IMG/VR virus record: IMGVR_UViG_3300042549_005527
Span: 1 to 60,594 of that record
Strand: one strand, 5' to 3'
From: a virus
Taxonomy: Duplodnaviria; Caudoviricetes
DNA: 60,594 nt
In this document: positions 1 to 60,594 of the stretch, in pieces
Position numbering within the stretch: position 1 is the stretch's first letter
How the letters are laid out: each line of letters opens with the position of its first letter
The notes under the pieces: generated by a model
Told to the model about the DNA's origin: nothing
What the model saw: the letters and a program-made list of their open reading frames with translations, nothing else
Database searches by the model: none
Position numbers and translations under genes: made by a program

Positions 1-1
1 G

Positions 2-637
2 TTTGATGTTGCCACACAACAATTGGTATTAGAAAAGCAATTGGACATCATTGATGATGGCGTAACATTTGCAACTCGCGGACTTGGTGAACTAACACTA
101 TCTGAGAACGATACACTTGATCTTACCGCAACAGATTACAGGTTTAGTGTAAAATATTTAAACCCTGCTGACAACACATATTTGCCAACTTATTCAAACA
201 CCTACTACGGTGTAGCTGGTCAAGTAAAAGTAAATCAAGATGTTTATCCTGTGTTGCAGCCCAGCCAAGAAATAATTGAATTTCAAAGAGTGTACAACGA
301 CAGCATAAGCCTATATCAACACTTTAGTGGCAACATCTATGCTTATCCAGAACTCAACGGTAATACAGCATTACACACTGTTGCCATGTACATGACCGGG
401 TTTAAAGGGACAGTTCATATTGAAGGAACTCTATACAACTCTCCTGCTGAATTTGGAAGATATGCCAGAATAGACACCCGAGTTTATGACGGATTCACCG
501 GAGTAGATTACATAAACTTCAATGGCGTCTTTTCATATATCCGAGTCATTTATCAGCCTGCAAAGAACCCTGCAGAATACAACAACGATAATCCTGCCTA
601 TTACGGATCATTTGACAAGTTCTTGTATAGATGTTAA
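2..637 (+). CDS. Hypothetical phage protein, probably structural; 5'-truncated by window edge
   Basis: Frame is open from position 2; Tyr/Asn/Gly-rich beta-type composition; no catalytic motif recognised. Confidence 0.55.
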   Translation, partial: FDVATQQLVLEKQLDIIDDGVTFATRGLGELTLSENDTLDLTATDYRFSVKYLNPADNTYLPTYSNTYYGVAGQVKVNQDVYPVLQPSQEIIEFQRVYNDSISLYQHFSGNIYAYPELNGNTALHTVAMYMTGFKGTVHIEGTLYNSPAEFGRYARIDTRVYDGFTGVDYINFNGVFSYIRVIYQPAKNPAEYNNDNPAYYGSFDKFLYRC

Positions 638-640
638 AAT
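612..640 (+). promoter_or_regulatory. Sigma70-type promoter for primase-helicase
   Basis: TTGACA(612-617)-N17-TAAAAT(635-640), 5 nt before the GTG start. Confidence 0.7.
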
Positions 641-645
641 AAAGT

Positions 646-1641
646 GTGAATGAAATACAGTCTACGCTTTTAGCATTATTACCCTCCAAAAGAAAAGTCA
701 CCATCGGTGGCTGGGACTCCTTCAATGCTCCCTGTTGCACACACAGAGGCGAAGGTCGAGATGACCGTGCTCGTGGCGGTGTACGGATAGAAAAAGACGG
801 ATTTGTTTATCACTGCTTCAACTGCAATTTTGCAGCCGGATGGACTCCGGGTAAACTATTGAGCAAAAACACCAAAGATCTATTTAGATGGATCGGCATG
901 TCGCAAGGGGACATAGGCAAACTGAATCTTGTTGCATTAAAGATCAAAGATGATCAGCCAGTGTTTAAAAAAGCATTAAAGTTTGATCTGCTTGATAGAG
1001 CGTTGCCCGATGACTGCCAGTCTGTGGACAAATGGATTGCCAGCGGTGCTACTGATAGTGAACTACAAGAAGTAATTTCATATCTAGTAGATGAACGTAA
1101 CGTAGACTGGTCTTGGTACAACTGGATGTGGAGTCCTGCTCCTGGATTTCGAGATAGAGTCATTATACCGTTTTATCAAGATGGCCGTATAGTGGGTTAC
1201 ACTGGTAGAAAGATCAAGCCGGGCAGACCCAAATATATCACAGACAGCCAAAGTGGGTATGTGTTCAACATAGATAATCAAACACATGACAGAAAATATG
1301 TAATAGTAACTGAAGGTCAATTCGATGCTATTGCAATCGACGGAGTTGGTATTATGACCAACGAACCCAACGAAGTTCAAATAATGCGTTTGAATTCGCT
1401 GGGTAGAGAAGTAATTGTTGTGCCAGACAAGGATCGCCCAGGTGCAAAGATGCTGAAAGCAGCAATCAGCAACAATTGGTCTGCCAGCTTGCCCCCATGG
1501 GAAGACGATGTCAAAGATATTGCAGATGCTGTAAAAAAATACGGGCGGTTGTATGTATTGACCACAATCCTGCACTACAGAGTGCAAGGAGAGATAAAAA
1601 TAAATTTACTGAAGAAAAAATTAGAGAACCTAGATGAATAA
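646..1641 (+). CDS. DNA primase (T4 gp61/DnaG-like)
   Basis: N-terminal zinc finger (PCCTH...HCFNC), TOPRIM motifs VTEGQFDA and PDKDRPG, KDIAD; directly upstream of helicase. Confidence 0.9.
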   Translation: MNEIQSTLLALLPSKRKVTIGGWDSFNAPCCTHRGEGRDDRARGGVRIEKDGFVYHCFNCNFAAGWTPGKLLSKNTKDLFRWIGMSQGDIGKLNLVALKIKDDQPVFKKALKFDLLDRALPDDCQSVDKWIASGATDSELQEVISYLVDERNVDWSWYNWMWSPAPGFRDRVIIPFYQDGRIVGYTGRKIKPGRPKYITDSQSGYVFNIDNQTHDRKYVIVTEGQFDAIAIDGVGIMTNEPNEVQIMRLNSLGREVIVVPDKDRPGAKMLKAAISNNWSASLPPWEDDVKDIADAVKKYGRLYVLTTILHYRVQGEIKINLLKKKLENLDE

Positions 1642-3094
1642 AACAAACTACGACTACGAAGTACAAACACTATATCTAAACATGTTTCTCAGCGATGCAG
1701 AAACATTCATAAGATGTCAGAATATTTTTGATCCTGAAAACTTTGATCAACGCTTGCAAGGTGCGGCAGAATTTATCAACAAGTATGTAGATGAATATAA
1801 AGTAATGCCAGAATCTGCAATTGTAAATGCACAGACGCGAAGCCAGTTCAATCCAGTTCCATTGCCCAGAGAAAACTACAATTGGTTAATGGACGAATTT
1901 GAAAACTTCAGTCGACACAAAAGTCTAGAACGTGCCATTATCAAGAGTGCAGACTATCTAGAATCTGGCGATTACGGACCAGTTGAAAAGTTGATCAAAG
2001 ATGCTATCCAGATCAGTTTGAACAAAGACATGGGTACAGATTACTTTGAAGATCCTAGAGCACGTTTGAGCAAGTTAAAGGACGGCAACGGGCAGATTAG
2101 TACAGGGTGGCCCAGCATTGACCGTAAGTTGTATGGTGGATTTAACCGCGGCGAGTTGAACATTTTCTGTGCAGGATCAGGTGGTGGTAAAAGTTTGTTC
2201 CTGGCCAACTTGGGTGTAAATTGGGCTTTGCAAGGGTTGAATGTATTGTACTTGACATTTGAACTTTCCGAGGGTTTGGTAGCCATGCGATTGGATTCAA
2301 TGACCACAGGTATTGGTACAAGAGAGATTTTTAAAAGCATCGACGATGTGGAATTAAAGGTTAAAATGCTGGGTAAAAAGGCAGGAAACCTACAAGTTAA
2401 GTATATGCCCTCAGGTAAAAATTGTAACGATATTCGAGCCTATTTGAAGGAATATCAGGTCAAAAAAGGTTCAAAACCCGACGTTTTATTAATAGATTAC
2501 CTGGATTTGATGATGCCTTTAAGTGTGAAGGTCAGTCCTAGTGATCTGTTTGTAAAAGACAAATATGTGTCAGAAGAGATCCGTAACTTGGCTATGGAAA
2601 CACAATGCGTTACAGTTACTGCCAGTCAGTTAAACCGCAGTGCTGTGGAAGAAATTGAGTTTGATCACAGCCATATTTCAGGTGGTTTGAGTAAGATTAT
2701 GACAGCGGATAATGTCATTGGTATCTTTACCAGCAGGGCAATGAAGGAACGTGGACGTTATCAAATCCAGTTTATGAAGACACGTAGTTCCAGTGGTGTT
2801 GGACAAAAAGTTGACTTGGAATTCAACGTAGACACATTACGTATCAGTGATCTGGGCGAGGATGATGATCAAAGCAGTTATTCCAACAAACCACAAAGTC
2901 CAGCAAACAATGTGTATTCTGGACTCAAACGCACCAGTACAGTAAGTACCACAACAGATCCCGAAACTGGGGAAATACGCGATATTGATCCCAAAATGGG
3001 CACAAACTTAAAGATCAACAAACAAGAAAACAACAGCCCATTGATTAGAAAATGGGTGCATGAGATGCCCAATCTAAATCCTGAAAAAGATTAA
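1634..3094 (+). CDS. Replicative DNA helicase (DnaB/T4 gp41-like)
   Basis: STGWPSIDR, Walker A AGSGGGKS, LLIDYLDLM, TASQLNR, KTR motifs. Confidence 0.95.
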   Translation: MNKTNYDYEVQTLYLNMFLSDAETFIRCQNIFDPENFDQRLQGAAEFINKYVDEYKVMPESAIVNAQTRSQFNPVPLPRENYNWLMDEFENFSRHKSLERAIIKSADYLESGDYGPVEKLIKDAIQISLNKDMGTDYFEDPRARLSKLKDGNGQISTGWPSIDRKLYGGFNRGELNIFCAGSGGGKSLFLANLGVNWALQGLNVLYLTFELSEGLVAMRLDSMTTGIGTREIFKSIDDVELKVKMLGKKAGNLQVKYMPSGKNCNDIRAYLKEYQVKKGSKPDVLLIDYLDLMMPLSVKVSPSDLFVKDKYVSEEIRNLAMETQCVTVTASQLNRSAVEEIEFDHSHISGGLSKIMTADNVIGIFTSRAMKERGRYQIQFMKTRSSSGVGQKVDLEFNVDTLRISDLGEDDDQSSYSNKPQSPANNVYSGLKRTSTVSTTTDPETGEIRDIDPKMGTNLKINKQENNSPLIRKWVHEMPNLNPEKD

Positions 3095-3645
3095 AACCAA
3101 GCGTTGATTCTGTATGCAGCGGCAGCATCCAGAGCTGCACGCCATTGATCCGGACCTTCTCCGGCAAACACATTGTCCAGTGTTGCTGGAGAAACTTCCC
3201 ATTTGTGCGGTTCTTCTCGAGATCTAGGATCCAACTGCTGATCCAATCTGCCGTCATCCCATAACCAATATCCGGCACAGGCTCTGAAGTATTTGGGGCC
3301 TTCGCCTTGACTGATTGCGGCCAGCACACTGACATCGTTGGTCACTGCCAGCTCGTTGTTTAACAGCACCGTGCTCATGCCACGCCAGTCGGTGCTGTGT
3401 ACCACGTGAATTTTGTTTTGCCCAATATTGCCACCGTAGTACAGCGGATCAGATCCATTGTATTCTATGCCAATGTTGTCAGCCACAGTTTGGAGATCAA
3501 TGTCTTCCATGGGATTATTGAGTTGCAAGCCTATGCCCAAACGATTGGTATGAGTCACAATCAACAACACACTTTTGCTCAATTCGTCCTGAGGGTTGTG
3601 CGGGTTGGCCAATAATAAATGTCCGGGGTATTTTTTCTTTGTCAT
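3091..3645 (-). CDS. YqgE/AlgH (DUF179) family protein
   Basis: GHLLLANP, SVLLIVTH, GLQLNNP, YYGG, CAGYWLW..GRL and final W..AL motifs. Confidence 0.85.
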   Translation of the reverse strand: MTKKKYPGHLLLANPHNPQDELSKSVLLIVTHTNRLGIGLQLNNPMEDIDLQTVADNIGIEYNGSDPLYYGGNIGQNKIHVVHSTDWRGMSTVLLNNELAVTNDVSVLAAISQGEGPKYFRACAGYWLWDDGRLDQQLDPRSREEPHKWEVSPATLDNVFAGEGPDQWRAALDAAAAYRINAWF

Positions 3646-3652
3646 GTGTAAG

Positions 3653-3671
3653 AATATTTATGGTATAAATA
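3653..3671. promoter_or_regulatory. Back-to-back T4-type late promoter cores
   Basis: TATAAATA at 3664-3671 (+) and ATAAATA on the minus strand; TAAATA cores also precede genes near 4905, 25077, 55748 and 59795. Confidence 0.55.
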
Positions 3672-3678
3672 ACACATC

Positions 3679-4371
3679 ATGTCACAAAATCGTCACGCAG
3701 ATCCCATACGTTACAATGCCACACTGAATCCATTGCTGTGGGATGGAGATCGTTTGAAAAGTGAAGTACGCGGCGCACTCATGCGTATGGCTGAAGATTT
3801 CCAAACATTTGTGGCGGTGCCTTTTGAAGTCACAGATGTGATCATCACCGGCGGCAACGTGAACTACAACTACACCAGTCACAGCGACATAGATCTGCAT
3901 TTGATTGCAGATTTTGACAGCATCACCTGTGATCGCGAAGTGGCTGAACTGTTTGATACCAAGCGCCTGCTGTATCGTCGTCGTTACGATCTAACCATAC
4001 ATGATGTACCCGTGGAACTGTATGTGGAAGATCAACGAATACCCGCAGTTTCTGCAGGCCTGTTCAGTGTACGACACAATCGTTGGTTGCGCAAACCACA
4101 ACAACAGCAGGTTCAACATGACCAAGCTGCTGTTGAACACTGGACCGGAATCTGGACCACAGTGTTGCAAGCGGCCATGCGTACAGGGGATTTACAAGTG
4201 TGCAGAAATGCTGTAAACTTGTTACGCAGTTACAGAAAACTGGGCCTGAGCACCAATTCCGGTGAATTCAGCATACCCAATCTGGTGTTCAAAAGTCTGC
4301 GCAATGATTCCGTAATACAAGGCATCACTGTGCTGATAGATCGACTGCATGATCAAGAATTGAGTATTTAA
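3679..4371 (+). CDS. Phage nucleotidyltransferase (Pol-beta superfamily)
   Basis: hG[GS]...DxD motif ITGGNVNYNYTSHSDIDLHL; third acidic residue in VELYVED. Confidence 0.75.
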   Translation: MSQNRHADPIRYNATLNPLLWDGDRLKSEVRGALMRMAEDFQTFVAVPFEVTDVIITGGNVNYNYTSHSDIDLHLIADFDSITCDREVAELFDTKRLLYRRRYDLTIHDVPVELYVEDQRIPAVSAGLFSVRHNRWLRKPQQQQVQHDQAAVEHWTGIWTTVLQAAMRTGDLQVCRNAVNLLRSYRKLGLSTNSGEFSIPNLVFKSLRNDSVIQGITVLIDRLHDQELSI

Positions 4372-4905
4372 ATGCCCACATTGTACATAGACATGGATGG
4401 CGTAGTGGCCGATTTCAACACTGCTGCCCAACACCTAATTCAGGCCACTGATGAACAACGACAACAAGCTGATCAAGCTGGACGTTGGCCTACCGAAATA
4501 TGGAGTCAGTTGCTGAACCATCCGAGATTTTACAGAGATTTACCGCTCATGCCCGGTGCCCTGCAACTGATGGCCACTGCACACCTGTTTGAAACCCTGC
4601 CGGGCTGGCGCCTGCGCATGTTGACAGCTATTCCCAAGGGCAACGACATGCCCGATTGCTTTCACGACAAAATAGACTGGATGCAACGACACTGGCCCGA
4701 TGTGCGTGTGTGCTTTGGACCCTACAGTCATGACAAACAACACCATTACCGAGAAGGCGACATCTTGGTAGACGATCGTGTGTCAAACTGCGAAGAATGG
4801 CGGGCTCGTGGCGGACGGGCTATACTGGTAAAAGATGTGCGAGAAGCCACAGCAGAATTGGATGAGATTTGGACTGAATTGAACCAAACCTTCCTGTGGG
4901 ACTGA
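4372..4905 (+). CDS. 5'(3')-deoxyribonucleotidase, HAD/NT5C family
   Basis: YIDMDGVVADF motif I, K..W, ILVDDR..NCEEW...GG. Confidence 0.85.
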   Translation: MPTLYIDMDGVVADFNTAAQHLIQATDEQRQQADQAGRWPTEIWSQLLNHPRFYRDLPLMPGALQLMATAHLFETLPGWRLRMLTAIPKGNDMPDCFHDKIDWMQRHWPDVRVCFGPYSHDKQHHYREGDILVDDRVSNCEEWRARGGRAILVKDVREATAELDEIWTELNQTFLWD

Positions 4906-4945
4906 TAAATAACACAATGCCCAACAGGCACAAGAGGAAAAAATC

Positions 4946-5176
4946 ATGACATATCTAGTAAGAGTTTACGAAGATTCTGAATACGCTACCTGGACTGACA
5001 CCGAGCATGTCACACAACCGGCTGCATATGCACAACTTTGGCAGGACGCAATTCCGTTGCCGTTAGACACAGAGTTGACCACTGTACAGCCCACACCGTG
5101 GGGATTTGCCATTGCTGATCAAGGTGTTTGGATACACAGCAGCAGACCCGAAATTGTGGGTCAGCCCGTGGCCTAA
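4946..5176 (+). CDS. Hypothetical protein
   Basis: GAGGA RBS and ATG, downstream of a TAAATA core. Confidence 0.55.
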   Translation: MTYLVRVYEDSEYATWTDTEHVTQPAAYAQLWQDAIPLPLDTELTTVQPTPWGFAIADQGVWIHSSRPEIVGQPVA

Positions 5177-5245
5177 TTGCAGCCCGCTTCGGGGTCACAC
5201 AGCCCTGAAAATTTTGTAAAAAAAATTTTAAAAAGCAATTTCTCA

Positions 5246-5947
5246 GTGATTCCCAATCACATAGTGGCCATCACAGTGAGCACAAACTACAGTGACCTAC
5301 TGTCACAGGTGTTGTCCCACAATTACCAATATTTTGATCACTGGTACATAGTGACAGCAGCCACAGATCAAGCCACCATAGACACAATCCAATCCAGCCC
5401 AGCACAGGATCGAATCACTGTGTTGTATCATGAGTTTGCACATGAATTCCACGATCCTGTGCGCAATTGCAGTCAACAGCGTTGGTTTGACAAAGGTGGT
5501 GCCATACGTGAAGCTCAACTGCGGGCACACAGCGAATGGCCCACGAGTTGGTACTTGATCATGGACACTGATATACTGATACGCTCGGCGAGAGACATCA
5601 TCACCCAACACTTGTGCCCAGACTTCCTGTACCACCCACAGGCTCGTTATGATTATGCCACAGCCCAAGACTATGCACAGGGTCGAATCTCAGCTGACTA
5701 CTGGTGCGGTGCAGAACCCAGACCCATAGGCTTTTTTCAACTGTATGCCAGAACTAGAACTAGAGCAGATAGACTGTACCAAGCCAGCTTGGACACCAAC
5801 TGGTGTGATGATGAATTTGCAGCACTGTGGCCCGAATGCCAGCACAGAACACTGCCGATCACAGTGGATCATTTGGGATACTGGGCCCCGGGCATGACAG
5901 CGACGCATCGTGGACGTGATCTGGGCCAGGGCTGGAAGAGCCAGTAG
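5246..5947 (+). CDS. Putative glycosyltransferase (GT-A fold)
   Basis: AITVSTNYSD, FDKGGAI, DxD in LIMDTDI, GFFQL, HLG; start moved to GTG 5246. Confidence 0.65.
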   Translation: MIPNHIVAITVSTNYSDLLSQVLSHNYQYFDHWYIVTAATDQATIDTIQSSPAQDRITVLYHEFAHEFHDPVRNCSQQRWFDKGGAIREAQLRAHSEWPTSWYLIMDTDILIRSARDIITQHLCPDFLYHPQARYDYATAQDYAQGRISADYWCGAEPRPIGFFQLYARTRTRADRLYQASLDTNWCDDEFAALWPECQHRTLPITVDHLGYWAPGMTATHRGRDLGQGWKSQ

Positions 5948-5982
5948 TCCCGCGGGGCGAAGCCCGCAGCAGCAAAAATTTT

Positions 5983-6762
5983 TTACACCGGTACTATTCC
6001 AGCAGCAGCCAAAGCTGGAATCACTAGACTGTGTGCCCATGCCCGTAGTGTGGCAGGACCCGGATGATAAGCACCGTCTAGCCCAACATCTCTGGCAGCA
6101 TCTGCAACACAGCCCCAAGCACCTATAGTGCCCCAAGCCGCAGGCCCGTAGTTGTAAGCATAGTGTTCTATCACGGGACATGACCATAAGTTACGCACAC
6201 TGAGTGACACAAAGTTCAAATACTCGCGTATGTGTGTTTCGTGTGTGATCCACCCTGAAGCCAAGGTGCTCATGTGTGCATTCCAAGGTCCCCAGTTGCG
6301 TACTGAGCCGGAACCCACAAATTCAGTGAGTCTGTGCATGCCGGGCCATAGATACACCACAGCACGTGGACGCACACCAGCTGCATACAGAATGTTTGAA
6401 TTGGCCCATTGAAATAACGGATCTGTGGCACCCTGCCCTAGATTGACCACAGGTGAGCGCAAATGACCAGCAACATGAGCAGTCATGGTTTGTGAATCAT
6501 CAACTCCGGGTGCAAACTGATAACTGCATCCAAACATCAGCACTGAGTTAGGCCAATCCACTGAGTCAAATTCAGGAGCACGATAACCTTGCGAATTCAC
6601 TGTGTAGCGTACAGGTGCTGTGCGCCAAGGCCAGTCTGCGGGTTGATGTTGTAGATTGTGAGCGTACAGTTCACGACTGTCGTTGCCGTAGAAATCAGGT
6701 GGTTCACAGCGCAAACCGTGCCAGGAACTGCGTAGTAATGAGACAGGTTGATCAGTGTGCAT
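5983..6762 (-). CDS. SGNH/GDSL-like protein
   Basis: NSQGYR, FGCS, NLGQGA, C-terminal D..HPG. Confidence 0.6.
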   Translation of the reverse strand: MHTDQPVSLLRSSWHGLRCEPPDFYGNDSRELYAHNLQHQPADWPWRTAPVRYTVNSQGYRAPEFDSVDWPNSVLMFGCSYQFAPGVDDSQTMTAHVAGHLRSPVVNLGQGATDPLFQWANSNILYAAGVRPRAVVYLWPGMHRLTEFVGSGSVRNWGPWNAHMSTLASGWITHETHIREYLNFVSLSVRNLWSCPVIEHYAYNYGPAAWGTIGAWGCVADAARDVGLDGAYHPGPATLRAWAHSLVIPALAAAGIVPV

Positions 6763-6949
6763 ACCAGTATTTACACACACCGGGGGTCTAGCAGGGCTAA
6801 AAAATTGCTGCGCAAAAATTAAGCGGTTTTGGTTTTAGTTTGGGAGGGGTTTCTAATCTAACGGGGGCTTTTTGCATGTGCTTGTTGTTTTTTTACAACA
6901 GTATTGTGTAGTGTGACCCCCCACCTCCAGGAGCCACACCTGACCACCA

Positions 6950-7237
6950 TCAGTCCGATTCCAAGTCCAACTCCTGCACATCCCAACGCTCATCACCAAA
7001 GTCGTAGCCTTCTTCTTCCAGCTGTTTCACAGCTTCGTTGAATGCGTCCTGAATGTTCCATACCAAGGCAGCAGTCTTCTCATCCTTCCGGCGCCGTGCT
7101 CTAGCTGTGCCTGCTTGGTACACTACGGCTAGATGTTCAGCACAGTAGCTGTGCCCGTCCCGTGCGGCCAGTGTGCATGTAGGGCTGTGTCCGTGTGCGC
7201 CAATGTACTGGCACTGTGTTGTTGCGGCGTGTTTCAT
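6950..7237 (-). CDS. Hypothetical Cys/His (zinc-binding) protein
   Basis: CQYIG...C...YCAEH; start at ATG 7237. Confidence 0.55.
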   Translation of the reverse strand: MKHAATTQCQYIGAHGHSPTCTLAARDGHSYCAEHLAVVYQAGTARARRRKDEKTAALVWNIQDAFNEAVKQLEEEGYDFGDERWDVQELDLESD

Positions 7238-7238
7238 G

Positions 7239-7466
7239 TTAGTCTTCCTGTTCCAAACGACGAATCTCTTGTCGGATCTTTTCCAAATGTTCTTCAGGCA
7301 AGGTAGCAATGAACACCATGCCTGCTTCGTAGCCTTCTCTGCGTGTGAGTGCTTCGCTGCCCCAGTACAAGGCCACAATGCTCCAGAATGCCCATGTGTC
7401 CCAGGCTATTTCCAACACACTGAGCACTAGGCCCAGTGTGGTGTACAGTGCAATACGCTGTAACAT
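7239..7466 (-). CDS. Small membrane protein
   Basis: Two hydrophobic segments, charged tail; TAATG coupling with the upstream ATPase gene. Confidence 0.6.
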   Translation of the reverse strand: MLQRIALYTTLGLVLSVLEIAWDTWAFWSIVALYWGSEALTRREGYEAGMVFIATLPEEHLEKIRQEIRRLEQED

Positions 7467-8341
7467 TAGGCTCGCTTCATACAGGTTGTTCTAGCCATTG
7501 CTTGCCAGCTCTTGGGAAACGCCTTGCGCAGGTCCGCAACCTTCAGCACCATACGCAGGCTCAGCTCACGCAGGTGCTCTTTGTTGGTGTTGATAAACGC
7601 CACCACTTCGGCCACAGTGCTCTTGTCAAACTCGTAACGGTCCAACATGCCAGTTTCCACAATGGCCTTGATCCACAACAGCTTCTCTCTGCTGGTGTCC
7701 ATTTCCAAGTCCATGTAGTGGCAACGGCTTTCCAGTGCATCCAAGTGACTGCGGAGCTTCTTGCTACGCACATGCTCGAACTTGATGTTGGTGATGAAGA
7801 TAGCCGCACCCTTGAACTCGAAGCGATCCGGAATGCCTTCGCTACGCAGGATCCGGCTGTCGGTGTTCCAGCTGATGAAGCGACGAGCATTGGAGTCCAA
7901 AGCACCTTTCAGGATGTTGAGGCTCAGCTCTTCCTGCAGGATGTCGTCACAGTCGTCAAACACCAAGACTGATTTGCTATCGCTGAACTCGTACAATTTT
8001 GAGTACAAGCCGATGGAGCTCATGGCACCCTTGACCACTTCAAACCTGGGCTTGCGCTCGCCCAGCACATCGAACAGGCCGTCCTTTTGCAGTACTGCTT
8101 CCACGTTGTGGCTCTTGCCCACGCCGGGAGGACCCGACACAATCATGGCACGTACATCGCCCGACTTCACAGCCTTGGTCATTTCGGTAAGAATGTCAAA
8201 ACGCTCACGCAGGCGTGACAGGATCTGCTCGTCAGTCTCTTTCTCAACTGCGGCTTCTTTGGCCGCAATAGCATCGGTGTCAAACTCGATAACGTTGCTG
8301 ACTGCCTTAGAAGGCTTGCGGGCGGCTTTGGTTGCTGGCAT
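7466..8341 (-). CDS. AAA+/P-loop ATPase
   Basis: Walker A GPPGVGKS, Walker B VLVFDDCD, IFITN, ALESRC; start moved to ATG 8341 behind RBS and promoter. Confidence 0.85.
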   Translation of the reverse strand: MPATKAARKPSKAVSNVIEFDTDAIAAKEAAVEKETDEQILSRLRERFDILTEMTKAVKSGDVRAMIVSGPPGVGKSHNVEAVLQKDGLFDVLGERKPRFEVVKGAMSSIGLYSKLYEFSDSKSVLVFDDCDDILQEELSLNILKGALDSNARRFISWNTDSRILRSEGIPDRFEFKGAAIFITNIKFEHVRSKKLRSHLDALESRCHYMDLEMDTSREKLLWIKAIVETGMLDRYEFDKSTVAEVVAFINTNKEHLRELSLRMVLKVADLRKAFPKSWQAMARTTCMKRA

Positions 8342-8400
8342 AGTGTTTCCTCTGTGTGTTGTTGAAGTGTGTATTATAACAAGAATCTTGCGGTGTGTCA

Positions 8401-8464
8401 AGCTCTTTGTTGAATGCTGGACTCATTTCCTTCGTCGCTCGGCCCAGCATTCAACAAAGGGCTC
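8401..8464 (-). other. Long intergenic hairpin
   Basis: 16-bp perfect arms CTTTGTTGAATGCTGG (8405-8420) and CCAGCATTCAACAAAG (8444-8459), extendable to about 20 bp. Confidence 0.75.
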
Positions 8465-8476
8465 GCGCCCTCTGTG

Positions 8477-8827
8477 TCAGTCCATACGTGAGCCGGCGTA
8501 GACCTTTTCCAAGCCCAGCTTCTGCTTCAGCACCTCTGCGTAGGCATAGGCACCTGCTTCCAAAATGTCCAAGCTCTGTGCGGCCGCCTTGCCCGGGTTC
8601 CACAATTGCAACGAGCCGGTGTAGTCCTTGCGGAAGCCTGCGGCCTGCAGGGCCTTGCCCAGTTTGCTGTTGCTACGCACGCCCCACACATTGACCCAAG
8701 CAAAGCCACATGCGCCGCGGTCACCGCCCAGTGCGGCCAGTGTCTGCTTGCAGGCTGTACGGGCTTGGTGGGCGGCTTCGTTGCAGGCGTCTTGCACGAG
8801 GTCCAGGTTAAAGTCTTTTGCAGTCAT
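8477..8827 (-). CDS. Conserved phage hypothetical protein
   Basis: CGFAWV...SRMD; own promoter and RBS. Confidence 0.8.
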   Translation of the reverse strand: MTAKDFNLDLVQDACNEAAHQARTACKQTLAALGGDRGACGFAWVNVWGVRSNSKLGKALQAAGFRKDYTGSLQLWNPGKAAAQSLDILEAGAYAYAEVLKQKLGLEKVYAGSRMD

Positions 8828-8889
8828 TTAGTGCTCCTGTTGTGTTAGTGTGTATGTATTATAGTCTCAATTTGTCAATCTGTCAACCG

Positions 8890-9016
8890 ACCCTATTCTC
8901 TGTAGGGTTATTATATCCGTTGCCCCACCTAAGTGCCCTAGTTCCTCTAGGGCTTTAACACTGTTCCTCAGCGTCCTTAAATGCTCTTTACTTCAGCAAC
9001 CTTATTCTTTCTTCTT
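8890..9016 (-). ncRNA. Candidate small RNA with two AGGAA-loop hairpins
   Basis: Own consensus promoter (9023-9051); no RBS-ATG; GACGCUG-AGGAA-CAGUGUU and GCCCUAG-AGGAA-CUAGGGC closed by GUUGCU/GGCAAC. Confidence 0.65.
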
Positions 9017-9063
9017 GTATGTATTATAACGTCTTTTCAAAGACCTGTCAACCAGTAGGGCTA

Positions 9064-9414
9064 TTAGCTAGCCCGCACTCGTTGCGCCACTGCCTCGAGC
9101 TTCTTGTCGTTAGTGTTCACTAACATATAGGTATCGTATTCCACCATGTCAAAACGCTGGAACTGGAACTCTACGCCCTGTGCTTTGAGCACTCGGTTAA
9201 CTTCTACTAGGGTAGCTTCTGCCACTGCAATGCCCACACGGACATCAATGTCTTCTACTTCTTCAAATTTAGCCTTGGCCAGGATGTCTTCTATGTTGCT
9301 GGGGCTGTCCAGGACTAGGAACTTGCGGAGCTTCTTGTTTAAGCTCTCGTTGCAGTAGTCCTCTAGGTGGTCACCTAGTTCGTTGCTGTCTATGTCTTTA
9401 AGTGTCTTAGCCAT
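9064..9414 (-). CDS. Hypothetical protein
   Basis: Promoter 9445-9473, GGGAG RBS, ATG 9414. Confidence 0.75.
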   Translation of the reverse strand: MAKTLKDIDSNELGDHLEDYCNESLNKKLRKFLVLDSPSNIEDILAKAKFEEVEDIDVRVGIAVAEATLVEVNRVLKAQGVEFQFQRFDMVEYDTYMLVNTNDKKLEAVAQRVRAS

Positions 9415-9476
9415 CTGTCGCTCCCTTTGTGTTAGTGTGTATGTATTATAACAAGGTTTTGCCAAGTTGTCAACTG

Positions 9477-9677
9477 TTATTTTGAAGAACTTGTGTGGCT
9501 TTTAAACAACATGCCCGATAGGAAGTTCACGCCCCATGCTTGCAACAAGGTGATCTCTTTGAGTCCAAACAGTTCAGGCATGAGCCAGTCCCACAGCCAC
9601 ATGGTAGGCAGTGCCATGATCAGACTCAGCGCAACCAAAAAGGCCACGGCTGTAACGATGGTTCCAATGATGTGCAT
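9477..9677 (-). CDS. Small membrane protein
   Basis: Hydrophobic; WLWDWLMPELFGLKEIT..QAWG. Confidence 0.7.
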   Translation of the reverse strand: MHIIGTIVTAVAFLVALSLIMALPTMWLWDWLMPELFGLKEITLLQAWGVNFLSGMLFKSHTSSSK

Positions 9678-9681
9678 GGTA

Positions 9682-9906
9682 TTACTTTGGTTGGTTCAGC
9701 TGGTTCAATGTTTCTTCGTATTCCAAACGACTCAGGACCACGCCGTACATGCTATAGACCAGGAGTGCGATGCTGCCTGCACCCAGGGTGAACAGGATCT
9801 GATCGCGTGTCAGCTGTTCCAGGATCAGTGTGACGCCAATGCTGGATACAAGGATGCCGGCCACGATGCCTGCGGTTTGGAGGATTGCTCTTTGTTTAAC
9901 TGTCAT
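9682..9906 (-). CDS. Small two-TM membrane protein
   Basis: Two hydrophobic helices; promoter 9930-9959. Confidence 0.7.
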   Translation of the reverse strand: MTVKQRAILQTAGIVAGILVSSIGVTLILEQLTRDQILFTLGAGSIALLVYSMYGVVLSRLEYEETLNQLNQPK

Positions 9907-9955
9907 GGTGTTTCCTTTTTCAAAGAAGTATTATAGCATAGATCGCTAACGGTTG

Positions 9956-10195
9956 TCAAGCGATTTCTTTGTAGACTTTGTAGCCAGAGCCGCTTAGAAC
10001 ACGGATGGCCGCTTTAATCTCTTGAGCCTTGCGCTCGTAGTATTCCAACATCTCACGCACACCTTTGAGGGTGGCTTCATCGTGAGTTTCATTGAAGAAG
10101 GTGTGCGTGAACAGGTAGATCCTCTTGCCGTCTTCATCTCGGCTCTCTTGGATGGTGCCGAAGTTCTTGTATGTATGTATTTCGTTCTGTTTCAT
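9956..10195 (-). CDS. Hypothetical protein
   Basis: Promoter and AGGAG RBS; stop codon lies within the next -35 box. Confidence 0.75.
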   Translation of the reverse strand: MKQNEIHTYKNFGTIQESRDEDGKRIYLFTHTFFNETHDEATLKGVREMLEYYERKAQEIKAAIRVLSGSGYKVYKEIA

Positions 10196-10228
10196 AATGT
10201 GCTCCTAGTGTGTAAGTGTATTATACGA

Positions 10229-10456
10229 TCAAAGACGGAAACGGTCAAGCACTGAGTTGGCTTCTGTCAACGGCATCTGTGCCACAAGGTTGTCCATCTC
10301 TGCCAGCAGGATCATGCGTTGGAGGCGCATGGCTTCGGCACGATCTTCAGGATCCAGTGCCGCCAGGAACTCATCAAAGTCCTCCATGGTGTCACAAGCC
10401 CACATCTCATCCAGCAGGCTCACTTGATACTGTGTCAGTCCGTTGATTTCAATCAT
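10229..10456 (-). CDS. Hypothetical acidic protein
   Basis: GGAG RBS; operon context. Confidence 0.65.
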   Translation of the reverse strand: MIEINGLTQYQVSLLDEMWACDTMEDFDEFLAALDPEDRAEAMRLQRMILLAEMDNLVAQMPLTEANSVLDRFRL

Positions 10457-10540
10457 TAAAATTCTCCCATGATGATGAGTGCCAAGCCCATTACAATCAC
10501 GGGCATCATTACAATGGCTAGGTTGATGATTGCTTGCATT

Positions 10541-10762
10541 TCAATACTCCTTGAAGTCGCCGGATTCTTCGTTGTCGTTGTAGCCTGCGGTGTAGGCCAC
10601 AATCTCGTCGGCTGTCATGTCCTTCAGTTCCACACGGGGTGTAGTTGATGTGGCACCTGTGTAGTAGTGAGGATTGTAGTTCCTGCGGTAGTAGCTGTCT
10701 GCCATGCCGCGATCGTAAGGACCACCGTGTCGTGTGTCCATCTCAATGTGTTCTCTAATCAT
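10541..10762 (-). CDS. Conserved phage hypothetical protein
   Basis: RHGGPYDRG.ADSYY...Y.AGY; own promoter and RBS. Confidence 0.8.
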   Translation of the reverse strand: MIREHIEMDTRHGGPYDRGMADSYYRRNYNPHYYTGATSTTPRVELKDMTADEIVAYTAGYNDNEESGDFKEY

Positions 10763-10826
10763 CTTTGCTCCTTAGTGTCTATGTGTGTATTATAACAGGG
10801 TTTGGATAACCCGTCAACCTCAAGGG

Positions 10827-11144
10827 TTACCAAGCAAGTTCTTGCGGACCGTATGTGATGCGGCCTTCGTAGTCCAACTGGCTCTGCTCAAACTCAGTCA
10901 GGTAGTTGTCTGCTACGATGCGCCAGTCGATGATGTGCTCGCGGAAGTGATCGTTGTCGCATTCGATCTGCGAGCGAAGGGCCATGATGGCCACAGTGGC
11001 ATCAGCCTGGCCGCCTTTGAACTTCTTGATCACATAGTCCGAGCCGCCTTTGAACTTCCAGTACTGTGGGCAAGCACCCGTGCCGTCCCAGTCATGGGCA
11101 CCGTAGTTTTCTTGGGTCTGTGTAGTGATTAACAGTTTAGCCAT
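10827..11144 (-). CDS. Conserved phage hypothetical protein
   Basis: TQ.QENYGAHDWDG...PQYWKFKGG; start moved to ATG 11144. Confidence 0.8.
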   Translation of the reverse strand: MAKLLITTQTQENYGAHDWDGTGACPQYWKFKGGSDYVIKKFKGGQADATVAIMALRSQIECDNDHFREHIIDWRIVADNYLTEFEQSQLDYEGRITYGPQELAW

Positions 11145-11212
11145 TGTGTGCTCCTTAGTGTCTATGTGTGTATTATAACAAGGTTTTAGTACCCTGTCAA
11201 CCTGTAGGGTCT

Positions 11213-11515
11213 TTAGCGAATGCAACCCAGGTATCTGCCAAACTGATCATAGGCAGGAATGCAACTCACCGCAGGCGGCTGGTACTGTGGGCTGTACACT
11301 GGAGGAGTGCGGTACTCGTACACCTGTGGATAACCTATCTGCGGTTGAGGTGCGTAGATCACTTGCGGTTGAGGTGCGTAGATCACGCGAGGCTGGGCGA
11401 CCTGCTGGATCAGTGTAACTGCACCAATCACTGCCAAAAAATCACGTCCGTTCTGTGCTTGAGCCGAACCCACGGCACTGAGAGCAATCAAACCTGCGAT
11501 TAGAACTTTTTTCAT
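11213..11515 (-). CDS. Secreted Pro/Gln/Tyr-rich protein
   Basis: Signal peptide MKKVLIAGLIALSAVGSAQA; VIYAPQPQ twice. Confidence 0.75.
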   Translation of the reverse strand: MKKVLIAGLIALSAVGSAQAQNGRDFLAVIGAVTLIQQVAQPRVIYAPQPQVIYAPQPQIGYPQVYEYRTPPVYSPQYQPPAVSCIPAYDQFGRYLGCIR

Positions 11516-11568
11516 ATTAGACTCCTTGTTTGTCTATGTATGTATTATATATCCAAACAGCCCAATTG

Positions 11569-11766
11569 TCAACTGATTTCTTCGAAAGTCCTGCCTTTTA
11601 GGTCCAGTTTTAGCGGAGTCTTCAACTTGCGAACCTGATCCGAACCGTGTGGCACATACGCAACACAGGTGGCTTGACGACCTGAGGGCCGGGCATCGAA
11701 CACATAGATATGGTTGGGGCACTGTTCTGCCCACTCGGTAGTCTCTTGATAGATGTAGTGTTTCAT
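11569..11766 (-). CDS. Hypothetical protein
   Basis: ET.EW...PNHIY; TAATG coupling to upstream small ORF. Confidence 0.7.
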   Translation of the reverse strand: MKHYIYQETTEWAEQCPNHIYVFDARPSGRQATCVAYVPHGSDQVRKLKTPLKLDLKGRTFEEIS

Positions 11767-11879
11767 TAGATGCTCGCAATCATTGCCAGAACAGCCATGC
11801 CCCAGATTGCTATGACCTGGACGATGCCAAAGTAGAACAGGAAGTAAATCACTGTAATCCAACCAATCAATTTCAGCAT
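11766..11879 (-). CDS. 37-aa hydrophobic peptide (not in ORF track)
   Basis: Promoter 11905-11933, AGGAG RBS, MLKLIGWITVIYFLFYFGIVQVIAIWGMAVLAMIASI. Confidence 0.6.
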   Translation of the reverse strand: MLKLIGWITVIYFLFYFGIVQVIAIWGMAVLAMIASI

Positions 11880-11913
11880 CTGTGCTCCTTGTTGCGATGT
11901 ATGTATTATAGCA

Positions 11914-12111
11914 TCAATCTATCTGCACGTCAACCACTTGACCATCGCGGAACACGAAGTAGAGGTTCATGTTGCTGTAATAGACCCAGACACATTCGTT
12001 GCCCTTGGTCATAGTGTAGTGGGTCACACGAGGCCAGTTCCGGGTCATGTAGTCCTCAACCAGGATCACTTCCAGCGGGTTGAGGTCAGGGTGTATACTA
12101 ATGTCACGCAC
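11914..12111 (-). CDS. Hypothetical protein
   Basis: Overlaps the stop of the upstream ORF; protein-like composition. Confidence 0.6.
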   Translation of the reverse strand: MRDISIHPDLNPLEVILVEDYMTRNWPRVTHYTMTKGNECVWVYYSNMNLYFVFRDGQVVDVQID

Positions 12112-12316
12112 GGTCCAGCATCCTCATCAGTTCGTTGTTCAGGTAGTCCATCTCCGACCGCTCCACGTAGAAGTCAGTGGTTGGATCGTAGTAGGCACCT
12201 TCCTTTGGATCGTAGTACAAGACACGACCGGAGAAGTTGAACGGACCTTCCAGGCCCTTGCGTGGGCCGTACTTGTCGCGCATCCGATCCATTGTGTCCA
12301 AAACCTTGTATCCCAT
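12104..12316 (-). CDS. Conserved phage hypothetical protein
   Basis: GLEGPF..SGRVLYYDPKEG.YYDP..D; own promoter and RBS. Confidence 0.8.
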   Translation of the reverse strand: MGYKVLDTMDRMRDKYGPRKGLEGPFNFSGRVLYYDPKEGAYYDPTTDFYVERSEMDYLNNELMRMLDRA

Positions 12317-12367
12317 AGTGTGCTCCTTGTTGCGATGTATGTATTATAACACCTTTTGGACAACCCG

Positions 12368-12556
12368 TCAACCAATTTGTTGAATCTCTGCCCTCCAGTA
12401 GCACTCACGGCTACCACCTGTTTCCCAGTGCGCCTTGTAGGCACGGGCTTCTTCCAGTGTGGTGTAGAAGCGAGTGTCATCAGGGTCAACACGTTGGACT
12501 CCGCTGTCGTATTCAGTGACTGTGACTTTGTACAGTGTGCCTGGCTCAACTCTCAT
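12368..12556 (-). CDS. Hypothetical protein
   Basis: Promoter 12581-12609, AGGAG RBS, ATG 12556. Confidence 0.7.
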   Translation of the reverse strand: MRVEPGTLYKVTVTEYDSGVQRVDPDDTRFYTTLEEARAYKAHWETGGSRECYWRAEIQQIG

Positions 12557-12626
12557 ACACTTCTCCTTCTGTGTAAGTGTATTATAACACTGTTTGAAAG
12601 ACCCGTCAACCAGTCGGGATATAGAT

Positions 12627-12704
12627 GAACCCCGCAACAGCTTCACAGCGTGGCGGGGTTCGGGGGGTTGCCTGGGACACTACCCCCAGGACTTGGAGCA
12701 ACTC
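12627..12704 (-). ncRNA. Structured 3'-UTR motif, copy 1
   Basis: UUGCUCC..CCUGGG-GGUAGUGU-CCCAGG-CAAC directly after a stop codon; core repeated at 17389-17443. Confidence 0.5.
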
Positions 12705-12980
12705 TTAGACTAGACCAAGAGACATTGCTTTGTAACCAGCGGCAATCAACTTGCGGCTTGGTTGACCAATCTCATACTCAGTAACTTGAACACCGTTACC
12801 TGCCTTGCGTGAGTTGCCATAAACAGCAAAACCTGCTTGGCGAATACGTGAGACTTCGGCACTCATGTTCTTGATACCGAAACGGCTAGCGGCTTGGCTA
12901 GCAGAAACCTTCTCACCACTCTTCAACGCTGTGAACAGCTTGTGGGTCTTGGTGCCTTGATTGATGTTGTATGTAGTCAT
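12705..12980 (-). CDS. Winged helix-turn-helix DNA-binding protein
   Basis: L..ALKSGEKVSASQAASRFGIKNMSAEVSRIRQAGFAVY pattern; start ATG 12980. Confidence 0.65.
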   Translation of the reverse strand: MTTYNINQGTKTHKLFTALKSGEKVSASQAASRFGIKNMSAEVSRIRQAGFAVYGNSRKAGNGVQVTEYEIGQPSRKLIAAGYKAMSLGLV

Positions 12981-13046
12981 TTTGTTTTCCTTTGTTTTAG
13001 ACTGCTGTGCAGTTATCAACAAGTATACAGAAACTGTCTACCAAGG

Positions 13047-13265
13047 TCAAGCCGCAATCTTGCCAAACTCACGATCAACATAATGACCAATCAGTTTGCG
13101 TTGAATCAGCGTTACCAGATCGCCGTGCTGATCCGAAACAATGAATCGAACTGGACATTTGCCCCAGGTGCCCGAGCGTTGAAACTGGGCAAACCATTTG
13201 CGGTGTTGTTTGTTGTCCGGATCAAATGCAGTCCAAGGACGTCCGATGTAATCTAATCTACTCAT
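13047..13265 (-). CDS. Hypothetical protein
   Basis: FDP.NK.HR.WF..F...G.WG.CP.RF; RBS overlaps a 19-bp stem. Confidence 0.7.
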   Translation of the reverse strand: MSRLDYIGRPWTAFDPDNKQHRKWFAQFQRSGTWGKCPVRFIVSDQHGDLVTLIQRKLIGHYVDREFGKIAA

Positions 13266-13272
13266 GTTATCT

Positions 13273-13358
13273 CCTCTTAGTAAAATACACTCACGACATA
13301 GGCCATTGGATCTCCCTGTCTAACCGAACCAACTTCGGCAGTGTATTTTACTAAGAGG
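13273..13358 (-). ncRNA. Structured leader with 19-bp perfect stem
   Basis: CCTCTTAGTAAAATACACT (13273-13291) and AGTGTATTTTACTAAGAGG (13340-13358) enclosing two small hairpins. Confidence 0.6.
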
Positions 13359-13388
13359 GGCACTGGGCCCCAATACCCCGCTGTAGGG

Positions 13389-13814
13389 TTAGAATGGTGC
13401 GTCTTCCAAGTCTGCCAACTGTGCAGTCACTTGGGCTTTGGTCACAGCACTCTTGGCTGGCTTGGTGGCACGAGCGCGAGCAGCAATGGCGTCCAGGCTG
13501 GGCTTGCTCTTAGCAGCCTTCTTGGCAGGAGCCTTGGGTGCAGCCTTGGCCTTGGGTGCAGCTTCTGTTTCGTCGTGCTTGTCTTGATATGCCTCAAGAG
13601 CTTCACGCACCAACTTGTTGCCGTTGTCGAAGTTGATCTTCAACAGGAATGCAACAGCTTCCAACTTGGTCATTGGGTGGGTGAGTTCGATCAGATCGAT
13701 ATCGGAACTGCCGGTCTTGGCCAGGACCTTGACACGCATCTGATCATTGGCAAAGCGGGCTTTGAAAGCGCCAGCACGTTTAGAAACACCTGCAAATTTA
13801 AAAGTCTTAGACAT
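13389..13814 (-). CDS. Basic Ala/Lys-rich protein, possibly nucleic-acid binding
   Basis: K.RFAND..RVKVL.K.G..DI.LIEL..PMTK; histone-like AAPKAKAAPKAPAKK tail. Confidence 0.75.
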   Translation of the reverse strand: MSKTFKFAGVSKRAGAFKARFANDQMRVKVLAKTGSSDIDLIELTHPMTKLEAVAFLLKINFDNGNKLVREALEAYQDKHDETEAAPKAKAAPKAPAKKAAKSKPSLDAIAARARATKPAKSAVTKAQVTAQLADLEDAPF

Positions 13815-13908
13815 GATAACTCCTTTGTGTATGTGTGTATGTCTTCTGCGAACCGTTTCGCATTGTATTAATTATAACACCTTTGGACGATGGTGTCAAC
13901 CGTTTTGT

Positions 13909-14091
13909 TCAAGCGCCGTAGTAGGGACTATAGATCTCCTCCTCTTGTGGCGTATCTGCCACACCCATTTCTTGCAATTGGCCCAACACCATTTCGATTG
14001 GGCACTCCAGGGTCAACGCAATCATTCGGGCACTCATGCCGTCAATGTACAGTTGCTCAATGTCGTATGCCAGTTCTGCTACCTTGCTCAT
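13909..14091 (-). CDS. Small HTH-like protein
   Basis: LYIDGMSARMIALTLECP..V; ATGA overlap. Confidence 0.6.
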   Translation of the reverse strand: MSKVAELAYDIEQLYIDGMSARMIALTLECPIEMVLGQLQEMGVADTPQEEEIYSPYYGA

Positions 14092-14501
14092 TCCATTTCC
14101 TCCTCTTGTTTCTCTTGTTCAAATGCCATCTCCAACGGAATCCAATTCTCTTGTGTACCGTAGTGACGCACATACCACTGAGCCTTGCCTGCCCAGTTCT
14201 TGCTGAGGATGTAGTCGTACTCCTCGCCGCAGACATTTTTGTAATAGTCCTCAATGTCTTTGTATTTCTCAATCGACAACTCTTCACCGCGCTGAGTGTA
14301 GGCACCTTGTTTAGTTTCCTCAACAGAGTCGCACAGGCTTGAGAAGCCGCCCAAGTCAATCAAGTCACGCAGTTTGAACGGATCGCTGTAGTGATTCAAC
14401 AGGATCTGGCCGTTGTGTGCCAAGTAGCCGTCCCAGTGACAGTAGACTTGCTCGACTGTGCCGTCTGCGAATTCCAATGCGATTGTGCTTCGTGTTCCCA
14501 T
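14088..14501 (-). CDS. Conserved phage hypothetical protein
   Basis: MGTRS.I...VYCHWDGY...NG.IL; EEYDY. Confidence 0.8.
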   Translation of the reverse strand: MGTRSTIALEFADGTVEQVYCHWDGYLAHNGQILLNHYSDPFKLRDLIDLGGFSSLCDSVEETKQGAYTQRGEELSIEKYKDIEDYYKNVCGEEYDYILSKNWAGKAQWYVRHYGTQENWIPLEMAFEQEKQEEEME

Positions 14502-14519
14502 TTAGTGCTCCTAGTGTGT

Positions 14520-14624
14520 TTGCTTAGGCCGAGTCTCCAAACTCGCTTCGTATCCCTTGGTTACAACCCTTTTTGCATTTCTGCTGGGTTCTTACATTTG
14601 AGGATCGCCTTGCTTCTGTCTATG
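14520..14624 (-). ncRNA. Structured 5' leader / cis-regulatory RNA candidate
   Basis: About 120-nt leader after promoter 14630-14658 with nested AGGC/GCCU, AUCCU/GGGAU, AACCC/GGGUU, GCA-GAAA-UGC, CGAGU/ACUCG. Confidence 0.55.
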
Positions 14625-14654
14625 TGCTAATTATAGCACGGTTTTACCATCCTG

Positions 14655-14891
14655 TCAACCGATCAAAACAACTTGTCGGCCTTCAACTTCGTCGGCGTCC
14701 TCGTTGTCCCAGTCAGGCTCAACAACTTTGTCCATGCGGTGGTAGTCGCTGTACTGCACGAGACCCATCTCTACGCTAGAGATTGCAGGGGCAACCTGTG
14801 TGCGCCAGTGGTCGCCATAGCCGTATTCGAAGTGGACTTCGGCATCCTGCGGCATGTGTTGCAGTTGCTCGATCAATTGCGCTACATTCAT
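14655..14891 (-). CDS. Hypothetical protein
   Basis: V.QLIEQL..MPQDAEV..Y.YGDHWRT; promoter and RBS. Confidence 0.75.
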   Translation of the reverse strand: MNVAQLIEQLQHMPQDAEVHFEYGYGDHWRTQVAPAISSVEMGLVQYSDYHRMDKVVEPDWDNEDADEVEGRQVVLIG

Positions 14892-14954
14892 TTCAGCTCC
14901 TTGGTGTTTCAGTGTACGTGTATTATAGCATCAGTTTTACCAAACTGTCAACCA

Positions 14955-15098
14955 TTAACCCTTGCTCTTGGCGGGCTTCTGTTTGGCTTCAGCGGCAGCG
15001 ATCTTGCCCGAGTAGGCTTTGCCAGCTGTGTGGATCAGACCGGTTGCAGTGAACTTGATGGTGCCACCAGTGCTGGAAGGGATAGTTTTCTGTGTCAT
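14955..15098 (-). CDS. Small basic protein
   Basis: Promoter 15130-15158, AGGA RBS, ATG 15098. Confidence 0.6.
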   Translation of the reverse strand: MTQKTIPSSTGGTIKFTATGLIHTAGKAYSGKIAAAEAKQKPAKSKG

Positions 15099-15222
15099 TG
15101 TGTGTCCTAGTTGCGTTGTTGATGTGTGTATTATACAATACTTTTGATAACCTGTCAACCCAAAGGGTTATTGGATTGGTCTTACAATGGGCGGGTCACT
15201 AGCCGCCCAAACGCCTTAACTT

Positions 15223-15489
15223 TTAGCACTCAGGGTCAAAGTCTGCCCACTCTTGTGCTTCGTCCGGCTGTCCGTCACGTTCTTCAGCCTCGTACTCCTC
15301 TTGCAGTTCCTCGCTCATAGTAAGGAAGCTCTCGCAGTAGTGGAACAGTTCCTCAAACGCACGGCGCTCCGTACGGTTCAACTCTCGCAGGAACTGAGGG
15401 CCTTCCTCTTGCATAGTGTCCAACACTTGCTTCAGTGCAGACAGAGTGTTCTCGTTCATGCAATACGACATATTTGGGTAGTTGCTCAT
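15223..15489 (-). CDS. Conserved phage hypothetical protein
   Basis: NMSYC..ENT..AL; C-terminal EAQEWADFDPEC. Confidence 0.75.
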   Translation of the reverse strand: MSNYPNMSYCMNENTLSALKQVLDTMQEEGPQFLRELNRTERRAFEELFHYCESFLTMSEELQEEYEAEERDGQPDEAQEWADFDPEC

Positions 15490-15558
15490 CTTAGTTCCTT
15501 AGTGCGTTGTTGATGTATGTATTATAACAGGATTTGGATACCCTGTCAACCTGTAGGG

Positions 15559-15807
15559 TTATTGCAGCACACACTTAACGATAATGCCCGGCCCGGCACT
15601 GTAGTAGCTGTCTCCACCTTGTGTAAGTGTAACGTTTTGTTTGCCGGCAGCTTCTTGCAGTGCTTTGAGCAGTTGCACATTTCCTTGGAAATAGCACTTG
15701 ACACGACGAACGTTTGAAGCGTCGGATTTAGTTTTGTTTGTGTACACTCCGTAGGAACTGGTGGAATGTTGTGCGATAATAGCACGGACTTGCTTAGTGT
15801 TTAGCAT
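15559..15807 (-). CDS. Hypothetical protein
   Basis: Own promoter and RBS. Confidence 0.7.
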   Translation of the reverse strand: MLNTKQVRAIIAQHSTSSYGVYTNKTKSDASNVRRVKCYFQGNVQLLKALQEAAGKQNVTLTQGGDSYYSAGPGIIVKCVLQ

Positions 15808-15857
15808 GTTTGCTCCTTGTTGCGATGTATATATTATAACAACTTTTTACCAACCTG

Positions 15858-16082
15858 TCAACCTAACGTAGCAGAAACCCTATCCACTGCAGGGTCATAC
15901 TTGAGGAACACTTTGCCCTCACCGCCATCTGTGTCCACTACCGTGTAGCAGAACTCGTGCCCGTTGGTAATGCCCAGGAAGCGAGCAGACTTGAGTTTAG
16001 GGCGGCCTTTGACCGGCAAGGCCTCCTCTAGCATAAAGGAGGGCATGTTAGTAAGGAGTTTAAGTTTGTCTGCTGTAATCAT
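15858..16082 (-). CDS. Hypothetical protein
   Basis: AAGGAG RBS; F.GITNG.EFCY. Confidence 0.7.
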   Translation of the reverse strand: MITADKLKLLTNMPSFMLEEALPVKGRPKLKSARFLGITNGHEFCYTVVDTDGGEGKVFLKYDPAVDRVSATLG

Positions 16083-16091
16083 GTTGTCTCC

Positions 16092-16250
16092 TTAATCTAC
16101 ATAATAGTCAATCCGCTCTACCAGTGCATCCATTGCAGTTTTTAGTTCCCATTCCACAGTCTCGCACTCTGCAATAGTCATGCCGTCGCAGGTAGCAGTT
16201 GCCAGCATGTCTTCAATCTCACGCAGTTTCTCTAAAATTGTATCACGCAT
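16092..16250 (-). CDS. 52-aa acidic protein (not in ORF track)
   Basis: Promoter 16277-16305, TAAGGAG, MRDTILEKLREIEDML... Confidence 0.65.
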   Translation of the reverse strand: MRDTILEKLREIEDMLATATCDGMTIAECETVEWELKTAMDALVERIDYYVD

Positions 16251-16332
16251 GTCTGCTCCTTAGTGTGTAAGCATGTATTATAACGCAAAACACGCACAGG
16301 GTCAACCAAAGACCCTGTGCGCTGTACAGTTA

Positions 16333-16719
16333 TTAAACGTCCGCACACTCTGCGTAAACAGCGTCCACATGTGCAGGGTCCAAACGTGCAAGCCCTGCAA
16401 TAAATGCAGCCCCTACATCGCAAGATACGTAGCAGTCCTCCTGCATCCCCTGCTCGCTGTAGCTTACATCGTTTGCTTCAGCTTCAGCAAAGCCCAGCGT
16501 TTGCAAGTATGTACGCAGTTCCTGCATAAACTGTTTGTCTGTGTAAATTAAACCCAATGCGTTGACGTCCCAAGTGTCTGTGTTAAAGTACACGCACAGC
16601 TCGCCAAAGTCTCTCTCGTTGTTAATGTACTGCAAGTCCAGCTTCACAATGTCTACTGCTTTAGCAGTGCGGCTCCAGTAGCCACGTCCGTTTGTGTGCA
16701 GTGTTGTGTATGCTTTCAT
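16333..16719 (-). CDS. Conserved phage hypothetical protein
   Basis: G.GYWS, GEL.VYF, GLIYTD, YSEQGMQ..YVS.DV. Confidence 0.8.
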   Translation of the reverse strand: MKAYTTLHTNGRGYWSRTAKAVDIVKLDLQYINNERDFGELCVYFNTDTWDVNALGLIYTDKQFMQELRTYLQTLGFAEAEANDVSYSEQGMQEDCYVSCDVGAAFIAGLARLDPAHVDAVYAECADV

Positions 16720-16801
16720 GTATCGCTCCGTTTGTTTAGTGTAAGTGTATTATAACGCAAAAAACGCACAGTGTCAACTAAAGACCCTGTGCTGTGTAGT
16801 G

Positions 16802-16945
16802 TTACTCGACAAGCTCTTCGTCAATAGCACATGCAAGCGCATTGTAAGCATTTTGTATAGCAACATGCTCGTCTAGTTCCGCTTCCTCTAAGAGGTCTTG
16901 TATGCGTAACATTGCTACAGCGAGTTTGTGTTGTAATTCTGTCAT
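16802..16945 (-). CDS. 47-aa acidic protein (not in ORF track)
   Basis: Promoter 16973-17001, AAGGAG, MTELQHKLAVAMLRIQDLLEEAELDE... Confidence 0.65.
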   Translation of the reverse strand: MTELQHKLAVAMLRIQDLLEEAELDEHVAIQNAYNALACAIDEELVE

Positions 16946-17025
16946 AGTTGCTCCTTTTTAGTGTATGTGTGTATTATAACATGAAACACAGCGTAGAGCA
17001 AGCAATAGCCCTACGCTGTGCAGGG

Positions 17026-17280
17026 TTATACTAGCAGGAAGTTTTGTGTGCGAAGCTGTGCTTTTGCTTGTGCAAGCACACGCTCAAAACTTGCTTGACG
17101 TGCAGTTGCACTTTCCTCTAGTGTTGCAAAATCGCCACTCTTAAAAACTGCATTGCTGATGCTTACAATAATGTTGCCATTTTTGTCTGTTTTGCTTTTG
17201 TCAAAAGTAACTAACAAACGGACTGTGTTTAGTTTTTTGTTAACTACTACTTTTGCGTATGCTGTGCAGTTTGTTTGCAT
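17026..17280 (-). CDS. Hypothetical protein
   Basis: Promoter 17312-17340, GGAG RBS, ATG 17280. Confidence 0.7.
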   Translation of the reverse strand: MQTNCTAYAKVVVNKKLNTVRLLVTFDKSKTDKNGNIIVSISNAVFKSGDFATLEESATARQASFERVLAQAKAQLRTQNFLLV

Positions 17281-17388
17281 TGTGAGCTCCATTGCTGTTT
17301 AGTGTAAGTGTATTATAACGCACTTTCGCCACTTTGTCAACCCCACACTGCTGGTAGGGTTATTTGTTGTGTTTTTACAACACTCAAG

Positions 17389-17443
17389 GATGGGAGGGGT
17401 TGCTACTACGGGACACTACCCCCGCACCCCTCCCGGAGCAAAC
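17389..17443 (-). ncRNA. Structured 3'-UTR motif, copy 2
   Basis: UUGCUCC-GGGAGGGG-UGCGGG-GGUAGUGU-CCCGUA..GCAA-CCCCUCCC directly after a stop codon. Confidence 0.5.
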
Positions 17444-18058
17444 TTACTCGTTAGTGGCGCTGAGTCCACCGTCCAAGTCAATATCAATGTTCTCTTCTTC
17501 CTCTTGGTCCGCTTCCCACTCAGCCACTGACTCGCTGATGCCAAACGCCTCGTCCAACTCTACAGGCAACTCTGCCGCAATCTCTTCTGAGTTCATACCA
17601 CCGTACTCGTAGAAGGCATCATCACCGTTGTCCCATACACCAGCAAAGGCCATACCTGGCTCGTAATACATGGCACGGATGCGAAAGCCCTGTTCCATCA
17701 GCAGTTGATAGGCATTGCAAGGAGGGCTCCACGCTGAGTCAAAGCCCAGCATCAAGCCACCTGGGATGTCCTGTGCTGGATTACCGTCTGCACCCACGTC
17801 CCACTTGGTTCCCCATGTGCCCACACAGAAGTCATACCAGTTGGCAAACCCGTAACGCATACGGTTCAACTCGCTTTGTTCTTCCAGCTTCTGTTGCTCC
17901 ACTGGATCGCCCAGTGAGCCTGCTACAATATGCAGATCCTCTGGCACTGGAATGAACTCTTGTAGCAAGGCACCCTTGTTGAATGCTTCACGCACACGCT
18001 CAATCATTGCTGGGTCATCGTGGTAGATCTCTACCGAGTTGTTGCACCAATTAGGCAT
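17444..18058 (-). CDS. DUF1281/YubB-like ferredoxin-fold phage protein
   Basis: MPNWCNN, WYDF...WGTKWD, FDSAWSPP, YYEPGMAFAG. Confidence 0.75.
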   Translation of the reverse strand: MPNWCNNSVEIYHDDPAMIERVREAFNKGALLQEFIPVPEDLHIVAGSLGDPVEQQKLEEQSELNRMRYGFANWYDFCVGTWGTKWDVGADGNPAQDIPGGLMLGFDSAWSPPCNAYQLLMEQGFRIRAMYYEPGMAFAGVWDNGDDAFYEYGGMNSEEIAAELPVELDEAFGISESVAEWEADQEEEENIDIDLDGGLSATNE

Positions 18059-18207
18059 TATTGAAGCTCCTCAGGTAAGTAGGCCAACAGTGTGTCGTTG
18101 GGCAGTTCCAACAACAGTTCGTAGATCGCAGTAAAGTCACCAGCGACCACATCCTTTTGTATTTGATCAATCACTTGATCAATCAAGACTTCGCGTTCAG
18201 TAATCAT
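18058..18207 (-). CDS. 49-aa acidic protein (not in ORF track)
   Basis: ATGA and TAATG overlaps with both neighbours; LIDQVIDQIQKDV..GD.TAI.ELL. Confidence 0.6.
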   Translation of the reverse strand: MITEREVLIDQVIDQIQKDVVAGDFTAIYELLLELPNDTLLAYLPEELQ

Positions 18208-18473
18208 ACAATCTCCTCTTCCCACTCGTAGAATGTAACGCTAGGATCCATCTTCTTCAACTGCCGGGCCGCAGTGACCAACTCCTTGTATCTCCGATTG
18301 ACCTCTGCACGGGGCAGTTCGCCATCGCAGGTCAAGTTCTCAGGACTCAGGGCCGCATCAATCATGTCTGCAACACGCTGACGACCCTTAGCAGTTTTGA
18401 TCTCATACTGCTCGCCTTTGAAGAAACTGTTCCAGTGATTCTTCTGTGCAATGAACTCTTGTAGTGCTTTCAT
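18204..18473 (-). CDS. Conserved phage hypothetical protein
   Basis: LSPENLTCDGEL motif; promoter and RBS. Confidence 0.8.
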   Translation of the reverse strand: MKALQEFIAQKNHWNSFFKGEQYEIKTAKGRQRVADMIDAALSPENLTCDGELPRAEVNRRYKELVTAARQLKKMDPSVTFYEWEEEIV

Positions 18474-18529
18474 CTTTGCTCCTTTGTTGCTAAGTGTGTA
18501 TTATAGCAAGAAAACAGGGGATTGTCAAC

Positions 18530-18710
18530 TACCCGCCGGTCCGTCTCCGGTGTTCAGTGTGACAAACATTATGTCCTAGTACCCCGTCAGCACACTCGTG
18601 TAAACTTTCGTTTACAACTGCCTTCATGCCCTGTAGCAACCTGTCCCCGTCGGAACCTTTCGCTTGCTACAGGCCCTAACGGACTAGGTAACCCTGTTTG
18701 TTTCTTACTA
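18530..18710 (-). ncRNA. Candidate multi-helix non-coding RNA (about 170-180 nt)
   Basis: Own consensus promoter 18717-18745; nested helices ACAAAC/GUUUGU, CCUAGU/ACUAGG, CCGUUAG/CUGACGG, CCUGUAGCAA/UUGCUACAGG, UGUAAAC-GAAA-GUUUACA. Confidence 0.7.
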
Positions 18711-18741
18711 TGCCTAATTATAGCAAGGTTTTACCAAGTTG

Positions 18742-18972
18742 TCAACCAAACGCCTTGAATAACCCTACAATGCCTATGGCTAATGCCACAACGTTGACAG
18801 TGAACTGAGGCATGTTGCGCACTCGCACAGTCCAGATCAAGAACAACACTGTACCAATGAACGCGGCCACAATGTTCCAAGGGTAGGCCTCAGGCCCCAT
18901 GGCATTGAGCACATGCATGGCAATGATGGCCACTGCCCCTGACCACTGTAGTACTTCATTAATATTACGCAT
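18742..18972 (-). CDS. Small multi-TM membrane protein
   Basis: Three hydrophobic segments, YPWNI. Confidence 0.7.
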   Translation of the reverse strand: MRNINEVLQWSGAVAIIAMHVLNAMGPEAYPWNIVAAFIGTVLFLIWTVRVRNMPQFTVNVVALAIGIVGLFKAFG

Positions 18973-19363
18973 CAATACCTTCTCGATCAACCATGTCGCT
19001 CAACTCAGCGAATTTTTGTTTGTACTTGTAGACTTCACGTTTGGCCTCATGCAGTGCTTCGCTGATGCAGTCCTCTGCGGTGCCGTCTGTCAATACCTCA
19101 CGGGCATCCTTGTACAGGCACCCGCCCAGGTAGTGAGAGCCCATCTCAAGGCTGTCAACCATTACACGTACACGCAACATGAACCAGTCCAAGTTGCCCG
19201 AGTCAATATCCCGGGCCATCTCTTTGAGATCAAAAAGGGGAACACCGTTCTCGTCCAGGCTGTCATCGAAACAGTCTGACAGACTCAAGTCCTCGTAGCT
19301 CTTGTCTACGATCACAGTAAAGCCATCGCGCTCGTAAGTTGCCAGTTCATCGTAGTATCGCAT
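18965..19363 (-). CDS. Conserved phage hypothetical protein
   Basis: I..G.L.WF..RV....YLGGC.Y; AAGGA RBS. Confidence 0.75.
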   Translation of the reverse strand: MRYYDELATYERDGFTVIVDKSYEDLSLSDCFDDSLDENGVPLFDLKEMARDIDSGNLDWFMLRVRVMVDSLEMGSHYLGGCLYKDAREVLTDGTAEDCISEALHEAKREVYKYKQKFAELSDMVDREGIDA

Positions 19364-19376
19364 GGGTGTTCCTTAA

Positions 19377-19634
19377 TTAATAGTGGTGACGTGAGCCAGG
19401 GTCGCAGAAGTCTGCATTGTCCGGAGTCCACTCTTCTGTGGGCTCGTCTTCTTCCTCTTCGTCCTCTGGCTCGTCCTCTACAAGGTCGTTAGCCAGCATC
19501 ATCTCATGCACGGAACTCTCGCTGAGCCAGCTGAGGCACATTTCTGCCACAGCACGTGGGTCCAGCAGGCCCTCGTCCATCATGTCCAGCATCCGTGTAG
19601 TTGCAGGGCGAATCTTTGCGTACGAATTAAACAT
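19377..19634 (-). CDS. Hypothetical acidic protein
   Basis: Promoter and RBS; long Glu/Asp tract. Confidence 0.7.
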   Translation of the reverse strand: MFNSYAKIRPATTRMLDMMDEGLLDPRAVAEMCLSWLSESSVHEMMLANDLVEDEPEDEEEEDEPTEEWTPDNADFCDPGSRHHY

Positions 19635-19701
19635 ATCAGCTCCTTTGTGTTTCAGTGTAAGTGTATTATAACAGAGAACTCAATCCCTGTCAACTGTAGG
19701 G

Positions 19702-20058
19702 TTATTCAACACCCACAGTGACGTCCACTTCAATGTCTGTAACTGTGCCAGCGAGATCGTACTTGATCCCAGTAACAGCCGCGCCGTAGTTCACAGCCGC
19801 AAGTCGCTCTTTGAGCATACTCTCGAGATCTCCCAGCATGTCGCCTAGGAAGTCCGCAGTGCTGTCTTTAACGCCACGCAGGGTCTCGTTGATCCCGTTG
19901 CGAGACAAGTCCTCTTGCCCGTCCATGATCATGTCAATGAACGCTTCTGTTTGGCTGATCAAGGCCTGCTCTACAATAGCGTTGATCAGCTCTCTGTTGG
20001 CAAACATAAAGGCGCTGGCCTTAAACGTCTTGTCGCCTGCTTTGAAAATCACTGACAT
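19702..20058 (-). CDS. Hypothetical protein
   Basis: Promoter and AGGAG RBS. Confidence 0.75.
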   Translation of the reverse strand: MSVIFKAGDKTFKASAFMFANRELINAIVEQALISQTEAFIDMIMDGQEDLSRNGINETLRGVKDSTADFLGDMLGDLESMLKERLAAVNYGAAVTGIKYDLAGTVTDIEVDVTVGVE

Positions 20059-20137
20059 GGTCTTCTCCTGTTGAACAAGTATGTATTATAACACTGAACA
20101 GTGAGCAGGGCAACCTATAACCCTGCTCACTGTAGGG

Positions 20138-20410
20138 TCAAACAACTTCCAGCATGGACGCAGGCACTTTCCACAAGCCCTGCTGAGTACGTACTGTGAC
20201 AAACTTGATGGCGATCTTGTCCACAACACCCTGCATGGTGATGCCTGTTTTGGTGCTGGTAAAACGCACAGCACCACCCAAGCGAACTGCTCGCTTGTTG
20301 GCATCACCCAGACGGGCCCGGGCAAACTTCACAGCGTCAATGATGCTGGACAGTTGCTCGTTGGTGAAGTTGCCTGCCAGGATCTCTGCGTTGACTGATT
20401 GAATACTCAT
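20138..20410 (-). CDS. Hypothetical protein with SH3-like C-terminus
   Basis: G..V.F....G.V.KIAIKFVTV....W.VP.SML. Confidence 0.7.
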   Translation of the reverse strand: MSIQSVNAEILAGNFTNEQLSSIIDAVKFARARLGDANKRAVRLGGAVRFTSTKTGITMQGVVDKIAIKFVTVRTQQGLWKVPASMLEVV

Positions 20411-20595
20411 CGTTGCTCCTTAGTGTGTAAGTGTATATTATACGGTAAAACCGATAACCTTGTCAACCATCGGGTTTTTACGAGCCACAGCCCGCCATGC
20501 CCGATTGGCCTTAGCATATTGCTGGGCGTTTGTAGTAAAGCCCGGGAAGCGAGTCTTGGCCCAGATCACAAAGTTCAAACGTTCAATCTCGTTCT

Positions 20596-20817
20596 TCATT
20601 CTTCAACTCCGAAATGTTGTTTAATAGTATCTGCCACATGCGGAAAATACTGCGATGAATGATCCATTGAATCTATCAAACCAGCACATTCCTTCACAAT
20701 CAACTCGGCGAATCGTTCAGCAAACTTCTGCAAGTCCTGCATGTCCATTGTGGACCAAGTGCCGGCGAATTTCTCATCCAGCGTTTGGCCCATCAGTGCT
20801 TTAATTTGTTCGTTCAT
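20596..20817 (-). CDS. Conserved phage hypothetical protein
   Basis: FAELIVKEC...IKQHFGVEE. Confidence 0.75.
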   Translation of the reverse strand: MNEQIKALMGQTLDEKFAGTWSTMDMQDLQKFAERFAELIVKECAGLIDSMDHSSQYFPHVADTIKQHFGVEE

Positions 20818-21092
20818 CACATGCTCCAGTAGAGTTCGCTTGAAGGATCGCATGAGCGGGGTGTGTCATGCGCGATCTCCACTGCCGCACCAGTCATCAA
20901 GTTGCGCACAGTTTTCATGCTGGGAGTCCAATCAAAGCGCCAGCCATCTTCGGGCCTGTACAAGGGAAACAGTTCGGCCACTGTACGGCGCATGGCATTG
21001 TCGTCCTTGACAGGCCAAACTGTAGTGCTGAACAGTCGCTCGCCAGTTCGGCAACGACGATCTGCTTTGTAGATGTATAGTGTGTAACTCAT
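20817..21092 (-). CDS. Conserved phage hypothetical protein
   Basis: YK.DRR..GER; NLMTG..VEI..DTP..CDPSSE.YWSM. Confidence 0.8.
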   Translation of the reverse strand: MSYTLYIYKADRRCRTGERLFSTTVWPVKDDNAMRRTVAELFPLYRPEDGWRFDWTPSMKTVRNLMTGAAVEIAHDTPRSCDPSSELYWSM

Positions 21093-21143
21093 CTCTGCTC
21101 CTTAGTGTGTAAGTGTCAATTATAACACGGTTTTACCTAGTTG

Positions 21144-21482
21144 TCAATCCCCGCGAACATCAGTGTTCAGCACTGGGCGAACAGCTCTGCGTATCTCAAC
21201 TTCACGCCGGTGTGCTTCTGCTTTGCCTCGTATGACTTCGTGTATATAGCATTCAATCTCTTCTTTGCTGTCTATCTTGCGAAGTTCAGCGCACAGGAGC
21301 CAGTTCTTGTCTTCAGTCTTTGCACGATAAAAGTGCTTGTTGGCACGAACACGCACGCTCTTGCCCACAGTGCTTTCTGTCTTTGCAGTCACCCCTATAT
21401 AGTTCTTGCCGTTGATGACAAGCTCGTATATGATGTGATTGCGATCGACTCGCTTTTTACGGGGTGTGTTTGTTGCTGTCAT
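21144..21482 (-). CDS. GIY-YIG-like nuclease-fold protein, probably leaderless
   Basis: HIIY...NYIGVT, R...H, AH..E..I....P.LN; ATG 6 nt after TATAAT. Confidence 0.7.
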   Translation of the reverse strand: MTATNTPRKKRVDRNHIIYELVINGKNYIGVTAKTESTVGKSVRVRANKHFYRAKTEDKNWLLCAELRKIDSKEEIECYIHEVIRGKAEAHRREVEIRRAVRPVLNTDVRGD

Positions 21483-21902
21483 GTGTGTATTATAGCAAGG
21501 TTTTACCAACGTGTCAACACTTTTTTGCAAAAACTTTTGTTGTGTTTTAGCCACACGTTTGGCACTGCCGCCGGTTAACATAACGCCAAGAGAAAACCCT
21601 AAAACCCGAAGGGCAGTAGGGTTTCTCAGTCAGTGCGTCCGCAAGTGTCAGCACACTGCCCTTCCTGCTGGTTCCTGCTCATAGAGCTAGCCTTAACTGC
21701 CGGAAGCAAACAGTCGCAGGTTCAGTTGTTGCCAAGGCCCCTACGGAACTGATTCAACCGCGCTGCCCACAGCCTCCAAGACTTCCGGCTCCTAGCTGCT
21801 TTGTCGCGGTCTATGCGCCAACTTAAGGTTTCTAATTCTATCGAGTGTATATATACACTACAGTGACTCCGCCTTCTATACAGTGTGTATTCTACAGTGT
21901 AA

Positions 21903-21980
21903 TGGTGGGCCGTCTGTGAGTCGAACACAGCACCAATGGATTATGAGTCCACTGCTCTAACCAACATGAGCTAACGGCCC
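21903..21980 (-). tRNA. tRNA with CAU anticodon, most likely tRNA-Ile2
   Basis: GGGCCGT..AGCTCA..GGTTAGAGCA GTGGA-CTCATAA-TCCAT ..CTGTG-TTCGACT-CACAG ACGGCCC-ACCA; full cloverleaf, encoded CCA, own promoter 22012-22040. Confidence 0.92.
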
Positions 21981-22289
21981 ACTGTAACTCTACTGTACAG
22001 CGTATACAGTAATTATACACTATAGGTCCGTGTGTGTCAAGTTTTGGACCGGAAAGACCCGCAATTCTGGTGGGGTTTTGGCAGCATTTTGTGCTGTTTT
22101 GGCAGTGATTCACAGTGAAATATGCTGGAAAAGGAAAGAAATCCGTGGCCAAAACACGGAATTTACACGGTAGACCTGTGTGACGTCACCGTGGGGATGA
22201 GAGGTTATAGTCAAATGGTCTACCGTGTTTCTTCCAACTTCTCACCTTTCTTGATCCTGTTCACGGATCCTGACCCGAGCCCACAGCCC

Positions 22290-22466
22290 CTACAGCGGGG
22301 TATTTGGCTTGGGTGCTACAGCGGGGTATTTGGGCAGTGTACGCTTCTCTCCCGCACTCTATCAAGTGTTCTCACTAGCGTGTGTGTACAGTGTATATAG
22401 TGTATATCGACAGATCACTACAGCGGGGTATTTGGCTTGGGTGCTACAGCGGGGTATTTGGCTTGG
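22290..22466. repeat. Four copies of CTACAGCGGGGTATTTGG(CTTGGGTG) as two tandem pairs
   Basis: Copies start at 22290, 22316, 22418 and 22444. Confidence 0.9.
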
Positions 22467-22501
22467 TACAGTTATTACTGTAGTGTATATCTACACTGCG
22501 A

Positions 22502-22699
22502 TCACCGTTGTTTTTCTGCAAGTGATCGTACATGTTCGCGTACTTCCACGAGATCCACAGCCGAGTATGTCAGCAATTGAGTCAGTACTGTTTCGCGATA
22601 TAGGGCACGAACTCCTGGATCTGCATGACTACCCCATTCACTGGCCGCTAGAGCTTGCTGTATCTCCTGTTGGAACTGTTGTGCTCGAGTCTGTTGCAT
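22502..22699 (-). CDS. Hypothetical protein
   Basis: ATG just after a TAAATA core. Confidence 0.5.
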   Translation of the reverse strand: MQQTRAQQFQQEIQQALAASEWGSHADPGVRALYRETVLTQLLTYSAVDLVEVREHVRSLAEKQR

Positions 22700-23294
22700 G
22701 TGTGTATTTACCGCGGTGTTCAGCTTGAATCTCCAGCATTTCTTCCCGGATTTGATGCCACGTTGCTGTGTTCCATAGGTACGTTACAGCCACTCTGGGT
22801 TCTGTTGTGTGTTTGATCACACTGTGTACATGTGTCAAATCCATCAACCAAGCCTCGCCTGTTCGGGTATGTACACTTCTAGTGGGCAATAAATCCTTGG
22901 GACTCCACACTGCCAATCTGTTGTCTTGTCCCCATGCCTGTGCTGTGGCACTGCCTACAATCACAGGTTCTGCACCCTGATCTGGTTGAAATCCGGTCAC
23001 AACATCACCTGCATCTGCTGACAGGTACACATTCAGCTCGCATTGATGGCGAATACTGGTGTTGGGAACCATTATGCCCTGACCCTGCAACACACTGATT
23101 CTGCGATGATCTGGGGCAGTACGGAAAAACCTGCGTGTGTGCAAGGCTGTCCATTCAGTTTCGGTGAGATCTATCAAATGATAGGCCAGGTTCACTCTGG
23201 AACTCATGTAGTGTGCGGCTCGTTCATATGCACATATGGCATGCCAGTCTGCTATGGGCAGTAGGAAATCTGCGTCAAATTGTTGGGCGTTCAC
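22638..23294 (-). CDS. Hypothetical protein, possible cupin/2OG-oxygenase-like fold
   Basis: WLMDLTHVHSV....R C-terminal motif; AAGGAA RBS and GTG. Confidence 0.45.
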   Translation of the reverse strand: MNAQQFDADFLLPIADWHAICAYERAAHYMSSRVNLAYHLIDLTETEWTALHTRRFFRTAPDHRRISVLQGQGIMVPNTSIRHQCELNVYLSADAGDVVTGFQPDQGAEPVIVGSATAQAWGQDNRLAVWSPKDLLPTRSVHTRTGEAWLMDLTHVHSVIKHTTEPRVAVTYLWNTATWHQIREEMLEIQAEHRGKYTHATDSSTTVPTGDTASSSGQ

Positions 23295-23312
23295 TGTGTG
23301 GGTTCCTTTGTG

Positions 23313-24044
23313 TTATTTGGGCTTTTCAATCCAGGTCCAATCCTGACCCAACACCGGAGTTAGACCCATGTGGCTGCGTGGTATGAAGTAACGATCCGAA
23401 CCCAGGGCCAGTTGATCCACCAGGTTGGCCCAGACCGAATCCACGCACACTACACTGTCGGCTTGATCCACCAACTCAATCCAGTCAGTCAGCAGGCGAT
23501 CGGGCTCTGCTGTGATTTCAATGATCTGCCAGTCTGCAGGTATGGCCGAACGATCAAACTCTGCACGGTGATCACTGCCCTCCAGATGCAACACTGCATA
23601 ATGCGGTTGGTCTGTGCGTAGCTGATCAATCAGGGCTGCTTCACGTGCAGGTGTGCGTGTGATGTAACGGGCCAGATCCCACTTTTTCACAAACGGCACT
23701 GAGGCCACTGTGTACTTGTGCTGATCAAAGCTGGTGTGCTGAAAGCAGGCATGTGTGTGAAAATCGTGCCCGGTCAGAGCCTGATACAGGCACAGGATCT
23801 CGTCACAGCCCTGTTGCCGCAGTATTCGGTTGGGCACATCGTAAAAATAACGTCCGGGTGCATCGTACGGCACCGGCGTCCATCGCACCCATGGGGCCAT
23901 GGCGCGGGCATGGGGCACAAACTGCTCCAAAATGGGCCAGTGTATGCTCCAGCCCAGATCATGATAGTGACCCGCTATGGGCAGGGCTATCACAATGTCA
24001 CCCAGGCCCCTGCTTTGTATGATTCCTAATCTGCCCTGGGTCAT
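23313..24044 (-). CDS. GT9-like (heptosyltransferase-like) glycosyltransferase
   Basis: RGLGDIVIALP and VCVDS motifs of GT-B GT9 type. Confidence 0.65.
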   Translation of the reverse strand: MTQGRLGIIQSRGLGDIVIALPIAGHYHDLGWSIHWPILEQFVPHARAMAPWVRWTPVPYDAPGRYFYDVPNRILRQQGCDEILCLYQALTGHDFHTHACFQHTSFDQHKYTVASVPFVKKWDLARYITRTPAREAALIDQLRTDQPHYAVLHLEGSDHRAEFDRSAIPADWQIIEITAEPDRLLTDWIELVDQADSVVCVDSVWANLVDQLALGSDRYFIPRSHMGLTPVLGQDWTWIEKPK

Positions 24045-24193
24045 GTGATTTGGCTGTAGGTTATGATGTTGCCCGCGCCGTACTGGCTTTCGGCCAGCTG
24101 TTGAGCCACATAGGCATCGTCGGCCTGCAGGCGTACTCGTGTGGTCAATCCGCGGTTGCCGCCCACTGCCACCAAGAATTCAAATATGTGCAT
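24041..24193 (-). CDS. 50-aa hypothetical protein in an isolated promoter cassette
   Basis: TTGACA-N17-TACAAT (24230-24258), AGGAG RBS. Confidence 0.65.
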   Translation of the reverse strand: MHIFEFLVAVGGNRGLTTRVRLQADDAYVAQQLAESQYGAGNIITYSQIT

Positions 24194-24261
24194 GATTGTG
24201 TGCTCCTGAGTATGTTGTGCTGTTGTGTTATTGTAGCATGGTTTTACCATGATGTCAACCG

Positions 24262-25029
24262 TTAAAAGTACTGAATTGTGGGTCTCAAAGGGAAATAGCA
24301 CTCGTTGCGGTTCAACGGTAAATCTGTTCGGGCTTCGCAGTGTATACGGCCTACTCCTAGCCCAACAGCCAGTGCAAAGGCCTGGCTTTGATTGCCCACA
24401 AATGTTTCGGCCCCGGCAATGACCTGCGCCAATTCCAACATGTTTTGGGTAGGGTGATAGGGTATTTGCCATCCGGTCACACGTACAAATTCTGCATGTT
24501 CCTGGGCCAGACCCACAAACACAGCCTGTTGTTCCCAACCCTGAGCACGCCATTGACTCCATTGAGCACTGAGGGTCGCGGGGGTCCAGCGTTGGGTACG
24601 ATTGATCACTATGGGTCTGCCGGGTATTGGCATGGGGGTGGGCACAGTGAGCCAGGGTTCACTGCTGACTGTTCGAGCCGCGTCGCTGCTGAGTCCAAAC
24701 ACTGCGGCATACAGGGTCACGTAGTCGCTGGGGTGGTTCACAAAGGCCGGTCTAAATCGGTCCAGGTTGTGTGTGATTTCCACATCGGGTGTCAGGGTAT
24801 CAAATCGGCGGATGTAGCCCTGTGCCTGCATGAACGACTGCATGTACTCAAAATCCCCTTGGGTCATGCGACCCTGGTGGAACGGTGCTGGGGGTGACCC
24901 ATAATAGTGCTGGCCTATCCAATCCATTTGGTTCAGGTGCAGATAGAACTCACCACCGCCAAAGTGTTTCACAATTGGCAAACTGTAGATCAAGTCGCCT
25001 AGGGCGCCGGAATGTTTAAATCGTTTCAT
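24262..25029 (-). CDS. GT9-like glycosyltransferase
   Basis: HSGALGDLIYSLP; LELAQVIAGAETFVGNQS..ALA.GLG. Confidence 0.75.
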   Translation of the reverse strand: MKRFKHSGALGDLIYSLPIVKHFGGGEFYLHLNQMDWIGQHYYGSPPAPFHQGRMTQGDFEYMQSFMQAQGYIRRFDTLTPDVEITHNLDRFRPAFVNHPSDYVTLYAAVFGLSSDAARTVSSEPWLTVPTPMPIPGRPIVINRTQRWTPATLSAQWSQWRAQGWEQQAVFVGLAQEHAEFVRVTGWQIPYHPTQNMLELAQVIAGAETFVGNQSQAFALAVGLGVGRIHCEARTDLPLNRNECYFPLRPTIQYF

Positions 25030-25118
25030 AATATGTGTATTTAATACGCTGATGTCTGCGAGAAAAAAAATGTGACTAAATACGAGTTATTGAAACTTTT
25101 CTAGGAAAACTACACGTC

Positions 25119-28100
25119 ATGAGTGAAAAAAAATACTACGCTATTGGGTCCACTAGCCCTGAAGGTTGGGAACGTCTACATGCTATCATGACCCAGGATG
25201 GTACACTGGATGACAACATACCGTCTAGAGCTGTAGAATGCACTGACCTCAAAGAACACAGTCCAACCCGGGCAGTGTACCTGTTGGATGATGAAGAAGC
25301 AGCACAGGTTGCCGCGCACCCAGACATACAGTTTATCCAAATAGATCGATCTCAATACCCGGACCTGTACCCACCACGTCCGGACGAACTGCACTGGAGC
25401 GCCAGATACGCAACTCCGGCAAAACATCATAGAGATTTTGGTGTTGGCGGTTATCCTAATCCTACCACTACAGCAGATATCAACAGAGCAGGCTACCAAG
25501 TGCTGCGTGGATCGACATATGAGAATCCTTGGGCTGCTTCCTCTTCTGCTACCATCCTCAGCACTGTAACAAATGCAACAGGCGGCACTGGAATTGATAT
25601 CGATGTTATTGTGGGCGACGAAGGCTGCTGGCTAGGACACGTGGAATTTGCCAACAACACAGGCAATGGGCCTGTGGATTATAAATGGGCCAATGCGGGT
25701 AACTTGCTGTCTAGTACCGGTACCTGTGATGTATTGGATGTGGTGCTGGACGGACCTTACTACATAGATCCTGCTTGGTTTAACGCCAACCCTGGCACTA
25801 GATTGACCACACGCTGGGATGGTTCAGTATTGCCAGTTGAATCAGTGGCTAGAGATTGGTGGGGTAATGCAAGTCAGCGTTCTTCACAGTTTGCTGGTGC
25901 CGGAACAGTTGCAATACCATCGTCATATACTAGAGCAAACACTTCTGGTTCTAATCTTGCAAAGCCCACCGGCAATAGTGATGGTAACCACGGAACCCCT
26001 TGCTCGGCTCAAACCTATGGTCGAACACACGGCTGGGCTTACAATGCCAACAAGTGGGTGATTGATGCCTATGGCGGTTATGGATTCGGTATCAACGTAG
26101 ATCTCTATTTTGATGTGATGAAAATATTTCATCTCAACAAGCCGATAAATCCTGTACACGGTAATAGGAATCCTACTATTTCAAGCAACAGTTGGGGATT
26201 TAGAGCAACACAAGGATCAAGCGGAAATTATTACTTCCGTCAAGGCACAACTGGCGCAGGCGGAGTGGCATATTCTTCAAAACCCAGATTCATGCAGTAT
26301 CTTGGTAGTACAGGTGACGGTGGTAGATTCAAAGGCGAAATGCTGACCAACAATTTAACTGTGGCTGGTGACGAATTGATTGCATCGGGTGTTATATTTG
26401 TTGTGGCTGCTGGCAACAGCAATCAACAGCAAGTGAGTTCTAGCCATCCTAATTTTAACAACTATTGGAGTTCGAGTCCAGCTACTCCGCTGGCCAGTGC
26501 AACTCATGACGAGTTTGGTTCTTTCTGTTACAACACTACCAACCGCAGAGGATTCCCGCAACAGTTGGGCAAGTACACCACAGGAACCACTGTGGTATAT
26601 CCTGCAATCAATATTGGTGCCCTAGATGACAATTATCAACTTGATGGTAAAGAACGCAAGGTAAACTACAGCGACATGGGCAATGAAATTGATGTGTTTA
26701 CTCCAGGGGATGGCACACTCAGTGCAAATATGGGGTCTGGACTTTTAGTACCAAGGCATGATCAGAGAGCAGGCGGATTAACATCTTACGATGGTAGATT
26801 TAGTGGTACCAGTTCCGCATGTCCTACAGCAGCAGGTATGATTGCCACAGCACTAGAATTCAACAGAACTTGGACTTGGCAAGATGTAAGAACTTGGCTA
26901 GGTCTGCTAACAAATCAATCTGCTTCAACCTTTTATCAAGGAGTTGATCCTGCAAGTGCAACTGATGTTGCATGGAGTGATCTGAACAGTTTAATGGGTG
27001 CTGCTCCTCGGGTTCTTTACAACAGTCTTCCTGTTGTTTCTTCAATGACTCTCACAGTGGCTGTGTCGACTGTATCAGTTCCTGCTTATTCAGTATTGAG
27101 TCCTGTTACTCCTGTTGTTGCTTCCAATGGTGTTGCTCCATATGTGTACAGCATTGCTCCAACAGTGCCTGCAGGCATTCTGTACAGCACATCAACTGGA
27201 GCATTATCGGGTAGTCCAACAGTGTTATCATCCACTACTAGTTATACTGTAACTGTGCGCGATGCTGAGTTGACTGTAAAGACTGCACAATTCTCAATAG
27301 CTGTTACTGCAACTGTGTTAACAACTGTGGTAAACGTTCCTAGCACTTCTGTTAGCCCATTGATTGCGTTTACTCCTTTTGTACCAGTTACTGCCACTGG
27401 CGGCAACGGCAATGTGACTTTGGCAGTATCTCCAGCCATGCCCAGTGGTATTGTTTACAACACAACAACAGGCGCAGTATCTGGCACACCAGCTTCTGCG
27501 TTTTCCAATACCTATGCTGTAACTGCCACTGATCAATTGGAACAAAAAAGCACAGGTACATTCAACTTTTCTTCAGTGTCAATTCCACTGTCGTTGACAC
27601 TGAATACTGCTACAAAAACCCTAACGGTATTTCAGTCAGTAACTCCATTTGTACCAGTCAGTGCCACAGGCGGCAACGGAATCAAAACATGGTCAGTGTC
27701 TCCTGCTTTGCCTGCTGGACTATCATTGAACACTGCCACTGGTACTATAATTGGAACACCTACTGCATCTATTGTTGCTACCAGTTATGTTGTGAGAGTA
27801 ACTGATCAGCTTGGACTAACTGATACCAGAACATTTGTGCTATCTGTAGAAGCGCCTGCACTGACAACTACACTGACCATATCGAGAGTATTGTTTTTCC
27901 CCGATATTGCAATTGATCCATTCTCGCCAGTCACAGTCAGCAGCAGTGCTGGCAGTGTAACATTTTCAGTCAGCCCGCCGTTGCCAGATGGATTGACATT
28001 GAATACTGGAACTGGTGTAATTTCAGGTACACCCACAGTGACCGGACGTTCCAATGTGTATACCATATTGGTAGTTGATCAAGTAGGACAACAATCCGTT

Positions 28101-30206
28101 AGATCTTTTAGATTAAAAATCAAATCCAAATTAGATCTAATAGATGCAGACGACCAGAACATTGTGTATGATCGTTTGTTTTCCTTAATGGGTACAACAG
28201 TTACCGGCTACGGTGCAATACCAGCCAGTGAGCCAGTTGATTACGGTCAGATAGTAAGAGATGAAGATTGGGACAAGATGTATGATGACTTGATCAGAGT
28301 CAAGATACACCAGTATGGAGTTGACACAAACAATTTGTTGATTGCAGATCCCGGCAACATAGTATTGGACGGAGTTCAAGATAGAATCTATACATGGTCG
28401 CAACTGCACCTGGCCACATCTTCTACAGTTCATCCTTCTCAATTGTCCAGCATGACAGTGAACACCAACGAAATGAGTCCACCTGAATGGATTTCTGAAT
28501 ACGAGGATCCTGATACCTGGACCAATATAACCGGTAATGGTTATATCGCAGCAGCAGGTTTTACCTGGTTTAGACCTGCACAATTGAATTATTTTTTCAA
28601 TCTTGGCGGATCTATAACACCGCAAATTTCTTTGGGACAAGGAACAATAAGAGATTATATTGCTTGGGATCCTTTGGTACAAGCTGCCAATCAATTGAAA
28701 TTTTCCAAGACACAGTTTTATTCAGCACTTAACAGTTTGGATAAGTCCTTTGTGCAGGTTGTGAGAGGGCCTGGCAATATTGGTTCTGTTACCACTACCA
28801 GCACATATTCGGCCAATGCTATCATTATCAAGTATCAGATTGTGGACAGTAGAATACTTGCCAGTATACAATTTGTTGCAAGTTTTAGTGATAAAAAGAA
28901 GAAGAAGAACAAAAAGAAAAAGGGCGGAAACAACATTGTAGTTAGACTACAGGTCAATACCAACTTTTTGACAAGATACAGCAACAACCTCTCCGGTGGC
29001 ATTGCTGCACCTGTTCCTCAAACTCAATTGATCAACGACTGTCTGAGTATCGACACTCGTCCAGTTGATCCGTTTGTGTTTGCAACTGGATCTTCCAACG
29101 GCCCACGCAACATTGTTCTACGCAACAACTCCACACAAACTTGTAATATTTCCAATGTGTTTTTAACAGGTTATACCACTGGTACTGTGAGTCCAACGGT
29201 GTTGACAATACCTCCAAACAGTTCTGGTTCTATTAATCTGTCCTACAGCGGCAACACTGCTGGACTGTTTAAAGGATTTGTCAACATTGAATCCAACGTG
29301 AACAATTTTACCATATTCACACAGGTTGAAGTTGGATCCATAACACCTCCAGCATTGAATTTAACAACAGGCACGCTTGATATTGTATCTCAGGATTTTG
29401 TTGTAGACATGGTGGGCGGGGCATATGAAAAGTTTGATGCAGAACTATCACGATTGGGCAACGGATTTGGATTTACTGAACATGTAGAAACTGTGGCAGC
29501 AGAAACAATGGATCGATTCAATGTGACATTTGATCCTCGAGATCTTGCAACTGGAACATATGTTACCACTGCAACAGTAACAGTGTATCCGTTGGACAAC
29601 AACAGTGAGGTTGCTGTGTTCAAAGTACCAGTCAACATCAATCTAAACATTCGTCGTTACAACATTGCTAGATGGTCCAGCGCACTGGGTCCGCAGACCA
29701 GCGCACTGGGTTTGAGTTTTGATTACATAGATGGTAAAAGATATCTAACAGTGGGCATAGGTACCAATAGTCCTGTGCTGTCACAACTAGGTACCACTAG
29801 CACATTCGGAACTTGGTCAGAAGTTTCTAGAATGATCATTGAAGATCGTATGGAAACATTGCACTCTGCAGAATATTTGATCAAAAGTGATTCCAATTAT
29901 GGTTCCAATTTTGGAATAGGTGCTGCATTTGGATCTATTGTCACTGTGAAAAATCAAAAGTATGGCAATATAGAAATACTAATGAACCCTGCAAGATATC
30001 CCGGTGATGATGTTGCAACAACAAACATAGTAAAATTCTTGTCCAGTGCATTCTACTATTTTGATCCAACAGTCAATCGAATAACACAATTGGAAACAGC
30101 AACTCAATTGTCCAATGGCGGGTACACTAGATATTTCAACACATTTGACAAGGATGGATCCGTTGTGACCAGCTTGGTTGTGCCCAACGGTGGGCTGATC
30201 AACTGA
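25119..30206 (+). CDS. Subtilisin-like (S8) peptidase fused to putative Ig repeats; probable virion protein
   Basis: Triad motifs VIVGDEG, NHGT.CS, FSGTSSACP; oxyanion AAGN; four SPALP.GL.LNT.TG.I.GTPT repeats; upstream TAAATA core. Confidence 0.85.
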   Translation: MSEKKYYAIGSTSPEGWERLHAIMTQDGTLDDNIPSRAVECTDLKEHSPTRAVYLLDDEEAAQVAAHPDIQFIQIDRSQYPDLYPPRPDELHWSARYATPAKHHRDFGVGGYPNPTTTADINRAGYQVLRGSTYENPWAASSSATILSTVTNATGGTGIDIDVIVGDEGCWLGHVEFANNTGNGPVDYKWANAGNLLSSTGTCDVLDVVLDGPYYIDPAWFNANPGTRLTTRWDGSVLPVESVARDWWGNASQRSSQFAGAGTVAIPSSYTRANTSGSNLAKPTGNSDGNHGTPCSAQTYGRTHGWAYNANKWVIDAYGGYGFGINVDLYFDVMKIFHLNKPINPVHGNRNPTISSNSWGFRATQGSSGNYYFRQGTTGAGGVAYSSKPRFMQYLGSTGDGGRFKGEMLTNNLTVAGDELIASGVIFVVAAGNSNQQQVSSSHPNFNNYWSSSPATPLASATHDEFGSFCYNTTNRRGFPQQLGKYTTGTTVVYPAINIGALDDNYQLDGKERKVNYSDMGNEIDVFTPGDGTLSANMGSGLLVPRHDQRAGGLTSYDGRFSGTSSACPTAAGMIATALEFNRTWTWQDVRTWLGLLTNQSASTFYQGVDPASATDVAWSDLNSLMGAAPRVLYNSLPVVSSMTLTVAVSTVSVPAYSVLSPVTPVVASNGVAPYVYSIAPTVPAGILYSTSTGALSGSPTVLSSTTSYTVTVRDAELTVKTAQFSIAVTATVLTTVVNVPSTSVSPLIAFTPFVPVTATGGNGNVTLAVSPAMPSGIVYNTTTGAVSGTPASAFSNTYAVTATDQLEQKSTGTFNFSSVSIPLSLTLNTATKTLTVFQSVTPFVPVSATGGNGIKTWSVSPALPAGLSLNTATGTIIGTPTASIVATSYVVRVTDQLGLTDTRTFVLSVEAPALTTTLTISRVLFFPDIAIDPFSPVTVSSSAGSVTFSVSPPLPDGLTLNTGTGVISGTPTVTGRSNVYTILVVDQVGQQSVRSFRLKIKSKLDLIDADDQNIVYDRLFSLMGTTVTGYGAIPASEPVDYGQIVRDEDWDKMYDDLIRVKIHQYGVDTNNLLIADPGNIVLDGVQDRIYTWSQLHLATSSTVHPSQLSSMTVNTNEMSPPEWISEYEDPDTWTNITGNGYIAAAGFTWFRPAQLNYFFNLGGSITPQISLGQGTIRDYIAWDPLVQAANQLKFSKTQFYSALNSLDKSFVQVVRGPGNIGSVTTTSTYSANAIIIKYQIVDSRILASIQFVASFSDKKKKKNKKKKGGNNIVVRLQVNTNFLTRYSNNLSGGIAAPVPQTQLINDCLSIDTRPVDPFVFATGSSNGPRNIVLRNNSTQTCNISNVFLTGYTTGTVSPTVLTIPPNSSGSINLSYSGNTAGLFKGFVNIESNVNNFTIFTQVEVGSITPPALNLTTGTLDIVSQDFVVDMVGGAYEKFDAELSRLGNGFGFTEHVETVAAETMDRFNVTFDPRDLATGTYVTTATVTVYPLDNNSEVAVFKVPVNINLNIRRYNIARWSSALGPQTSALGLSFDYIDGKRYLTVGIGTNSPVLSQLGTTSTFGTWSEVSRMIIEDRMETLHSAEYLIKSDSNYGSNFGIGAAFGSIVTVKNQKYGNIEILMNPARYPGDDVATTNIVKFLSSAFYYFDPTVNRITQLETATQLSNGGYTRYFNTFDKDGSVVTSLVVPNGGLIN

Positions 30207-30254
30207 TAATTCTAGAACACTACACCATCATTATGTACTAAGATAAATTAGTAT

Positions 30255-32492
30255 ATGTTTGCTGACATATATACCGTTCCATCTGCTGATGCTTACCTTG
30301 TGCCCTGGGAAGGGCGAGACCTAGAATACGATTTACAGTTGTATCTACTGGGACAAGGTCATGACGAATTTGTAGTTTTCAATCCTGAAGAAAATTTAGA
30401 CCTGTCGGTTGCAAAATATATAAAACACATACCCTACACAAGAAAATGTATTGTGTGGACTTATCAAGGCAAATGGATTGCAAAACTGTTCAAAGATGGT
30501 TGGTATCCGTATCACGGATATGAGACTTTTGAAATACAAAAACCCAATTACATCTGGCGTAAAAATCCAGACCTTGATAGATCAATGACATTTGATCAAA
30601 ATTTGTTTTCAACCTATGAACCAAATGACTGGGAACACCCTAGAAAACTGATTTGGTATATTGACAAACGATTCAATCCGTTGGAGGATGAAGTGTGGGC
30701 ATTCAGTTGCGAACCAGCCGACAGCAAACCAATCGACACAAAAACAATGGGTTATGTTACACCTTCTGTAACTGTTGAAGTAAACCAATACATACAACAA
30801 CTTGGATTGGATATTGATGTTGATAGTTGTTGTCCTGCATATTGGGAGTTGACAAACGAATGTGCATACGAACTTGACCCAGCACATCAAACTGATGAAA
30901 GACTTTGGGTCATCAAGTTTGTGCCTAATTGGAGAAGACCCAAAGAATGGAAATGGATGGGCACAATTTCTCCAACGATACAGATTGTGTACAATCCTGA
31001 CCTACCTGAGCTAAACTACAGCATAGAACACAGCATACCGTGGCATGATTTGAATTATGAACATGTGTGGATGCTAGACAGGTCTCACCTGACACATGGC
31101 GAGGAAGACATATGGGCATTTAAAATGATCATGTCCAACAGCGTAGTAGGTAGTAAAATTGTTGATTATATTACTCCAGACCTGGAAGTTGTGTACAATC
31201 CCGATTTGCCTGATCTAAACTACAATGTAGAATATCACATACCGTGGCATGACTTGAATTATGAACATGTGTGGATGCTAGACAGGTCTCACCTGACACA
31301 TGGCGAGGAAGATATATGGGCATTCAAAATGATCATGTCCAAAAATGTTGTGGGTAGTAAAATTGTCGATTATATTACTCCAGACCTGGAAGTTGTGTAC
31401 AACCCTGACCTACCTGAGCTAAACTACAGTATAGAATATCACATACCATGGCATGATTTGAATTATGAACATATGTGGATGTTGGACAAAAAACACACAC
31501 AATCCGCAGCAGAGCCAATCTGGGCAGTTCGTGTGTGTGCAACATCAGATGCTATAGGTACAAAAATTGTATCAGATGTTAGTCCTGTACACAATATAAA
31601 ATACAACAACAGTATCAAGGCTCTTGAACTTGATCCTGTGGCTGACCACATTGTTCAACACTACGATTTTGAATATGAAAATGTCTGGTACACCATGATA
31701 GACAATGAAAAGATATGGGTAGCCAAACTGTCAGTATCAGATTCTGTTGTTGGCACCAAAGAAGTTGCAGTAATTACACCAAACTTGCCTGATAGACTTG
31801 ATGTTATTTTTATCAGTTATGGAGAACCCAATGCAGAAACAAATTGGAATAGAGTATTGGAAAAAGCACCTCATGCAAAACGCATAACAGGTGTTGCCGG
31901 AATTCTGGAGGCACATCGTGCTGCTGCCAAACTGTCAAATACCAATATGTTCTATGTGGTAGATGGGGATGCGTATCTGTTTAAAAGTTGGGAATTTAAT
32001 TTCGTGCCCGGTGTTTTTGATCAAGACTGTACTTATATATGGAGTGCAAAAAATCCATTAGTTGAGTTGACTTACGGCCACGGAGGTGTTAAACTGTTTG
32101 CTAAGTCTAAGTTGTTGAAGCTGAAAAAATGGCGAACACTGGACATGACCACGAGTGTTTCAGAAAAAATCAAAGTCATGAGTGATATCAGTAACTGGAC
32201 AGCATTCAACACAGACAACTACAGCACATGGAGAACAGTGTTTAGAGAATGTGTCAAGCTGTCGGTGAACATGCATCGATATCCAGATAATCCTGAACAC
32301 CAATTGCGATTGGACAAATGGAAATCGGTTGATGCTGCTGTGCCGTTTGGTAATTATGCCAAAGATGCTCATGCATGTGCCGTTGAATTTGTCAATCAAC
32401 ATGTGAACAATTATGAAATGTTGATGAACATTAACGATAGATCCTGGTTAGAAGAGACTTTTAAAAAAACTTGTAAAGTAAAACAACAATGA
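30255..32492 (+). CDS. Repeat-containing protein with C-terminal GT-A-like glycosyltransferase domain
   Basis: 68-aa repeats; DVIFISY.EPNA..NW, AH.AAA, FYVVDGD, YGHGGVKL. Confidence 0.7.
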   Translation: MFADIYTVPSADAYLVPWEGRDLEYDLQLYLLGQGHDEFVVFNPEENLDLSVAKYIKHIPYTRKCIVWTYQGKWIAKLFKDGWYPYHGYETFEIQKPNYIWRKNPDLDRSMTFDQNLFSTYEPNDWEHPRKLIWYIDKRFNPLEDEVWAFSCEPADSKPIDTKTMGYVTPSVTVEVNQYIQQLGLDIDVDSCCPAYWELTNECAYELDPAHQTDERLWVIKFVPNWRRPKEWKWMGTISPTIQIVYNPDLPELNYSIEHSIPWHDLNYEHVWMLDRSHLTHGEEDIWAFKMIMSNSVVGSKIVDYITPDLEVVYNPDLPDLNYNVEYHIPWHDLNYEHVWMLDRSHLTHGEEDIWAFKMIMSKNVVGSKIVDYITPDLEVVYNPDLPELNYSIEYHIPWHDLNYEHMWMLDKKHTQSAAEPIWAVRVCATSDAIGTKIVSDVSPVHNIKYNNSIKALELDPVADHIVQHYDFEYENVWYTMIDNEKIWVAKLSVSDSVVGTKEVAVITPNLPDRLDVIFISYGEPNAETNWNRVLEKAPHAKRITGVAGILEAHRAAAKLSNTNMFYVVDGDAYLFKSWEFNFVPGVFDQDCTYIWSAKNPLVELTYGHGGVKLFAKSKLLKLKKWRTLDMTTSVSEKIKVMSDISNWTAFNTDNYSTWRTVFRECVKLSVNMHRYPDNPEHQLRLDKWKSVDAAVPFGNYAKDAHACAVEFVNQHVNNYEMLMNINDRSWLEETFKKTCKVKQQ
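30987..31490 (+). repeat. 204-bp intragenic tandem repeat, about 2.5 near-identical copies
   Basis: Units start at 30987, 31191 and 31395 (VYNPDLP.LNY..E..IPWHDLNYEH.WMLD). Confidence 0.9.
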
Positions 32493-33874
32493 ATGAAAAT
32501 TTAGGCGACAGAATAAGAACAGTAATACCGATCATCAATGATGTGAGTCCGACATTTTGTTTGGCCAAATGGTATCATACAAATCTTTATCTCCAGACTG
32601 GAGAAACTCACAGTTGCTATCATCCAGCACCACACAAGATATCCATTGACGAAATCAAAAAAACACCAGATGCACTGCACAACACCATGCACAAGAAGGT
32701 TGAACGCAGTGAAATGCTGACAGGTGTTCAAACCAAAGGATGCAAATACTGTTGGAACATTGAAAATCTGCAACAAGATCATCTAAGTGATCGACACCTA
32801 AGGTCTGCTGCAATCTACACAGACGAACGATTCAAAACAGCATCAACTGGCAAGTGGGATCAAAGCATCAATCCTGAGTATGTGGAAATATCATTTGGTA
32901 ACGAATGCAATTTCAAATGCGGTTATTGCCATCCCAAGGCCAGTAGTCGTTTCTACAACGAAATCAAACAACACGGTCCTGTTGAATCTGTTGTGAATCA
33001 CAGATGCGATATTGATTATCTAAAAATATACGAGCGCGAAGAAGAAAACCCCTATGTGGATGCATGGTGGAAGTGGTGGCCTACCATGCGTAAGGACCTT
33101 ACCATCTTGCGTATCACTGGTGGCGAACCTTTGATGCATACCAGCACATGGAAATTGTTGGACAGTGTGCAAGAAGATCCCATGCCTTGGCTAGAACTGA
33201 ACATCAACAGCAACATGGGCATCAAGCCTGCATTGGTTAACAAGATGGTTGGCAAGGTCAATGCTATCGTTGCCAGCAACAGCATCAAAGACTTCAAACT
33301 GTTTACCAGTATTGACACCTGGGGGGCTCGTGCAGAATATATTAGAACAGGATTGGATCTAAAAATATGGGAACAGAATCTTAATTCTTATCTAACAGGC
33401 ACAGGACAGCCGATTAGTTTTATGATAACATTTAATATTTTGTCTGTGACCACTTTCAAACAGTTGCTTGTAAAGATACTGGAATGGAGACAACAGTACA
33501 ATCCTTACAATAAAACTCAGAATCCTCAAATGATTAGATTTGACACACCCTACCTGAAAGAACCCTTGCAGTATGATATGAACATCTTGCCCAAGGATCA
33601 GTTCATGATGTACATGGATGACAGTCTTGCATTCATGCAGAGCAATGTCGATGACACAGATGTTAACAAGTTTACCAGTGTTGAATTTGAAAAGTTCAGG
33701 AGAGTTGTGGACTACATGAGATCCACAGAGTATGCAGAAGAAACTTTACACCAAGGTCGTAAAGATTTTTACAATTGGTTTTCTGAACTGGACCGCCGTC
33801 GCGGCACCAACTTTGAAAAGACATTTCCGGAACTTGGTAATTTCTTTATGGAATGTGAGATGCTGAATGGATAA
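32489..33874 (+). CDS. Radical SAM protein with N-terminal twitch-like Cys domain
   Basis: CNFKCGYC, TGGEP; N-terminal CLAKW..SCYH..CKYC. Confidence 0.88.
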   Translation: MNENLGDRIRTVIPIINDVSPTFCLAKWYHTNLYLQTGETHSCYHPAPHKISIDEIKKTPDALHNTMHKKVERSEMLTGVQTKGCKYCWNIENLQQDHLSDRHLRSAAIYTDERFKTASTGKWDQSINPEYVEISFGNECNFKCGYCHPKASSRFYNEIKQHGPVESVVNHRCDIDYLKIYEREEENPYVDAWWKWWPTMRKDLTILRITGGEPLMHTSTWKLLDSVQEDPMPWLELNINSNMGIKPALVNKMVGKVNAIVASNSIKDFKLFTSIDTWGARAEYIRTGLDLKIWEQNLNSYLTGTGQPISFMITFNILSVTTFKQLLVKILEWRQQYNPYNKTQNPQMIRFDTPYLKEPLQYDMNILPKDQFMMYMDDSLAFMQSNVDDTDVNKFTSVEFEKFRRVVDYMRSTEYAEETLHQGRKDFYNWFSELDRRRGTNFEKTFPELGNFFMECEMLNG

Positions 33875-35084
33875 GAATTCACTGCTAAAAGAAAGCAAAG
33901 TGTTTTGCATGGCTCCATGGGTTCATATGCACACTAGTCCTGTGGGCAATGCCTTTTCGTGTTGTATTGCAAAGAACTTTTTTGGATCATCGTTGAATAC
34001 TTCAGTTGAGGGTCTGGTAAACTCTGATCATATGAAACAGATGCGTGTCGACATGCTGAACGGAGTTGAAGTTCCTACCTGTAGTTCTTGTTATCAGCAT
34101 GAACAACAAGGTGTTAATTCTTTTAGAACGCAATTCAACAGTCGATTTGAAAAGAACTTTGATGAAGTGATTGCTGATACCGCAACCGACGGGCACATTG
34201 GCAACTTCAAAATGCGTTATTTTGATATCAGGTTCAACAATATTTGCAACATGAAATGCAGAACTTGCAATTCTAACTTTAGTTCGCAATGGGAACAAGA
34301 GGATCTAAAACGCAAAGTGGAATATGCTCAGGTATTGCCCAAGAACAACAGCACTGAATTTGTACAAGAAGTATTAGAACATGTTCCTTATATGGAATAT
34401 GCTTATTTTGCCGGTGGCGAAAGTTTGATAACAGAAGAGCATTATATTCTGTTAGAAGAAATGATCAAACAAGGGCGTACTGATATTGCATTGTCCTACA
34501 ATTCCAATGTCAGCAATTTGAAATTCAAAGACAAGGACATTGTAAGTCTTTGGTCCAAGTTCTCTAGGCCGGTGGAAATATCAGCCAGCATTGATCACTA
34601 CGGTGAACGTGCAGAATACATACGGCATGGAACTGATTGGGGACAAGTTGAAAGCAATCTGTTTAAATTAAAGCAGGTACCAAATGTCAAGCTGTCAATG
34701 AACACAGTGGTCAGTATTTTCAATTATGCCACACTGGGACAATTCTATCAGTACTTGATTGACCAGCAGATATTCACTGCAAGCTCTCCAGTGTTTGGAT
34801 CTTATAGTATGACCAGTCCTGAGCAATTTACAGCACAGGCGCTACCAGTAGAGTTAAAAAATATTGGAACATTAGAATTACAGCAGTTAATTGAGAGAAT
34901 GACAGCTAATAAATTTCCTAGTTCTCATACTGAATCTATCGGATCTAATATTAAATGGGTACATGCAAGTAACATGTGGGAAACTTATAAAAATAAATTT
35001 CAGGAAGAAATACAAACAATAGATAAAGTAAGAGGAGAAGACTTTATCAAAGTGTTTCCTGAATTGTCTAAGTTATTTGATTGA
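33867..35084 (+). CDS. Radical SAM protein with N-terminal twitch-like Cys domain
   Basis: CNMKCRTC, AGGE; N-terminal CMAPW..CC..CSSC. Confidence 0.88.
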   Translation: MDKNSLLKESKVFCMAPWVHMHTSPVGNAFSCCIAKNFFGSSLNTSVEGLVNSDHMKQMRVDMLNGVEVPTCSSCYQHEQQGVNSFRTQFNSRFEKNFDEVIADTATDGHIGNFKMRYFDIRFNNICNMKCRTCNSNFSSQWEQEDLKRKVEYAQVLPKNNSTEFVQEVLEHVPYMEYAYFAGGESLITEEHYILLEEMIKQGRTDIALSYNSNVSNLKFKDKDIVSLWSKFSRPVEISASIDHYGERAEYIRHGTDWGQVESNLFKLKQVPNVKLSMNTVVSIFNYATLGQFYQYLIDQQIFTASSPVFGSYSMTSPEQFTAQALPVELKNIGTLELQQLIERMTANKFPSSHTESIGSNIKWVHASNMWETYKNKFQEEIQTIDKVRGEDFIKVFPELSKLFD

Positions 35085-36351
35085 TAAAAATATTATGTTA
35101 AACGAAATTCCAAAAACTAATGTGTTCTGCATACTGCCATGGGTGCATTTTCATGCTCTGCCCAACAAAAAGGTATTGCCATGTTGCATGGCTGAATCCA
35201 ATTTGCCAGTTTCAAACACCGACAGCGAAAGTGTTATTGAAATGATGAACTCTACAGAATACAAAGAACTTAGAAAGAACATGTTGAATGGAATACCCAC
35301 TTCCACATGCAACAGATGTTATGATGTTGAGAAAGTAGGACAATGGAGTCTGCGTCAAAGCAACAACATTGTGCGTGGTGAAAAGAATTTGGATTTGGTT
35401 AATGCAACTGAACAAGATGGTACCATCAAAGATTTCAAATTAGAATACATGGACATTAGGTGGAGCAATATCTGCAATATGAAATGTCGCAGTTGCGGCC
35501 CGGAGTTTAGCAGTCTGCATGCCAAGGAGTATGTTGATAAAAAGTTTGGTAAAGAAGGATTAAAAAAACATTTCAACATGGATAGTGTTGTGGTCTCTTG
35601 TAATCAAGACAACAAACTGTTCAACAACATCAAGCCTTATCTTAAAGATGTGGAGGAAGTGTACTTTGCCGGTGGCGAAAGTTTGATCACTCCTGAACAT
35701 TATCAAACACTTGACGAATGGATTGCTCAGGGCAAAACTGATATTGAGTTAAGTTACACAACAAACTTCAGTGTATTCAAATACAAAGACAAAAATGTAA
35801 TAGACTACTGGAACAAATTCAAACGTGTCAAAATATTTGCAAGCCTTGACGGCATGGGCAAAGTTGCAGAATATCTACGAGCCGGCACAGAATGGAAAGA
35901 AGTTGAAAACAACATAAAAATGATCAAGGAACAAGCGCCGCATGTGGAATTCTTTTTGACTCCTACAATCAGCATTTGGAACGCTTATCACTTTCCAGAA
36001 TTCTTTGAATACATGGTCAGTAAAAAATATATTGATCCTGCCAACGGTGATACTCTTAGATTAAACTTGTTGACACACCCTTGGTGGGCCAATGTGGGAA
36101 TACTTCCAGATTTTTACAAAGACCGTTTGTACCTGAAATGGGACAAGATTAGAAAGAATACAAACTATCATCAAACTATTATAAACTCTGCGGCTGTTGT
36201 ACAAGAATCATTTAAAACAGGCACACGCACAGAAGGACTCAAAGAGTTTTTTGATATTCAGTTTGAAACAGACAAAATGAGAAAAGAGAAATTGTTTAAA
36301 TCAATTCCAGAACTAGAAGAGGTACACGAATGGCTATTAGAGAACTTGTAA
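35077..36351 (+). CDS. Radical SAM protein with N-terminal twitch-like Cys domain
   Basis: CNMKCRSC, AGGE; N-terminal CILPW..CC..CNRC. Confidence 0.88.
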   Translation: MIDKNIMLNEIPKTNVFCILPWVHFHALPNKKVLPCCMAESNLPVSNTDSESVIEMMNSTEYKELRKNMLNGIPTSTCNRCYDVEKVGQWSLRQSNNIVRGEKNLDLVNATEQDGTIKDFKLEYMDIRWSNICNMKCRSCGPEFSSLHAKEYVDKKFGKEGLKKHFNMDSVVVSCNQDNKLFNNIKPYLKDVEEVYFAGGESLITPEHYQTLDEWIAQGKTDIELSYTTNFSVFKYKDKNVIDYWNKFKRVKIFASLDGMGKVAEYLRAGTEWKEVENNIKMIKEQAPHVEFFLTPTISIWNAYHFPEFFEYMVSKKYIDPANGDTLRLNLLTHPWWANVGILPDFYKDRLYLKWDKIRKNTNYHQTIINSAAVVQESFKTGTRTEGLKEFFDIQFETDKMRKEKLFKSIPELEEVHEWLLENL

Positions 36352-37316
36352 AAATAGATGCCAACCAACAATATTTAGATGTTGTTTGGCAAGTCAGCAA
36401 CTTCTGTAATTTTAAATGCAGTTATTGCAATCCTGGAAATTATTCCGGAGATAGTAGGAATGATAGCAACCTGTTGGTGTATATTGATAATTTAAAATTG
36501 ATCACAGACAAGTACTTGGCCTTGGGTTATAAGAATTTCAAGTTCTTTTTCAGTGGTGGCGAACCTACTCTGTGGCGCAACCTTGTTCCTATTTGCGAAT
36601 GGATCAGGGAGAACTTGCCCAATACAATTATTGCAGTCAACACCAACTTCAGTAGACCGTTGTCATGGTGGAAAAAACATCATCACCTGTTTGATGATGT
36701 GGTAGCAAGTTTTCACGTGGAGTTTTCTGACAAAGAAACTTATGTCAAGAATGCCAAGTTCATGTGTGACAAGTTGAACTATTTCAGTTGCAAGATGTTG
36801 ATGCATGAAGAAAAGTTTTGGGAAGTTGTGGAGTTTGGAGAAAAACTAAAGAAAGAATTACCCAACTACTTTATTGAATGGACTCCGTTGTATGATGAAA
36901 TGAGTTTGAATGCCAGTCCGTGGGAATATCAGGATCCAGACAAGTCAAAATTTTTGCAAGAACATACAGTTGACAGCAAGACCACAATACCTAAACCATA
37001 TTTGAAAAATCCATTCTACAGTGAAGCCTACTGGGACACTGGAGAGAAGACCGGAGTGTTCAGCAACGAAATGATACTTGAACGCAGGAACCATTTCAAA
37101 GGATGGGAGTGCAACATCGGCGACAGCATATGGATAAATCAAATTGGACAGGTCAGCATGGGCACCTGCGGACAGGTTGAAGTGCTTGGCAACATACTGT
37201 ATAATACTACTACAGTGGGTCCAAAGAAAATCATATGCGGCAAGGATCATTGTGCATGTGGAACTGATATTTTAATTCCAAAAAAGTATATAAAAATAAC
37301 GCAGGTCAAGGAGTAA
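36330..37316 (+). CDS. Radical SAM protein with C-terminal SPASM/twitch-like domain
   Basis: CNFKCSYC, SGGEP; C-terminal W.C.IG..G.V..C..C...C.C. Confidence 0.88.
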   Translation: MAIRELVKIDANQQYLDVVWQVSNFCNFKCSYCNPGNYSGDSRNDSNLLVYIDNLKLITDKYLALGYKNFKFFFSGGEPTLWRNLVPICEWIRENLPNTIIAVNTNFSRPLSWWKKHHHLFDDVVASFHVEFSDKETYVKNAKFMCDKLNYFSCKMLMHEEKFWEVVEFGEKLKKELPNYFIEWTPLYDEMSLNASPWEYQDPDKSKFLQEHTVDSKTTIPKPYLKNPFYSEAYWDTGEKTGVFSNEMILERRNHFKGWECNIGDSIWINQIGQVSMGTCGQVEVLGNILYNTTTVGPKKIICGKDHCACGTDILIPKKYIKITQVKE

Positions 37317-37319
37317 ATT

Positions 37320-39551
37320 TTGGATTTCAATTTAAAAGGGCTAGCAAAAAAAGAAGTGGTTGTTCACGAAGCACCCACTGCTGATATTGCAGATGCTAGA
37401 CATCGTGCAATGATGGATGCCATTGCTCCGTATGCAAAAAAATCTCAACAATCCAATGTAACTCCTGTTTACATAAATTACAAAACTCGCAACACAAAAC
37501 TGGTACTGGTGTTGTTACCAGAGTGGGCTCCTGAAATGCCACCATTCAATCTAGCTAGACTCAGCGGTATTGCCAAGAGTGCTGGATACGAAACCACTAT
37601 CATGGATCTCAATATTCGTGCATACAACGAATATGTAAACAACTGGGAGCCCAACAACAAGTTGCCATTTAGACTGTGGGATCCTAGCGCAACATGGCAT
37701 TGGTTAGGCAACACATACATGCAAGACATACATCCTTTGTTGGAACCGTTGTTGATGAAAGCCTGCGACGAAATACAAGCAACTCGGCCGGAGATTGTAG
37801 GGTTCAGTCAATACTACACCAACGAAGAGCCTACCAAATGGATGGCACAAGAGTTGAAACGTAGAATGCCCAATTTGAAAATTGCAGTAGGTGGTAGCAA
37901 TGTTCAGAAGTCCTGGTTCAACGCACATCCTTACTATGATTACATTGTCAACGGAGAAGGCGAACAGGTGCTGCTGGAGATACTGGACGAGATTGAAGCG
38001 GGTATATCCAACAACAAACAACAGTATATCAAGCAACCAGAAGGTCAACGTATCAATCTCAATGATCTTCCTATGCCAGATTATGAAAGCATTGATTTTA
38101 GCCAGTATTGTATACCCAATGGAGTTAATAGTGAGATCAGTCGAGGATGCACAGCCAAGTGTACGTTCTGCGAAGAAACACACTTCTGGAAGTATAGACA
38201 ACGGCAGGCAGTTGACTTGGTACAGGAAATTGAATGGCTATACTACAACAAAGGAACAGATGTTATTTGGTTCATCGATAGTCTGGTCAATGGAAACTTA
38301 AAAGAACTACGTGCGTTTTGTAAGGCAGTGGTAGCCAAGGGGTTAAAAATACATTGGACAGGATATGCTCGTTGCGACGGACGTATGGACTTGGAATATT
38401 TTAAAGATCTAAAAGAAGGTGGCTGCATTATCCTAAACTATGGTATTGAATCCGGAAGTCAACGGGTACTGGATGACATGGCCAAAGGTGTGACAGTGGC
38501 TGAGATGGAACAGAACTTTAAAGATGGGAAACAAGTAGGCATCTTTGCAGCCACCAATTGGATTGTGGGATTCCCTACAGAAGAATTGCAGGATTTTGCA
38601 GACAGTATGACACTGTTGTGGCGTATAAGAAACATGAATGTAAACAACGTTGGAGCTGGATTGGGATTTGGATTAGGACCAGAAACCATTGTGGGACAAA
38701 ATCCTCACAAGTTCAACGTAGCTTGGCACAAGTATCAAAATCATTGGATCACTCAGGATTTTAGAAAAGGTGGCACACATGTAATGACTCGTGTGAAAAC
38801 ATTTCATATGTTTATTGACTTTATGAAAGGATGCACTGAGCAACACTTTGATTATCCCATCAGGTACTCGCTGGCCAAAGAACATTATAAAATCAAACTG
38901 CACAACATCAACTTGGTCAAGGAAGTTGAATATGAACAATTTGATTACAACATTATCAAACCCAACATCAGTCCTTTTGCGGATGCACTGGTAAATGAAA
39001 TGTGGCCATTCTTTCGCATGTTATGGAAAACCAGAGGCGGCTACGATGCAGTGATCAAGTTTGATCCAGATATCGATCTTAGAGAATTTGGTAGTCAGTT
39101 CGGCCCTGGCATGTACACAGCAACATTCAACTTTTCTATCAATGATCAAGGTCAGTGGTCTGCAGATTTTGATTACGTGTTTGATCAAATTGATAATCCC
39201 TACGATGATAGACCTGTTGAAGATGGCCGTCGTGGTCCTTTCTATGCACAAGATTATAGTCGTATGACCACAAACACTGCAACTCGTGCTCGCAAATTGG
39301 CCAAGCCTACATGGAGTGATGATACAGGTCGCAGTGATTCTGATTTTTGGGAAATGCTGGTAGAAGAAGAACGTCTAAACAAAACCACGGACTTTTCTTT
39401 CAAGTATCATTATGTGGGCACAGGTGACTGGAGTGACATCTCTCAGTATGTGGTTGCTGTTGCCGACAAGTCCGATGTTGTTATACCAGAAAAAGAAACA
39501 ATGTTTTCTATTCCATTGACTAGCATAAAAAGGATCAACGATGGGCAGTAG
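37320..39551 (+). CDS. B12-binding-domain radical SAM protein (class B methyltransferase-like)
   Basis: PPFNLARL, VGFS, VGG, GEGE, SRGCTAKCTFC, GIESGSQRVL..M.K, IVGFP.E. Confidence 0.88.
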   Translation: MDFNLKGLAKKEVVVHEAPTADIADARHRAMMDAIAPYAKKSQQSNVTPVYINYKTRNTKLVLVLLPEWAPEMPPFNLARLSGIAKSAGYETTIMDLNIRAYNEYVNNWEPNNKLPFRLWDPSATWHWLGNTYMQDIHPLLEPLLMKACDEIQATRPEIVGFSQYYTNEEPTKWMAQELKRRMPNLKIAVGGSNVQKSWFNAHPYYDYIVNGEGEQVLLEILDEIEAGISNNKQQYIKQPEGQRINLNDLPMPDYESIDFSQYCIPNGVNSEISRGCTAKCTFCEETHFWKYRQRQAVDLVQEIEWLYYNKGTDVIWFIDSLVNGNLKELRAFCKAVVAKGLKIHWTGYARCDGRMDLEYFKDLKEGGCIILNYGIESGSQRVLDDMAKGVTVAEMEQNFKDGKQVGIFAATNWIVGFPTEELQDFADSMTLLWRIRNMNVNNVGAGLGFGLGPETIVGQNPHKFNVAWHKYQNHWITQDFRKGGTHVMTRVKTFHMFIDFMKGCTEQHFDYPIRYSLAKEHYKIKLHNINLVKEVEYEQFDYNIIKPNISPFADALVNEMWPFFRMLWKTRGGYDAVIKFDPDIDLREFGSQFGPGMYTATFNFSINDQGQWSADFDYVFDQIDNPYDDRPVEDGRRGPFYAQDYSRMTTNTATRARKLAKPTWSDDTGRSDSDFWEMLVEEERLNKTTDFSFKYHYVGTGDWSDISQYVVAVADKSDVVIPEKETMFSIPLTSIKRINDGQ

Positions 39552-40320
39552 ATGTTTTGCATTCGGATGCAGTTATACAAAATGGATATGGCCCACATGG
39601 GCAGATTTTGTTGGTGTTAACTTTGACAATTACTACAACAGCGGTCGTGGCGGTGCCTCTAATTCTTTTATCATGAACAAACTGATAGAAGTCGACCATC
39701 AGTATAAATTTGATCCAAAAACAGATTATGTAATTATCATGCTGACAGGAATTAATAGATTTAGTTTCTATCACAATAATGACTGGAGAACATTTGGAGA
39801 AATGTCAGACTATGTTCGTTCTAGGGATGGTCGTAATGCGTCAGTTAGACCATATTTTCCAAAGCTACAACCATTTGCTACAGATCTATGGAATTTGGAT
39901 TGGGCAATTTATAACACCTGGATTTCTGTTGTTGCAATGAAGAATTTGCTTGTTGCAAAAAACATACCTCATAAGATAGTGATAGGTTTAAAGATAAATG
40001 AGCTTCTTCCAGGAAGTGGTGTTAATGCAAAGTCTGTTGAAAAACTTGCAGAAGTGAATGAAATTGCAGACATTGCTTATGGACTATATCCCCCTCCTCA
40101 ACAAGTGCAGATTGAGTTTCGTGATGGAACCAAAGACGGTCATCCCAGCATAATGGCACATCACAAATACGCTAATATGCATTTTCCGCAATTTGACACA
40201 GACATCAGTGCTGAGTTTTACAAAACAATGACACAAAAAATGGATATGAGTTCGCCCAACGCATGTGCAACCGCATTTGAAAAATCACTACTTGAATACA
40301 AAAATATCAAAAGAATCTAA
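39541..40320 (+). CDS. SGNH-like protein
   Basis: AFGCSYT, N.GRGGASN, DGHPS. Confidence 0.65.
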   Translation: MGSRCFAFGCSYTKWIWPTWADFVGVNFDNYYNSGRGGASNSFIMNKLIEVDHQYKFDPKTDYVIIMLTGINRFSFYHNNDWRTFGEMSDYVRSRDGRNASVRPYFPKLQPFATDLWNLDWAIYNTWISVVAMKNLLVAKNIPHKIVIGLKINELLPGSGVNAKSVEKLAEVNEIADIAYGLYPPPQQVQIEFRDGTKDGHPSIMAHHKYANMHFPQFDTDISAEFYKTMTQKMDMSSPNACATAFEKSLLEYKNIKRI

Positions 40321-40321
40321 C

Positions 40322-41074
40322 ATGAAACAAAATACACTGTTAATTGTAGGATGCAGCAACGCAGCAGGTTCTGAAATTGACGGAACTGGTGACAGCGTTT
40401 ACAACAGACAGCATTCGTTTGGAAATCTGTTGGCCAATCAGTTGAATTGCGTAGCAGTCAATGTTGCATCAAACGGTGCCACTAATCAAACTATCGCTCG
40501 CACCGCAATAGAGTGGATCAACAAACATTATAACGCAGATACCATGAATCTATCAGTGTTGGTAGCATGGACAGAAAGTTCTAGGTTAGAACTTCCAATG
40601 CACAGAGAAACTTGGTATGAACAATGGGACGTTGCAACAGATTACGTATCAGCTGCATCTAGAGATTTCATTCGTGTAAACTTTGGCTACAAAGGCGGCA
40701 ATGCCGAAGAAGAAAAAATTATTTCTAAATGTCAGGAATTCATGTCCAACAACCTTGCGTACCTAGAAATACAAAGTGCCAATTTGGTTTTGCAAATACA
40801 GTATTTTTTAAAGTGCTTGCAAGTTCCATACATAATGTGTAATACTATGCATATGTTCAACGACTACAAACATCTGAAGCCGTATCTAGATCAAATTGAT
40901 AAAACCCGTTACATGGATCTACAAGACAACAACAATTGTTTTTATTGGAAATATCGTAATGCAGGATACAGTAACCCCAAGGCCAAGTATTGGCATCATG
41001 ATGAAATTCCTCACGAGATGTATTCTCATGACCTGTACAACTTCTACGTTAATAAATATAATGTAGGTACTTAA
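40322..41074 (+). CDS. SGNH-like protein
   Basis: VGCSNAAG, NVASNGATN, C-terminal HH...H. Confidence 0.6.
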   Translation: MKQNTLLIVGCSNAAGSEIDGTGDSVYNRQHSFGNLLANQLNCVAVNVASNGATNQTIARTAIEWINKHYNADTMNLSVLVAWTESSRLELPMHRETWYEQWDVATDYVSAASRDFIRVNFGYKGGNAEEEKIISKCQEFMSNNLAYLEIQSANLVLQIQYFLKCLQVPYIMCNTMHMFNDYKHLKPYLDQIDKTRYMDLQDNNNCFYWKYRNAGYSNPKAKYWHHDEIPHEMYSHDLYNFYVNKYNVGT

Positions 41075-41078
41075 TTAA

Positions 41079-41753
41079 ATGAAAAGAAAATTGTTTGTAG
41101 CAGGGTGCAGTATCAGCGATTACACAGATATTGAACACCCATATGGTGAAGTGTTGTCTGAGTTGCTGAACTTTGATTATGTACATGAAGGTGCGGGCGC
41201 TGGCAGCAATTCTCGTATCTGGAGAAAAATTACTGATCATGTGTTGAATGGTAATCTCACACAAAATGATTTGCTTATTGTTCAGTATACAGAAGTAACT
41301 AGAACAGAATTTTGGAGTGCTCTGGCCCCTGCTGGCATCAAAGATACCAGTCCTCCGGGAGAACCTTACTGCGATGGCGGGCGAGTGATCCGGTGGAAGC
41401 CTTATGCAAGTGCTTGGCAACCAAACAAGGAAGAAGTAGAATTCTTTGAACAGTACGAGAAATATTTTGTCAGTGTTGAATTTGCCAAACAAAACTTTCG
41501 GGTCAACAATTATAACTTTCAGCAGATGTTGAAAAATCACAACATCAATGTTGTATTTTTAACAACAACTAGGATTTTAAATCCTGACTACCAATACATT
41601 ACAGATCATTTCTTGCCCAATGAATTCAAAGACAACACATCGTCTGACAAGACAATGAATCTAAGAACTGGCGATACTTGCCATTTTAGTCAACTTGGAC
41701 ACAATATTACTGCCAACAAACTCAAACTACATATAGAAAAACTAGGATTATGA
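41079..41753 (+). CDS. SGNH-like protein
   Basis: AGCSIS, GAGAGSN, D.CHFSQLGH. Confidence 0.6.
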   Translation: MKRKLFVAGCSISDYTDIEHPYGEVLSELLNFDYVHEGAGAGSNSRIWRKITDHVLNGNLTQNDLLIVQYTEVTRTEFWSALAPAGIKDTSPPGEPYCDGGRVIRWKPYASAWQPNKEEVEFFEQYEKYFVSVEFAKQNFRVNNYNFQQMLKNHNINVVFLTTTRILNPDYQYITDHFLPNEFKDNTSSDKTMNLRTGDTCHFSQLGHNITANKLKLHIEKLGL

Positions 41754-43177
41754 AATACAAATTACCATTTTTTTACGACTACGTGTTACCCAACACTGTA
41801 ATGCCCAATGCGCTGGCTCCTGAGATGGGAGTAGTAAATTACATTCACACCATGTATTCCAATAGACTCAAGACTGAAAGTTTTTTTGACGAAGACTTGG
41901 ATCTGGAAAAAAATCCAATGGAACGTATGTTTGGAAAATCATATGGTCATTGGCCCAACAGTGTAAGGATGAATGGATCTCATGTTCGTGCGCCTTGCTT
42001 TCACAGCAGATTAGACATTTATGAAAATTCTGTTTACTTTGGAAAACAAACTCAACATGCAGATGGATTTCAACGATATGTGTATCCTATCAAAGTGACA
42101 CCTCATTTTAACAAATTCACCGGATTTGATCAAGTTGGCAGCAAGTTGAATGGAGAGTACTTCTGGAAACACATTTCTGCAGAAGTGTTGCAAGATCTGC
42201 GTGAAAGAAAAGCAATTGTTTTCTTAGACTGGGTAAATGAAAACTTTATTGAAAACTCAGAATACAAAGAACTGCACCACGGTTTGAAATACAGTGGCAT
42301 TCCAAAAGAACAAATTATTCTTGCTGTCAACAGTTTCAATGCACAGCAGGTTTACGAATCCTGGTTCACCCCAGAGGAAAGACAACTGCAAGTAAGAAGT
42401 TTTCCTTTCTTGTTGTGCAACATGTCTTGGCATTATGCAGCCAATCCTGATCGTAGAATGACTGAACAATCATTTAATGCCAGCAGAGACCAAATAAGAA
42501 AACACTGTTTTGTTTTTCCTAATCGTCGTGCAAGAGATCACAGAGTTGCAATGCTTCACAAACTTGCAGCAGACGATTTGTTGGACAAAGGCGATTGGAG
42601 TTTTCTTGATCAAATGACAGTAGACCACGGAACATCAGTTTCCAGGAATCTAAACATTGTGTTGGATCAAGAACGCACTGACAAGTTGTATCAACAGTTA
42701 CCGCACAGTTTGGAAACAGAGCCAGACAGCAAATATCTAACTGTGAGTGGGTGGGGCGACATGCACAGCAAGCAAAGCGAAAACTCTTACTTGTACATTG
42801 CCTCAGAAACTTATGTACATGGTGAGTATAGATCTTTTACAGAAAAAGTTTTCAAACCACTTGCCAACTTCCAGCCGTTTTTGTTTATAGCATTTCCTGG
42901 AGCATTGGAACAATTGAAGCGATTGGGCTTTAAGACATTTGCTCCGTTCATTGACGAAAGTTATGATCGAGAAACTGATCTGTCTCGTCGCATACATATG
43001 ATTGCAGCTGAAGTTGCTAGAATTTGTGCAATGAGCAAGGAAGAATTACACAATTGGTATTGGAGCATGGAAGATACTCTAATATACAATCACCGTCACC
43101 TATTGGAAATTTACAAAAATGAACCAATGACACTTGGTGTCATTCAGGAATTGCATCAAAAAGTTACTTCTTGGTAA
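41750..43177 (+). CDS. Putative glycosyltransferase (GT10-like C-terminus), paralogue 1
   Basis: R..HR, SET...FTEK.FKP...QPF...LGFKTF..IDESYD. Confidence 0.55.
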   Translation: MKYKLPFFYDYVLPNTVMPNALAPEMGVVNYIHTMYSNRLKTESFFDEDLDLEKNPMERMFGKSYGHWPNSVRMNGSHVRAPCFHSRLDIYENSVYFGKQTQHADGFQRYVYPIKVTPHFNKFTGFDQVGSKLNGEYFWKHISAEVLQDLRERKAIVFLDWVNENFIENSEYKELHHGLKYSGIPKEQIILAVNSFNAQQVYESWFTPEERQLQVRSFPFLLCNMSWHYAANPDRRMTEQSFNASRDQIRKHCFVFPNRRARDHRVAMLHKLAADDLLDKGDWSFLDQMTVDHGTSVSRNLNIVLDQERTDKLYQQLPHSLETEPDSKYLTVSGWGDMHSKQSENSYLYIASETYVHGEYRSFTEKVFKPLANFQPFLFIAFPGALEQLKRLGFKTFAPFIDESYDRETDLSRRIHMIAAEVARICAMSKEELHNWYWSMEDTLIYNHRHLLEIYKNEPMTLGVIQELHQKVTSW

Positions 43178-43183
43178 TATTAT

Positions 43184-43729
43184 ATGAACTACAAAAACAA
43201 AAATTGGAAAGATGTTGATGTTGGGTATTTGAAAACGTTTGAGATTGAGGTGCCTGTCTATACTCCTGCGGTATATAGAGAGTATCGAGGTGAAATTTTC
43301 ACAACGTATCATTCCGAAGCACATCCTGTAAACAAACGATTGCCACCCGGCTGTGCTGTGCATGGAAGATTTTCAAAATCTTATGCAGGCGTGTTAAGAG
43401 GACTGCACTACGATACAAAGACATGGAAGCTGGTGCAAGCGTTGGTTGGTGACATATATCTTGTGGTGCTGGATGTTAGGCCAGGATCGTCCACATACGG
43501 CAAATGGGAATCTTATGTGATCAGTGAGCACACACGAGATCAAGTTCTGGTACCCCCAGGCTTTGCCAACGGACACTATGCGTTAACAGATTGTATTTTT
43601 CATTACAATTTGTTTTACGAAGGTGAGTATGTTGATGAAAATTCTCAAGGAGTAATCAAATGGAACGATCCAAAGTTTGATATTGAATGGCCCACCACAA
43701 CTCCTATTTTACAAAGGCGAGACAGATGA
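43184..43729 (+). CDS. rmlC: dTDP-4-dehydrorhamnose 3,5-epimerase (RmlC family)
   Basis: RG.IF, S..GVLRGLH, KLV....G.I..V.LD.R.GS.TYGKW, VPPGFANG, IKWNDP...IEWP. Confidence 0.9.
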   Translation: MNYKNKNWKDVDVGYLKTFEIEVPVYTPAVYREYRGEIFTTYHSEAHPVNKRLPPGCAVHGRFSKSYAGVLRGLHYDTKTWKLVQALVGDIYLVVLDVRPGSSTYGKWESYVISEHTRDQVLVPPGFANGHYALTDCIFHYNLFYEGEYVDENSQGVIKWNDPKFDIEWPTTTPILQRRDR

Positions 43730-44355
43730 TACACAACTTAAATCAACATGAAATTGTTAGAGATATAGATATTACAAAGGAAGACCTAATCAAGTTCGAA
43801 GAACTGATTGTGTCACATTGGGAATCAGCAAAGATACGTGGGCCAGTGCATCTGTCGCACGGTAACGAAGAACCGCTGATAGAAATTTTTAAAAGAATCA
43901 AAACAACTGATTGGGTATTTTCCACATGGCGCAGTCATTATCATGCGCTGCTAAAAGGCATAGATCCTAACTGGATAGAAAGCGAAATACTTGCAGGTAA
44001 ATCTATTACATTGTGCAACATTGATCAACACTTTTATTCCAGTGCAATTGTGTCGGCTACACTGCCCATTGCATTAGGTGTGGCGCAGGCAATCAAACGA
44101 GATGGTGGTACCGATAAGGTATGGTGTTTCGTTGGTGATATGAGTTTCGAAGGTGGTATATTTTATGAAGTACACAAGTATGCCAGAAACTTTGATCTAC
44201 CTTTGTATTTTATTGTAGAAGACAACGGTATTTCTACCTATACTCCAACAGAAGTAACATGGAACAAAAAGCGAGATATCCCCACAGATGTCATGCACTA
44301 CACATACAAATCAAAGTACCCGCATTATGGCTCAGGAAAATGGATTGCCTTTTAA
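43726..44355 (+). CDS. TPP-dependent dehydrogenase E1-alpha-like subunit (short)
   Basis: GPVHLS.G.E, TWRSH, A.G.A.A, VGD......FYE....N..LP..F.VEDN. Confidence 0.82.
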   Translation: MIHNLNQHEIVRDIDITKEDLIKFEELIVSHWESAKIRGPVHLSHGNEEPLIEIFKRIKTTDWVFSTWRSHYHALLKGIDPNWIESEILAGKSITLCNIDQHFYSSAIVSATLPIALGVAQAIKRDGGTDKVWCFVGDMSFEGGIFYEVHKYARNFDLPLYFIVEDNGISTYTPTEVTWNKKRDIPTDVMHYTYKSKYPHYGSGKWIAF

Positions 44356-45730
44356 ATTAGTTTACTCTCATTGGTATAAAACAAGCGAGGGAGAATTTCC
44401 TGTTGCAAATGGTCTCCATCCGTCTACTGCCGAGTGGATTGTAACTCACATACAAGACAACAATCTGCTGCATGACAACAGACCATTTTTGAGAATAAAC
44501 AAAATTGACAGTTTGTATTTTTACAATGTTCCAGACTCTGGGCATTTCTTTAGGCATTCTGATTTTTACTATCATTTTGAAAAAAAGTTTTCGTTTGACA
44601 GCATAGTAAAAGAATCCGAAGTAAACGATTCTGATGCTGTGTATTTTTATCCAATAGAACTGGATTGTAATGCAACACAGTTCTTAACAGGTCAACATCC
44701 ATTTGTATTGAATGGACAGTCCGTAGACTATGTGTTTAAAAATACCTTTACCAACGGCATGTTGAATCTTATCAAAGCTGGCCGGGTCAAGATACTGTTT
44801 GTCAACATCATTGATCCTTGTACAGATATTGAAGTACTTGATGCAATTGAACACATGTTGGAAGAAATAGGAATTCCTGCACATCATGCAGTGTTCTTGC
44901 AGGGCAACACAAAAACAGACTACAAGGGAAAATTGCAGATAATAGGCAGTAAAATTTCTTTGTATCAAATATCAAATCAAATGGACAAGTATCCTCACAA
45001 TACCGGTCTTGGTTATATCAGTGATTATGTGAGAGAACAAGACATTGATGCAACAACTATTCGTCCTAACAAGTTTCTGTCCTTTAATAGAATCATGCGG
45101 CCGCATAGGGTAGCCCTATGTTATCTAGCAATCAAACATGAACTATTGGACACTGGAACTTTTAGTTTTTTACATATAGTAGAAGACAGTGTTGTTCCCA
45201 AGTTATCAATGTTGGTTGACCGAACTGACCAGTTTGATATTATAGCAGAAAAAATACACAAACTGGTGCCGTTGGAAATAGATACACATCATTTGGACAC
45301 TGCAAGTAAAAAATCATTCTACACTGTTGATATAAACAAAAAAGATCTATACAACAACAGTTATGTTCACATAACCACCGAAACACAATTTGATCAATAT
45401 TCAACACCATTCTTTTCTGAAAAAACTTGGCGCCCAATTTTGAATCTACAACCTTTTATCTACCTGGGAAACTATCAAGCATTAAATACACTTAGAACAC
45501 TGGGATTCAAAACATTTCATCCTTTTATAGACGAAAGTTATGATCAAGAACCTGATCCTAAAAAACGGTTTTCAATGATTGAAACACAAATTAAGAAGTT
45601 TGCACACATGACAACACAACAGGTACATGATTGGTACCATTCCATAACAGACATACTGTTGCATAATCAGCAACTGTTGTACACTTTTAAAAATTATAAT
45701 CCAGTTGATGAGTTGTTACAGCATGAGTAA
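44327..45730 (+). CDS. Putative glycosyltransferase (GT10-like C-terminus), paralogue 2
   Basis: FNR..RPHR, TET...FSEKTWRP..NLQPF...LGFKTF..IDESYD. Confidence 0.55.
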   Translation: MAQENGLPFKLVYSHWYKTSEGEFPVANGLHPSTAEWIVTHIQDNNLLHDNRPFLRINKIDSLYFYNVPDSGHFFRHSDFYYHFEKKFSFDSIVKESEVNDSDAVYFYPIELDCNATQFLTGQHPFVLNGQSVDYVFKNTFTNGMLNLIKAGRVKILFVNIIDPCTDIEVLDAIEHMLEEIGIPAHHAVFLQGNTKTDYKGKLQIIGSKISLYQISNQMDKYPHNTGLGYISDYVREQDIDATTIRPNKFLSFNRIMRPHRVALCYLAIKHELLDTGTFSFLHIVEDSVVPKLSMLVDRTDQFDIIAEKIHKLVPLEIDTHHLDTASKKSFYTVDINKKDLYNNSYVHITTETQFDQYSTPFFSEKTWRPILNLQPFIYLGNYQALNTLRTLGFKTFHPFIDESYDQEPDPKKRFSMIETQIKKFAHMTTQQVHDWYHSITDILLHNQQLLYTFKNYNPVDELLQHE

Positions 45731-47132
45731 GCAATATAAATTGATATATTCCAATTGGGTGCAAGCCGGTGGCAGATCAGTGCCAGTGGCCAACGGTATG
45801 CATACTGCGGTAAATGAGTGGATCAAGGTATTGTCACATACCGGTAATCTGCAGGTGCAAGGACAATATGATAGAATTTCACAAATAGAAAGTCAGTTTC
45901 AGATTCCTAATTCTGGAATTATTTTTAAACATTCAAATTTTTACTACTACTTTAAGAAATGCTATCCGCTTGAAAATATAATCAGCGAAGATGATATTGA
46001 AGACAATGACAATTGTGTTTACATATATCCTATCGAAATTGAAGGAGCCAATGTTGATCATGTGTACACCGGATTCAACTTTGAATTGAATGGAAATGAT
46101 TATGCATACCATTTTTCAAATACTATATCTGATAAACTAAGAACACATCTTAAAACTGGCAAAGTTAAAATAGTATTTTCACAGTTAACAGAACCTTCTT
46201 ATAGTGAAGTAACATTGAAAAACACCGAGGACTATTTGAGGAAACTAGGAATTCCAGGTAGTAGTATTGGATTCTTGTTTGGTAATGTAAGAAATGACTT
46301 TCATGAAAAAAATCTAGGAACAGCACGTCAGGGTACTGCACATGCTACACTGCATCAACAGGTAGACATTGGTTGTAGATACCCTATGGACATGTCGTCG
46401 TTGGGATATCGATGCGACTATGTTCGCGAGTCTGACTTGAACCCAACCTTAATTAGACCAAAAAAGTTTTTGTCTTGGAACAGAACAATGAACCGAGCAC
46501 ATAGAATGGCTCTGTGTCATGTTGCAATCAAATACAATTTACTAGCTGATGGCATCTTTAGTTTTTTACACAGTATTCCTATACATGATCCTGTGTCAGA
46601 AGTAAAAACATTGGTAAGCGGCACCGATCAAGAAATTGCTGACATTATCAAAACTATCGAGTCCATGCTGCCGTACGAAGTCGATACACAAAATCTTACC
46701 CCTGATGGAAAAATGGGTTTTCAAACCAATGAAAACAACAAAAAAGAAATATATGCAGACACATATCTGCACATCACTTCTGAAACACAGTTTGATTCTG
46801 TATCAAGTCCGTTCTTGTCAGAAAAAACATTTAGGCCCATATTGAATCTACAACCTTTTATCTATCTAGGAAATTACAAAGCCTTGGAAGAAATACGCAG
46901 GTTGGGATTCAAAACATTTCATCCTTATATAGACGAAAGTTATGATCAAGAACTGCAACCTGTTAGACGATTTGAATTGATAGAAAAACAAATTAAACGA
47001 TTTGCAGATATGGATATACAAGAATTGCACGATTGGTATTATTCTGTTGTGGATATTTTGATACATAACCAGCGGCACTTCTTGAGTCTGATCAATTATA
47101 ATCCTCTTGAGGATTTCTTAAACACATTATAA
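45723..47132 (+). CDS. Putative glycosyltransferase (GT10-like C-terminus), paralogue 3
   Basis: WNR...AHR, SET...LSEKTFRP..NLQPF...LGFKTF..IDESYD. Confidence 0.55.
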   Translation: MSKQYKLIYSNWVQAGGRSVPVANGMHTAVNEWIKVLSHTGNLQVQGQYDRISQIESQFQIPNSGIIFKHSNFYYYFKKCYPLENIISEDDIEDNDNCVYIYPIEIEGANVDHVYTGFNFELNGNDYAYHFSNTISDKLRTHLKTGKVKIVFSQLTEPSYSEVTLKNTEDYLRKLGIPGSSIGFLFGNVRNDFHEKNLGTARQGTAHATLHQQVDIGCRYPMDMSSLGYRCDYVRESDLNPTLIRPKKFLSWNRTMNRAHRMALCHVAIKYNLLADGIFSFLHSIPIHDPVSEVKTLVSGTDQEIADIIKTIESMLPYEVDTQNLTPDGKMGFQTNENNKKEIYADTYLHITSETQFDSVSSPFLSEKTFRPILNLQPFIYLGNYKALEEIRRLGFKTFHPYIDESYDQELQPVRRFELIEKQIKRFADMDIQELHDWYYSVVDILIHNQRHFLSLINYNPLEDFLNTL

Positions 47133-47135
47133 ATT

Positions 47136-48110
47136 ATGCAAATCAAAAACAAAACAATTATTGTAACTGGAGCCAGTGGGCTAGTTGGTGTACCTGCTGT
47201 TCGCAAATGCGTTGAGCAAGGTGCAGCAACTGTATACGCTGTTGATATTAGAATGGGTGACGAATTGGTTGCCTTGGCAAATCAACACAGCAATATCAAA
47301 TTGGTTCAAATGGATTTGACTTACCTACACCATTGTGAAAGTTTGTTTGCAAACAACAAAATTGACATTGTGTTGCACATTGCAGGAATCAAAGGATCTC
47401 CTTCTCGCACTGCATCGTGTCCTGCAGATTACATGTTTCCTATGAGTATGTTTAACATGAACATGATTCAAACTTCTTACAAAGCAAATGTAGAATGGTT
47501 TGTGTACCTGTCCTCTGTTGGTGTGTATGCTCCTGCAGACATAATGGAAGAAGACAGTGTATGGAGCACTGCACCCAGCAAAAACGATTGGCACCCGGGT
47601 TGGACCAAGCGAATGGGAGAACTGGCACTGGATGCCATGCGTATTCAACACGGTTGGAAAAACTGGACCATTATTCGTCCTAGCAACATCTATGGATGCA
47701 ATGATAATTTTTCCAAAGATGCCACAGTGGTCGCTGCCAATGTCTGGAAATTGTTTAACACCACTGGCGACATGATCTGTTGGGGTGATGGATCTGCTCG
47801 TAGAGATTTTGTGTTTGGTGACGATGTTGCACAAGCAAGTATTGATGTGGTAGAGAAAGAAATCAATGACACCATTAACTTTGGATGCGGAACAGCAGTT
47901 TCAATCAAAGACACTATTGAAACAATTGTGGAAGTGTACAAGGATCTAACAGGCAACAGTAAAAATCTGGTATGGGATACTTCAAAACCCAACGGAGACA
48001 TGTTGCGATGCTTGAGTGCAGAAAGACAAACCAAGTACGGAATATTACCACAGACGTCACTAAAAGACGGACTTACTCAAACTATCAAAGCATTGAAAGA
48101 AAGACAATGA
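47136..48110 (+). CDS. NAD-dependent epimerase/reductase (GDP-fucose synthase-like)
   Basis: TGASGLVG, RPSNIYG..DNF, WGDGSA.RDF. Confidence 0.85.
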   Translation: MQIKNKTIIVTGASGLVGVPAVRKCVEQGAATVYAVDIRMGDELVALANQHSNIKLVQMDLTYLHHCESLFANNKIDIVLHIAGIKGSPSRTASCPADYMFPMSMFNMNMIQTSYKANVEWFVYLSSVGVYAPADIMEEDSVWSTAPSKNDWHPGWTKRMGELALDAMRIQHGWKNWTIIRPSNIYGCNDNFSKDATVVAANVWKLFNTTGDMICWGDGSARRDFVFGDDVAQASIDVVEKEINDTINFGCGTAVSIKDTIETIVEVYKDLTGNSKNLVWDTSKPNGDMLRCLSAERQTKYGILPQTSLKDGLTQTIKALKERQ

Positions 48111-48823
48111 TAGATTACGATCAATATCATCACGATGGTTATGTGCATCTACGTATAGAAGATCTGTTGCACTCGGCTGAAGATATAGAACAATTTAACA
48201 AATTGGCAGATGCTGCTCAAGCAATGCCAATTGACAATCATCATTATCAATACATACTCTCAGTCATGGGATTTCACAATGATCCAGAATGGCCGTTCAA
48301 AACATCAGTAGATTTACGAGATCAAAAGTTAGAAAAAATAAAGCAATTGAATTTGTTAGACACTCAACGATGGTATGAATCCAGCAGCGGAGCAGACAAT
48401 CTCAAGCAACAGTTTCAAACTGTTGTCAAAAAATTCATAAGAAACTTCTATCCTGAAATTGGTGAAAATTTTTCAAACCTTCACGCACAGGATGCAATAT
48501 CAGTATATATCAATGGCGATCACACACAGCCGCATAGGGATGGTCAAAACCCGGGCAGATTGTGTGCATTGTTGATGTATCTAACACCTGAAACACAATA
48601 CAACAATGGTGCCGGAGAATTGGTAATCAATCGCGACGAATCCACCGATGTCGTAATGAAAGTAAAACCTGTGCGTGGCAACGTTGTCATGTTGGATTTT
48701 ACCAAACACAACCCATTTCATGCAGTTAATCCAGTCACAAACAATTTTGTTAGACATTGTTACATATCTTTTATATGGAACACTGATCATATGACTGCTA
48801 ACACAAAACCAAAAGGATACTAA
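48107..48823 (+). CDS. 2OG-Fe(II) oxygenase
   Basis: HxD in PHRDG, YL....G.GEL, distal H in FHAV.PV...R. Confidence 0.8.
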   Translation: MIDYDQYHHDGYVHLRIEDLLHSAEDIEQFNKLADAAQAMPIDNHHYQYILSVMGFHNDPEWPFKTSVDLRDQKLEKIKQLNLLDTQRWYESSSGADNLKQQFQTVVKKFIRNFYPEIGENFSNLHAQDAISVYINGDHTQPHRDGQNPGRLCALLMYLTPETQYNNGAGELVINRDESTDVVMKVKPVRGNVVMLDFTKHNPFHAVNPVTNNFVRHCYISFIWNTDHMTANTKPKGY

Positions 48824-49788
48824 TGAAAAACAAAACAATTTTAATCACAGGCGGCTCGGGCCTAGTTGGACAAAACTTGACCAACAAACTGGTAGAAGAT
48901 GGATATACAAATATTCGTGTGCATTTGCATTCTCGTCAACCGCGAATCAAACATGACACTGTTGAATATGTCAGTGGTAATTTAACAGACTATGCTGATT
49001 GTCTTGCAGTTACTAAAAACGTTGACATTGTTATTCATGCTGCTGCCAGCACCAGCAATGCGGTAGACACTGTGCAAGATCCATTGGCACACGTTACTCC
49101 CAACGTGGCTATGAATAATTTTTTAATTGACAGTGCATATCGCAACAAGGTCAGCAAGTATATTTTTATCAGCAGCAACACAGTGTATCCTCCCAAAGGC
49201 GATGTACCAGTGGCAGAAACAGACTTCTTGTACGACGAACCATATCCTGTTTACTTTCCAGTAGGATGGATGAAAAGATATGCAGAAGTACAATGCGAGT
49301 TGTATGCCAAATATCTGCCCAACCCAATGACCACTGTGGTTATTCGTCCTGCCAATCTATTTGGTCCTCATGACAAGTACGACTTTGCCAAGTGTCACGT
49401 AACACCTGCAACTATTCGCAAAGTAGCCGACAATCTAAATCCTATCCCAGTGTGGGGAGATGGTACAGAATTGCGAGATCTATTGTACATTGATGACTTC
49501 GTTGAAGCACTACAATTGGTAATTGAAAAACAAGAAACATACGATGTGTTTAACATAGGTTGCAACAATGTGTATTCTGTGAACGATGTGTTGTTCACAA
49601 TGAAGCAACTGGTAGACAACAACAATCCTATTGAGTATGTAACTGGAAAGCCTAGCATGATCCCTACACGTAAGATTGATTCTACAAAGATTGAACGTGT
49701 GCTAGGATGGACTGCTAAAACACCATTGCATATTGGTTTGAAGAAGGCCTACGATTGGTATCTGGCAAACAAAGAAGAATTCAAATGA
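48823..49788 (+). CDS. NAD-dependent epimerase/reductase (GDP-fucose synthase-like)
   Basis: TGGSGLVG, RPANLFGP.D, HV.PA.IRK, WGDG...RD.LYIDD. Confidence 0.85.
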   Translation: MKNKTILITGGSGLVGQNLTNKLVEDGYTNIRVHLHSRQPRIKHDTVEYVSGNLTDYADCLAVTKNVDIVIHAAASTSNAVDTVQDPLAHVTPNVAMNNFLIDSAYRNKVSKYIFISSNTVYPPKGDVPVAETDFLYDEPYPVYFPVGWMKRYAEVQCELYAKYLPNPMTTVVIRPANLFGPHDKYDFAKCHVTPATIRKVADNLNPIPVWGDGTELRDLLYIDDFVEALQLVIEKQETYDVFNIGCNNVYSVNDVLFTMKQLVDNNNPIEYVTGKPSMIPTRKIDSTKIERVLGWTAKTPLHIGLKKAYDWYLANKEEFK

Positions 49789-50720
49789 AAGTTTTAATCA
49801 CCGGCGGTGCTGGCTATTTAGGGTCTACTCTGGCTGAACATTTGTTAACCAATGGTCACACAGTGACAGTGTTGGACAACATCATGTACAAACAACTGTC
49901 ACTGTTGCATTTGTTCAAACGAGAAGGATTTAAATTCATCTACGGAGATGTTAGAGATACTTCACTGTTGTTGGATGCAGTCAAACGGCATGATGTTATT
50001 ATTCCGTTGGCTGCTATTGTGGGCATGCCTGCTTGCAAAGCAAATCCACAATTGGCCGAAGATGTAAACTACAAGCAAATCAGAAATATTGTTAGTGTGA
50101 TTAGGGACAACCAACAGCTAATTCTGCCAAACACCAACAGTCAGTATGGATCATCGGACAGCATCATTACAGAAGAAAGTGCATTTAATCCGCTGTCGCT
50201 TTATGCAAAAACCAAATGCGATGCAGAGGATGCAGTGTTGCACAACAAAAAAGGTGTGGTGCTTAGACTTGCAACTGTGTTTGGTGTGAGTCCACGAATG
50301 CGTCAAGACCTGTTGGTAAATGATTTTGTGTACAAAGCAATGGTAGACGGATACTTGGTGTTGTTTGAAGCACATTTCAAACGTAACTACATACATGTGC
50401 AGGATATTGCTCGTACATTTGAATTCATAATGAACAATTACGACGGTTGTAAAGGGCAAGCATACAATGTGGGTCTCAGCACTGCCAATTTAAGCAAGTT
50501 AGAACTAGCTGAAAAGATAAAACAGCATATTCCTAACCTTGTGATCAAACAAGACGAATTTAGCAAAGATTTTGACAAAAGAAATTACACAGTATCTAAT
50601 GAAAAAATAGAAAAATTAGGCTGGCAACCGTTGTATGATTTAGATTACGGGATCAAACAATTGATAGATGCGTATCAAATCATTATAACTAACAACAACA
50701 GGAGTTTTACAAATCTATGA
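49785..50720 (+). CDS. NAD-dependent epimerase/dehydratase
   Basis: TGGAGYLG, LAAIVG.PAC, YxxxK (YAKTK), RLATVFG.SPRMR.DLLVN. Confidence 0.88.
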   Translation: MKVLITGGAGYLGSTLAEHLLTNGHTVTVLDNIMYKQLSLLHLFKREGFKFIYGDVRDTSLLLDAVKRHDVIIPLAAIVGMPACKANPQLAEDVNYKQIRNIVSVIRDNQQLILPNTNSQYGSSDSIITEESAFNPLSLYAKTKCDAEDAVLHNKKGVVLRLATVFGVSPRMRQDLLVNDFVYKAMVDGYLVLFEAHFKRNYIHVQDIARTFEFIMNNYDGCKGQAYNVGLSTANLSKLELAEKIKQHIPNLVIKQDEFSKDFDKRNYTVSNEKIEKLGWQPLYDLDYGIKQLIDAYQIIITNNNRSFTNL

Positions 50721-51148
50721 AACAAAGAAAATATCTACCAACACTGGGTGATCTAATTGATCGATTGAGCATTGTGCAACTAAAGGAAGTGTTTATTTCC
50801 GAACACAAGGATGCATACTCAAAGGAAATTGAAGAGATTGTACACGATATACAGATGATACTGGATGACACTAGAGGCCAGATTGATGCTGACACCATCC
50901 GTGCAATTGTTGTGGTATCACAGATGAATTTGCATATCTGGCACAATGAGTCCAACTTCCGACGTGGTGTTAAAGAAGGCAATCTGGAGTTGACACACGG
51001 ACTGAACGGAATTCGAAACACTGCAAAAAACAAGATACAAGAACTTGTGGGTGGAAGAAAAGATTACAAAGTAGATTGTCTAGCTGCTGATTTTAAAACC
51101 TGGGAAATCAGCTGGAGTTCACAAAACCCCGACGACAAAACAACATGA
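50717..51148 (+). CDS. Helical hypothetical protein
   Basis: LGDLIDRLSI..LK, N..IWH.E...R, LNG.R...KNKI. Confidence 0.65.
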   Translation: MKQRKYLPTLGDLIDRLSIVQLKEVFISEHKDAYSKEIEEIVHDIQMILDDTRGQIDADTIRAIVVVSQMNLHIWHNESNFRRGVKEGNLELTHGLNGIRNTAKNKIQELVGGRKDYKVDCLAADFKTWEISWSSQNPDDKTT

Positions 51149-52083
51149 AGTTTGATACCAACAAAAGTGTAAAAGGCATGGTGTTTGCCGGCTGTTCGTT
51201 CACATGGGGACAGGGACTGTGGTACTACAGTTTTTCTGAAAGCCTTGATCAAACAATTGACGAAAATTTTGGTTACCATCCTAGATTGTACACACGGGCA
51301 CATTTTGCATTCAAAGATGCAAGTAGATATCCACGGCTGGTGGCCAATCACTTTGACACATACGAAATAGTTCGGCCCAGCAACGGTGGCAGCAACGATG
51401 GTATGATCAAGTATTGGAATCAATGTTTCGAAGCTGATCAGTGTCCGCAAGAGTCACTATATGTGCCGTCAGCTGCATATGATTACACCGACAGACGATA
51501 CGACAATCAACCACCGTCGGAAGTTCGGCAACAGAATCCTTTATGGTTTGACGAAGTAACCAAGCTGAATTACGAAGATGTATCGCATTTGATTTTTCAA
51601 GTTACTGCATGGCCTAGAACCTTAACTTCTGTACAACATGATGGCCGGACCATACCAATGCCAATTAGGTTGACCTGGGACAAGGATAGGCCTTACAATC
51701 AAGTGTTGCTGAAACAATTAGAAGACAACAATACAACACTTGGGGAACTGCATCAAAAACAAATGTTGGATGTTGCAAATTCTATAAAAGAGTTTTTGCA
51801 AAAATGTGAAAGCAACGGAATCAAAACTCTAATTATGCCATGGCCCGAAGACATGTACGATATCATAAAAGACGATGTATGGATGGCAGACAGATTGATT
51901 TCTTTGGATCACAACGGAAACACTTTTTCCAGCATAGAAAAACTAATGTTGTCTGATAACAGTTTGGTTATTTTAAAAGATCATGAAAATTTTGAAGTAC
52001 CTCCAATAGATGGTCATCCATCGTTACTGTGTCATCGCGTTATGGCAGATGCTGTAATTAAAAAAATAAATCAAAGCAGATGA
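51145..52083 (+). CDS. SGNH-like protein
   Basis: FAGCSFTWGQG, NGGSN, DGHPS. Confidence 0.65.
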   Translation: MKFDTNKSVKGMVFAGCSFTWGQGLWYYSFSESLDQTIDENFGYHPRLYTRAHFAFKDASRYPRLVANHFDTYEIVRPSNGGSNDGMIKYWNQCFEADQCPQESLYVPSAAYDYTDRRYDNQPPSEVRQQNPLWFDEVTKLNYEDVSHLIFQVTAWPRTLTSVQHDGRTIPMPIRLTWDKDRPYNQVLLKQLEDNNTTLGELHQKQMLDVANSIKEFLQKCESNGIKTLIMPWPEDMYDIIKDDVWMADRLISLDHNGNTFSSIEKLMLSDNSLVILKDHENFEVPPIDGHPSLLCHRVMADAVIKKINQSR

Positions 52084-52778
52084 AAAATATTTTAATATTA
52101 GGAGACACATGGGGAATTACTCCCAGTCATATGTGGACTATAGATAAATCTGTTTCACAATGGTTTGAATTTCAGTTGATGAAAAAAGGACATGCAGTTT
52201 CTAACAGAGCATGGGGTGGCAACAGCAACAACTACCAACTGACCCAAGCCGAAGTGTATCTTGATGCCACAGCAGGCACGCCTCAGCAGGTAGATTTGAT
52301 CATTTGGTTTCATAGCGAACTGGTTAGAGATTTTATCAAAGATGAAACTGACCAGTTCGCTGCAATTGGATATGATGCAGTGCTAGAAATTACAGCAGAA
52401 CGCATGTACAACTGGGCAAGTCAAATCAAACAGACTCACCCAACAGTGCAATGGGCCATAATGGGCGGCCATGCACCATTGCACGATTCAAAGAAACACC
52501 TGTTGGATTGGGCAGACTTTAGAATAGACAACTTACGTGCTCGCATAGCAGGACAGGATATTCCTGCCAGCCATGCATTTGAATTCTTGGAAAGAGGCAA
52601 AGGAAGTTTGTGGGATTGGCCAGGCATTTCAGACAGTATTATTCAGAGAGAACTGGTAATAAAAGAACAAATTACAGCAGCAACAACAGACACCACAAAA
52701 TTTTACAATCAAAAGCATCCTGCACTGGAGCCGATGAAGTTGCTTGCACACGAAATAATGGAACATTTTAAAATTTAA
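52080..52778 (+). CDS. SGNH-like protein
   Basis: ILGDTWG, N.A.GG.SN, HP. Confidence 0.55.
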   Translation: MKNILILGDTWGITPSHMWTIDKSVSQWFEFQLMKKGHAVSNRAWGGNSNNYQLTQAEVYLDATAGTPQQVDLIIWFHSELVRDFIKDETDQFAAIGYDAVLEITAERMYNWASQIKQTHPTVQWAIMGGHAPLHDSKKHLLDWADFRIDNLRARIAGQDIPASHAFEFLERGKGSLWDWPGISDSIIQRELVIKEQITAATTDTTKFYNQKHPALEPMKLLAHEIMEHFKI

Positions 52779-52780
52779 TT

Positions 52781-53647
52781 ATGAAAAGTAAACAAAATGC
52801 AAAAGTAACCAAAGGAATTGTATTTGCCGGCTGTTCATTCACATGGGGACAGGGACTTTATTATTACAGCAATCTTGATTCTTTACAAGAACCGCCGCCG
52901 GATCAATACAATCCAGAATTTGTTAGAGATTCCCATATCAAATTTATGGAAACCGTTAGATATCCTCGACTGGTCGCTAATCATTTTGGAACCTATGAAT
53001 TTGTGCATCCACGCAACGGGGGCAGTAACCATGGCGCAGTTGCTTACTGGCGCAGTTGCTTTACCAACAAAGACAAAGATGCCAAAGTGTATAATGATCC
53101 AATCAAACCATTGGAGTACAATGAAATCTCGCACCTGGTGTTTCAGTTAACACAGTGGCAACGAGACAACTTCATCATGGAAATTGATGGAGAAAAACAC
53201 GATATTCCGTACCACTGTATCGGACAATCTCAGTACAAGAATAAGTTTTTCAAATGGTTGGATGCTCAAGGTGTATCCATGGACACATGGACAGAGTCTT
53301 ACATACAAAGAGGGCTGGATGATGTTAAGGCATTGTTGCAGGAATGCGAGGCCAACGGAATTAAAACAACAATTTTTACATGGCCTTCAGAATATCTAAG
53401 ATTCATAGAAAAAGACGCATGGTTAAAAGAACGTTTACTGTCATTTGAATACAAGAATACCGCCTACAGAAGTATTGAAGATTTGATGTGTCCTGGTGCT
53501 ATGCAGAACAAAGGATACAATCCTGAACTCACAGTCAAATGGGATGAAACGGAATTTGAAGTAACACCCAAAGATCACCATCCATCTGTGTCGTGCCATC
53601 AAGTAATGGCTGATAATATTATTAAAAGAATTCAAGGAACCTTATAA
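52781..53647 (+). CDS. SGNH-like protein, paralogue of 51145-52083
   Basis: FAGCSFTWGQG, NGGSN, DHHPS. Confidence 0.65.
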   Translation: MKSKQNAKVTKGIVFAGCSFTWGQGLYYYSNLDSLQEPPPDQYNPEFVRDSHIKFMETVRYPRLVANHFGTYEFVHPRNGGSNHGAVAYWRSCFTNKDKDAKVYNDPIKPLEYNEISHLVFQLTQWQRDNFIMEIDGEKHDIPYHCIGQSQYKNKFFKWLDAQGVSMDTWTESYIQRGLDDVKALLQECEANGIKTTIFTWPSEYLRFIEKDAWLKERLLSFEYKNTAYRSIEDLMCPGAMQNKGYNPELTVKWDETEFEVTPKDHHPSVSCHQVMADNIIKRIQGTL

Positions 53648-54186
53648 TGAGTGCTGCTCCCCTATCTCCCTACAAAGACGAGTTGACCAAGTCCATGACA
53701 TGGTTGGCACAACAAGACAATGTTGTTTTTATTGGACAGCAGATTGTGTATGCTGGCAATCCAATGAGCACCACATTGTCTGGTGTATCAAAAGATCTAA
53801 TGATTGAAGTGCCAGTGATGGAAGAAACACAAATGGGCATGACTTTGGGGTTGGCCATGGCTGGCAAGACTGTGATAACATTCTATCCTAGGTGGGATTT
53901 TATTGTGTTGGCAGTGAATCAGTTGGTAAATCACATTGACAAATATCAATTGATGACAGGAAAGACTGCTAACATATTTGTTCGATTGGGCAAAGGATCT
54001 GACAAGCCATTGGATCCTGGACACCAGCACAAAGGCAACTACCTGGAAGAGTTTAAATCAATGTGTCCGAACATTACCTTCTGGGATTGCAAAAACAAGG
54101 ATGACATATTTGAAAACTATGTATCTGCATACAAGCAAGGTGGTGTTCATGTGTTAGTTGAATACCCGGAATTGTACTTTGCATGA
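53647..54186 (+). CDS. TPP enzyme E1-beta/transketolase pyrimidine-binding domain only
   Basis: E.PV.E..QMG...GLAM.G, R.DF...A.NQL.N, G.QH. Confidence 0.8.
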   Translation: MSAAPLSPYKDELTKSMTWLAQQDNVVFIGQQIVYAGNPMSTTLSGVSKDLMIEVPVMEETQMGMTLGLAMAGKTVITFYPRWDFIVLAVNQLVNHIDKYQLMTGKTANIFVRLGKGSDKPLDPGHQHKGNYLEEFKSMCPNITFWDCKNKDDIFENYVSAYKQGGVHVLVEYPELYFA

Positions 54187-54740
54187 TACAACAAGTCAAC
54201 GCCGATGCATTCAGCAGTGGCCAGATTGGCAGTAAGATTTGGCTCTGTGAAGAATTAGAACGGCTGTTTGATTCTGTAGATAAAATTTGGATCTACGGTG
54301 GCTGGTACGGCATGAGTGCATTCCTGTTACAGAGTAGGGGCAATATGCGTATAGGACAAATACGCAGTTACGATGTTGATCCAGAGTGTGAAGCAGTTGC
54401 TGACATGATCAATGAAAATTGGGTTATTGACAATTGGAAGTTTAAAGCCAAGACACAGGATTGCAATGCATTAGACCTAGATTGGAATGGCCCAGATCTA
54501 GTTATAAATACAAGCACCGAGCATTTCGAATGTTTGGACTGGTGGAACAGTATCCCAAAAGGAACCGCTGTAGCACTTCAAGGCAACAATATGCCGCACG
54601 AAGATCACCACATACACAGCAGTAGCTTAGATGAGTTTGTACAAACTTATCCGGTTAGTACCCTACTGTTCAACGGCCAAAAAGATTTTGAATATCCCAA
54701 CTGGAAATTTAGTAGATTTATGCTAATTGGCATAAAATAA
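54183..54740 (+). CDS. Class I SAM-dependent methyltransferase-like protein
   Basis: SK.WL, YGGWYG, SYD.D, INTSTEH. Confidence 0.65.
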   Translation: MIQQVNADAFSSGQIGSKIWLCEELERLFDSVDKIWIYGGWYGMSAFLLQSRGNMRIGQIRSYDVDPECEAVADMINENWVIDNWKFKAKTQDCNALDLDWNGPDLVINTSTEHFECLDWWNSIPKGTAVALQGNNMPHEDHHIHSSSLDEFVQTYPVSTLLFNGQKDFEYPNWKFSRFMLIGIK

Positions 54741-54749
54741 CCAGAATAT

Positions 54750-54778
54750 TTGACTTTTGCCGTTGTTTTTGTTAAACT
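54750..54778 (+). promoter_or_regulatory. Sigma70-type promoter
   Basis: TTGACT-N17-TAAACT with AGGAGG RBS downstream. Confidence 0.6.
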
Positions 54779-54829
54779 AGTGTGCTATTGCATAACTATT
54801 TTACCAACTAACAAAGAAGGAGGTCAATT

Positions 54830-55408
54830 ATGACTGAAATTGTGCTAGATAGGAAAGACTCTACATCAGAGTTGTCACCTATGATAATCAAAGGAGTTAA
54901 CTTTTTGTTGATGATTTTGGCATTGACACTGGCAGTGTCCTTGTTGAAATGGACAGTGACTGACAAACTGGAAAAGTTTGAATCAGTGGAAGGTTCTCAA
55001 ATTACAACCAAAGTAAGAGAAAGGCAACTGGCCTGTCTTGCAAAGAATATCTACTACGAAGCAGGCAATCAACCATTTGAAGGCAAGGTTGCTGTTGCAC
55101 AAGTAACATTAAACAGAACAGAAAGTGGATTATACCCTGCGGATATCTGCCAAACAATTTACCAAAAGAACATCGTGTATGAAAAGGTATTGTGTCAGTT
55201 CAGTTGGGTGTGTGATCGCACTGTGCTTGCTAGATCTGTAAACAACACAACCTACAACGAAAGCATGGAAGTGGCCAAAAAAGTTCTATTAGAAGGATTC
55301 AGATTGCCTAGTCTAACTGAAGCCATGTACTTTCACGGTGACTACATCAATCCGGGCTGGAAACGCCAAAAGATTACCAAAATTGGCAATCATATTTTTT
55401 ACAAATAA
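54830..55408 (+). CDS. Cell wall hydrolase, SleB/Hydrolase_2 family, N-terminally anchored
   Basis: CLAKNIYYEA, GK.AVAQV..NR, CQFSW, KIGNHIFY; N-terminal TM helix. Confidence 0.9.
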   Translation: MTEIVLDRKDSTSELSPMIIKGVNFLLMILALTLAVSLLKWTVTDKLEKFESVEGSQITTKVRERQLACLAKNIYYEAGNQPFEGKVAVAQVTLNRTESGLYPADICQTIYQKNIVYEKVLCQFSWVCDRTVLARSVNNTTYNESMEVAKKVLLEGFRLPSLTEAMYFHGDYINPGWKRQKITKIGNHIFYK

Positions 55409-55417
55409 GGAAACATT

Positions 55418-55750
55418 ATGAAAATTTTTAACTTGGTATTTGGTTCGATGGCAAATGTGTTTGTGGGAATATTTGAATTTGCAAAAACTCATTTGGGACA
55501 TGTTAGTGCTCACACACTGGGATGGATCACTATTGTGCTTATGCACTTTGCAAGCATTCCTACACTGGTTGCAGTACTGATGGCGCAAGGAGATAAATTG
55601 CCTCCTGTGGATCTGATGATTTTTGTATGGGCGGCACTTACTACGCTGTTCTTCAAAAGTCTCATTGAAAAGAACTTTTTGTACATCGCTACCATTTGCA
55701 TGGGATTTTTGGCACAAACAGTATTGATGGGATTGATTCTATTTAAATAA
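55418..55750 (+). CDS. Multi-TM membrane protein
   Basis: About three hydrophobic helices; follows the hydrolase. Confidence 0.65.
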   Translation: MKIFNLVFGSMANVFVGIFEFAKTHLGHVSAHTLGWITIVLMHFASIPTLVAVLMAQGDKLPPVDLMIFVWAALTTLFFKSLIEKNFLYIATICMGFLAQTVLMGLILFK

Positions 55751-55758
55751 ATAGAAGT

Positions 55759-56010
55759 ATGAAAGTTATAGAACTGTTAGCAGAAAAGAAACTTAAAGCG
55801 CCCACATCGAGTGAATGCTCTGTGGGCCATTCTCGTTTGAGCAATGTACGGTACAGCCAGTGTGTCAGCCTTGGCATGTTAAAACACGACAGTAGTCATA
55901 CCGCAGGCACTGGTACCCAGGGCAAAAAAGGCACTGGAGTAAAACTACGTGGCAAGAAAATGAAAAGTGAAATACACGGCGGGCCTGTCAAAGACTATGA
56001 CGGCAAGTGA
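55759..56010 (+). CDS. Small basic protein
   Basis: TAAATA core upstream; KS..HGGPVKDY. Confidence 0.6.
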   Translation: MKVIELLAEKKLKAPTSSECSVGHSRLSNVRYSQCVSLGMLKHDSSHTAGTGTQGKKGTGVKLRGKKMKSEIHGGPVKDYDGK

Positions 56011-56339
56011 TGATTACTTTTACCGAAATAGCACACGCCAGAATAAAAAAACAACTACTCAGTAGGGGACATGGCATAGGAATCAAAGTGGGTGTAAAAA
56101 CCACAGGATGCAGTGGCCTAGCGTATGTGTTGGAATATGTTGACAAACTTGTGGATGAACATGCATTGTACCACATCACAGGAACATCTGATTTTGCTGT
56201 TGTGATAGACAAAAAACACGAACCTTACCTAACAGGAATGATTGTTGATTATGTTCGTAACGGACTAAACGAAGGGTTTGAGTTTCAAAATCCCAACGAA
56301 CGCGATCGTTGTGGATGTGGTGAAAGTTTTAGGATATAA
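56010..56339 (+). CDS. iscA: A-type Fe-S carrier IscA
   Basis: GVKTTGCSGLAY.LEYVD, GLNEGF.F.NPN...CGCGESF. Confidence 0.9.
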   Translation: MITFTEIAHARIKKQLLSRGHGIGIKVGVKTTGCSGLAYVLEYVDKLVDEHALYHITGTSDFAVVIDKKHEPYLTGMIVDYVRNGLNEGFEFQNPNERDRCGCGESFRI

Positions 56340-56340
56340 C

Positions 56341-56721
56341 ATGGCATATTCACAAAAAGTAATTGATCATTATGAGAATCCACGCAACGTGGGCAAATTT
56401 GAAATTGACGACAGCGTGGGCACCGGAATGGTAGGTGCGCCCGCTTGCGGCGACGTTATGAAGTTGCAAATCAAAGTAGAAGACGGAGTGATTATAGATG
56501 CCAAATTCAAAACATACGGATGCGGATCAGCCATTGCAAGCTCAAGCCTTGTTACAGAATGGGTCAAGGGAAAAACACTTGACCAAGCGGGAAAGATTAC
56601 TAATTCAACAATTGCTGAGGAACTTGCCCTACCACCGGTTAAAATACATTGTAGCATACTTGCAGAAGATGCTATCAAAGCCGCAGTAGAAGATTATAGG
56701 AAAAAACATGGATCAAGTTAA
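56341..56721 (+). CDS. iscU: Fe-S scaffold IscU
   Basis: [46 protein letters not shown]. Confidence 0.95.
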
Positions 56722-57037
56722 TATCACAGAACCTGCAATGTTACGCATAGCAGATCTACTAGCAGAAGAAAACAATCCAAAATTAAAATTGCGTACTTTC
56801 GTACAAGGTGGCGGCTGTTCGGGATTCCAGTATGGATTTACATTTGATGAACAACAAAACGAAGATGATTTTGTTGTTGAACGACCCGGAATGACTTTGT
56901 TGGTAGATGCAATCAGTATGCAATACTTGCAAGGATCCACTGTAGACTACAAGGACGACTTGTCTGGCAGCAGTTTTACTATCAAAAATCCCAATGCAGA
57001 ATCCACATGCGGTTGCGGCAGCAGTTTTTCCGTTTAA
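56708..57037 (+). CDS. erpA: A-type Fe-S carrier ErpA
   Basis: [37 protein letters not shown]. Confidence 0.9.
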
Positions 57038-57052
57038 AATGGTAAAAATCAA

Positions 57053-57081
57053 TTGACAGTTTGTCAAAAACATTGTATAAT
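57053..57081 (+). promoter_or_regulatory. Consensus sigma70 promoter for ligase
   Basis: TTGACA-N17-TATAAT. Confidence 0.8.
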
Positions 57082-57099
57082 AATTGCATAAGTTAACAA

Positions 57100-58404
57100 A
57101 TGGAAACTCTAATGCACGATCCCTGCGATTCCGTTATTCGTAGTCTTGAAGACCACCCTAGCCGTCTCAACAAAGAAGCCATCATCGAAGCCCAAGCACA
57201 CAACACCGAGTTGTTCGAAGGCTTCAATCTGGCTCTTAGTCCGTTTGTCACGTTTGGTGTCAAGAAAGTTCCCACACACGGTGGTCCAGACGGACAAGGA
57301 CTTCCTTGGGTTGCATTCAAAGAACTTTGTAATCTGTTGAGCACACGAAAACTCACAGGCGATGATGCTCGTAGTGCAATTGAACTGGCACTTGGCGCCA
57401 GCACACAAAGTCAGTGGAATGATTGGTATCGTCGTATCCTGATCAAAGACCTGCGATGTGGCGTCAGTGAGAAGACTGTAAACAAAATTAAAAAGAACGC
57501 TGTGCCCTTGTTTGAATGCATGTTGGCACACGATGGTGCCAATCACGAAAGCAAGGTAACAGGCAAGAAATTGCTGGAGCCAAAACTGGACGGTGTTCGC
57601 GCATTGTTGATTATCAATGCAGAAGCTCGTTCTGCTACAATCTACAGCCGCAATGGCAAGATTTTGGAAAACTTTGGGCACATTACCAAAGGCATTGAAG
57701 ACAACTTTGAACTGTTTGAACGCAGTATGGTGATTGATGGTGAGGTTGTTAGTTCAAGTTTCCAAGCACTTATGAAGCAAGTTCATCGTAAAAGCGATGC
57801 CGAAGCAGGTGATGCACGTCTAATGGCATTTGACATCCTGCCATTGTCTGAATTTCTTGCAGGTAAAAGCACAATGGGACAACGTCGTCGTTCCAATCTG
57901 CTTCGCTCTTTGAAAGCCACACTGGACAAAGTTGGCAGCATTGATATTATTCCACAACTTGAAGTTGATCTGGGTACAGCCGTTGGCGAAATACAATTTG
58001 TACAATACAACAAAGATGCTATCGCCGCAGGATTTGAAGGCATTATGATCAAAGACATAGATGCACCTTATGTGTGCAAACGTCACGTGGCTTGGCTGAA
58101 ACAAAAGCCATTCATCGAAGTAAGTTTGACTATTGTGGGCATTGAGCCAGGAACAGGTAAAAATGAAGGCAAAATGGGCGCAGTTATCTGCGAGGGTACG
58201 GAGGATGGCAAGTTCATCCGTGTTAATGTTGGCTCTGGCTGGACAGATGATCAGAGAGCCGAAGTTGACGATTCGGTCATTGGTCAAGTCCTGGAAGTGC
58301 GAGCAGATGCAATTACTCGGAGCCAAGATAGTGAAGACGTATACAGCCTCCGCTTTCCACGGGCTCTTCGATTCCGAGGTTTTACAGCAGGTGAAAAACT
58401 ATAA
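57100..58404 (+). CDS. ATP-dependent DNA ligase (T4 gp30-like)
   Basis: KxDG in EPKLDGVR, SRNGK, DGEV, FDIL, EGIMIK, WLK.K, SLRFPR. Confidence 0.95.
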   Translation: METLMHDPCDSVIRSLEDHPSRLNKEAIIEAQAHNTELFEGFNLALSPFVTFGVKKVPTHGGPDGQGLPWVAFKELCNLLSTRKLTGDDARSAIELALGASTQSQWNDWYRRILIKDLRCGVSEKTVNKIKKNAVPLFECMLAHDGANHESKVTGKKLLEPKLDGVRALLIINAEARSATIYSRNGKILENFGHITKGIEDNFELFERSMVIDGEVVSSSFQALMKQVHRKSDAEAGDARLMAFDILPLSEFLAGKSTMGQRRRSNLLRSLKATLDKVGSIDIIPQLEVDLGTAVGEIQFVQYNKDAIAAGFEGIMIKDIDAPYVCKRHVAWLKQKPFIEVSLTIVGIEPGTGKNEGKMGAVICEGTEDGKFIRVNVGSGWTDDQRAEVDDSVIGQVLEVRADAITRSQDSEDVYSLRFPRALRFRGFTAGEKL

Positions 58405-58405
58405 C

Positions 58406-58648
58406 ATGGACAAAGAAGCTGTTAAAAATTTAATGTTCGGTGGCTTCTGCGAGTTGACTAGAGACAGTCGATTCTACCACCACAGTGCCGTAGGTCCGGA
58501 ATATTGTTACTTTACTGATCGAGGTAAAATTGCCGTAACAGATTTTATGACTCAAATGGCAGTAAATATACACAAAGCTGAATTGGTTGATTTGGATAAG
58601 AGAGCCAAGGAGCTGGTCATCAACGGACTAAAAGGAGAAAGTGTTTAA
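58406..58648 (+). CDS. Hypothetical protein
   Basis: ATG immediately after the ligase stop. Confidence 0.6.
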
Positions 58649-58650
58649 TC

Positions 58651-58869
58651 GTGTCTAAGCAAGATCAAATTTCATCAAGTGGAATTGTACAGGAAGTGTT
58701 GCCCAATGCTATGTTCAAAGTAAAATTAGAACAAGGCCATGTGATATTAGGGCATATCAGTGGTAAGATGCGCCAGAACAAGATACAGGTGTTGCTGGGC
58801 GACAAAGTTAGATGCGAATTAAGCCCATACGATCTTAGCAAAGGTCGTATAGTATTTCGTGAAAAGTAA
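58651..58869 (+). CDS. infA: Translation initiation factor IF-1
   Basis: [46 protein letters not shown]. Confidence 0.95.
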
Positions 58870-58874
58870 ATCAT

Positions 58875-58902
58875 AAAAAAGCGCCTTCCGGCGCTTTTTT
58901 TT
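58875..58902. terminator. Bidirectional intrinsic terminator
   Basis: AAAAAAGCGCC-TTCC-GGCGCTTTTTTT between convergent genes. Confidence 0.85.
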
Positions 58903-59410
58903 ATGTCAAGTAGTTAGCCCAACTTGGATGTTGGAAATCCCATAACATTCTCTTACGCTTTTCAGCCAATTGAAAGTATGTAGGCTTGACAGGCATATGC
59001 TTGGGCACAATCTTTTTGTTGTTGCCTTTGTTGGCATTGCAAGGGCCGCAGGCGCAGACAGTGTTTTCAAACGTGGTCTTACCGCCGTGGCTTGTTGGCA
59101 AAATGTGGTCCAGTGTAGCAGTTTTACGGCTGACATCGTCACCACAGTATTGACAAGCATAGCCGTCGCGAAGAAATACGTTTTGTTTGGAAAACCGTAT
59201 TCCAGTCTTTTTCTTTTGGTATTCTTTCAAGATCATAACAGCAGGCACCGGTGTGCTCCACTTTTCTGATCTAACAATCCAGTTGTCGTACCATTCTAGT
59301 ACAATAGCCTTGTCAGAAACCATATATCTTATTGCTTCTTCCCAAGAAATTGTACTCAAAGGAAGCATGGATACTGGAGATGCGTCAGCGTTGAGGATTA
59401 AACAAGTCAT
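58901..59410 (-). CDS. HNH endonuclease (McrA-like)
   Basis: L.LNAD..P, N.FLRD...CQYCG, TLDHI.P.S.GG...FEN.V.AC..CN..KG; promoter 59453-59481. Confidence 0.9.
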   Translation of the reverse strand: MTCLILNADASPVSMLPLSTISWEEAIRYMVSDKAIVLEWYDNWIVRSEKWSTPVPAVMILKEYQKKKTGIRFSKQNVFLRDGYACQYCGDDVSRKTATLDHILPTSHGGKTTFENTVCACGPCNANKGNNKKIVPKHMPVKPTYFQLAEKRKRMLWDFQHPSWANYLT

Positions 59411-59481
59411 TTTATTTCTTTCAATAGTTTTGGCTGTAACCCAGAAGTATTTATTATAGTTGAAACTGTCGCTTTTGTCAA

Positions 59482-59760
59482 TTAGATTTTGGTATCGCTA
59501 TCCGCCGGAGTGTTCCAAAACTTTCTATTTTCTACACCAGCTTTTTGAGCAAATTGTTTTGGATTACATCCAGAACAGACATGCTGATAATCGTTGCTGA
59601 TACGTTTCCGATCCATTGATCCTTGCTCTCGCTCAAATACAGTATTGCAGGAATCGCATTTAAGAACCACTACAGTTCGATATCTAGTATATGCATGTGA
59701 CTTTTTGTACTTGCTGGTACGAGTATATTCAATTTTAACTTTGAGTGTTTCTATCAACAT
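59482..59760 (-). CDS. Hypothetical zinc-ribbon protein
   Basis: CDSC...HVCSGC. Confidence 0.6.
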   Translation of the reverse strand: MLIETLKVKIEYTRTSKYKKSHAYTRYRTVVVLKCDSCNTVFEREQGSMDRKRISNDYQHVCSGCNPKQFAQKAGVENRKFWNTPADSDTKI

Positions 59761-59831
59761 CAACTATTTACATTCGGATTATAAAAGGTAAAACTAAATA
59801 CCGTATCAAGGAAGCCTGAGGGCTATACATT

Positions 59832-60594
59832 ATGACAATCCATTACGTAAACACAGGTTCTAGCCCAAATGCAGGCAACGGCGACAGCTTAAGAGTTGCT
59901 TTCAATAAAATCAATGCCAATTTTGGCGAACTAACCAATCAAATTTCTGGAATAGTTGTATCAACATCCACATTGGTAGCCGGTACATATACCCTTGCAT
60001 TATCCACTTCTGGATCAGTTACACTAAATGGTGTGCCTTTTGTAAGTGGTGACGGATTAACTGGCCCAATATGGCAACTAACTAGCGGCTCATCGGTAGT
60101 AAGTCTTGCTTCTAATGGTTATATAACTTTAGCAAATGGCGCACAATTATACGATTATGGATCTACTTCTAGTAATGGTTATGGAATAACAGATAGTTTA
60201 GGTGGCACCTACATTGGTTACGACCCAGCTGATACGCTCGGTGCCCTACACATGGATTCGTACAATGGTAAAAATATCAGGATTCGTACAACTCCAGAAG
60301 GAACAAGTAACTATAAAGATTGGCTGTTTAGTGCAGGAGGTACACTGAGTGTACCTGGTTCTATTTTACCCAACGCAGATTTAGCCTACGACCTGGGATC
60401 GAGTTCTACACAATGGCGTAGTCTATGGGTAGGCACAAATACCATTTATATTAATCGTATTCCTTTGTCCATAACTCAAGGTGGCGATTTAACAATTAAT
60501 GGAAATATTGTCGGTGCTAAGGGAGATCCTGGAGCCGATGGAGCACCTGGAGCCGATGGAGCACCTGGAGCCGATGGAGCACCTGGAGCCGATG
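59832..60594 (+). CDS. Tail fibre/baseplate-type structural protein with collagen-like repeats; 3'-truncated
   Basis: MTIHYVNTGSSPNAGNGDSLRVAFNKINANF N-terminus, YDLGSS..QWRSL motif, in-frame G-X-Y repeats from 60513. Confidence 0.8.
   Translation, partial: MTIHYVNTGSSPNAGNGDSLRVAFNKINANFGELTNQISGIVVSTSTLVAGTYTLALSTSGSVTLNGVPFVSGDGLTGPIWQLTSGSSVVSLASNGYITLANGAQLYDYGSTSSNGYGITDSLGGTYIGYDPADTLGALHMDSYNGKNIRIRTTPEGTSNYKDWLFSAGGTLSVPGSILPNADLAYDLGSSSTQWRSLWVGTNTIYINRIPLSITQGGDLTINGNIVGAKGDPGADGAPGADGAPGADGAPGAD
60531..60594 (+). repeat. 18-bp tandem repeat encoding GADGAP
   Basis: GGAGCCGATGGAGCACCT, at least three copies, running off the window. Confidence 0.9.

Follow-up and report, generated by a model that had tools for sequence, protein, structure and literature searches.

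The window, which is the whole stretch of DNA analysed here, is an IMG/VR virus record of 60,594 bases that is 17% complete according to CheckV and is therefore a fragment of an uncultured jumbo phage. Its DnaB-like helicase is nearest to the ones of Pseudomonas phage PA5oct (53.6%) and Agrobacterium phage Atu_ph07 (52%); further closest helicases are those of Sinorhizobium phage Phosso and Xanthomonas phage XaC1. The minus strand has 26 matches to TTGACA-N17-TATAAT in the stretch from about 8.4 to 24.3 kb, and the entire window has 31, compared to 0.65 expected (at most one mismatch in each case). Because the promoters are dense and 20 of the 27 minus-strand promoters of the window have an SD sequence and an ATG 24-36 nt past the -10 box, the region appears to be an array of about 26 small promoter-gene cassettes of the early type. 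The 3 kb between positions 7500 and 10500 contain one terminator-like site, inside an ORF (8720..8706), in comparison to 3.1 in shuffled sequences. The sole tRNA that ARAGORN predicts in the window is a tRNA-Met (21903-21980), 13 kb from the RNA element that is the subject of this study.

This element starts with promoter P1 (Table 1). The earlier note had described a consensus promoter that is not followed by a ribosome-binding site with an ATG, and this holds: the first SD-ATG with an ORF of at least 30 amino acids is found only at +195 and is part of the next cassette, and the approximately 125 nt downstream of P1 are predicted to be non-coding. The spacing to the -10 box places the putative transcription start near position 9016, and the RNA would begin with a purine-rich, single-stranded leader. 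Similar A/G-rich leaders are present in the homologues, and the leader is missing where the core of the RNA comes after a tRNA (loci L095 and L101). No terminator-like site was found on the minus strand between positions 9016 and 8858. Since no intrinsic terminator follows the element, the transcript length of 110-125 nt is an estimate, based on the position of the next promoter, and not a mapped 3' end; what stands of the corresponding claim in the earlier note is a promoter-driven, structured and non-coding RNA, with a length that depends on that next promoter.

The RNA is predicted to fold into a Y-shaped core, with an outer stem, a purine-rich junction and a middle stem that holds two hairpins. 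As had been noticed from the sequence before, these two 7-bp hairpins have different stem sequences and the identical loop AGGAA, and the motifs AAGGAC and ACGGAU as well as the closing stem are all present. The predicted folding energy is -36.3 kcal/mol for a 130-nt stretch (z -4.54; none of 200 shuffles was as good) and -29.8 kcal/mol for the 91-nt core (z -4.35).

Downstream of the core and ahead of the next promoter, a third hairpin is predicted. It is specific to a lineage (7 of 45 distinct genomic contexts, the window included, each with a promoter behind the hairpin) and built on an ACCCTAC motif that comes before many promoters in the window; a AATAACCCTAC(A)GG-like motif is found upstream of several other promoters in the window. 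The third hairpin may mark the 3' end of the RNA or a processing site. It is not a terminator of the U-tract type, and no terminator-like site was called at this position. The next promoter, P2, is followed by AGGAG and the ATG at position 8827 and would drive a 116-aa ORF. This ORF does not appear to be a conserved partner of the RNA, because the gene that follows the RNA differs among homologous loci.

Table 1. Features of the RNA locus and its downstream flank (window coordinates)
Feature	Position	Strand	Remarks
Promoter P1 of the RNA	9023..9051	-	sigma-70; 12/12 consensus positions
P1 boxes	-35 9051-9046; -10 9028-9023	-	TTGACA, 17-nt spacer, TATAAT
Purine-rich 5' leader	9001..9016	-	AAGAAGAAAGAAUAAG; unpaired in MFE fold
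Y-shaped core, 82 nt	8919..9000	-	predicted fold; MFE = centroid
Outer (closing) stem	9000-8995 with 8924-8919	-	predicted fold
Purine junction, 11 nt	8994-8984	-	GAAGUAAAGAG; predicted fold
Middle stem	8983-8976 with 8933-8926	-	predicted fold; holds both hairpins
Hairpin 1	8957..8975	-	7-bp stem; AGGAA loop 8968-8964
Hairpin 2	8935..8953	-	7-bp stem; AGGAA loop 8946-8942
Third hairpin	8890..8908	-	predicted fold; ACCCUA-CAGAGAA-UAGGGU
Promoter P2 of the next cassette	8858..8886	-	12/12 consensus positions
116-aa ORF	8477..8827	-	PHROG match phrog_22149

Homologues, conservation and genomic contexts

The RNA family is not represented in Rfam 15: with gathering scores, cmscan of the whole window returned the tRNA and nothing at the element, six homologous loci had no match at the element either, and the 501-nt locus searched at E values of up to 10 gave a single chance match to an lncRNA outside the element. 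A blastn search with positions 8400-9500 found no match in 50,697 GenBank phage records, and one strict pattern of the core found no stretch in the genomes of 185,579 bacterial and archaeal species (one genome each). The titles and abstract openings returned by full-text literature searches mention neither a phage-encoded CsrA sponge nor this RNA. Several other identities were tried and rejected: ARAGORN calls no tRNA in the window apart from the tRNA-Met, the tmRNA model RF01850 has no match in the window's own record, and the Y RNA partner Ro60 (TROVE, PF05731) is present in none of five element-bearing records, which are 17-86% complete. A CRISPR-repeat mimic (Racr-like) was rejected, as two additional conserved helices enclose the hairpins, and partial resemblances to a kink-turn, a hammerhead-like core, an SD/anti-SD decoy and a mimic of the sarcin-ricin loop find no support in the fold.

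Homologues were found in two ways. Sixty-six related virus loci were retrieved via the neighbouring 116-aa protein, and seven of these have the element with 95-98% identity, always with its own promoter and with a different gene behind. Pattern scans (three on viral and one on metagenome contigs), checked with a covariance model (R1), then brought the total to 41 distinct variants of the 91-nt core, which were aligned with MAFFT; a second covariance model (R2) is also available. The source contigs are lake and marine-labelled metagenomes and viruses, all of them uncultured. Identities of the 41 variants to the core of the window range from 80.4 to 98.9% (median 89.6%), and the lowest pairwise identity is 75%. 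The element is single-copy in all five element-bearing records.

The fold described in the earlier note is kept among these variants: across the four helices, 96.4% of the 1148 pair cells are paired, compared to 34-48% in slid controls, and five pairs show compensatory changes on both sides. For example, a stem pair of hairpin 1 (columns 32/49) is A-U in 18 variants and C-G in 22, and a stem pair of hairpin 2 (columns 58/68) is U-A in 17, U-G in 11, C-G in 8 and unpaired in 5. None of 500 shuffles reached the observed value for four of the five measures, and 39 of 500 did for the count of further pair types, with the caveat that related sequences can beat shuffles without selection. The covariation is real but thin: it rests on five pairs, because the variants differ little among themselves. 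A reading frame common to the variants is excluded by single-base indels, which affect two columns of the alignment.

Conservation of the unpaired positions is uneven. Loop 1 is AGGAA in 40 variants and GGGAA in one, so that the GGA of hairpin 1 is invariant (41/41). The search patterns account in part for the lack of variation in loop 1 and the 5' half; a 3'-side pattern that leaves loop 1 unspecified found 25 stretches, all of which have kept GGAAC. Loop 2 is AGGAA in 24 variants, AGCA in 15, AGAAA in one and AGAA in one, so that the GGA of loop 2 is missing from 17 of 41. Of the 41 variants, 14 retain AAGGAC and seven retain ACGGAU, and 12 cores have a single GGA only. Of the two loops that the earlier note had highlighted, loop 1 is thus conserved in its GGA and loop 2 is not, which leaves the loop of hairpin 1 as the one GGA site that is invariant across the family. 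The purine junction has few variable positions, and 18 of the 36 unpaired columns are invariant, which is partly forced by the search patterns. Invariant unpaired bases of this kind would be easier to reconcile with tertiary or protein contacts than with a simple spacer.

The RNA is more conserved than the coding genes that flank it. At two loci with a 116-aa protein of only 75-76% identity, the identities of the RNA are 95% in L032 (130 nt compared) and 97.8% in L053 (90 nt compared), and the 285-kb record G006, with a DnaB that is 55% identical to the one of the window, has an RNA core that differs at 11 of 91 positions. Taken together, the data on fold, covariation and conservation make it very probable that the locus is a genuine conserved structured RNA gene.

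The RNA is found in diverse genomic contexts. In 43 of the 45 distinct contexts, a promoter of the type TTGnnn-N16-18-TAnAnT ends 16-35 nt (mostly 19-22 nt) before the core. In the remaining two (L095 and L101), the core starts 5 nt after the encoded CCA of a tRNA-Asp, inside an array of 23 tRNAs. In L132 and L160, the RNA is flanked by tRNA-Trp and tRNA-Cys (ARAGORN), and in L164 and L167 it is followed by a tRNA (by eye); altogether, placement beside or inside a tRNA array is found in six of the 45 contexts and not in the window. Downstream of the core, 13 contexts have a second full promoter within 1-13 nt (read from the loci by eye). At least eight contexts have an ORF with SD sequence 20-40 nt after the core, which there forms the 5' UTR of this ORF: the SD-ATG follows about 20 nt past the core in L133, L134, L141 and L176 and about 40 nt past it in L143, L144, L150 and L162, with no promoter in between. 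Eleven contexts have a second conserved domain, about 95 nt long, after the core; its long-range stem covaries (CGUUC/GAACG, GUUUC/GAAAC, ACUCC/GGAGU, ACGCC/GGCGU and GUUCU/AGAAC), and the GGAAC of this domain is therefore the strand of a stem and not a motif.

The first downstream ORF belongs to at least five unrelated families, and items that follow the RNA in homologous loci include a 127-129-aa protein family (MTKVNYD...), ORFs of 58, 64 and 101 amino acids, and tRNAs. In L008, L011, L015, L019 and L028, about 1.4 kb of genes lie between the element and the 116-aa gene; these genes are missing in the window and its neighbourhood thus appears to be rearranged relative to close relatives. 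From its contexts, the RNA is an autonomous module that is portable between promoter cassettes and tRNA arrays.

The wider phage group apparently can do without the RNA, because five complete relatives of about 350 kb (320-353 kb) lack it: the models R1 and R2 found no convincing match in these, and two weak R2 matches (20.4 and 14.8 bits) fall within what appears to be coding sequence. R2 also found no match in the five phages PA5oct, T4, Atu_ph07, Phosso and XaC1; as a positive control, it matched all five element-bearing records.

The host marker and the CsrA sponge reading

A marker for the host was found in G006: this record has a permuted tmRNA that scores 132 bits on the betaproteobacterial model of Rfam (gathering score 84) and has the tag ANDSQFALAA. 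The same tmRNA type is present in three of four complete relatives. The tag pattern ANDxQFALAA is found in Uliginosibacterium, Dechloromonas, other Rhodocyclaceae and Limnobacter, and also in Pasteurellaceae. None of the five tag-sharing genomes sampled (four betaproteobacterial by title and one lake MAG titled only proteobacterium) has a match to CsrA (PF02599), and in the order of Limnobacter, two of 301 sampled genomes have one that passes the cut-off. In the same order, the permuted tmRNA type passed the cut-off in three of 151 genomes; one unpublished genome, G038, belongs to this sample but not to those three. The window's own fragment, 17% complete, has no tmRNA match, and its helicase is 55-59% identical to those of the tmRNA-bearing phages, no closer than to that of PA5oct. 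These data are only suggestive of a betaproteobacterial host from an order that rarely has CsrA. The check for csrA in the host, proposed in the earlier note, has thus given a low frequency in the order indicated by the tmRNA, and the assignment of this order to the phage is indirect.

The earlier note had proposed that the RNA is a CsrA/RsmA sponge, with GGA hairpin loops that titrate the host CsrA dimer off mRNAs. The RNA does resemble CsrB, RsmX, RsmY and RsmZ in being a small non-coding RNA with GGA in hairpin loops and predicted high expression from a strong promoter. In the window copy, both pentaloops are AGGAA and their GGA triplets are spaced by 22 nt, which is within the range that is bridged by one CsrA dimer, and the GGA of hairpin 1 is invariant, as described above. 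Moreover, the phage mRNAs carry AGGAG-type SD sequences, and Pseudomonas and Xanthomonas, two genera with RsmA, are among the hosts of the closest cultured relatives.

CsrB/Rsm-type sponges have many GGA motifs in loops, end in a Rho-independent terminator and act in a host that has CsrA. As a sponge signature, the GGA motifs of the element fail: it has four in 127 nt, two of them in loops, with 2.14 expected from the frequency on the strand; four or more occur in 17.9% of windows of the same size on the same strand between 6 and 25 kb, and dinucleotide shuffles of the element average 4.55, which is chance level. The poor conservation of all GGA sites apart from hairpin 1 speaks against a sponge too, and the cores with a single GGA in particular, as an RNA with one site is a poor sponge that is here present in one copy per record. 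The GGAAC in the second domain of the longer homologues, being the strand of a covarying stem, adds no site. Rfam, searched as suggested in the earlier note, gave no family of the CsrB/RsmX/Y/Z type at the element even at E values of up to 10, and no terminator follows the element. In contrast to the CsrB/Rsm RNAs, the promoter is of the constitutive consensus type and not GacA/UvrY-dependent: palindromes of the GacA-type upstream element number 31 in the window in comparison to 33.8 expected (at most three mismatches). The nearest one (9108-9125, three mismatches) was taken as chance. Also different from the CsrB/Rsm RNAs is the setting, which is a lytic-type jumbo phage with a likely host order that rarely has CsrA; none of five element-bearing phage records (17-86% complete) encodes CsrA (PF02599) itself.

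Thus, we tested four defining features of the Csr/Rsm family (match to a family model, GGA enrichment, GGA conservation and terminator) and found none of them, and the RNA is therefore not a member of this family. A function as a CsrA/RsmA sponge is highly improbable, and two eye-catching GGA loops are insufficient for calling one.

Possible functions

Three groups of known phage RNAs invite comparison. Like the RNA described here, rnaC and rnaD of T4 ('species 1 and 2') are small phage RNAs of the stable type in or beside a tRNA array: in the T4 record they are annotated as small stable RNAs directly after tRNA-Arg, and their release is presumably by tRNA-type processing. To our knowledge, no function of rnaC and rnaD is known. 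The element resembles neither of them in sequence or structure, and there is no homology: R2 applied to the tRNA locus of T4 with filters off gave nothing over rnaC/rnaD (the best match, elsewhere, has 12.4 bits and an E value of 0.13) and the whole T4 record gave no match at E values of up to 0.1; the RNA of the window has its own promoter and is far from the only tRNA. The putL and putR RNAs of HK022 are likewise promoter-proximal, non-coding and composed of two neighbouring stem-loops. The element differs from them in that it is also found in tRNA arrays and ahead of second promoters, has no downstream terminators and has its hairpins enclosed by two further helices. GOLLD and ROOL share with the element that they are conserved structured phage RNAs of unexplained role that are repeatedly associated with tRNAs. 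Both are in Rfam and several hundred nt long, whereas the RNA described here has a core of 82 nt, which the second domain extends to about 190 nt in some phages, and no Rfam match. We consider it to be a new family among the small structured RNAs that phages encode in early or tRNA regions.

We tentatively favour an early-expressed, trans-acting and protein-binding stable RNA. In this model, host RNA polymerase would transcribe the RNA early and strongly, and it would first belong to a longer RNA, either as the 5' portion of a read-through transcript or as a segment of a tRNA precursor. Host RNases would then trim the precursor to a stable folded core, either by RNase P/E-type processing at tRNA borders or at the cassette-end hairpin; excision by RNases is proposed because no terminator is present and the core sometimes lies within tRNA precursors. 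The core would act in trans as protein ligand or decoy, recognised via the invariant GGAAC loop of hairpin 1 and the invariant purine junction. Contact with a protein is probable, because antisense targets are not enriched in the window and the neighbours are too varied for a gene-specific role in cis. CsrA is unlikely to be the protein partner. That the RNA is a phage decoy which captures a different RNA-binding protein of the host, delivered in bulk from the consensus early promoter or by processing of tRNA precursors, is a specific version that we regard as distinctly unlikely. Candidate targets of such a decoy are RNases, defence nucleases and global regulators that act post-transcriptionally.

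A role in cis on read-through transcripts is a serious rival to the trans-acting RNA, if on balance an unlikely one. The RNA would then be a leader module, acting as 5' stabiliser, as processing signal or as a put-like RNA that modifies the polymerase, and this would agree with its promoter-proximal position with no terminator after it, with the eight loci that have an SD-ATG about 20 or 40 nt past the core, and with the resemblance of the two adjacent hairpins to the put RNAs of HK022. The downstream gene is not conserved, however, and the second promoter that follows within 1-13 nt in 13 contexts makes a leader redundant for the gene behind it. Copies in tRNA arrays have no mRNA to regulate, and there are few terminators to antiterminate. 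The fold is moreover preceded by 14-16 nt of single-stranded leader, an arrangement that is not known from 5'-hairpin stabilisers.

Base-pairing is an alternative way of acting in trans, with the purine junction or loop 1 as the seed of an antisense sRNA on host or phage mRNAs. The invariant unpaired segments could be read in this way, and the A/G-rich leader is loosely similar to ARN-type Hfq sites. Hfq-dependent sRNAs use a terminator or U-tail, though, and the element has neither. Moreover, in the 60.6-kb window, the complement of the junction has two matches, one of which is the locus itself, while 5.7 are expected (at most two mismatches), and the complement of loop 1 also has two, again including the locus, with 1.0 expected (at most one mismatch). 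We consider an antisense RNA to be very unlikely. The rearranged neighbourhood, with about 1.4 kb missing in comparison to five homologous loci, could also mean that the element is non-functional, a decayed cassette or a spacer between two promoters. This is hardly credible for an RNA that is more conserved than its flanking genes, shows compensatory changes and is found in unrelated contexts, tRNA arrays included.

Known small RNAs of phages are few and mostly come from temperate coliphages. The RNA described here has a compact fold at a median identity of about 90% across phages with a helicase that is only 55-59% identical. With the alignment of 41 variants and the covariance model, it is a testable new RNA family and a possible entry to the role of the stable RNAs of tRNA clusters in large phages. 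If the trans-acting RNA indeed serves as a decoy, lytic jumbo phages would have an RNA-based factor for host takeover or counter-defence, and there would be a first hint at what the small stable RNAs of phage tRNA clusters, long without an explanation, may do.

Promoters of the array and the stretches they drive

The promoter of the studied RNA belongs to a minus-strand region with 26 near-consensus sigma-70 promoters, which have spacers alike and often carry a TG ahead of the -10 element. Upstream of several of these promoters there is a AATAACCCTAC(A)GG-like motif, which often lies within the hairpin that closes the preceding cassette; terminator-like sites are more frequent in shuffled sequences than in the actual sequence. 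In front of the promoter of the studied RNA (57-74 nt upstream of its -35 element), within the 3' part of a 133-aa ORF, lies a palindrome with three mismatches to a GacA-type box. Over the whole window this box is matched no more often than chance predicts (31 found versus 33.8 expected).

Besides the cassette of the studied RNA, the window has a second orphan promoter cassette: between its consensus promoter and the one that comes next lie about 180 nt with no convincing SD-ATG. This stretch has a predicted fold of -64.1 kcal/mol (z -4.18), its 5' leader is similar to the one that precedes the studied RNA in other phages and it has no Rfam match at gathering score. It probably encodes a further, undescribed phage small RNA. 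Of the other promoters, one has an unusually long leader, for another a script scan found no SD-ATG nearby, and a third, of the same near-consensus type, drives a tRNA-Met.

Features of the window and of homologous or related viral loci
Feature	Position	Strand	Remark
Promoter array	8373-24258	-
GacA-type palindrome	9108-9125
Long-leader cassette	14502-14658	-	promoter 14658..14630; 128 nt ahead of SD-ATG
Second orphan cassette	18529-18745	-	promoter 18745..18717, no convincing SD-ATG after it; next promoter 18528..18500
Promoter without SD-ATG	21517..21489	-	none found within 260 nt downstream
tRNA-Met	21980..21903	-	promoter 22040..22012
Subtilase/radical-SAM region	25119-39551	+
Second conserved RNA domain	L123:3377-3470		about 95 nt, directly 3' of the core; equivalents in L095, L101, L115, L128, L131, L135, L136, L147, L156, L167
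Permuted tmRNA	L079:8466-8856		also in L188, L189, L190

A second conserved RNA domain in homologous loci

In some of the homologous loci, the core of the studied RNA is followed by a second conserved domain, which is not present in the window and for which an Rfam search of homologous loci gave no match. Its long-range stem occurs in five different versions related by compensatory changes, and its terminal hairpin leads into a CAGCCAAUC-like tail that does not vary. By eye, the tail complements the outer stem of the core on its 5' strand, so an alternative pairing between the two is conceivable.

Related phages and possible cassette exchange

Permuted (two-piece) tmRNAs that belong to the Rfam betaproteobacterial type and carry the tag ANDSQFALAA or ANDEQFALAA occur in related jumbo phages; the tmRNA of genome record G001 is divergent and has a long tag. 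The same permuted tmRNA, together with tRNAs, is found on contig L227, which is 3 kb long, was assigned to a lake MAG by binning and may be a phage fragment.

The window also encodes a 1695-aa protein in which He_PIG Ig-like repeats are combined with a subtilase (Peptidase_S8) domain. Several radical-SAM proteins, B12-binding ones among them, are encoded after it; the region looks like a phage cluster for peptide or sugar modification.

Base composition changes stepwise along the window: the promoter-cassette region (4001-26000) has a G+C content of 0.47-0.52 and its flanks (0-4 kb and 26-60 kb) of 0.36-0.45. Between contigs, similarity is far higher for the studied RNA and its cassettes than for the DnaB-like helicase (55-59% at the amino acid level), which suggests that early-region cassettes are swapped among phages that are otherwise diverged.

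What the first reader, a model, noticed from the sequence alone, without database searches (positions are those of the whole stretch)
18530..18745. Stand-alone, highly structured RNA of about 170-180 nt with its own promoter
Seen: a consensus promoter followed by a long interrupted basal stem (ACAAAC/GUUUGU, CCUAGU/ACUAGG, CCGUUAG/CUGACGG), a junction with a 10-bp arm capped by GCGAAAG and GUUCC/GGGAC, a 7-bp GAAA-tetraloop arm and a final CCGG hairpin. The only ORF is 32 codons without a clear RBS. It matches no tRNA, SRP, tmRNA or hammerhead pattern I recognise. Inference: an undescribed phage ncRNA, possibly a protein decoy or ribozyme, expressed early.
Basis: partly seen in the sequence, partly recalled or inferred. 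Interest (0 to 1): 0.85.

Follow-up and report, generated by a model that had tools for sequence, protein, structure and literature searches.

The report
New folded RNA of giant phages
This stretch is a real gene for a tightly folded RNA of about 210 bases that makes no protein, belongs to no catalogued RNA family, and is carried once per genome by uncultured giant freshwater phages, usually at the head of their tRNA genes; its job is still unknown.

Summary
On the minus strand a perfect sigma-70 promoter (18745-18717) is followed by a strongly folding RNA.

Comparison with 74 other sequence variants from viral contigs corrects two points. The RNA is about 209 nt (18711 to 18503), not 170-180. 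Its true closing helix is a 17-bp end-to-end stem whose 3' strand runs through the next gene's promoter.

On 75 variants, 84% of cells pair, against 39-44% when the partners are slid. 60 of 76 pairs show changes on both sides. The 32-codon ORF is not conserved.

Nothing matches in Rfam 15, in 50,697 phage records, or among 26 pattern hits in prokaryote genomes.

All 6 near-complete relatives (320-383 kb) carry one copy. In 40 of 75 variants it lies beside same-strand tRNA genes, mostly just ahead of tRNA-Asp or tRNA-Glu, and often behind a boxA-like leader. The window's lineage has moved it among early genes.

Best reading: a stable, trans-acting structured RNA, cut out of a longer transcript. 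It occupies the same niche as GOLLD and ROOL without being related to them. Its function is inferred only.

This scan met the same family before on other DNA (e1-5322397, e1-5322417).

The parts
18717..18745 (-). Promoter of the RNA gene: TTGACA (18745-18740), 17-nt spacer, TG-extended TATAAT (18722-18717). The predicted start is at A18711 to A18709.
   Evidence: 12/12 match, TG before the second hexamer; letters read. The start site is inferred from spacing only.
18503..18711 (-). The RNA gene, about 209 nt, one copy in the window.
   Evidence: Fold of -83.7 kcal/mol, z = -5.66. Aligned with 74 other variants. Model R1 gives 64.8 bits, but the window sequence was in the seed. blastn gives 87.5-93% identity to 7 loci.
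18692..18711 (-). P1, 5' strand. This terminal clamp helix begins at the predicted transcript start.
   Evidence: In the family, P1 columns show 77.9-93.8% pairing, and 21 of 23 pairs change on both sides (helices 1-2).
18503..18519 (-). P1, 3' strand. It lies in the spacer of the downstream promoter and covers the first 3 bases of its -10 hexamer.
18675..18691 (-). 5' strands of P2 (UUAC + CCUAGU) and P3 (CCGUU), plus junction AGG. This is the most conserved block of the family (GGUUACC...UAGG).
   Evidence: helices 3-5: 97-100% paired; columns 33/233 and 37/221 change on both sides. Also kept in the divergent members L082, L019 and L362.
18629..18674 (-). P4: the long variable arm. Here it has a 10-bp outer stem, an internal loop, and GUUCC/GGGAC capped by CGAC.
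   Evidence: The close relative L017 shows compensatory UGUAG/CUACA to CACAG/CUGUG. helices 6-10.
18622..18628 (-). Junction J4/5, CAUGAAG. AUGAA is almost invariant in the family.
   Evidence: A89, G91, A92, A93 invariant; T90 at 90% or more. This block was not part of the search pattern.
18592..18621 (-). P5: variable arm, here an 8-bp stem capped by a GAAA tetraloop.
   Evidence: By eye, short P5 forms of relatives end in GNRA loops. helices 11-12.
18568..18590 (-). 3' strands of P3 (CUGACGG) and P2 (ACUAGG, then AUAAU where the family has GUAAU), with a 3-nt bulge.
18522..18567 (-). P6: the branch arm. Outer stem UUGUCA/UGACAA, whose 3' strand is the -35 hexamer of the next promoter. Apical hairpin CCGG-AGACGGA-CCGG (18550-18536).
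   Evidence: Apical stem changes CCGG/CCGG to CUAG/CUAG, GUCGA/UCGAC and GUUAG/CUAAC in relatives. The same compensatory pair appears in an RNA-library contig. helices 13-15.
18500..18528 (-). Promoter of the downstream 89-aa gene. It overlaps the 3' part of the RNA.
   Evidence: 12/12.
18204..18473 (-). Downstream gene, 89 aa, no family match. It was used to collect related loci. A contig from an RNA library bridges the RNA and this gene.
18742..18990 (-). Upstream gene, 82 aa. It has only a weak, sub-threshold DUF6552 match. Its stop codon lies inside the RNA promoter's -35 region.

Best explanation
It is the gene of a stable, structured, non-coding RNA of about 209 nt. It belongs to an uncatalogued family that a clade of uncultured jumbo phages (320-383 kb) carries once per genome.

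SHOWN
- The fold is conserved with many compensatory changes. A long AU-rich terminal helix P1 clamps the two ends. P1, P2 and P3 follow each other on the 5' strand without unpaired bases. P6 branches off at the first three-way junction. P4 and P5 fork at the second.
- About 60-70 nearly invariant bases sit at the two junctions and in the loops of P6.
- It does not code for protein.
- In most relatives it lies in or at the head of a tRNA operon.

INFERRED
- Host sigma-70 RNA polymerase starts at the first base of P1. There is no terminator, so transcription runs on into the 89-aa gene.
- The RNA is then cut out at P1. RNase III is the likely enzyme, as for the processing stems of rRNA.
- In relatives whose P1 abuts a tRNA, RNase P makes the 3' end.
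- P1 then shields both ends.
- The compact core acts in trans by binding a partner, most likely a protein or RNA of the translation or tRNA machinery. It is made together with the phage tRNAs, in the same genomic niche as GOLLD and ROOL.
For: STRUCTURE
- On 75 distinct variants, 84.0% of 5379 cells pair, against 39.0-43.7% with the partners slid.
- The covariation score is 0.402, against 0.071-0.095 slid.
- 60 of 76 pairs change on both sides.
- 0 of 500 shuffles reach any of the five measures.
- The top mutual-information pairs are the proposed helices.
- Strand: many G-U pairs, for example columns 246/356 with GU in 68 rows; the minus strand also folds better.

NOT CODING
- The ORF from the conserved AUG runs 2 to 46 codons.
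- 5 of 75 variants lack the ATG.
- The GUAAUG block is read in all three frames: 36, 21 and 13 of the 70 variants with ATG.

ONE COPY
- There is 1 hit in the window.
- There is 1 hit each in 5 of 5 near-complete genomes chosen because they hold it.
- There is 1 hit in the 1 near-complete genome chosen through a neighbouring protein (G006).

tRNA LINK
- 40 of 75 variants have same-strand tRNAs within 1.5 kb. By my count of the table, the first one downstream is Asp in 24, Glu in 10, Ser in 2, Leu in 2, Gln in 1 and Met in 1.
- In 17 of 75 variants the end of P1 lies -4 to +12 nt from the next tRNA.
- 30 of 75 variants have the motif GTTCNTTAA[AC]A upstream; in 28 of them it lies 53-70 nt before the core. 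It resembles rrn boxA 5'-UGCUCUUUA-3' as printed in PMC2724277.

PROMOTER AND START
- Promoter.
- By my count of the table, the promoter of 28 of 75 variants begins 49-59 nt before the core, so that transcription would start at the foot of P1.

RNA LIBRARY
- A 510-nt contig of a freshwater metatranscriptome covers 18267-18703 (35 differing letters and 5 gaps over 437 positions).
- It stops 6-8 nt from the predicted start and bridges into the next gene.
Against: - No experiment and no raw reads. Contigs cannot prove transcription, ends or abundance, and DNA can be present in an RNA library.
- RNase III and RNase P processing are inferred from geometry only.
- No partner is known. The neighbouring genes have no family. 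TROVE/Ro and RtcB are absent from 5 of 5 near-complete genomes.
- In this window there is no tRNA beside the RNA; the nearest is tRNA-Met at 21903-21980. The tRNA link is therefore not obligatory.
- 73 of the 75 variants were collected with a 16-base pattern from the 5' block. The invariance of that block is partly forced, and the sample is biased towards close kin.
- Related sequences can beat column shuffles without any structure. The slid controls are the fairer test, and they agree.
Confidence: 0.55

Rival explanations
1. It is a cis-acting leader. The folded RNA stays part of the transcript and controls the genes behind it, as a riboswitch-like sensor, an mRNA stabiliser, or a processive antitermination element like HK022 put or EAR (both recalled).
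For: - It always points the same way as the genes behind it, with no terminator between.
- It often comes directly after strong promoters at the head of long untranslated tRNA operons.
- An RNA-library contig bridges the RNA and the next gene.
Against: - The genes behind it differ: tRNA-Asp, Glu, Ser or Leu, the 89-aa protein, and others.
- In the window a second full promoter sits between the RNA core and the next gene.
- P1 closes the RNA off, and no alternative pairing with a terminator or ribosome-binding site is seen.
- In 17 of 75 variants the next tRNA starts within -4 to +12 nt of P1, so RNase P would sever the RNA from the transcript.
- 30 of 75 variants already carry a separate boxA-like motif that could serve antitermination.
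Confidence: 0.13
2. It is an RNA-only self-assembling particle. Copies of the RNA join into a closed oligomer or cage, as shown for GOLLD and ROOL and reported for the short manA RNA.
For: - It shares the niche of GOLLD and ROOL: phage-encoded and near tRNA islands (passages of 10.1101/2024.12.08.627333).
- A GOLLD gene lies in the same tRNA array in L187.
- RNAs under 200 nt are reported to form cages (abstract and outline of 10.64898/2026.07.01.735769).
- It has conserved loops, and GNRA caps on P5.
Against: - No loop pair is more complementary than shuffles; the best, L4-L6, is 4.87 against 4.43 bp.
- The P4-loop/P6-loop register shows no covariation: A-G 17, A-U 16, C-G 15, C-U 10.
- The conserved P6 loop is self-complementary only in the variants with U at loop position 6. 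By the tally that is 27 against 32 with G (62 loops matched).
- Nothing else was tested.
Confidence: 0.12
3. It is a ribozyme, either self-cleaving or acting on tRNA precursors.
For: - It has a high density of invariant unpaired bases at two junctions, with GNRA caps.
- It lies next to RNA substrates that need processing.
Against: - No match to any ribozyme family of Rfam 15, even at E up to 10.
- No pseudoknot signal.
- It is single-copy and closed by a long helix, unlike the small, scattered self-cleaving classes (recalled).
- Host RNase P and RNase III suffice for the processing proposed.
Confidence: 0.07
4. It is a small protein gene (the 32-codon ORF), or a mobile element whose terminal inverted repeats merely look like P1, or a chance fold.
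For: - An ORF of 32 codons from AUG exists.
- P1 is a 17-31 bp inverted repeat.
- The element sits at different places in related phages.
Against: - ORF length is 2-46 codons, 5 of 75 variants lack ATG, and all three frames are used.
- There is one copy per genome.
- G-U pairs fix the strand, and the internal helices covary.
- z = -5.66.
Confidence: 0.02

Closest known systems
GOLLD (RF02032) and ROOL RNAs: large ornate RNAs of phages and prophages
   Same: - Phage-encoded, intricately folded, function unknown, and found near tRNA islands (passages of 10.1101/2024.12.08.627333).
- A true GOLLD gene sits in the same tRNA array as a member of this family (L187 10468-10931, 200.8 bits).
   Different: - No sequence or structure match to either Rfam model.
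- About 210 nt, against more than 400-800 nt.
- Two simple three-way junctions, with no pseudoknot detected.
- Oligomer formation was not tested.
Phage T4 rnaC and rnaD (species 1 and 2 stable RNAs, NC_000866 70908-71171)
   Same: Small stable RNAs of unknown function, encoded inside a phage tRNA cluster and presumably co-processed with the tRNAs (annotation).
   Different: - Model R1 finds nothing in T4 at E up to 1.
- The T4 RNAs are 139 and 119 nt, and rnaC ends in a tRNA-like T arm.
- They have no long terminal clamp and none of the conserved blocks.
rRNA operon layout: boxA antitermination leader plus long processing stems cut by RNase III
   Same: - Strong promoter, hairpin, a boxA-like motif (UGUUCUUUA-type against rrn 5'-UGCUCUUUA-3', PMC2724277), then a stable RNA enclosed by a long helix of its two flanks, then tRNAs.
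   Different: - This is a likeness of operon design only; the RNA is no rRNA.
- boxA function and the RNase III cut are not tested.
- The window itself lacks the boxA-like leader.
Y RNAs / YrlA (Ro-bound RNAs with an end-to-end stem, some in phages; recalled)
   Same: About 100-200 nt, with 5' and 3' ends paired in a long stem that carries a structured head.
   Different: - No Rfam match.
- No TROVE/Ro gene and no RtcB in 5 of 5 near-complete genomes, with positive controls ringing.
- No tRNA-like module.
The same uncatalogued family as noted earlier by this scan (e1-5322397, e1-5322417)
   Same: - The family member L112 shares 50 of 67 short words with both earlier findings, and it aligns with the window RNA.
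- The traits agree: about 215-230 nt, an AU-rich closing stem, head of tRNA operons or a stand-alone early gene, once per genome, beside Asp and Glu tRNAs.
   Different: - The window's own sequence shares no indexed words with them. It is a diverged, shortened form in which P6 and P1 overlap the next promoter.
- A kissing loop named in one of the notes found no support here.

Membership tests
Uncatalogued jumbo-phage RNA family (alignment A1, model R1) | Conserved core blocks in order (GGUUACC, UAGG, AUGAA, CGG-A, UAGG..GUAAUG) and helices P2-P5 | tested here: met
   Aligned in A1 and A2. R1 gives 64.8 bits, E = 9.7e-13, but the window was in the seed, so that match is by construction. Independent support: blastn gives 87.5-93% identity to 7 of 95 neighbour-derived loci. 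One block differs: the window has AUAAUG where the family has GUAAUG.
Uncatalogued jumbo-phage RNA family (alignment A1, model R1) | Long terminal helix P1 joining the 5' and 3' ends | tested here: met
   17 pairs with a 3-nt bulge in the minimum-energy fold. In unconstrained folds with 40-nt flanks, 60 of 75 variants show a P1 5' span of 16 nt or more.
Uncatalogued jumbo-phage RNA family (alignment A1, model R1) | Position in or at the head of a tRNA operon | tested here: not met
   The only tRNA in the window is tRNA-Met at 21903-21980, 3.2 kb away. 35 of 75 variants likewise have no tRNA within 1.5 kb. This is a frequent trait of the family, not a universal one.
Uncatalogued jumbo-phage RNA family (alignment A1, model R1) | Single copy per genome | tested here: met
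   1 hit in the 60.6-kb window. 1 hit in each of 6 of 6 near-complete genomes. The window record itself is only 17% complete.
GOLLD / ROOL | Match to the Rfam covariance model at the gathering score | tested here: not met
   No match, even at E up to 10. As a positive control, the GOLLD model scores 200.8 bits on L187.
T4 rnaC / rnaD | Sequence or structure likeness to the T4 RNAs | tested here: not met
   R1 finds nothing in NC_000866. The folds differ by eye.
tRNA / tmRNA | Cloverleaf or tRNA-like domain | tested here: not met
   ARAGORN finds only tRNA-Met at 21903-21980. Rfam finds only that tRNA.
Y RNA / YrlA | Rfam match, and a Ro (TROVE) partner gene | tested here: not met
   No Rfam match. 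TROVE is found in 0 of 5 near-complete genomes, while the controls ring. A host-encoded Ro cannot be excluded.
Riboswitch, T-box or other cis-regulator | A constant downstream gene class, and an expression platform that competes with the aptamer | tested here: not met
   The downstream genes vary. No terminator-like site lies between 18500 and 18745. No Rfam match.
Self-cleaving ribozyme classes and phi29 pRNA (Rfam) | Match to the family model | tested here: not met
   None at E up to 10. Catalysis itself cannot be tested with these tools.
Small protein gene | Conserved reading frame and length | tested here: not met
   2-46 codons, 5 of 75 variants without ATG, three frames used.

The most novel reading that the evidence does not exclude
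The RNA is a new functional RNA class of the phage's own translation toolkit. It would be made with the tRNAs from an rrn-like, boxA-led stable-RNA operon, and it would act directly on tRNA or the ribosome.

One form of this idea: it docks tRNA-Asp through the GAY triplet shown in the 7-nt P6 loop. The pattern .GA[CU]G.. is found downstream of GUAAUG in 62 of 75 variants, although a few of those matches lie outside the apical loop. tRNA-Asp is the first gene behind the RNA in 24 of the 40 tRNA-linked variants. Another form: it builds an RNA-only particle that holds tRNAs.

Nothing here excludes this reading, and nothing tests it. The triplet-tRNA link may be plain inherited gene order.
Probability: 0.08. 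Interest if true: 0.9.

Novelty: new variant of a known kind. Interest (0 to 1): 0.7.

Why it matters
Phages are known to carry a few elaborate RNAs of unknown function beside their tRNA genes. GOLLD and ROOL turned out to build RNA-only cages. This family adds a third, unrelated and much smaller fold to that niche.

- It is conserved as a single copy across a clade of 320-383 kb phages.
- In many members it sits in an operon laid out like a ribosomal RNA operon: strong promoters, a boxA-like leader, a stable RNA in a processing stem, then tRNAs.
- At about 210 nt, with clear helices and about 75 natural variants, it is an easy target for chemical probing, cryo-EM, pull-downs and processing assays.
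- Learning its partner could show how giant phages rework translation or RNA metabolism.
- The window also shows an unusually tight overlap. The next gene's -35 hexamer and spacer are the 3' strands of two RNA helices. In the L004, L023, L178 and L197 variants, compensatory changes keep both the promoter and the helix.

Tried and rejected
- **blastn against phage records.** The window RNA and the L112 member were each searched against 50,697 phage records in distant mode: no match. A 5-kb query found only tRNA-Met look-alikes.
- **Pattern scan of 185,579 prokaryote species genomes.** It gave 26 hits, and none carries the downstream GTAATGA block, so all are chance.
- **A looser pattern anchored on the 3' blocks** (after the slip). 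It gave 117 stretches, almost all chance. R1 confirmed 1 (L275) of the 100 new loci searched; 14 further new loci were not searched. One stretch (L097) was already known. It was too noisy for an unbiased count of 5' block conservation.
- **R1 on five cultured phages** (S-SSM7, S-SCSM2R, Erwinia phage Hallingskeid, PBECO4, T4): nothing at E up to 1. The tool notes that an empty answer shows little.
- **Y RNA idea.** No TROVE and no RtcB in G001-G005.
- **Pseudoknots and kissing loops.**
  - Mutual information gave only isolated extra pairs.
  - Loop-loop complementarity was no better than shuffles.
  - The P4-loop/P6-loop register does not covary.
- **Start-codon or split ribosome-binding-site mimic at UAGG...AUGAA.** Dropped, because 5 of 75 variants, plus L082, L019 and L362, have ACG or AAG there.
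- **Double T-loop idea for the second junction.** Dropped by eye, because J5/3 is variable.
- **Sequencing runs.** Only one RNA run holds any part, with a word share of 0.05. Parts of the stretch without cover say nothing.
- **Neighbouring genes.** The neighbouring small proteins gave no Pfam family passing its cut-off. PHROGs gave nothing for the three genes nearest the RNA and only unknown-function families for the 204-aa protein.
- **Papers.** Three full-text searches found no paper on this RNA.
Full report
WHAT IS THERE

The window is an IMG/VR virus record of 60,594 bases, rated 17% complete. Its relatives reach 320-383 kb. Between about 15 and 22.4 kb, small genes lie on the minus strand. 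Each sits behind a perfect TTGACA-17/18-TATAAT promoter. There are 12 such 12/12 sites on that strand in 15-24 kb. In all, 20 promoter-like sites were found, against 9.3 +/- 3.4 in shuffles.

The finding lies between two of these promoters, at 18745-18717 and 18528-18500.
- The stretch 18530-18705 folds at -62.6 kcal/mol, z = -4.25.
- The plus strand folds worse, at -49.5 kcal/mol.
- Rfam 15 gives only a tRNA-Met elsewhere in the window.
- At E up to 10, Rfam gives one chance snoRNA hit around the finding.

RELATIVES

The 89-aa protein encoded just downstream has more than 583 relatives in viral contigs, and 80 loci were kept. The 82-aa upstream protein gave 15 more loci.
- blastn found the window's RNA form in 7 of these 95 loci, at 87.5-93% identity.
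- A 9-base motif then revealed a longer form of the same RNA in further loci.
- After removing duplicates, edge cases and 4 chance hits, 75 distinct variants remained.
- The same pattern in one genome for each of 185,579 prokaryote species gave 26 hits. None has the downstream blocks.
- blastn against 50,697 phage records found nothing, for the window form or for a typical member.

THE FOLD

With the flank included (18496-18715), the minimum-energy fold changes. A long terminal helix P1 forms between 18711-18692 and 18519-18503. For 18503-18711 the energy is -83.7 kcal/mol, z = -5.66. This is the architecture of the whole family:
- P1 is 17-31 bp and AU-rich.
- P2 and P3 continue P1 on the 5' strand.
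- P6 branches at the first three-way junction.
- P4 and P5 fork at the second junction.
- J4/5 (AUGAA) is nearly invariant.
- Short P5 forms are capped by GNRA loops.
- P6 carries a conserved 7-nt loop (AGACGKU) and a purine-rich internal loop.

I projected the fold of one typical member (L112), plus three P2 pairs, onto the 75-row alignment A1.
- 84.0% of 5379 cells pair, against 39.0-43.7% when the 3' partners are slid by 1-3 columns.
- The covariation score is 0.402, against 0.071-0.095 slid.
- 60 of 76 pairs change on both sides.
- No shuffle of 500 reaches any measure.

A caveat applies. 73 of the 75 rows were found with a pattern covering the 5' strands of P2 and P3, so the invariance of those bases is partly forced. 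The free positions in that pattern do covary (columns 33/233: CG 48, GC 20, AU 4, UA 2). Three divergent members found only by the covariance model R1 (L082, L019, L362) keep GGU[UC]ACC, UAGG, CA[CA]GAA and GUAAUG, and they show further compensatory changes in P2 and P3.

A mutual-information scan returned the proposed helices at the top and no run of extra pairs. Loop-loop complementarity is no better than shuffles.

NOT A PROTEIN GENE

From the conserved AUG the open frame runs 2 to 46 codons. 5 of 75 variants have no ATG. The GUAAUG block downstream is read in all three frames, by 36, 21 and 13 of the 70 variants with ATG.

CONTEXT

In 40 of 75 variants, same-strand tRNA genes lie within 1.5 kb, and many loci hold 10-31 tRNAs.
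- By my count of that table, the first tRNA downstream is Asp in 24, Glu in 10, Ser in 2, Leu in 2, Gln in 1 and Met in 1.
- In 17 of 75 variants the outermost P1 pair lies -4 to +12 nt from the 5' end of that tRNA. An RNase P cut would then leave the RNA with a flush end.
- By my reading, an upstream tRNA ends 16-23 nt before the conserved core in 5 variants; for 2 of them one search places that end at the foot of P1.
- In 30 of 75 variants a motif GTTCNTTAA[AC]A lies upstream; in 28 of them it is 53-70 nt before the core, mostly behind a sigma-70-type promoter and a hairpin. [quoted passage not shown]
- By my count of the table, the promoter of another 28 of 75 variants, the window among them, begins 49-59 nt before the core. 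Transcription would then begin at the first base of P1.

So the usual setting resembles an rRNA operon: promoters, a boxA-like leader, a stable RNA held in a long stem of its flanks, then tRNAs. In 11 such loci Rfam also finds a GOLLD RNA (L187) and a permuted tmRNA (L104). The other 148 of the 150 rows shown are tRNAs, and 85 lower-scoring rows were not shown.

COPY NUMBER AND SPREAD

Model R1 covers the 5' domain P2-P5, with 128 positions.
- It finds 24 matches in 96 sources. That is one in the window and 23 in the 95 neighbour-derived loci.
- It finds exactly one match in each of five near-complete genomes chosen because they hold the RNA.
- It finds one divergent match (46.7 bits) in the one near-complete genome chosen through the 89-aa protein alone. 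That copy again sits in front of tRNA-Glu, Tyr and Asp.
- Three of the four fragmentary records (25-34% complete) had no match, which says nothing.
- Five cultured phages have none. Among them are two cyanophages whose structural protein is about 45% identical to the N-terminal third of the window's 1695-aa protein.

TRANSCRIPTION

One freshwater metatranscriptome run holds a part of the stretch. A 510-nt contig of that run covers 18267-18703 (35 differing letters and 5 gaps over 437 positions).
- It ends 6-8 nt inside the predicted start.
- It runs across the second promoter into the 89-aa gene.
- It carries two compensatory pairs in the P6 hairpin.

Contigs cannot prove a start, a strand or a level, and an RNA library can hold DNA. 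This is a hint, not proof.

HOW IT MOST LIKELY WORKS

Shown:
- a conserved, non-coding, single-copy fold whose ends are clamped;
- promoter geometry;
- frequent direct abutment to tRNAs.

Inferred:
- Host RNA polymerase makes it early.
- With no terminator, it is cut out of a longer transcript at P1. RNase III is the likely enzyme, by analogy with rRNA processing stems, which I recall from the literature. Where a tRNA abuts, RNase P would make the cut.
- P1 then protects both ends.
- The core, rich in invariant junction bases, binds a partner in trans.

The niche and the co-production with tRNAs point to the translation or tRNA sphere, as is suspected for GOLLD and ROOL. No partner is known. 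The neighbouring genes have no family. Ro and RtcB are absent from 5 of 5 near-complete genomes. My odds:
- real structured RNA family: about 0.95;
- excised stable trans-acting RNA: about 0.65;
- a specific partner class: no better than 0.3.

The rivals are a cis-acting leader, an RNA-only assembly, and a ribozyme. They are set out in their own section, with what would refute each.

COMPARISON AND NOVELTY

The RNA works like, or at least lives like, GOLLD, ROOL and the T4 rnaC/rnaD RNAs, but it fails every membership test for them. It matches nothing in Rfam 15, and three full-text searches found no description. Supplements could not be read.

This scan has met the same family before on other DNA. 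The member L112 shares 50 of 67 words with e1-5322397 and e1-5322417. Those notes agree on size, closing stem, copy number and tRNA neighbours. The kissing loop named in one of them found no support in my tests. These are AI notes, not independent evidence.

What this window adds is a diverged, compact form. P6 is shortened, the RNA has left the tRNA genes, and the next promoter is written into the 3' strands of P6 and P1.

Noticed in passing
window 15130-22040, minus strand: Twelve perfect 12/12 sigma-70 consensus promoters lie in about 7 kb, each ahead of a small ORF of unknown family or of tRNA-Met. This is an early-gene cassette region with very few terminator-like sites.
   Followed up: partly
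L104, L112, L121, L131 and others, 53-70 nt upstream of the RNA core (e.g. L112 around 1840-1860, minus strand): A boxA-like motif (GTTCNTTAA[AC]A) behind a hairpin and one or two sigma-70-type promoters heads the RNA-plus-tRNA operon in 30 of 75 variants. It resembles rrn boxA as printed in PMC2724277. This suggests Nus-factor antitermination of phage tRNA operons.
   Followed up: partly
L187 10468-10931 (+); L104 6264-6540 (+): A GOLLD RNA (200.8 bits) and a permuted tmRNA (96.2 bits) lie in the same phage tRNA arrays that hold members of this RNA family.
   Followed up: no
L004, L023, L178, L197 (3' part of the RNA); window 18500-18528: The next gene's -35 hexamer TTGACA is the 3' strand of the outer P6 stem. 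The 5' strand has changed to match (GUGCA/UGCAC becomes GUCAA/UUGAC). One stretch therefore serves both as promoter and as RNA helix.
   Followed up: partly
window 21903-21980 (-), promoter 22040-22012: A lone tRNA-Met (CAT) has its own perfect promoter. Its closest DNA matches are tRNAs of jumbo phages of enterobacteria and Vibrio, at 80-85%.
   Followed up: no
window 32489-36351 (+): Three consecutive genes have weak radical-SAM and/or SPASM domain matches; the radical-SAM scores are below Pfam's cut-off and the SPASM scores above it. This may be a peptide- or nucleotide-modification cluster.
   Followed up: no
window 25119-30206 (+): A 1695-aa protein. Its first 630 or so residues are about 45% identical to proteins of T4-like cyanophages (S-SSM7, S-SSM6a, S-SCSM2R), annotated there with an S8 peptidase domain next to baseplate genes. 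It hints at a cyanobacterial host or a shared virion module.
   Followed up: no
L104, L131, L147, L154 about 100-250 nt upstream of the RNA: Two near-identical promoter-plus-leader units stand in tandem, each preceded by a GC-rich hairpin that follows the previous tRNA and looks like a terminator.
   Followed up: no
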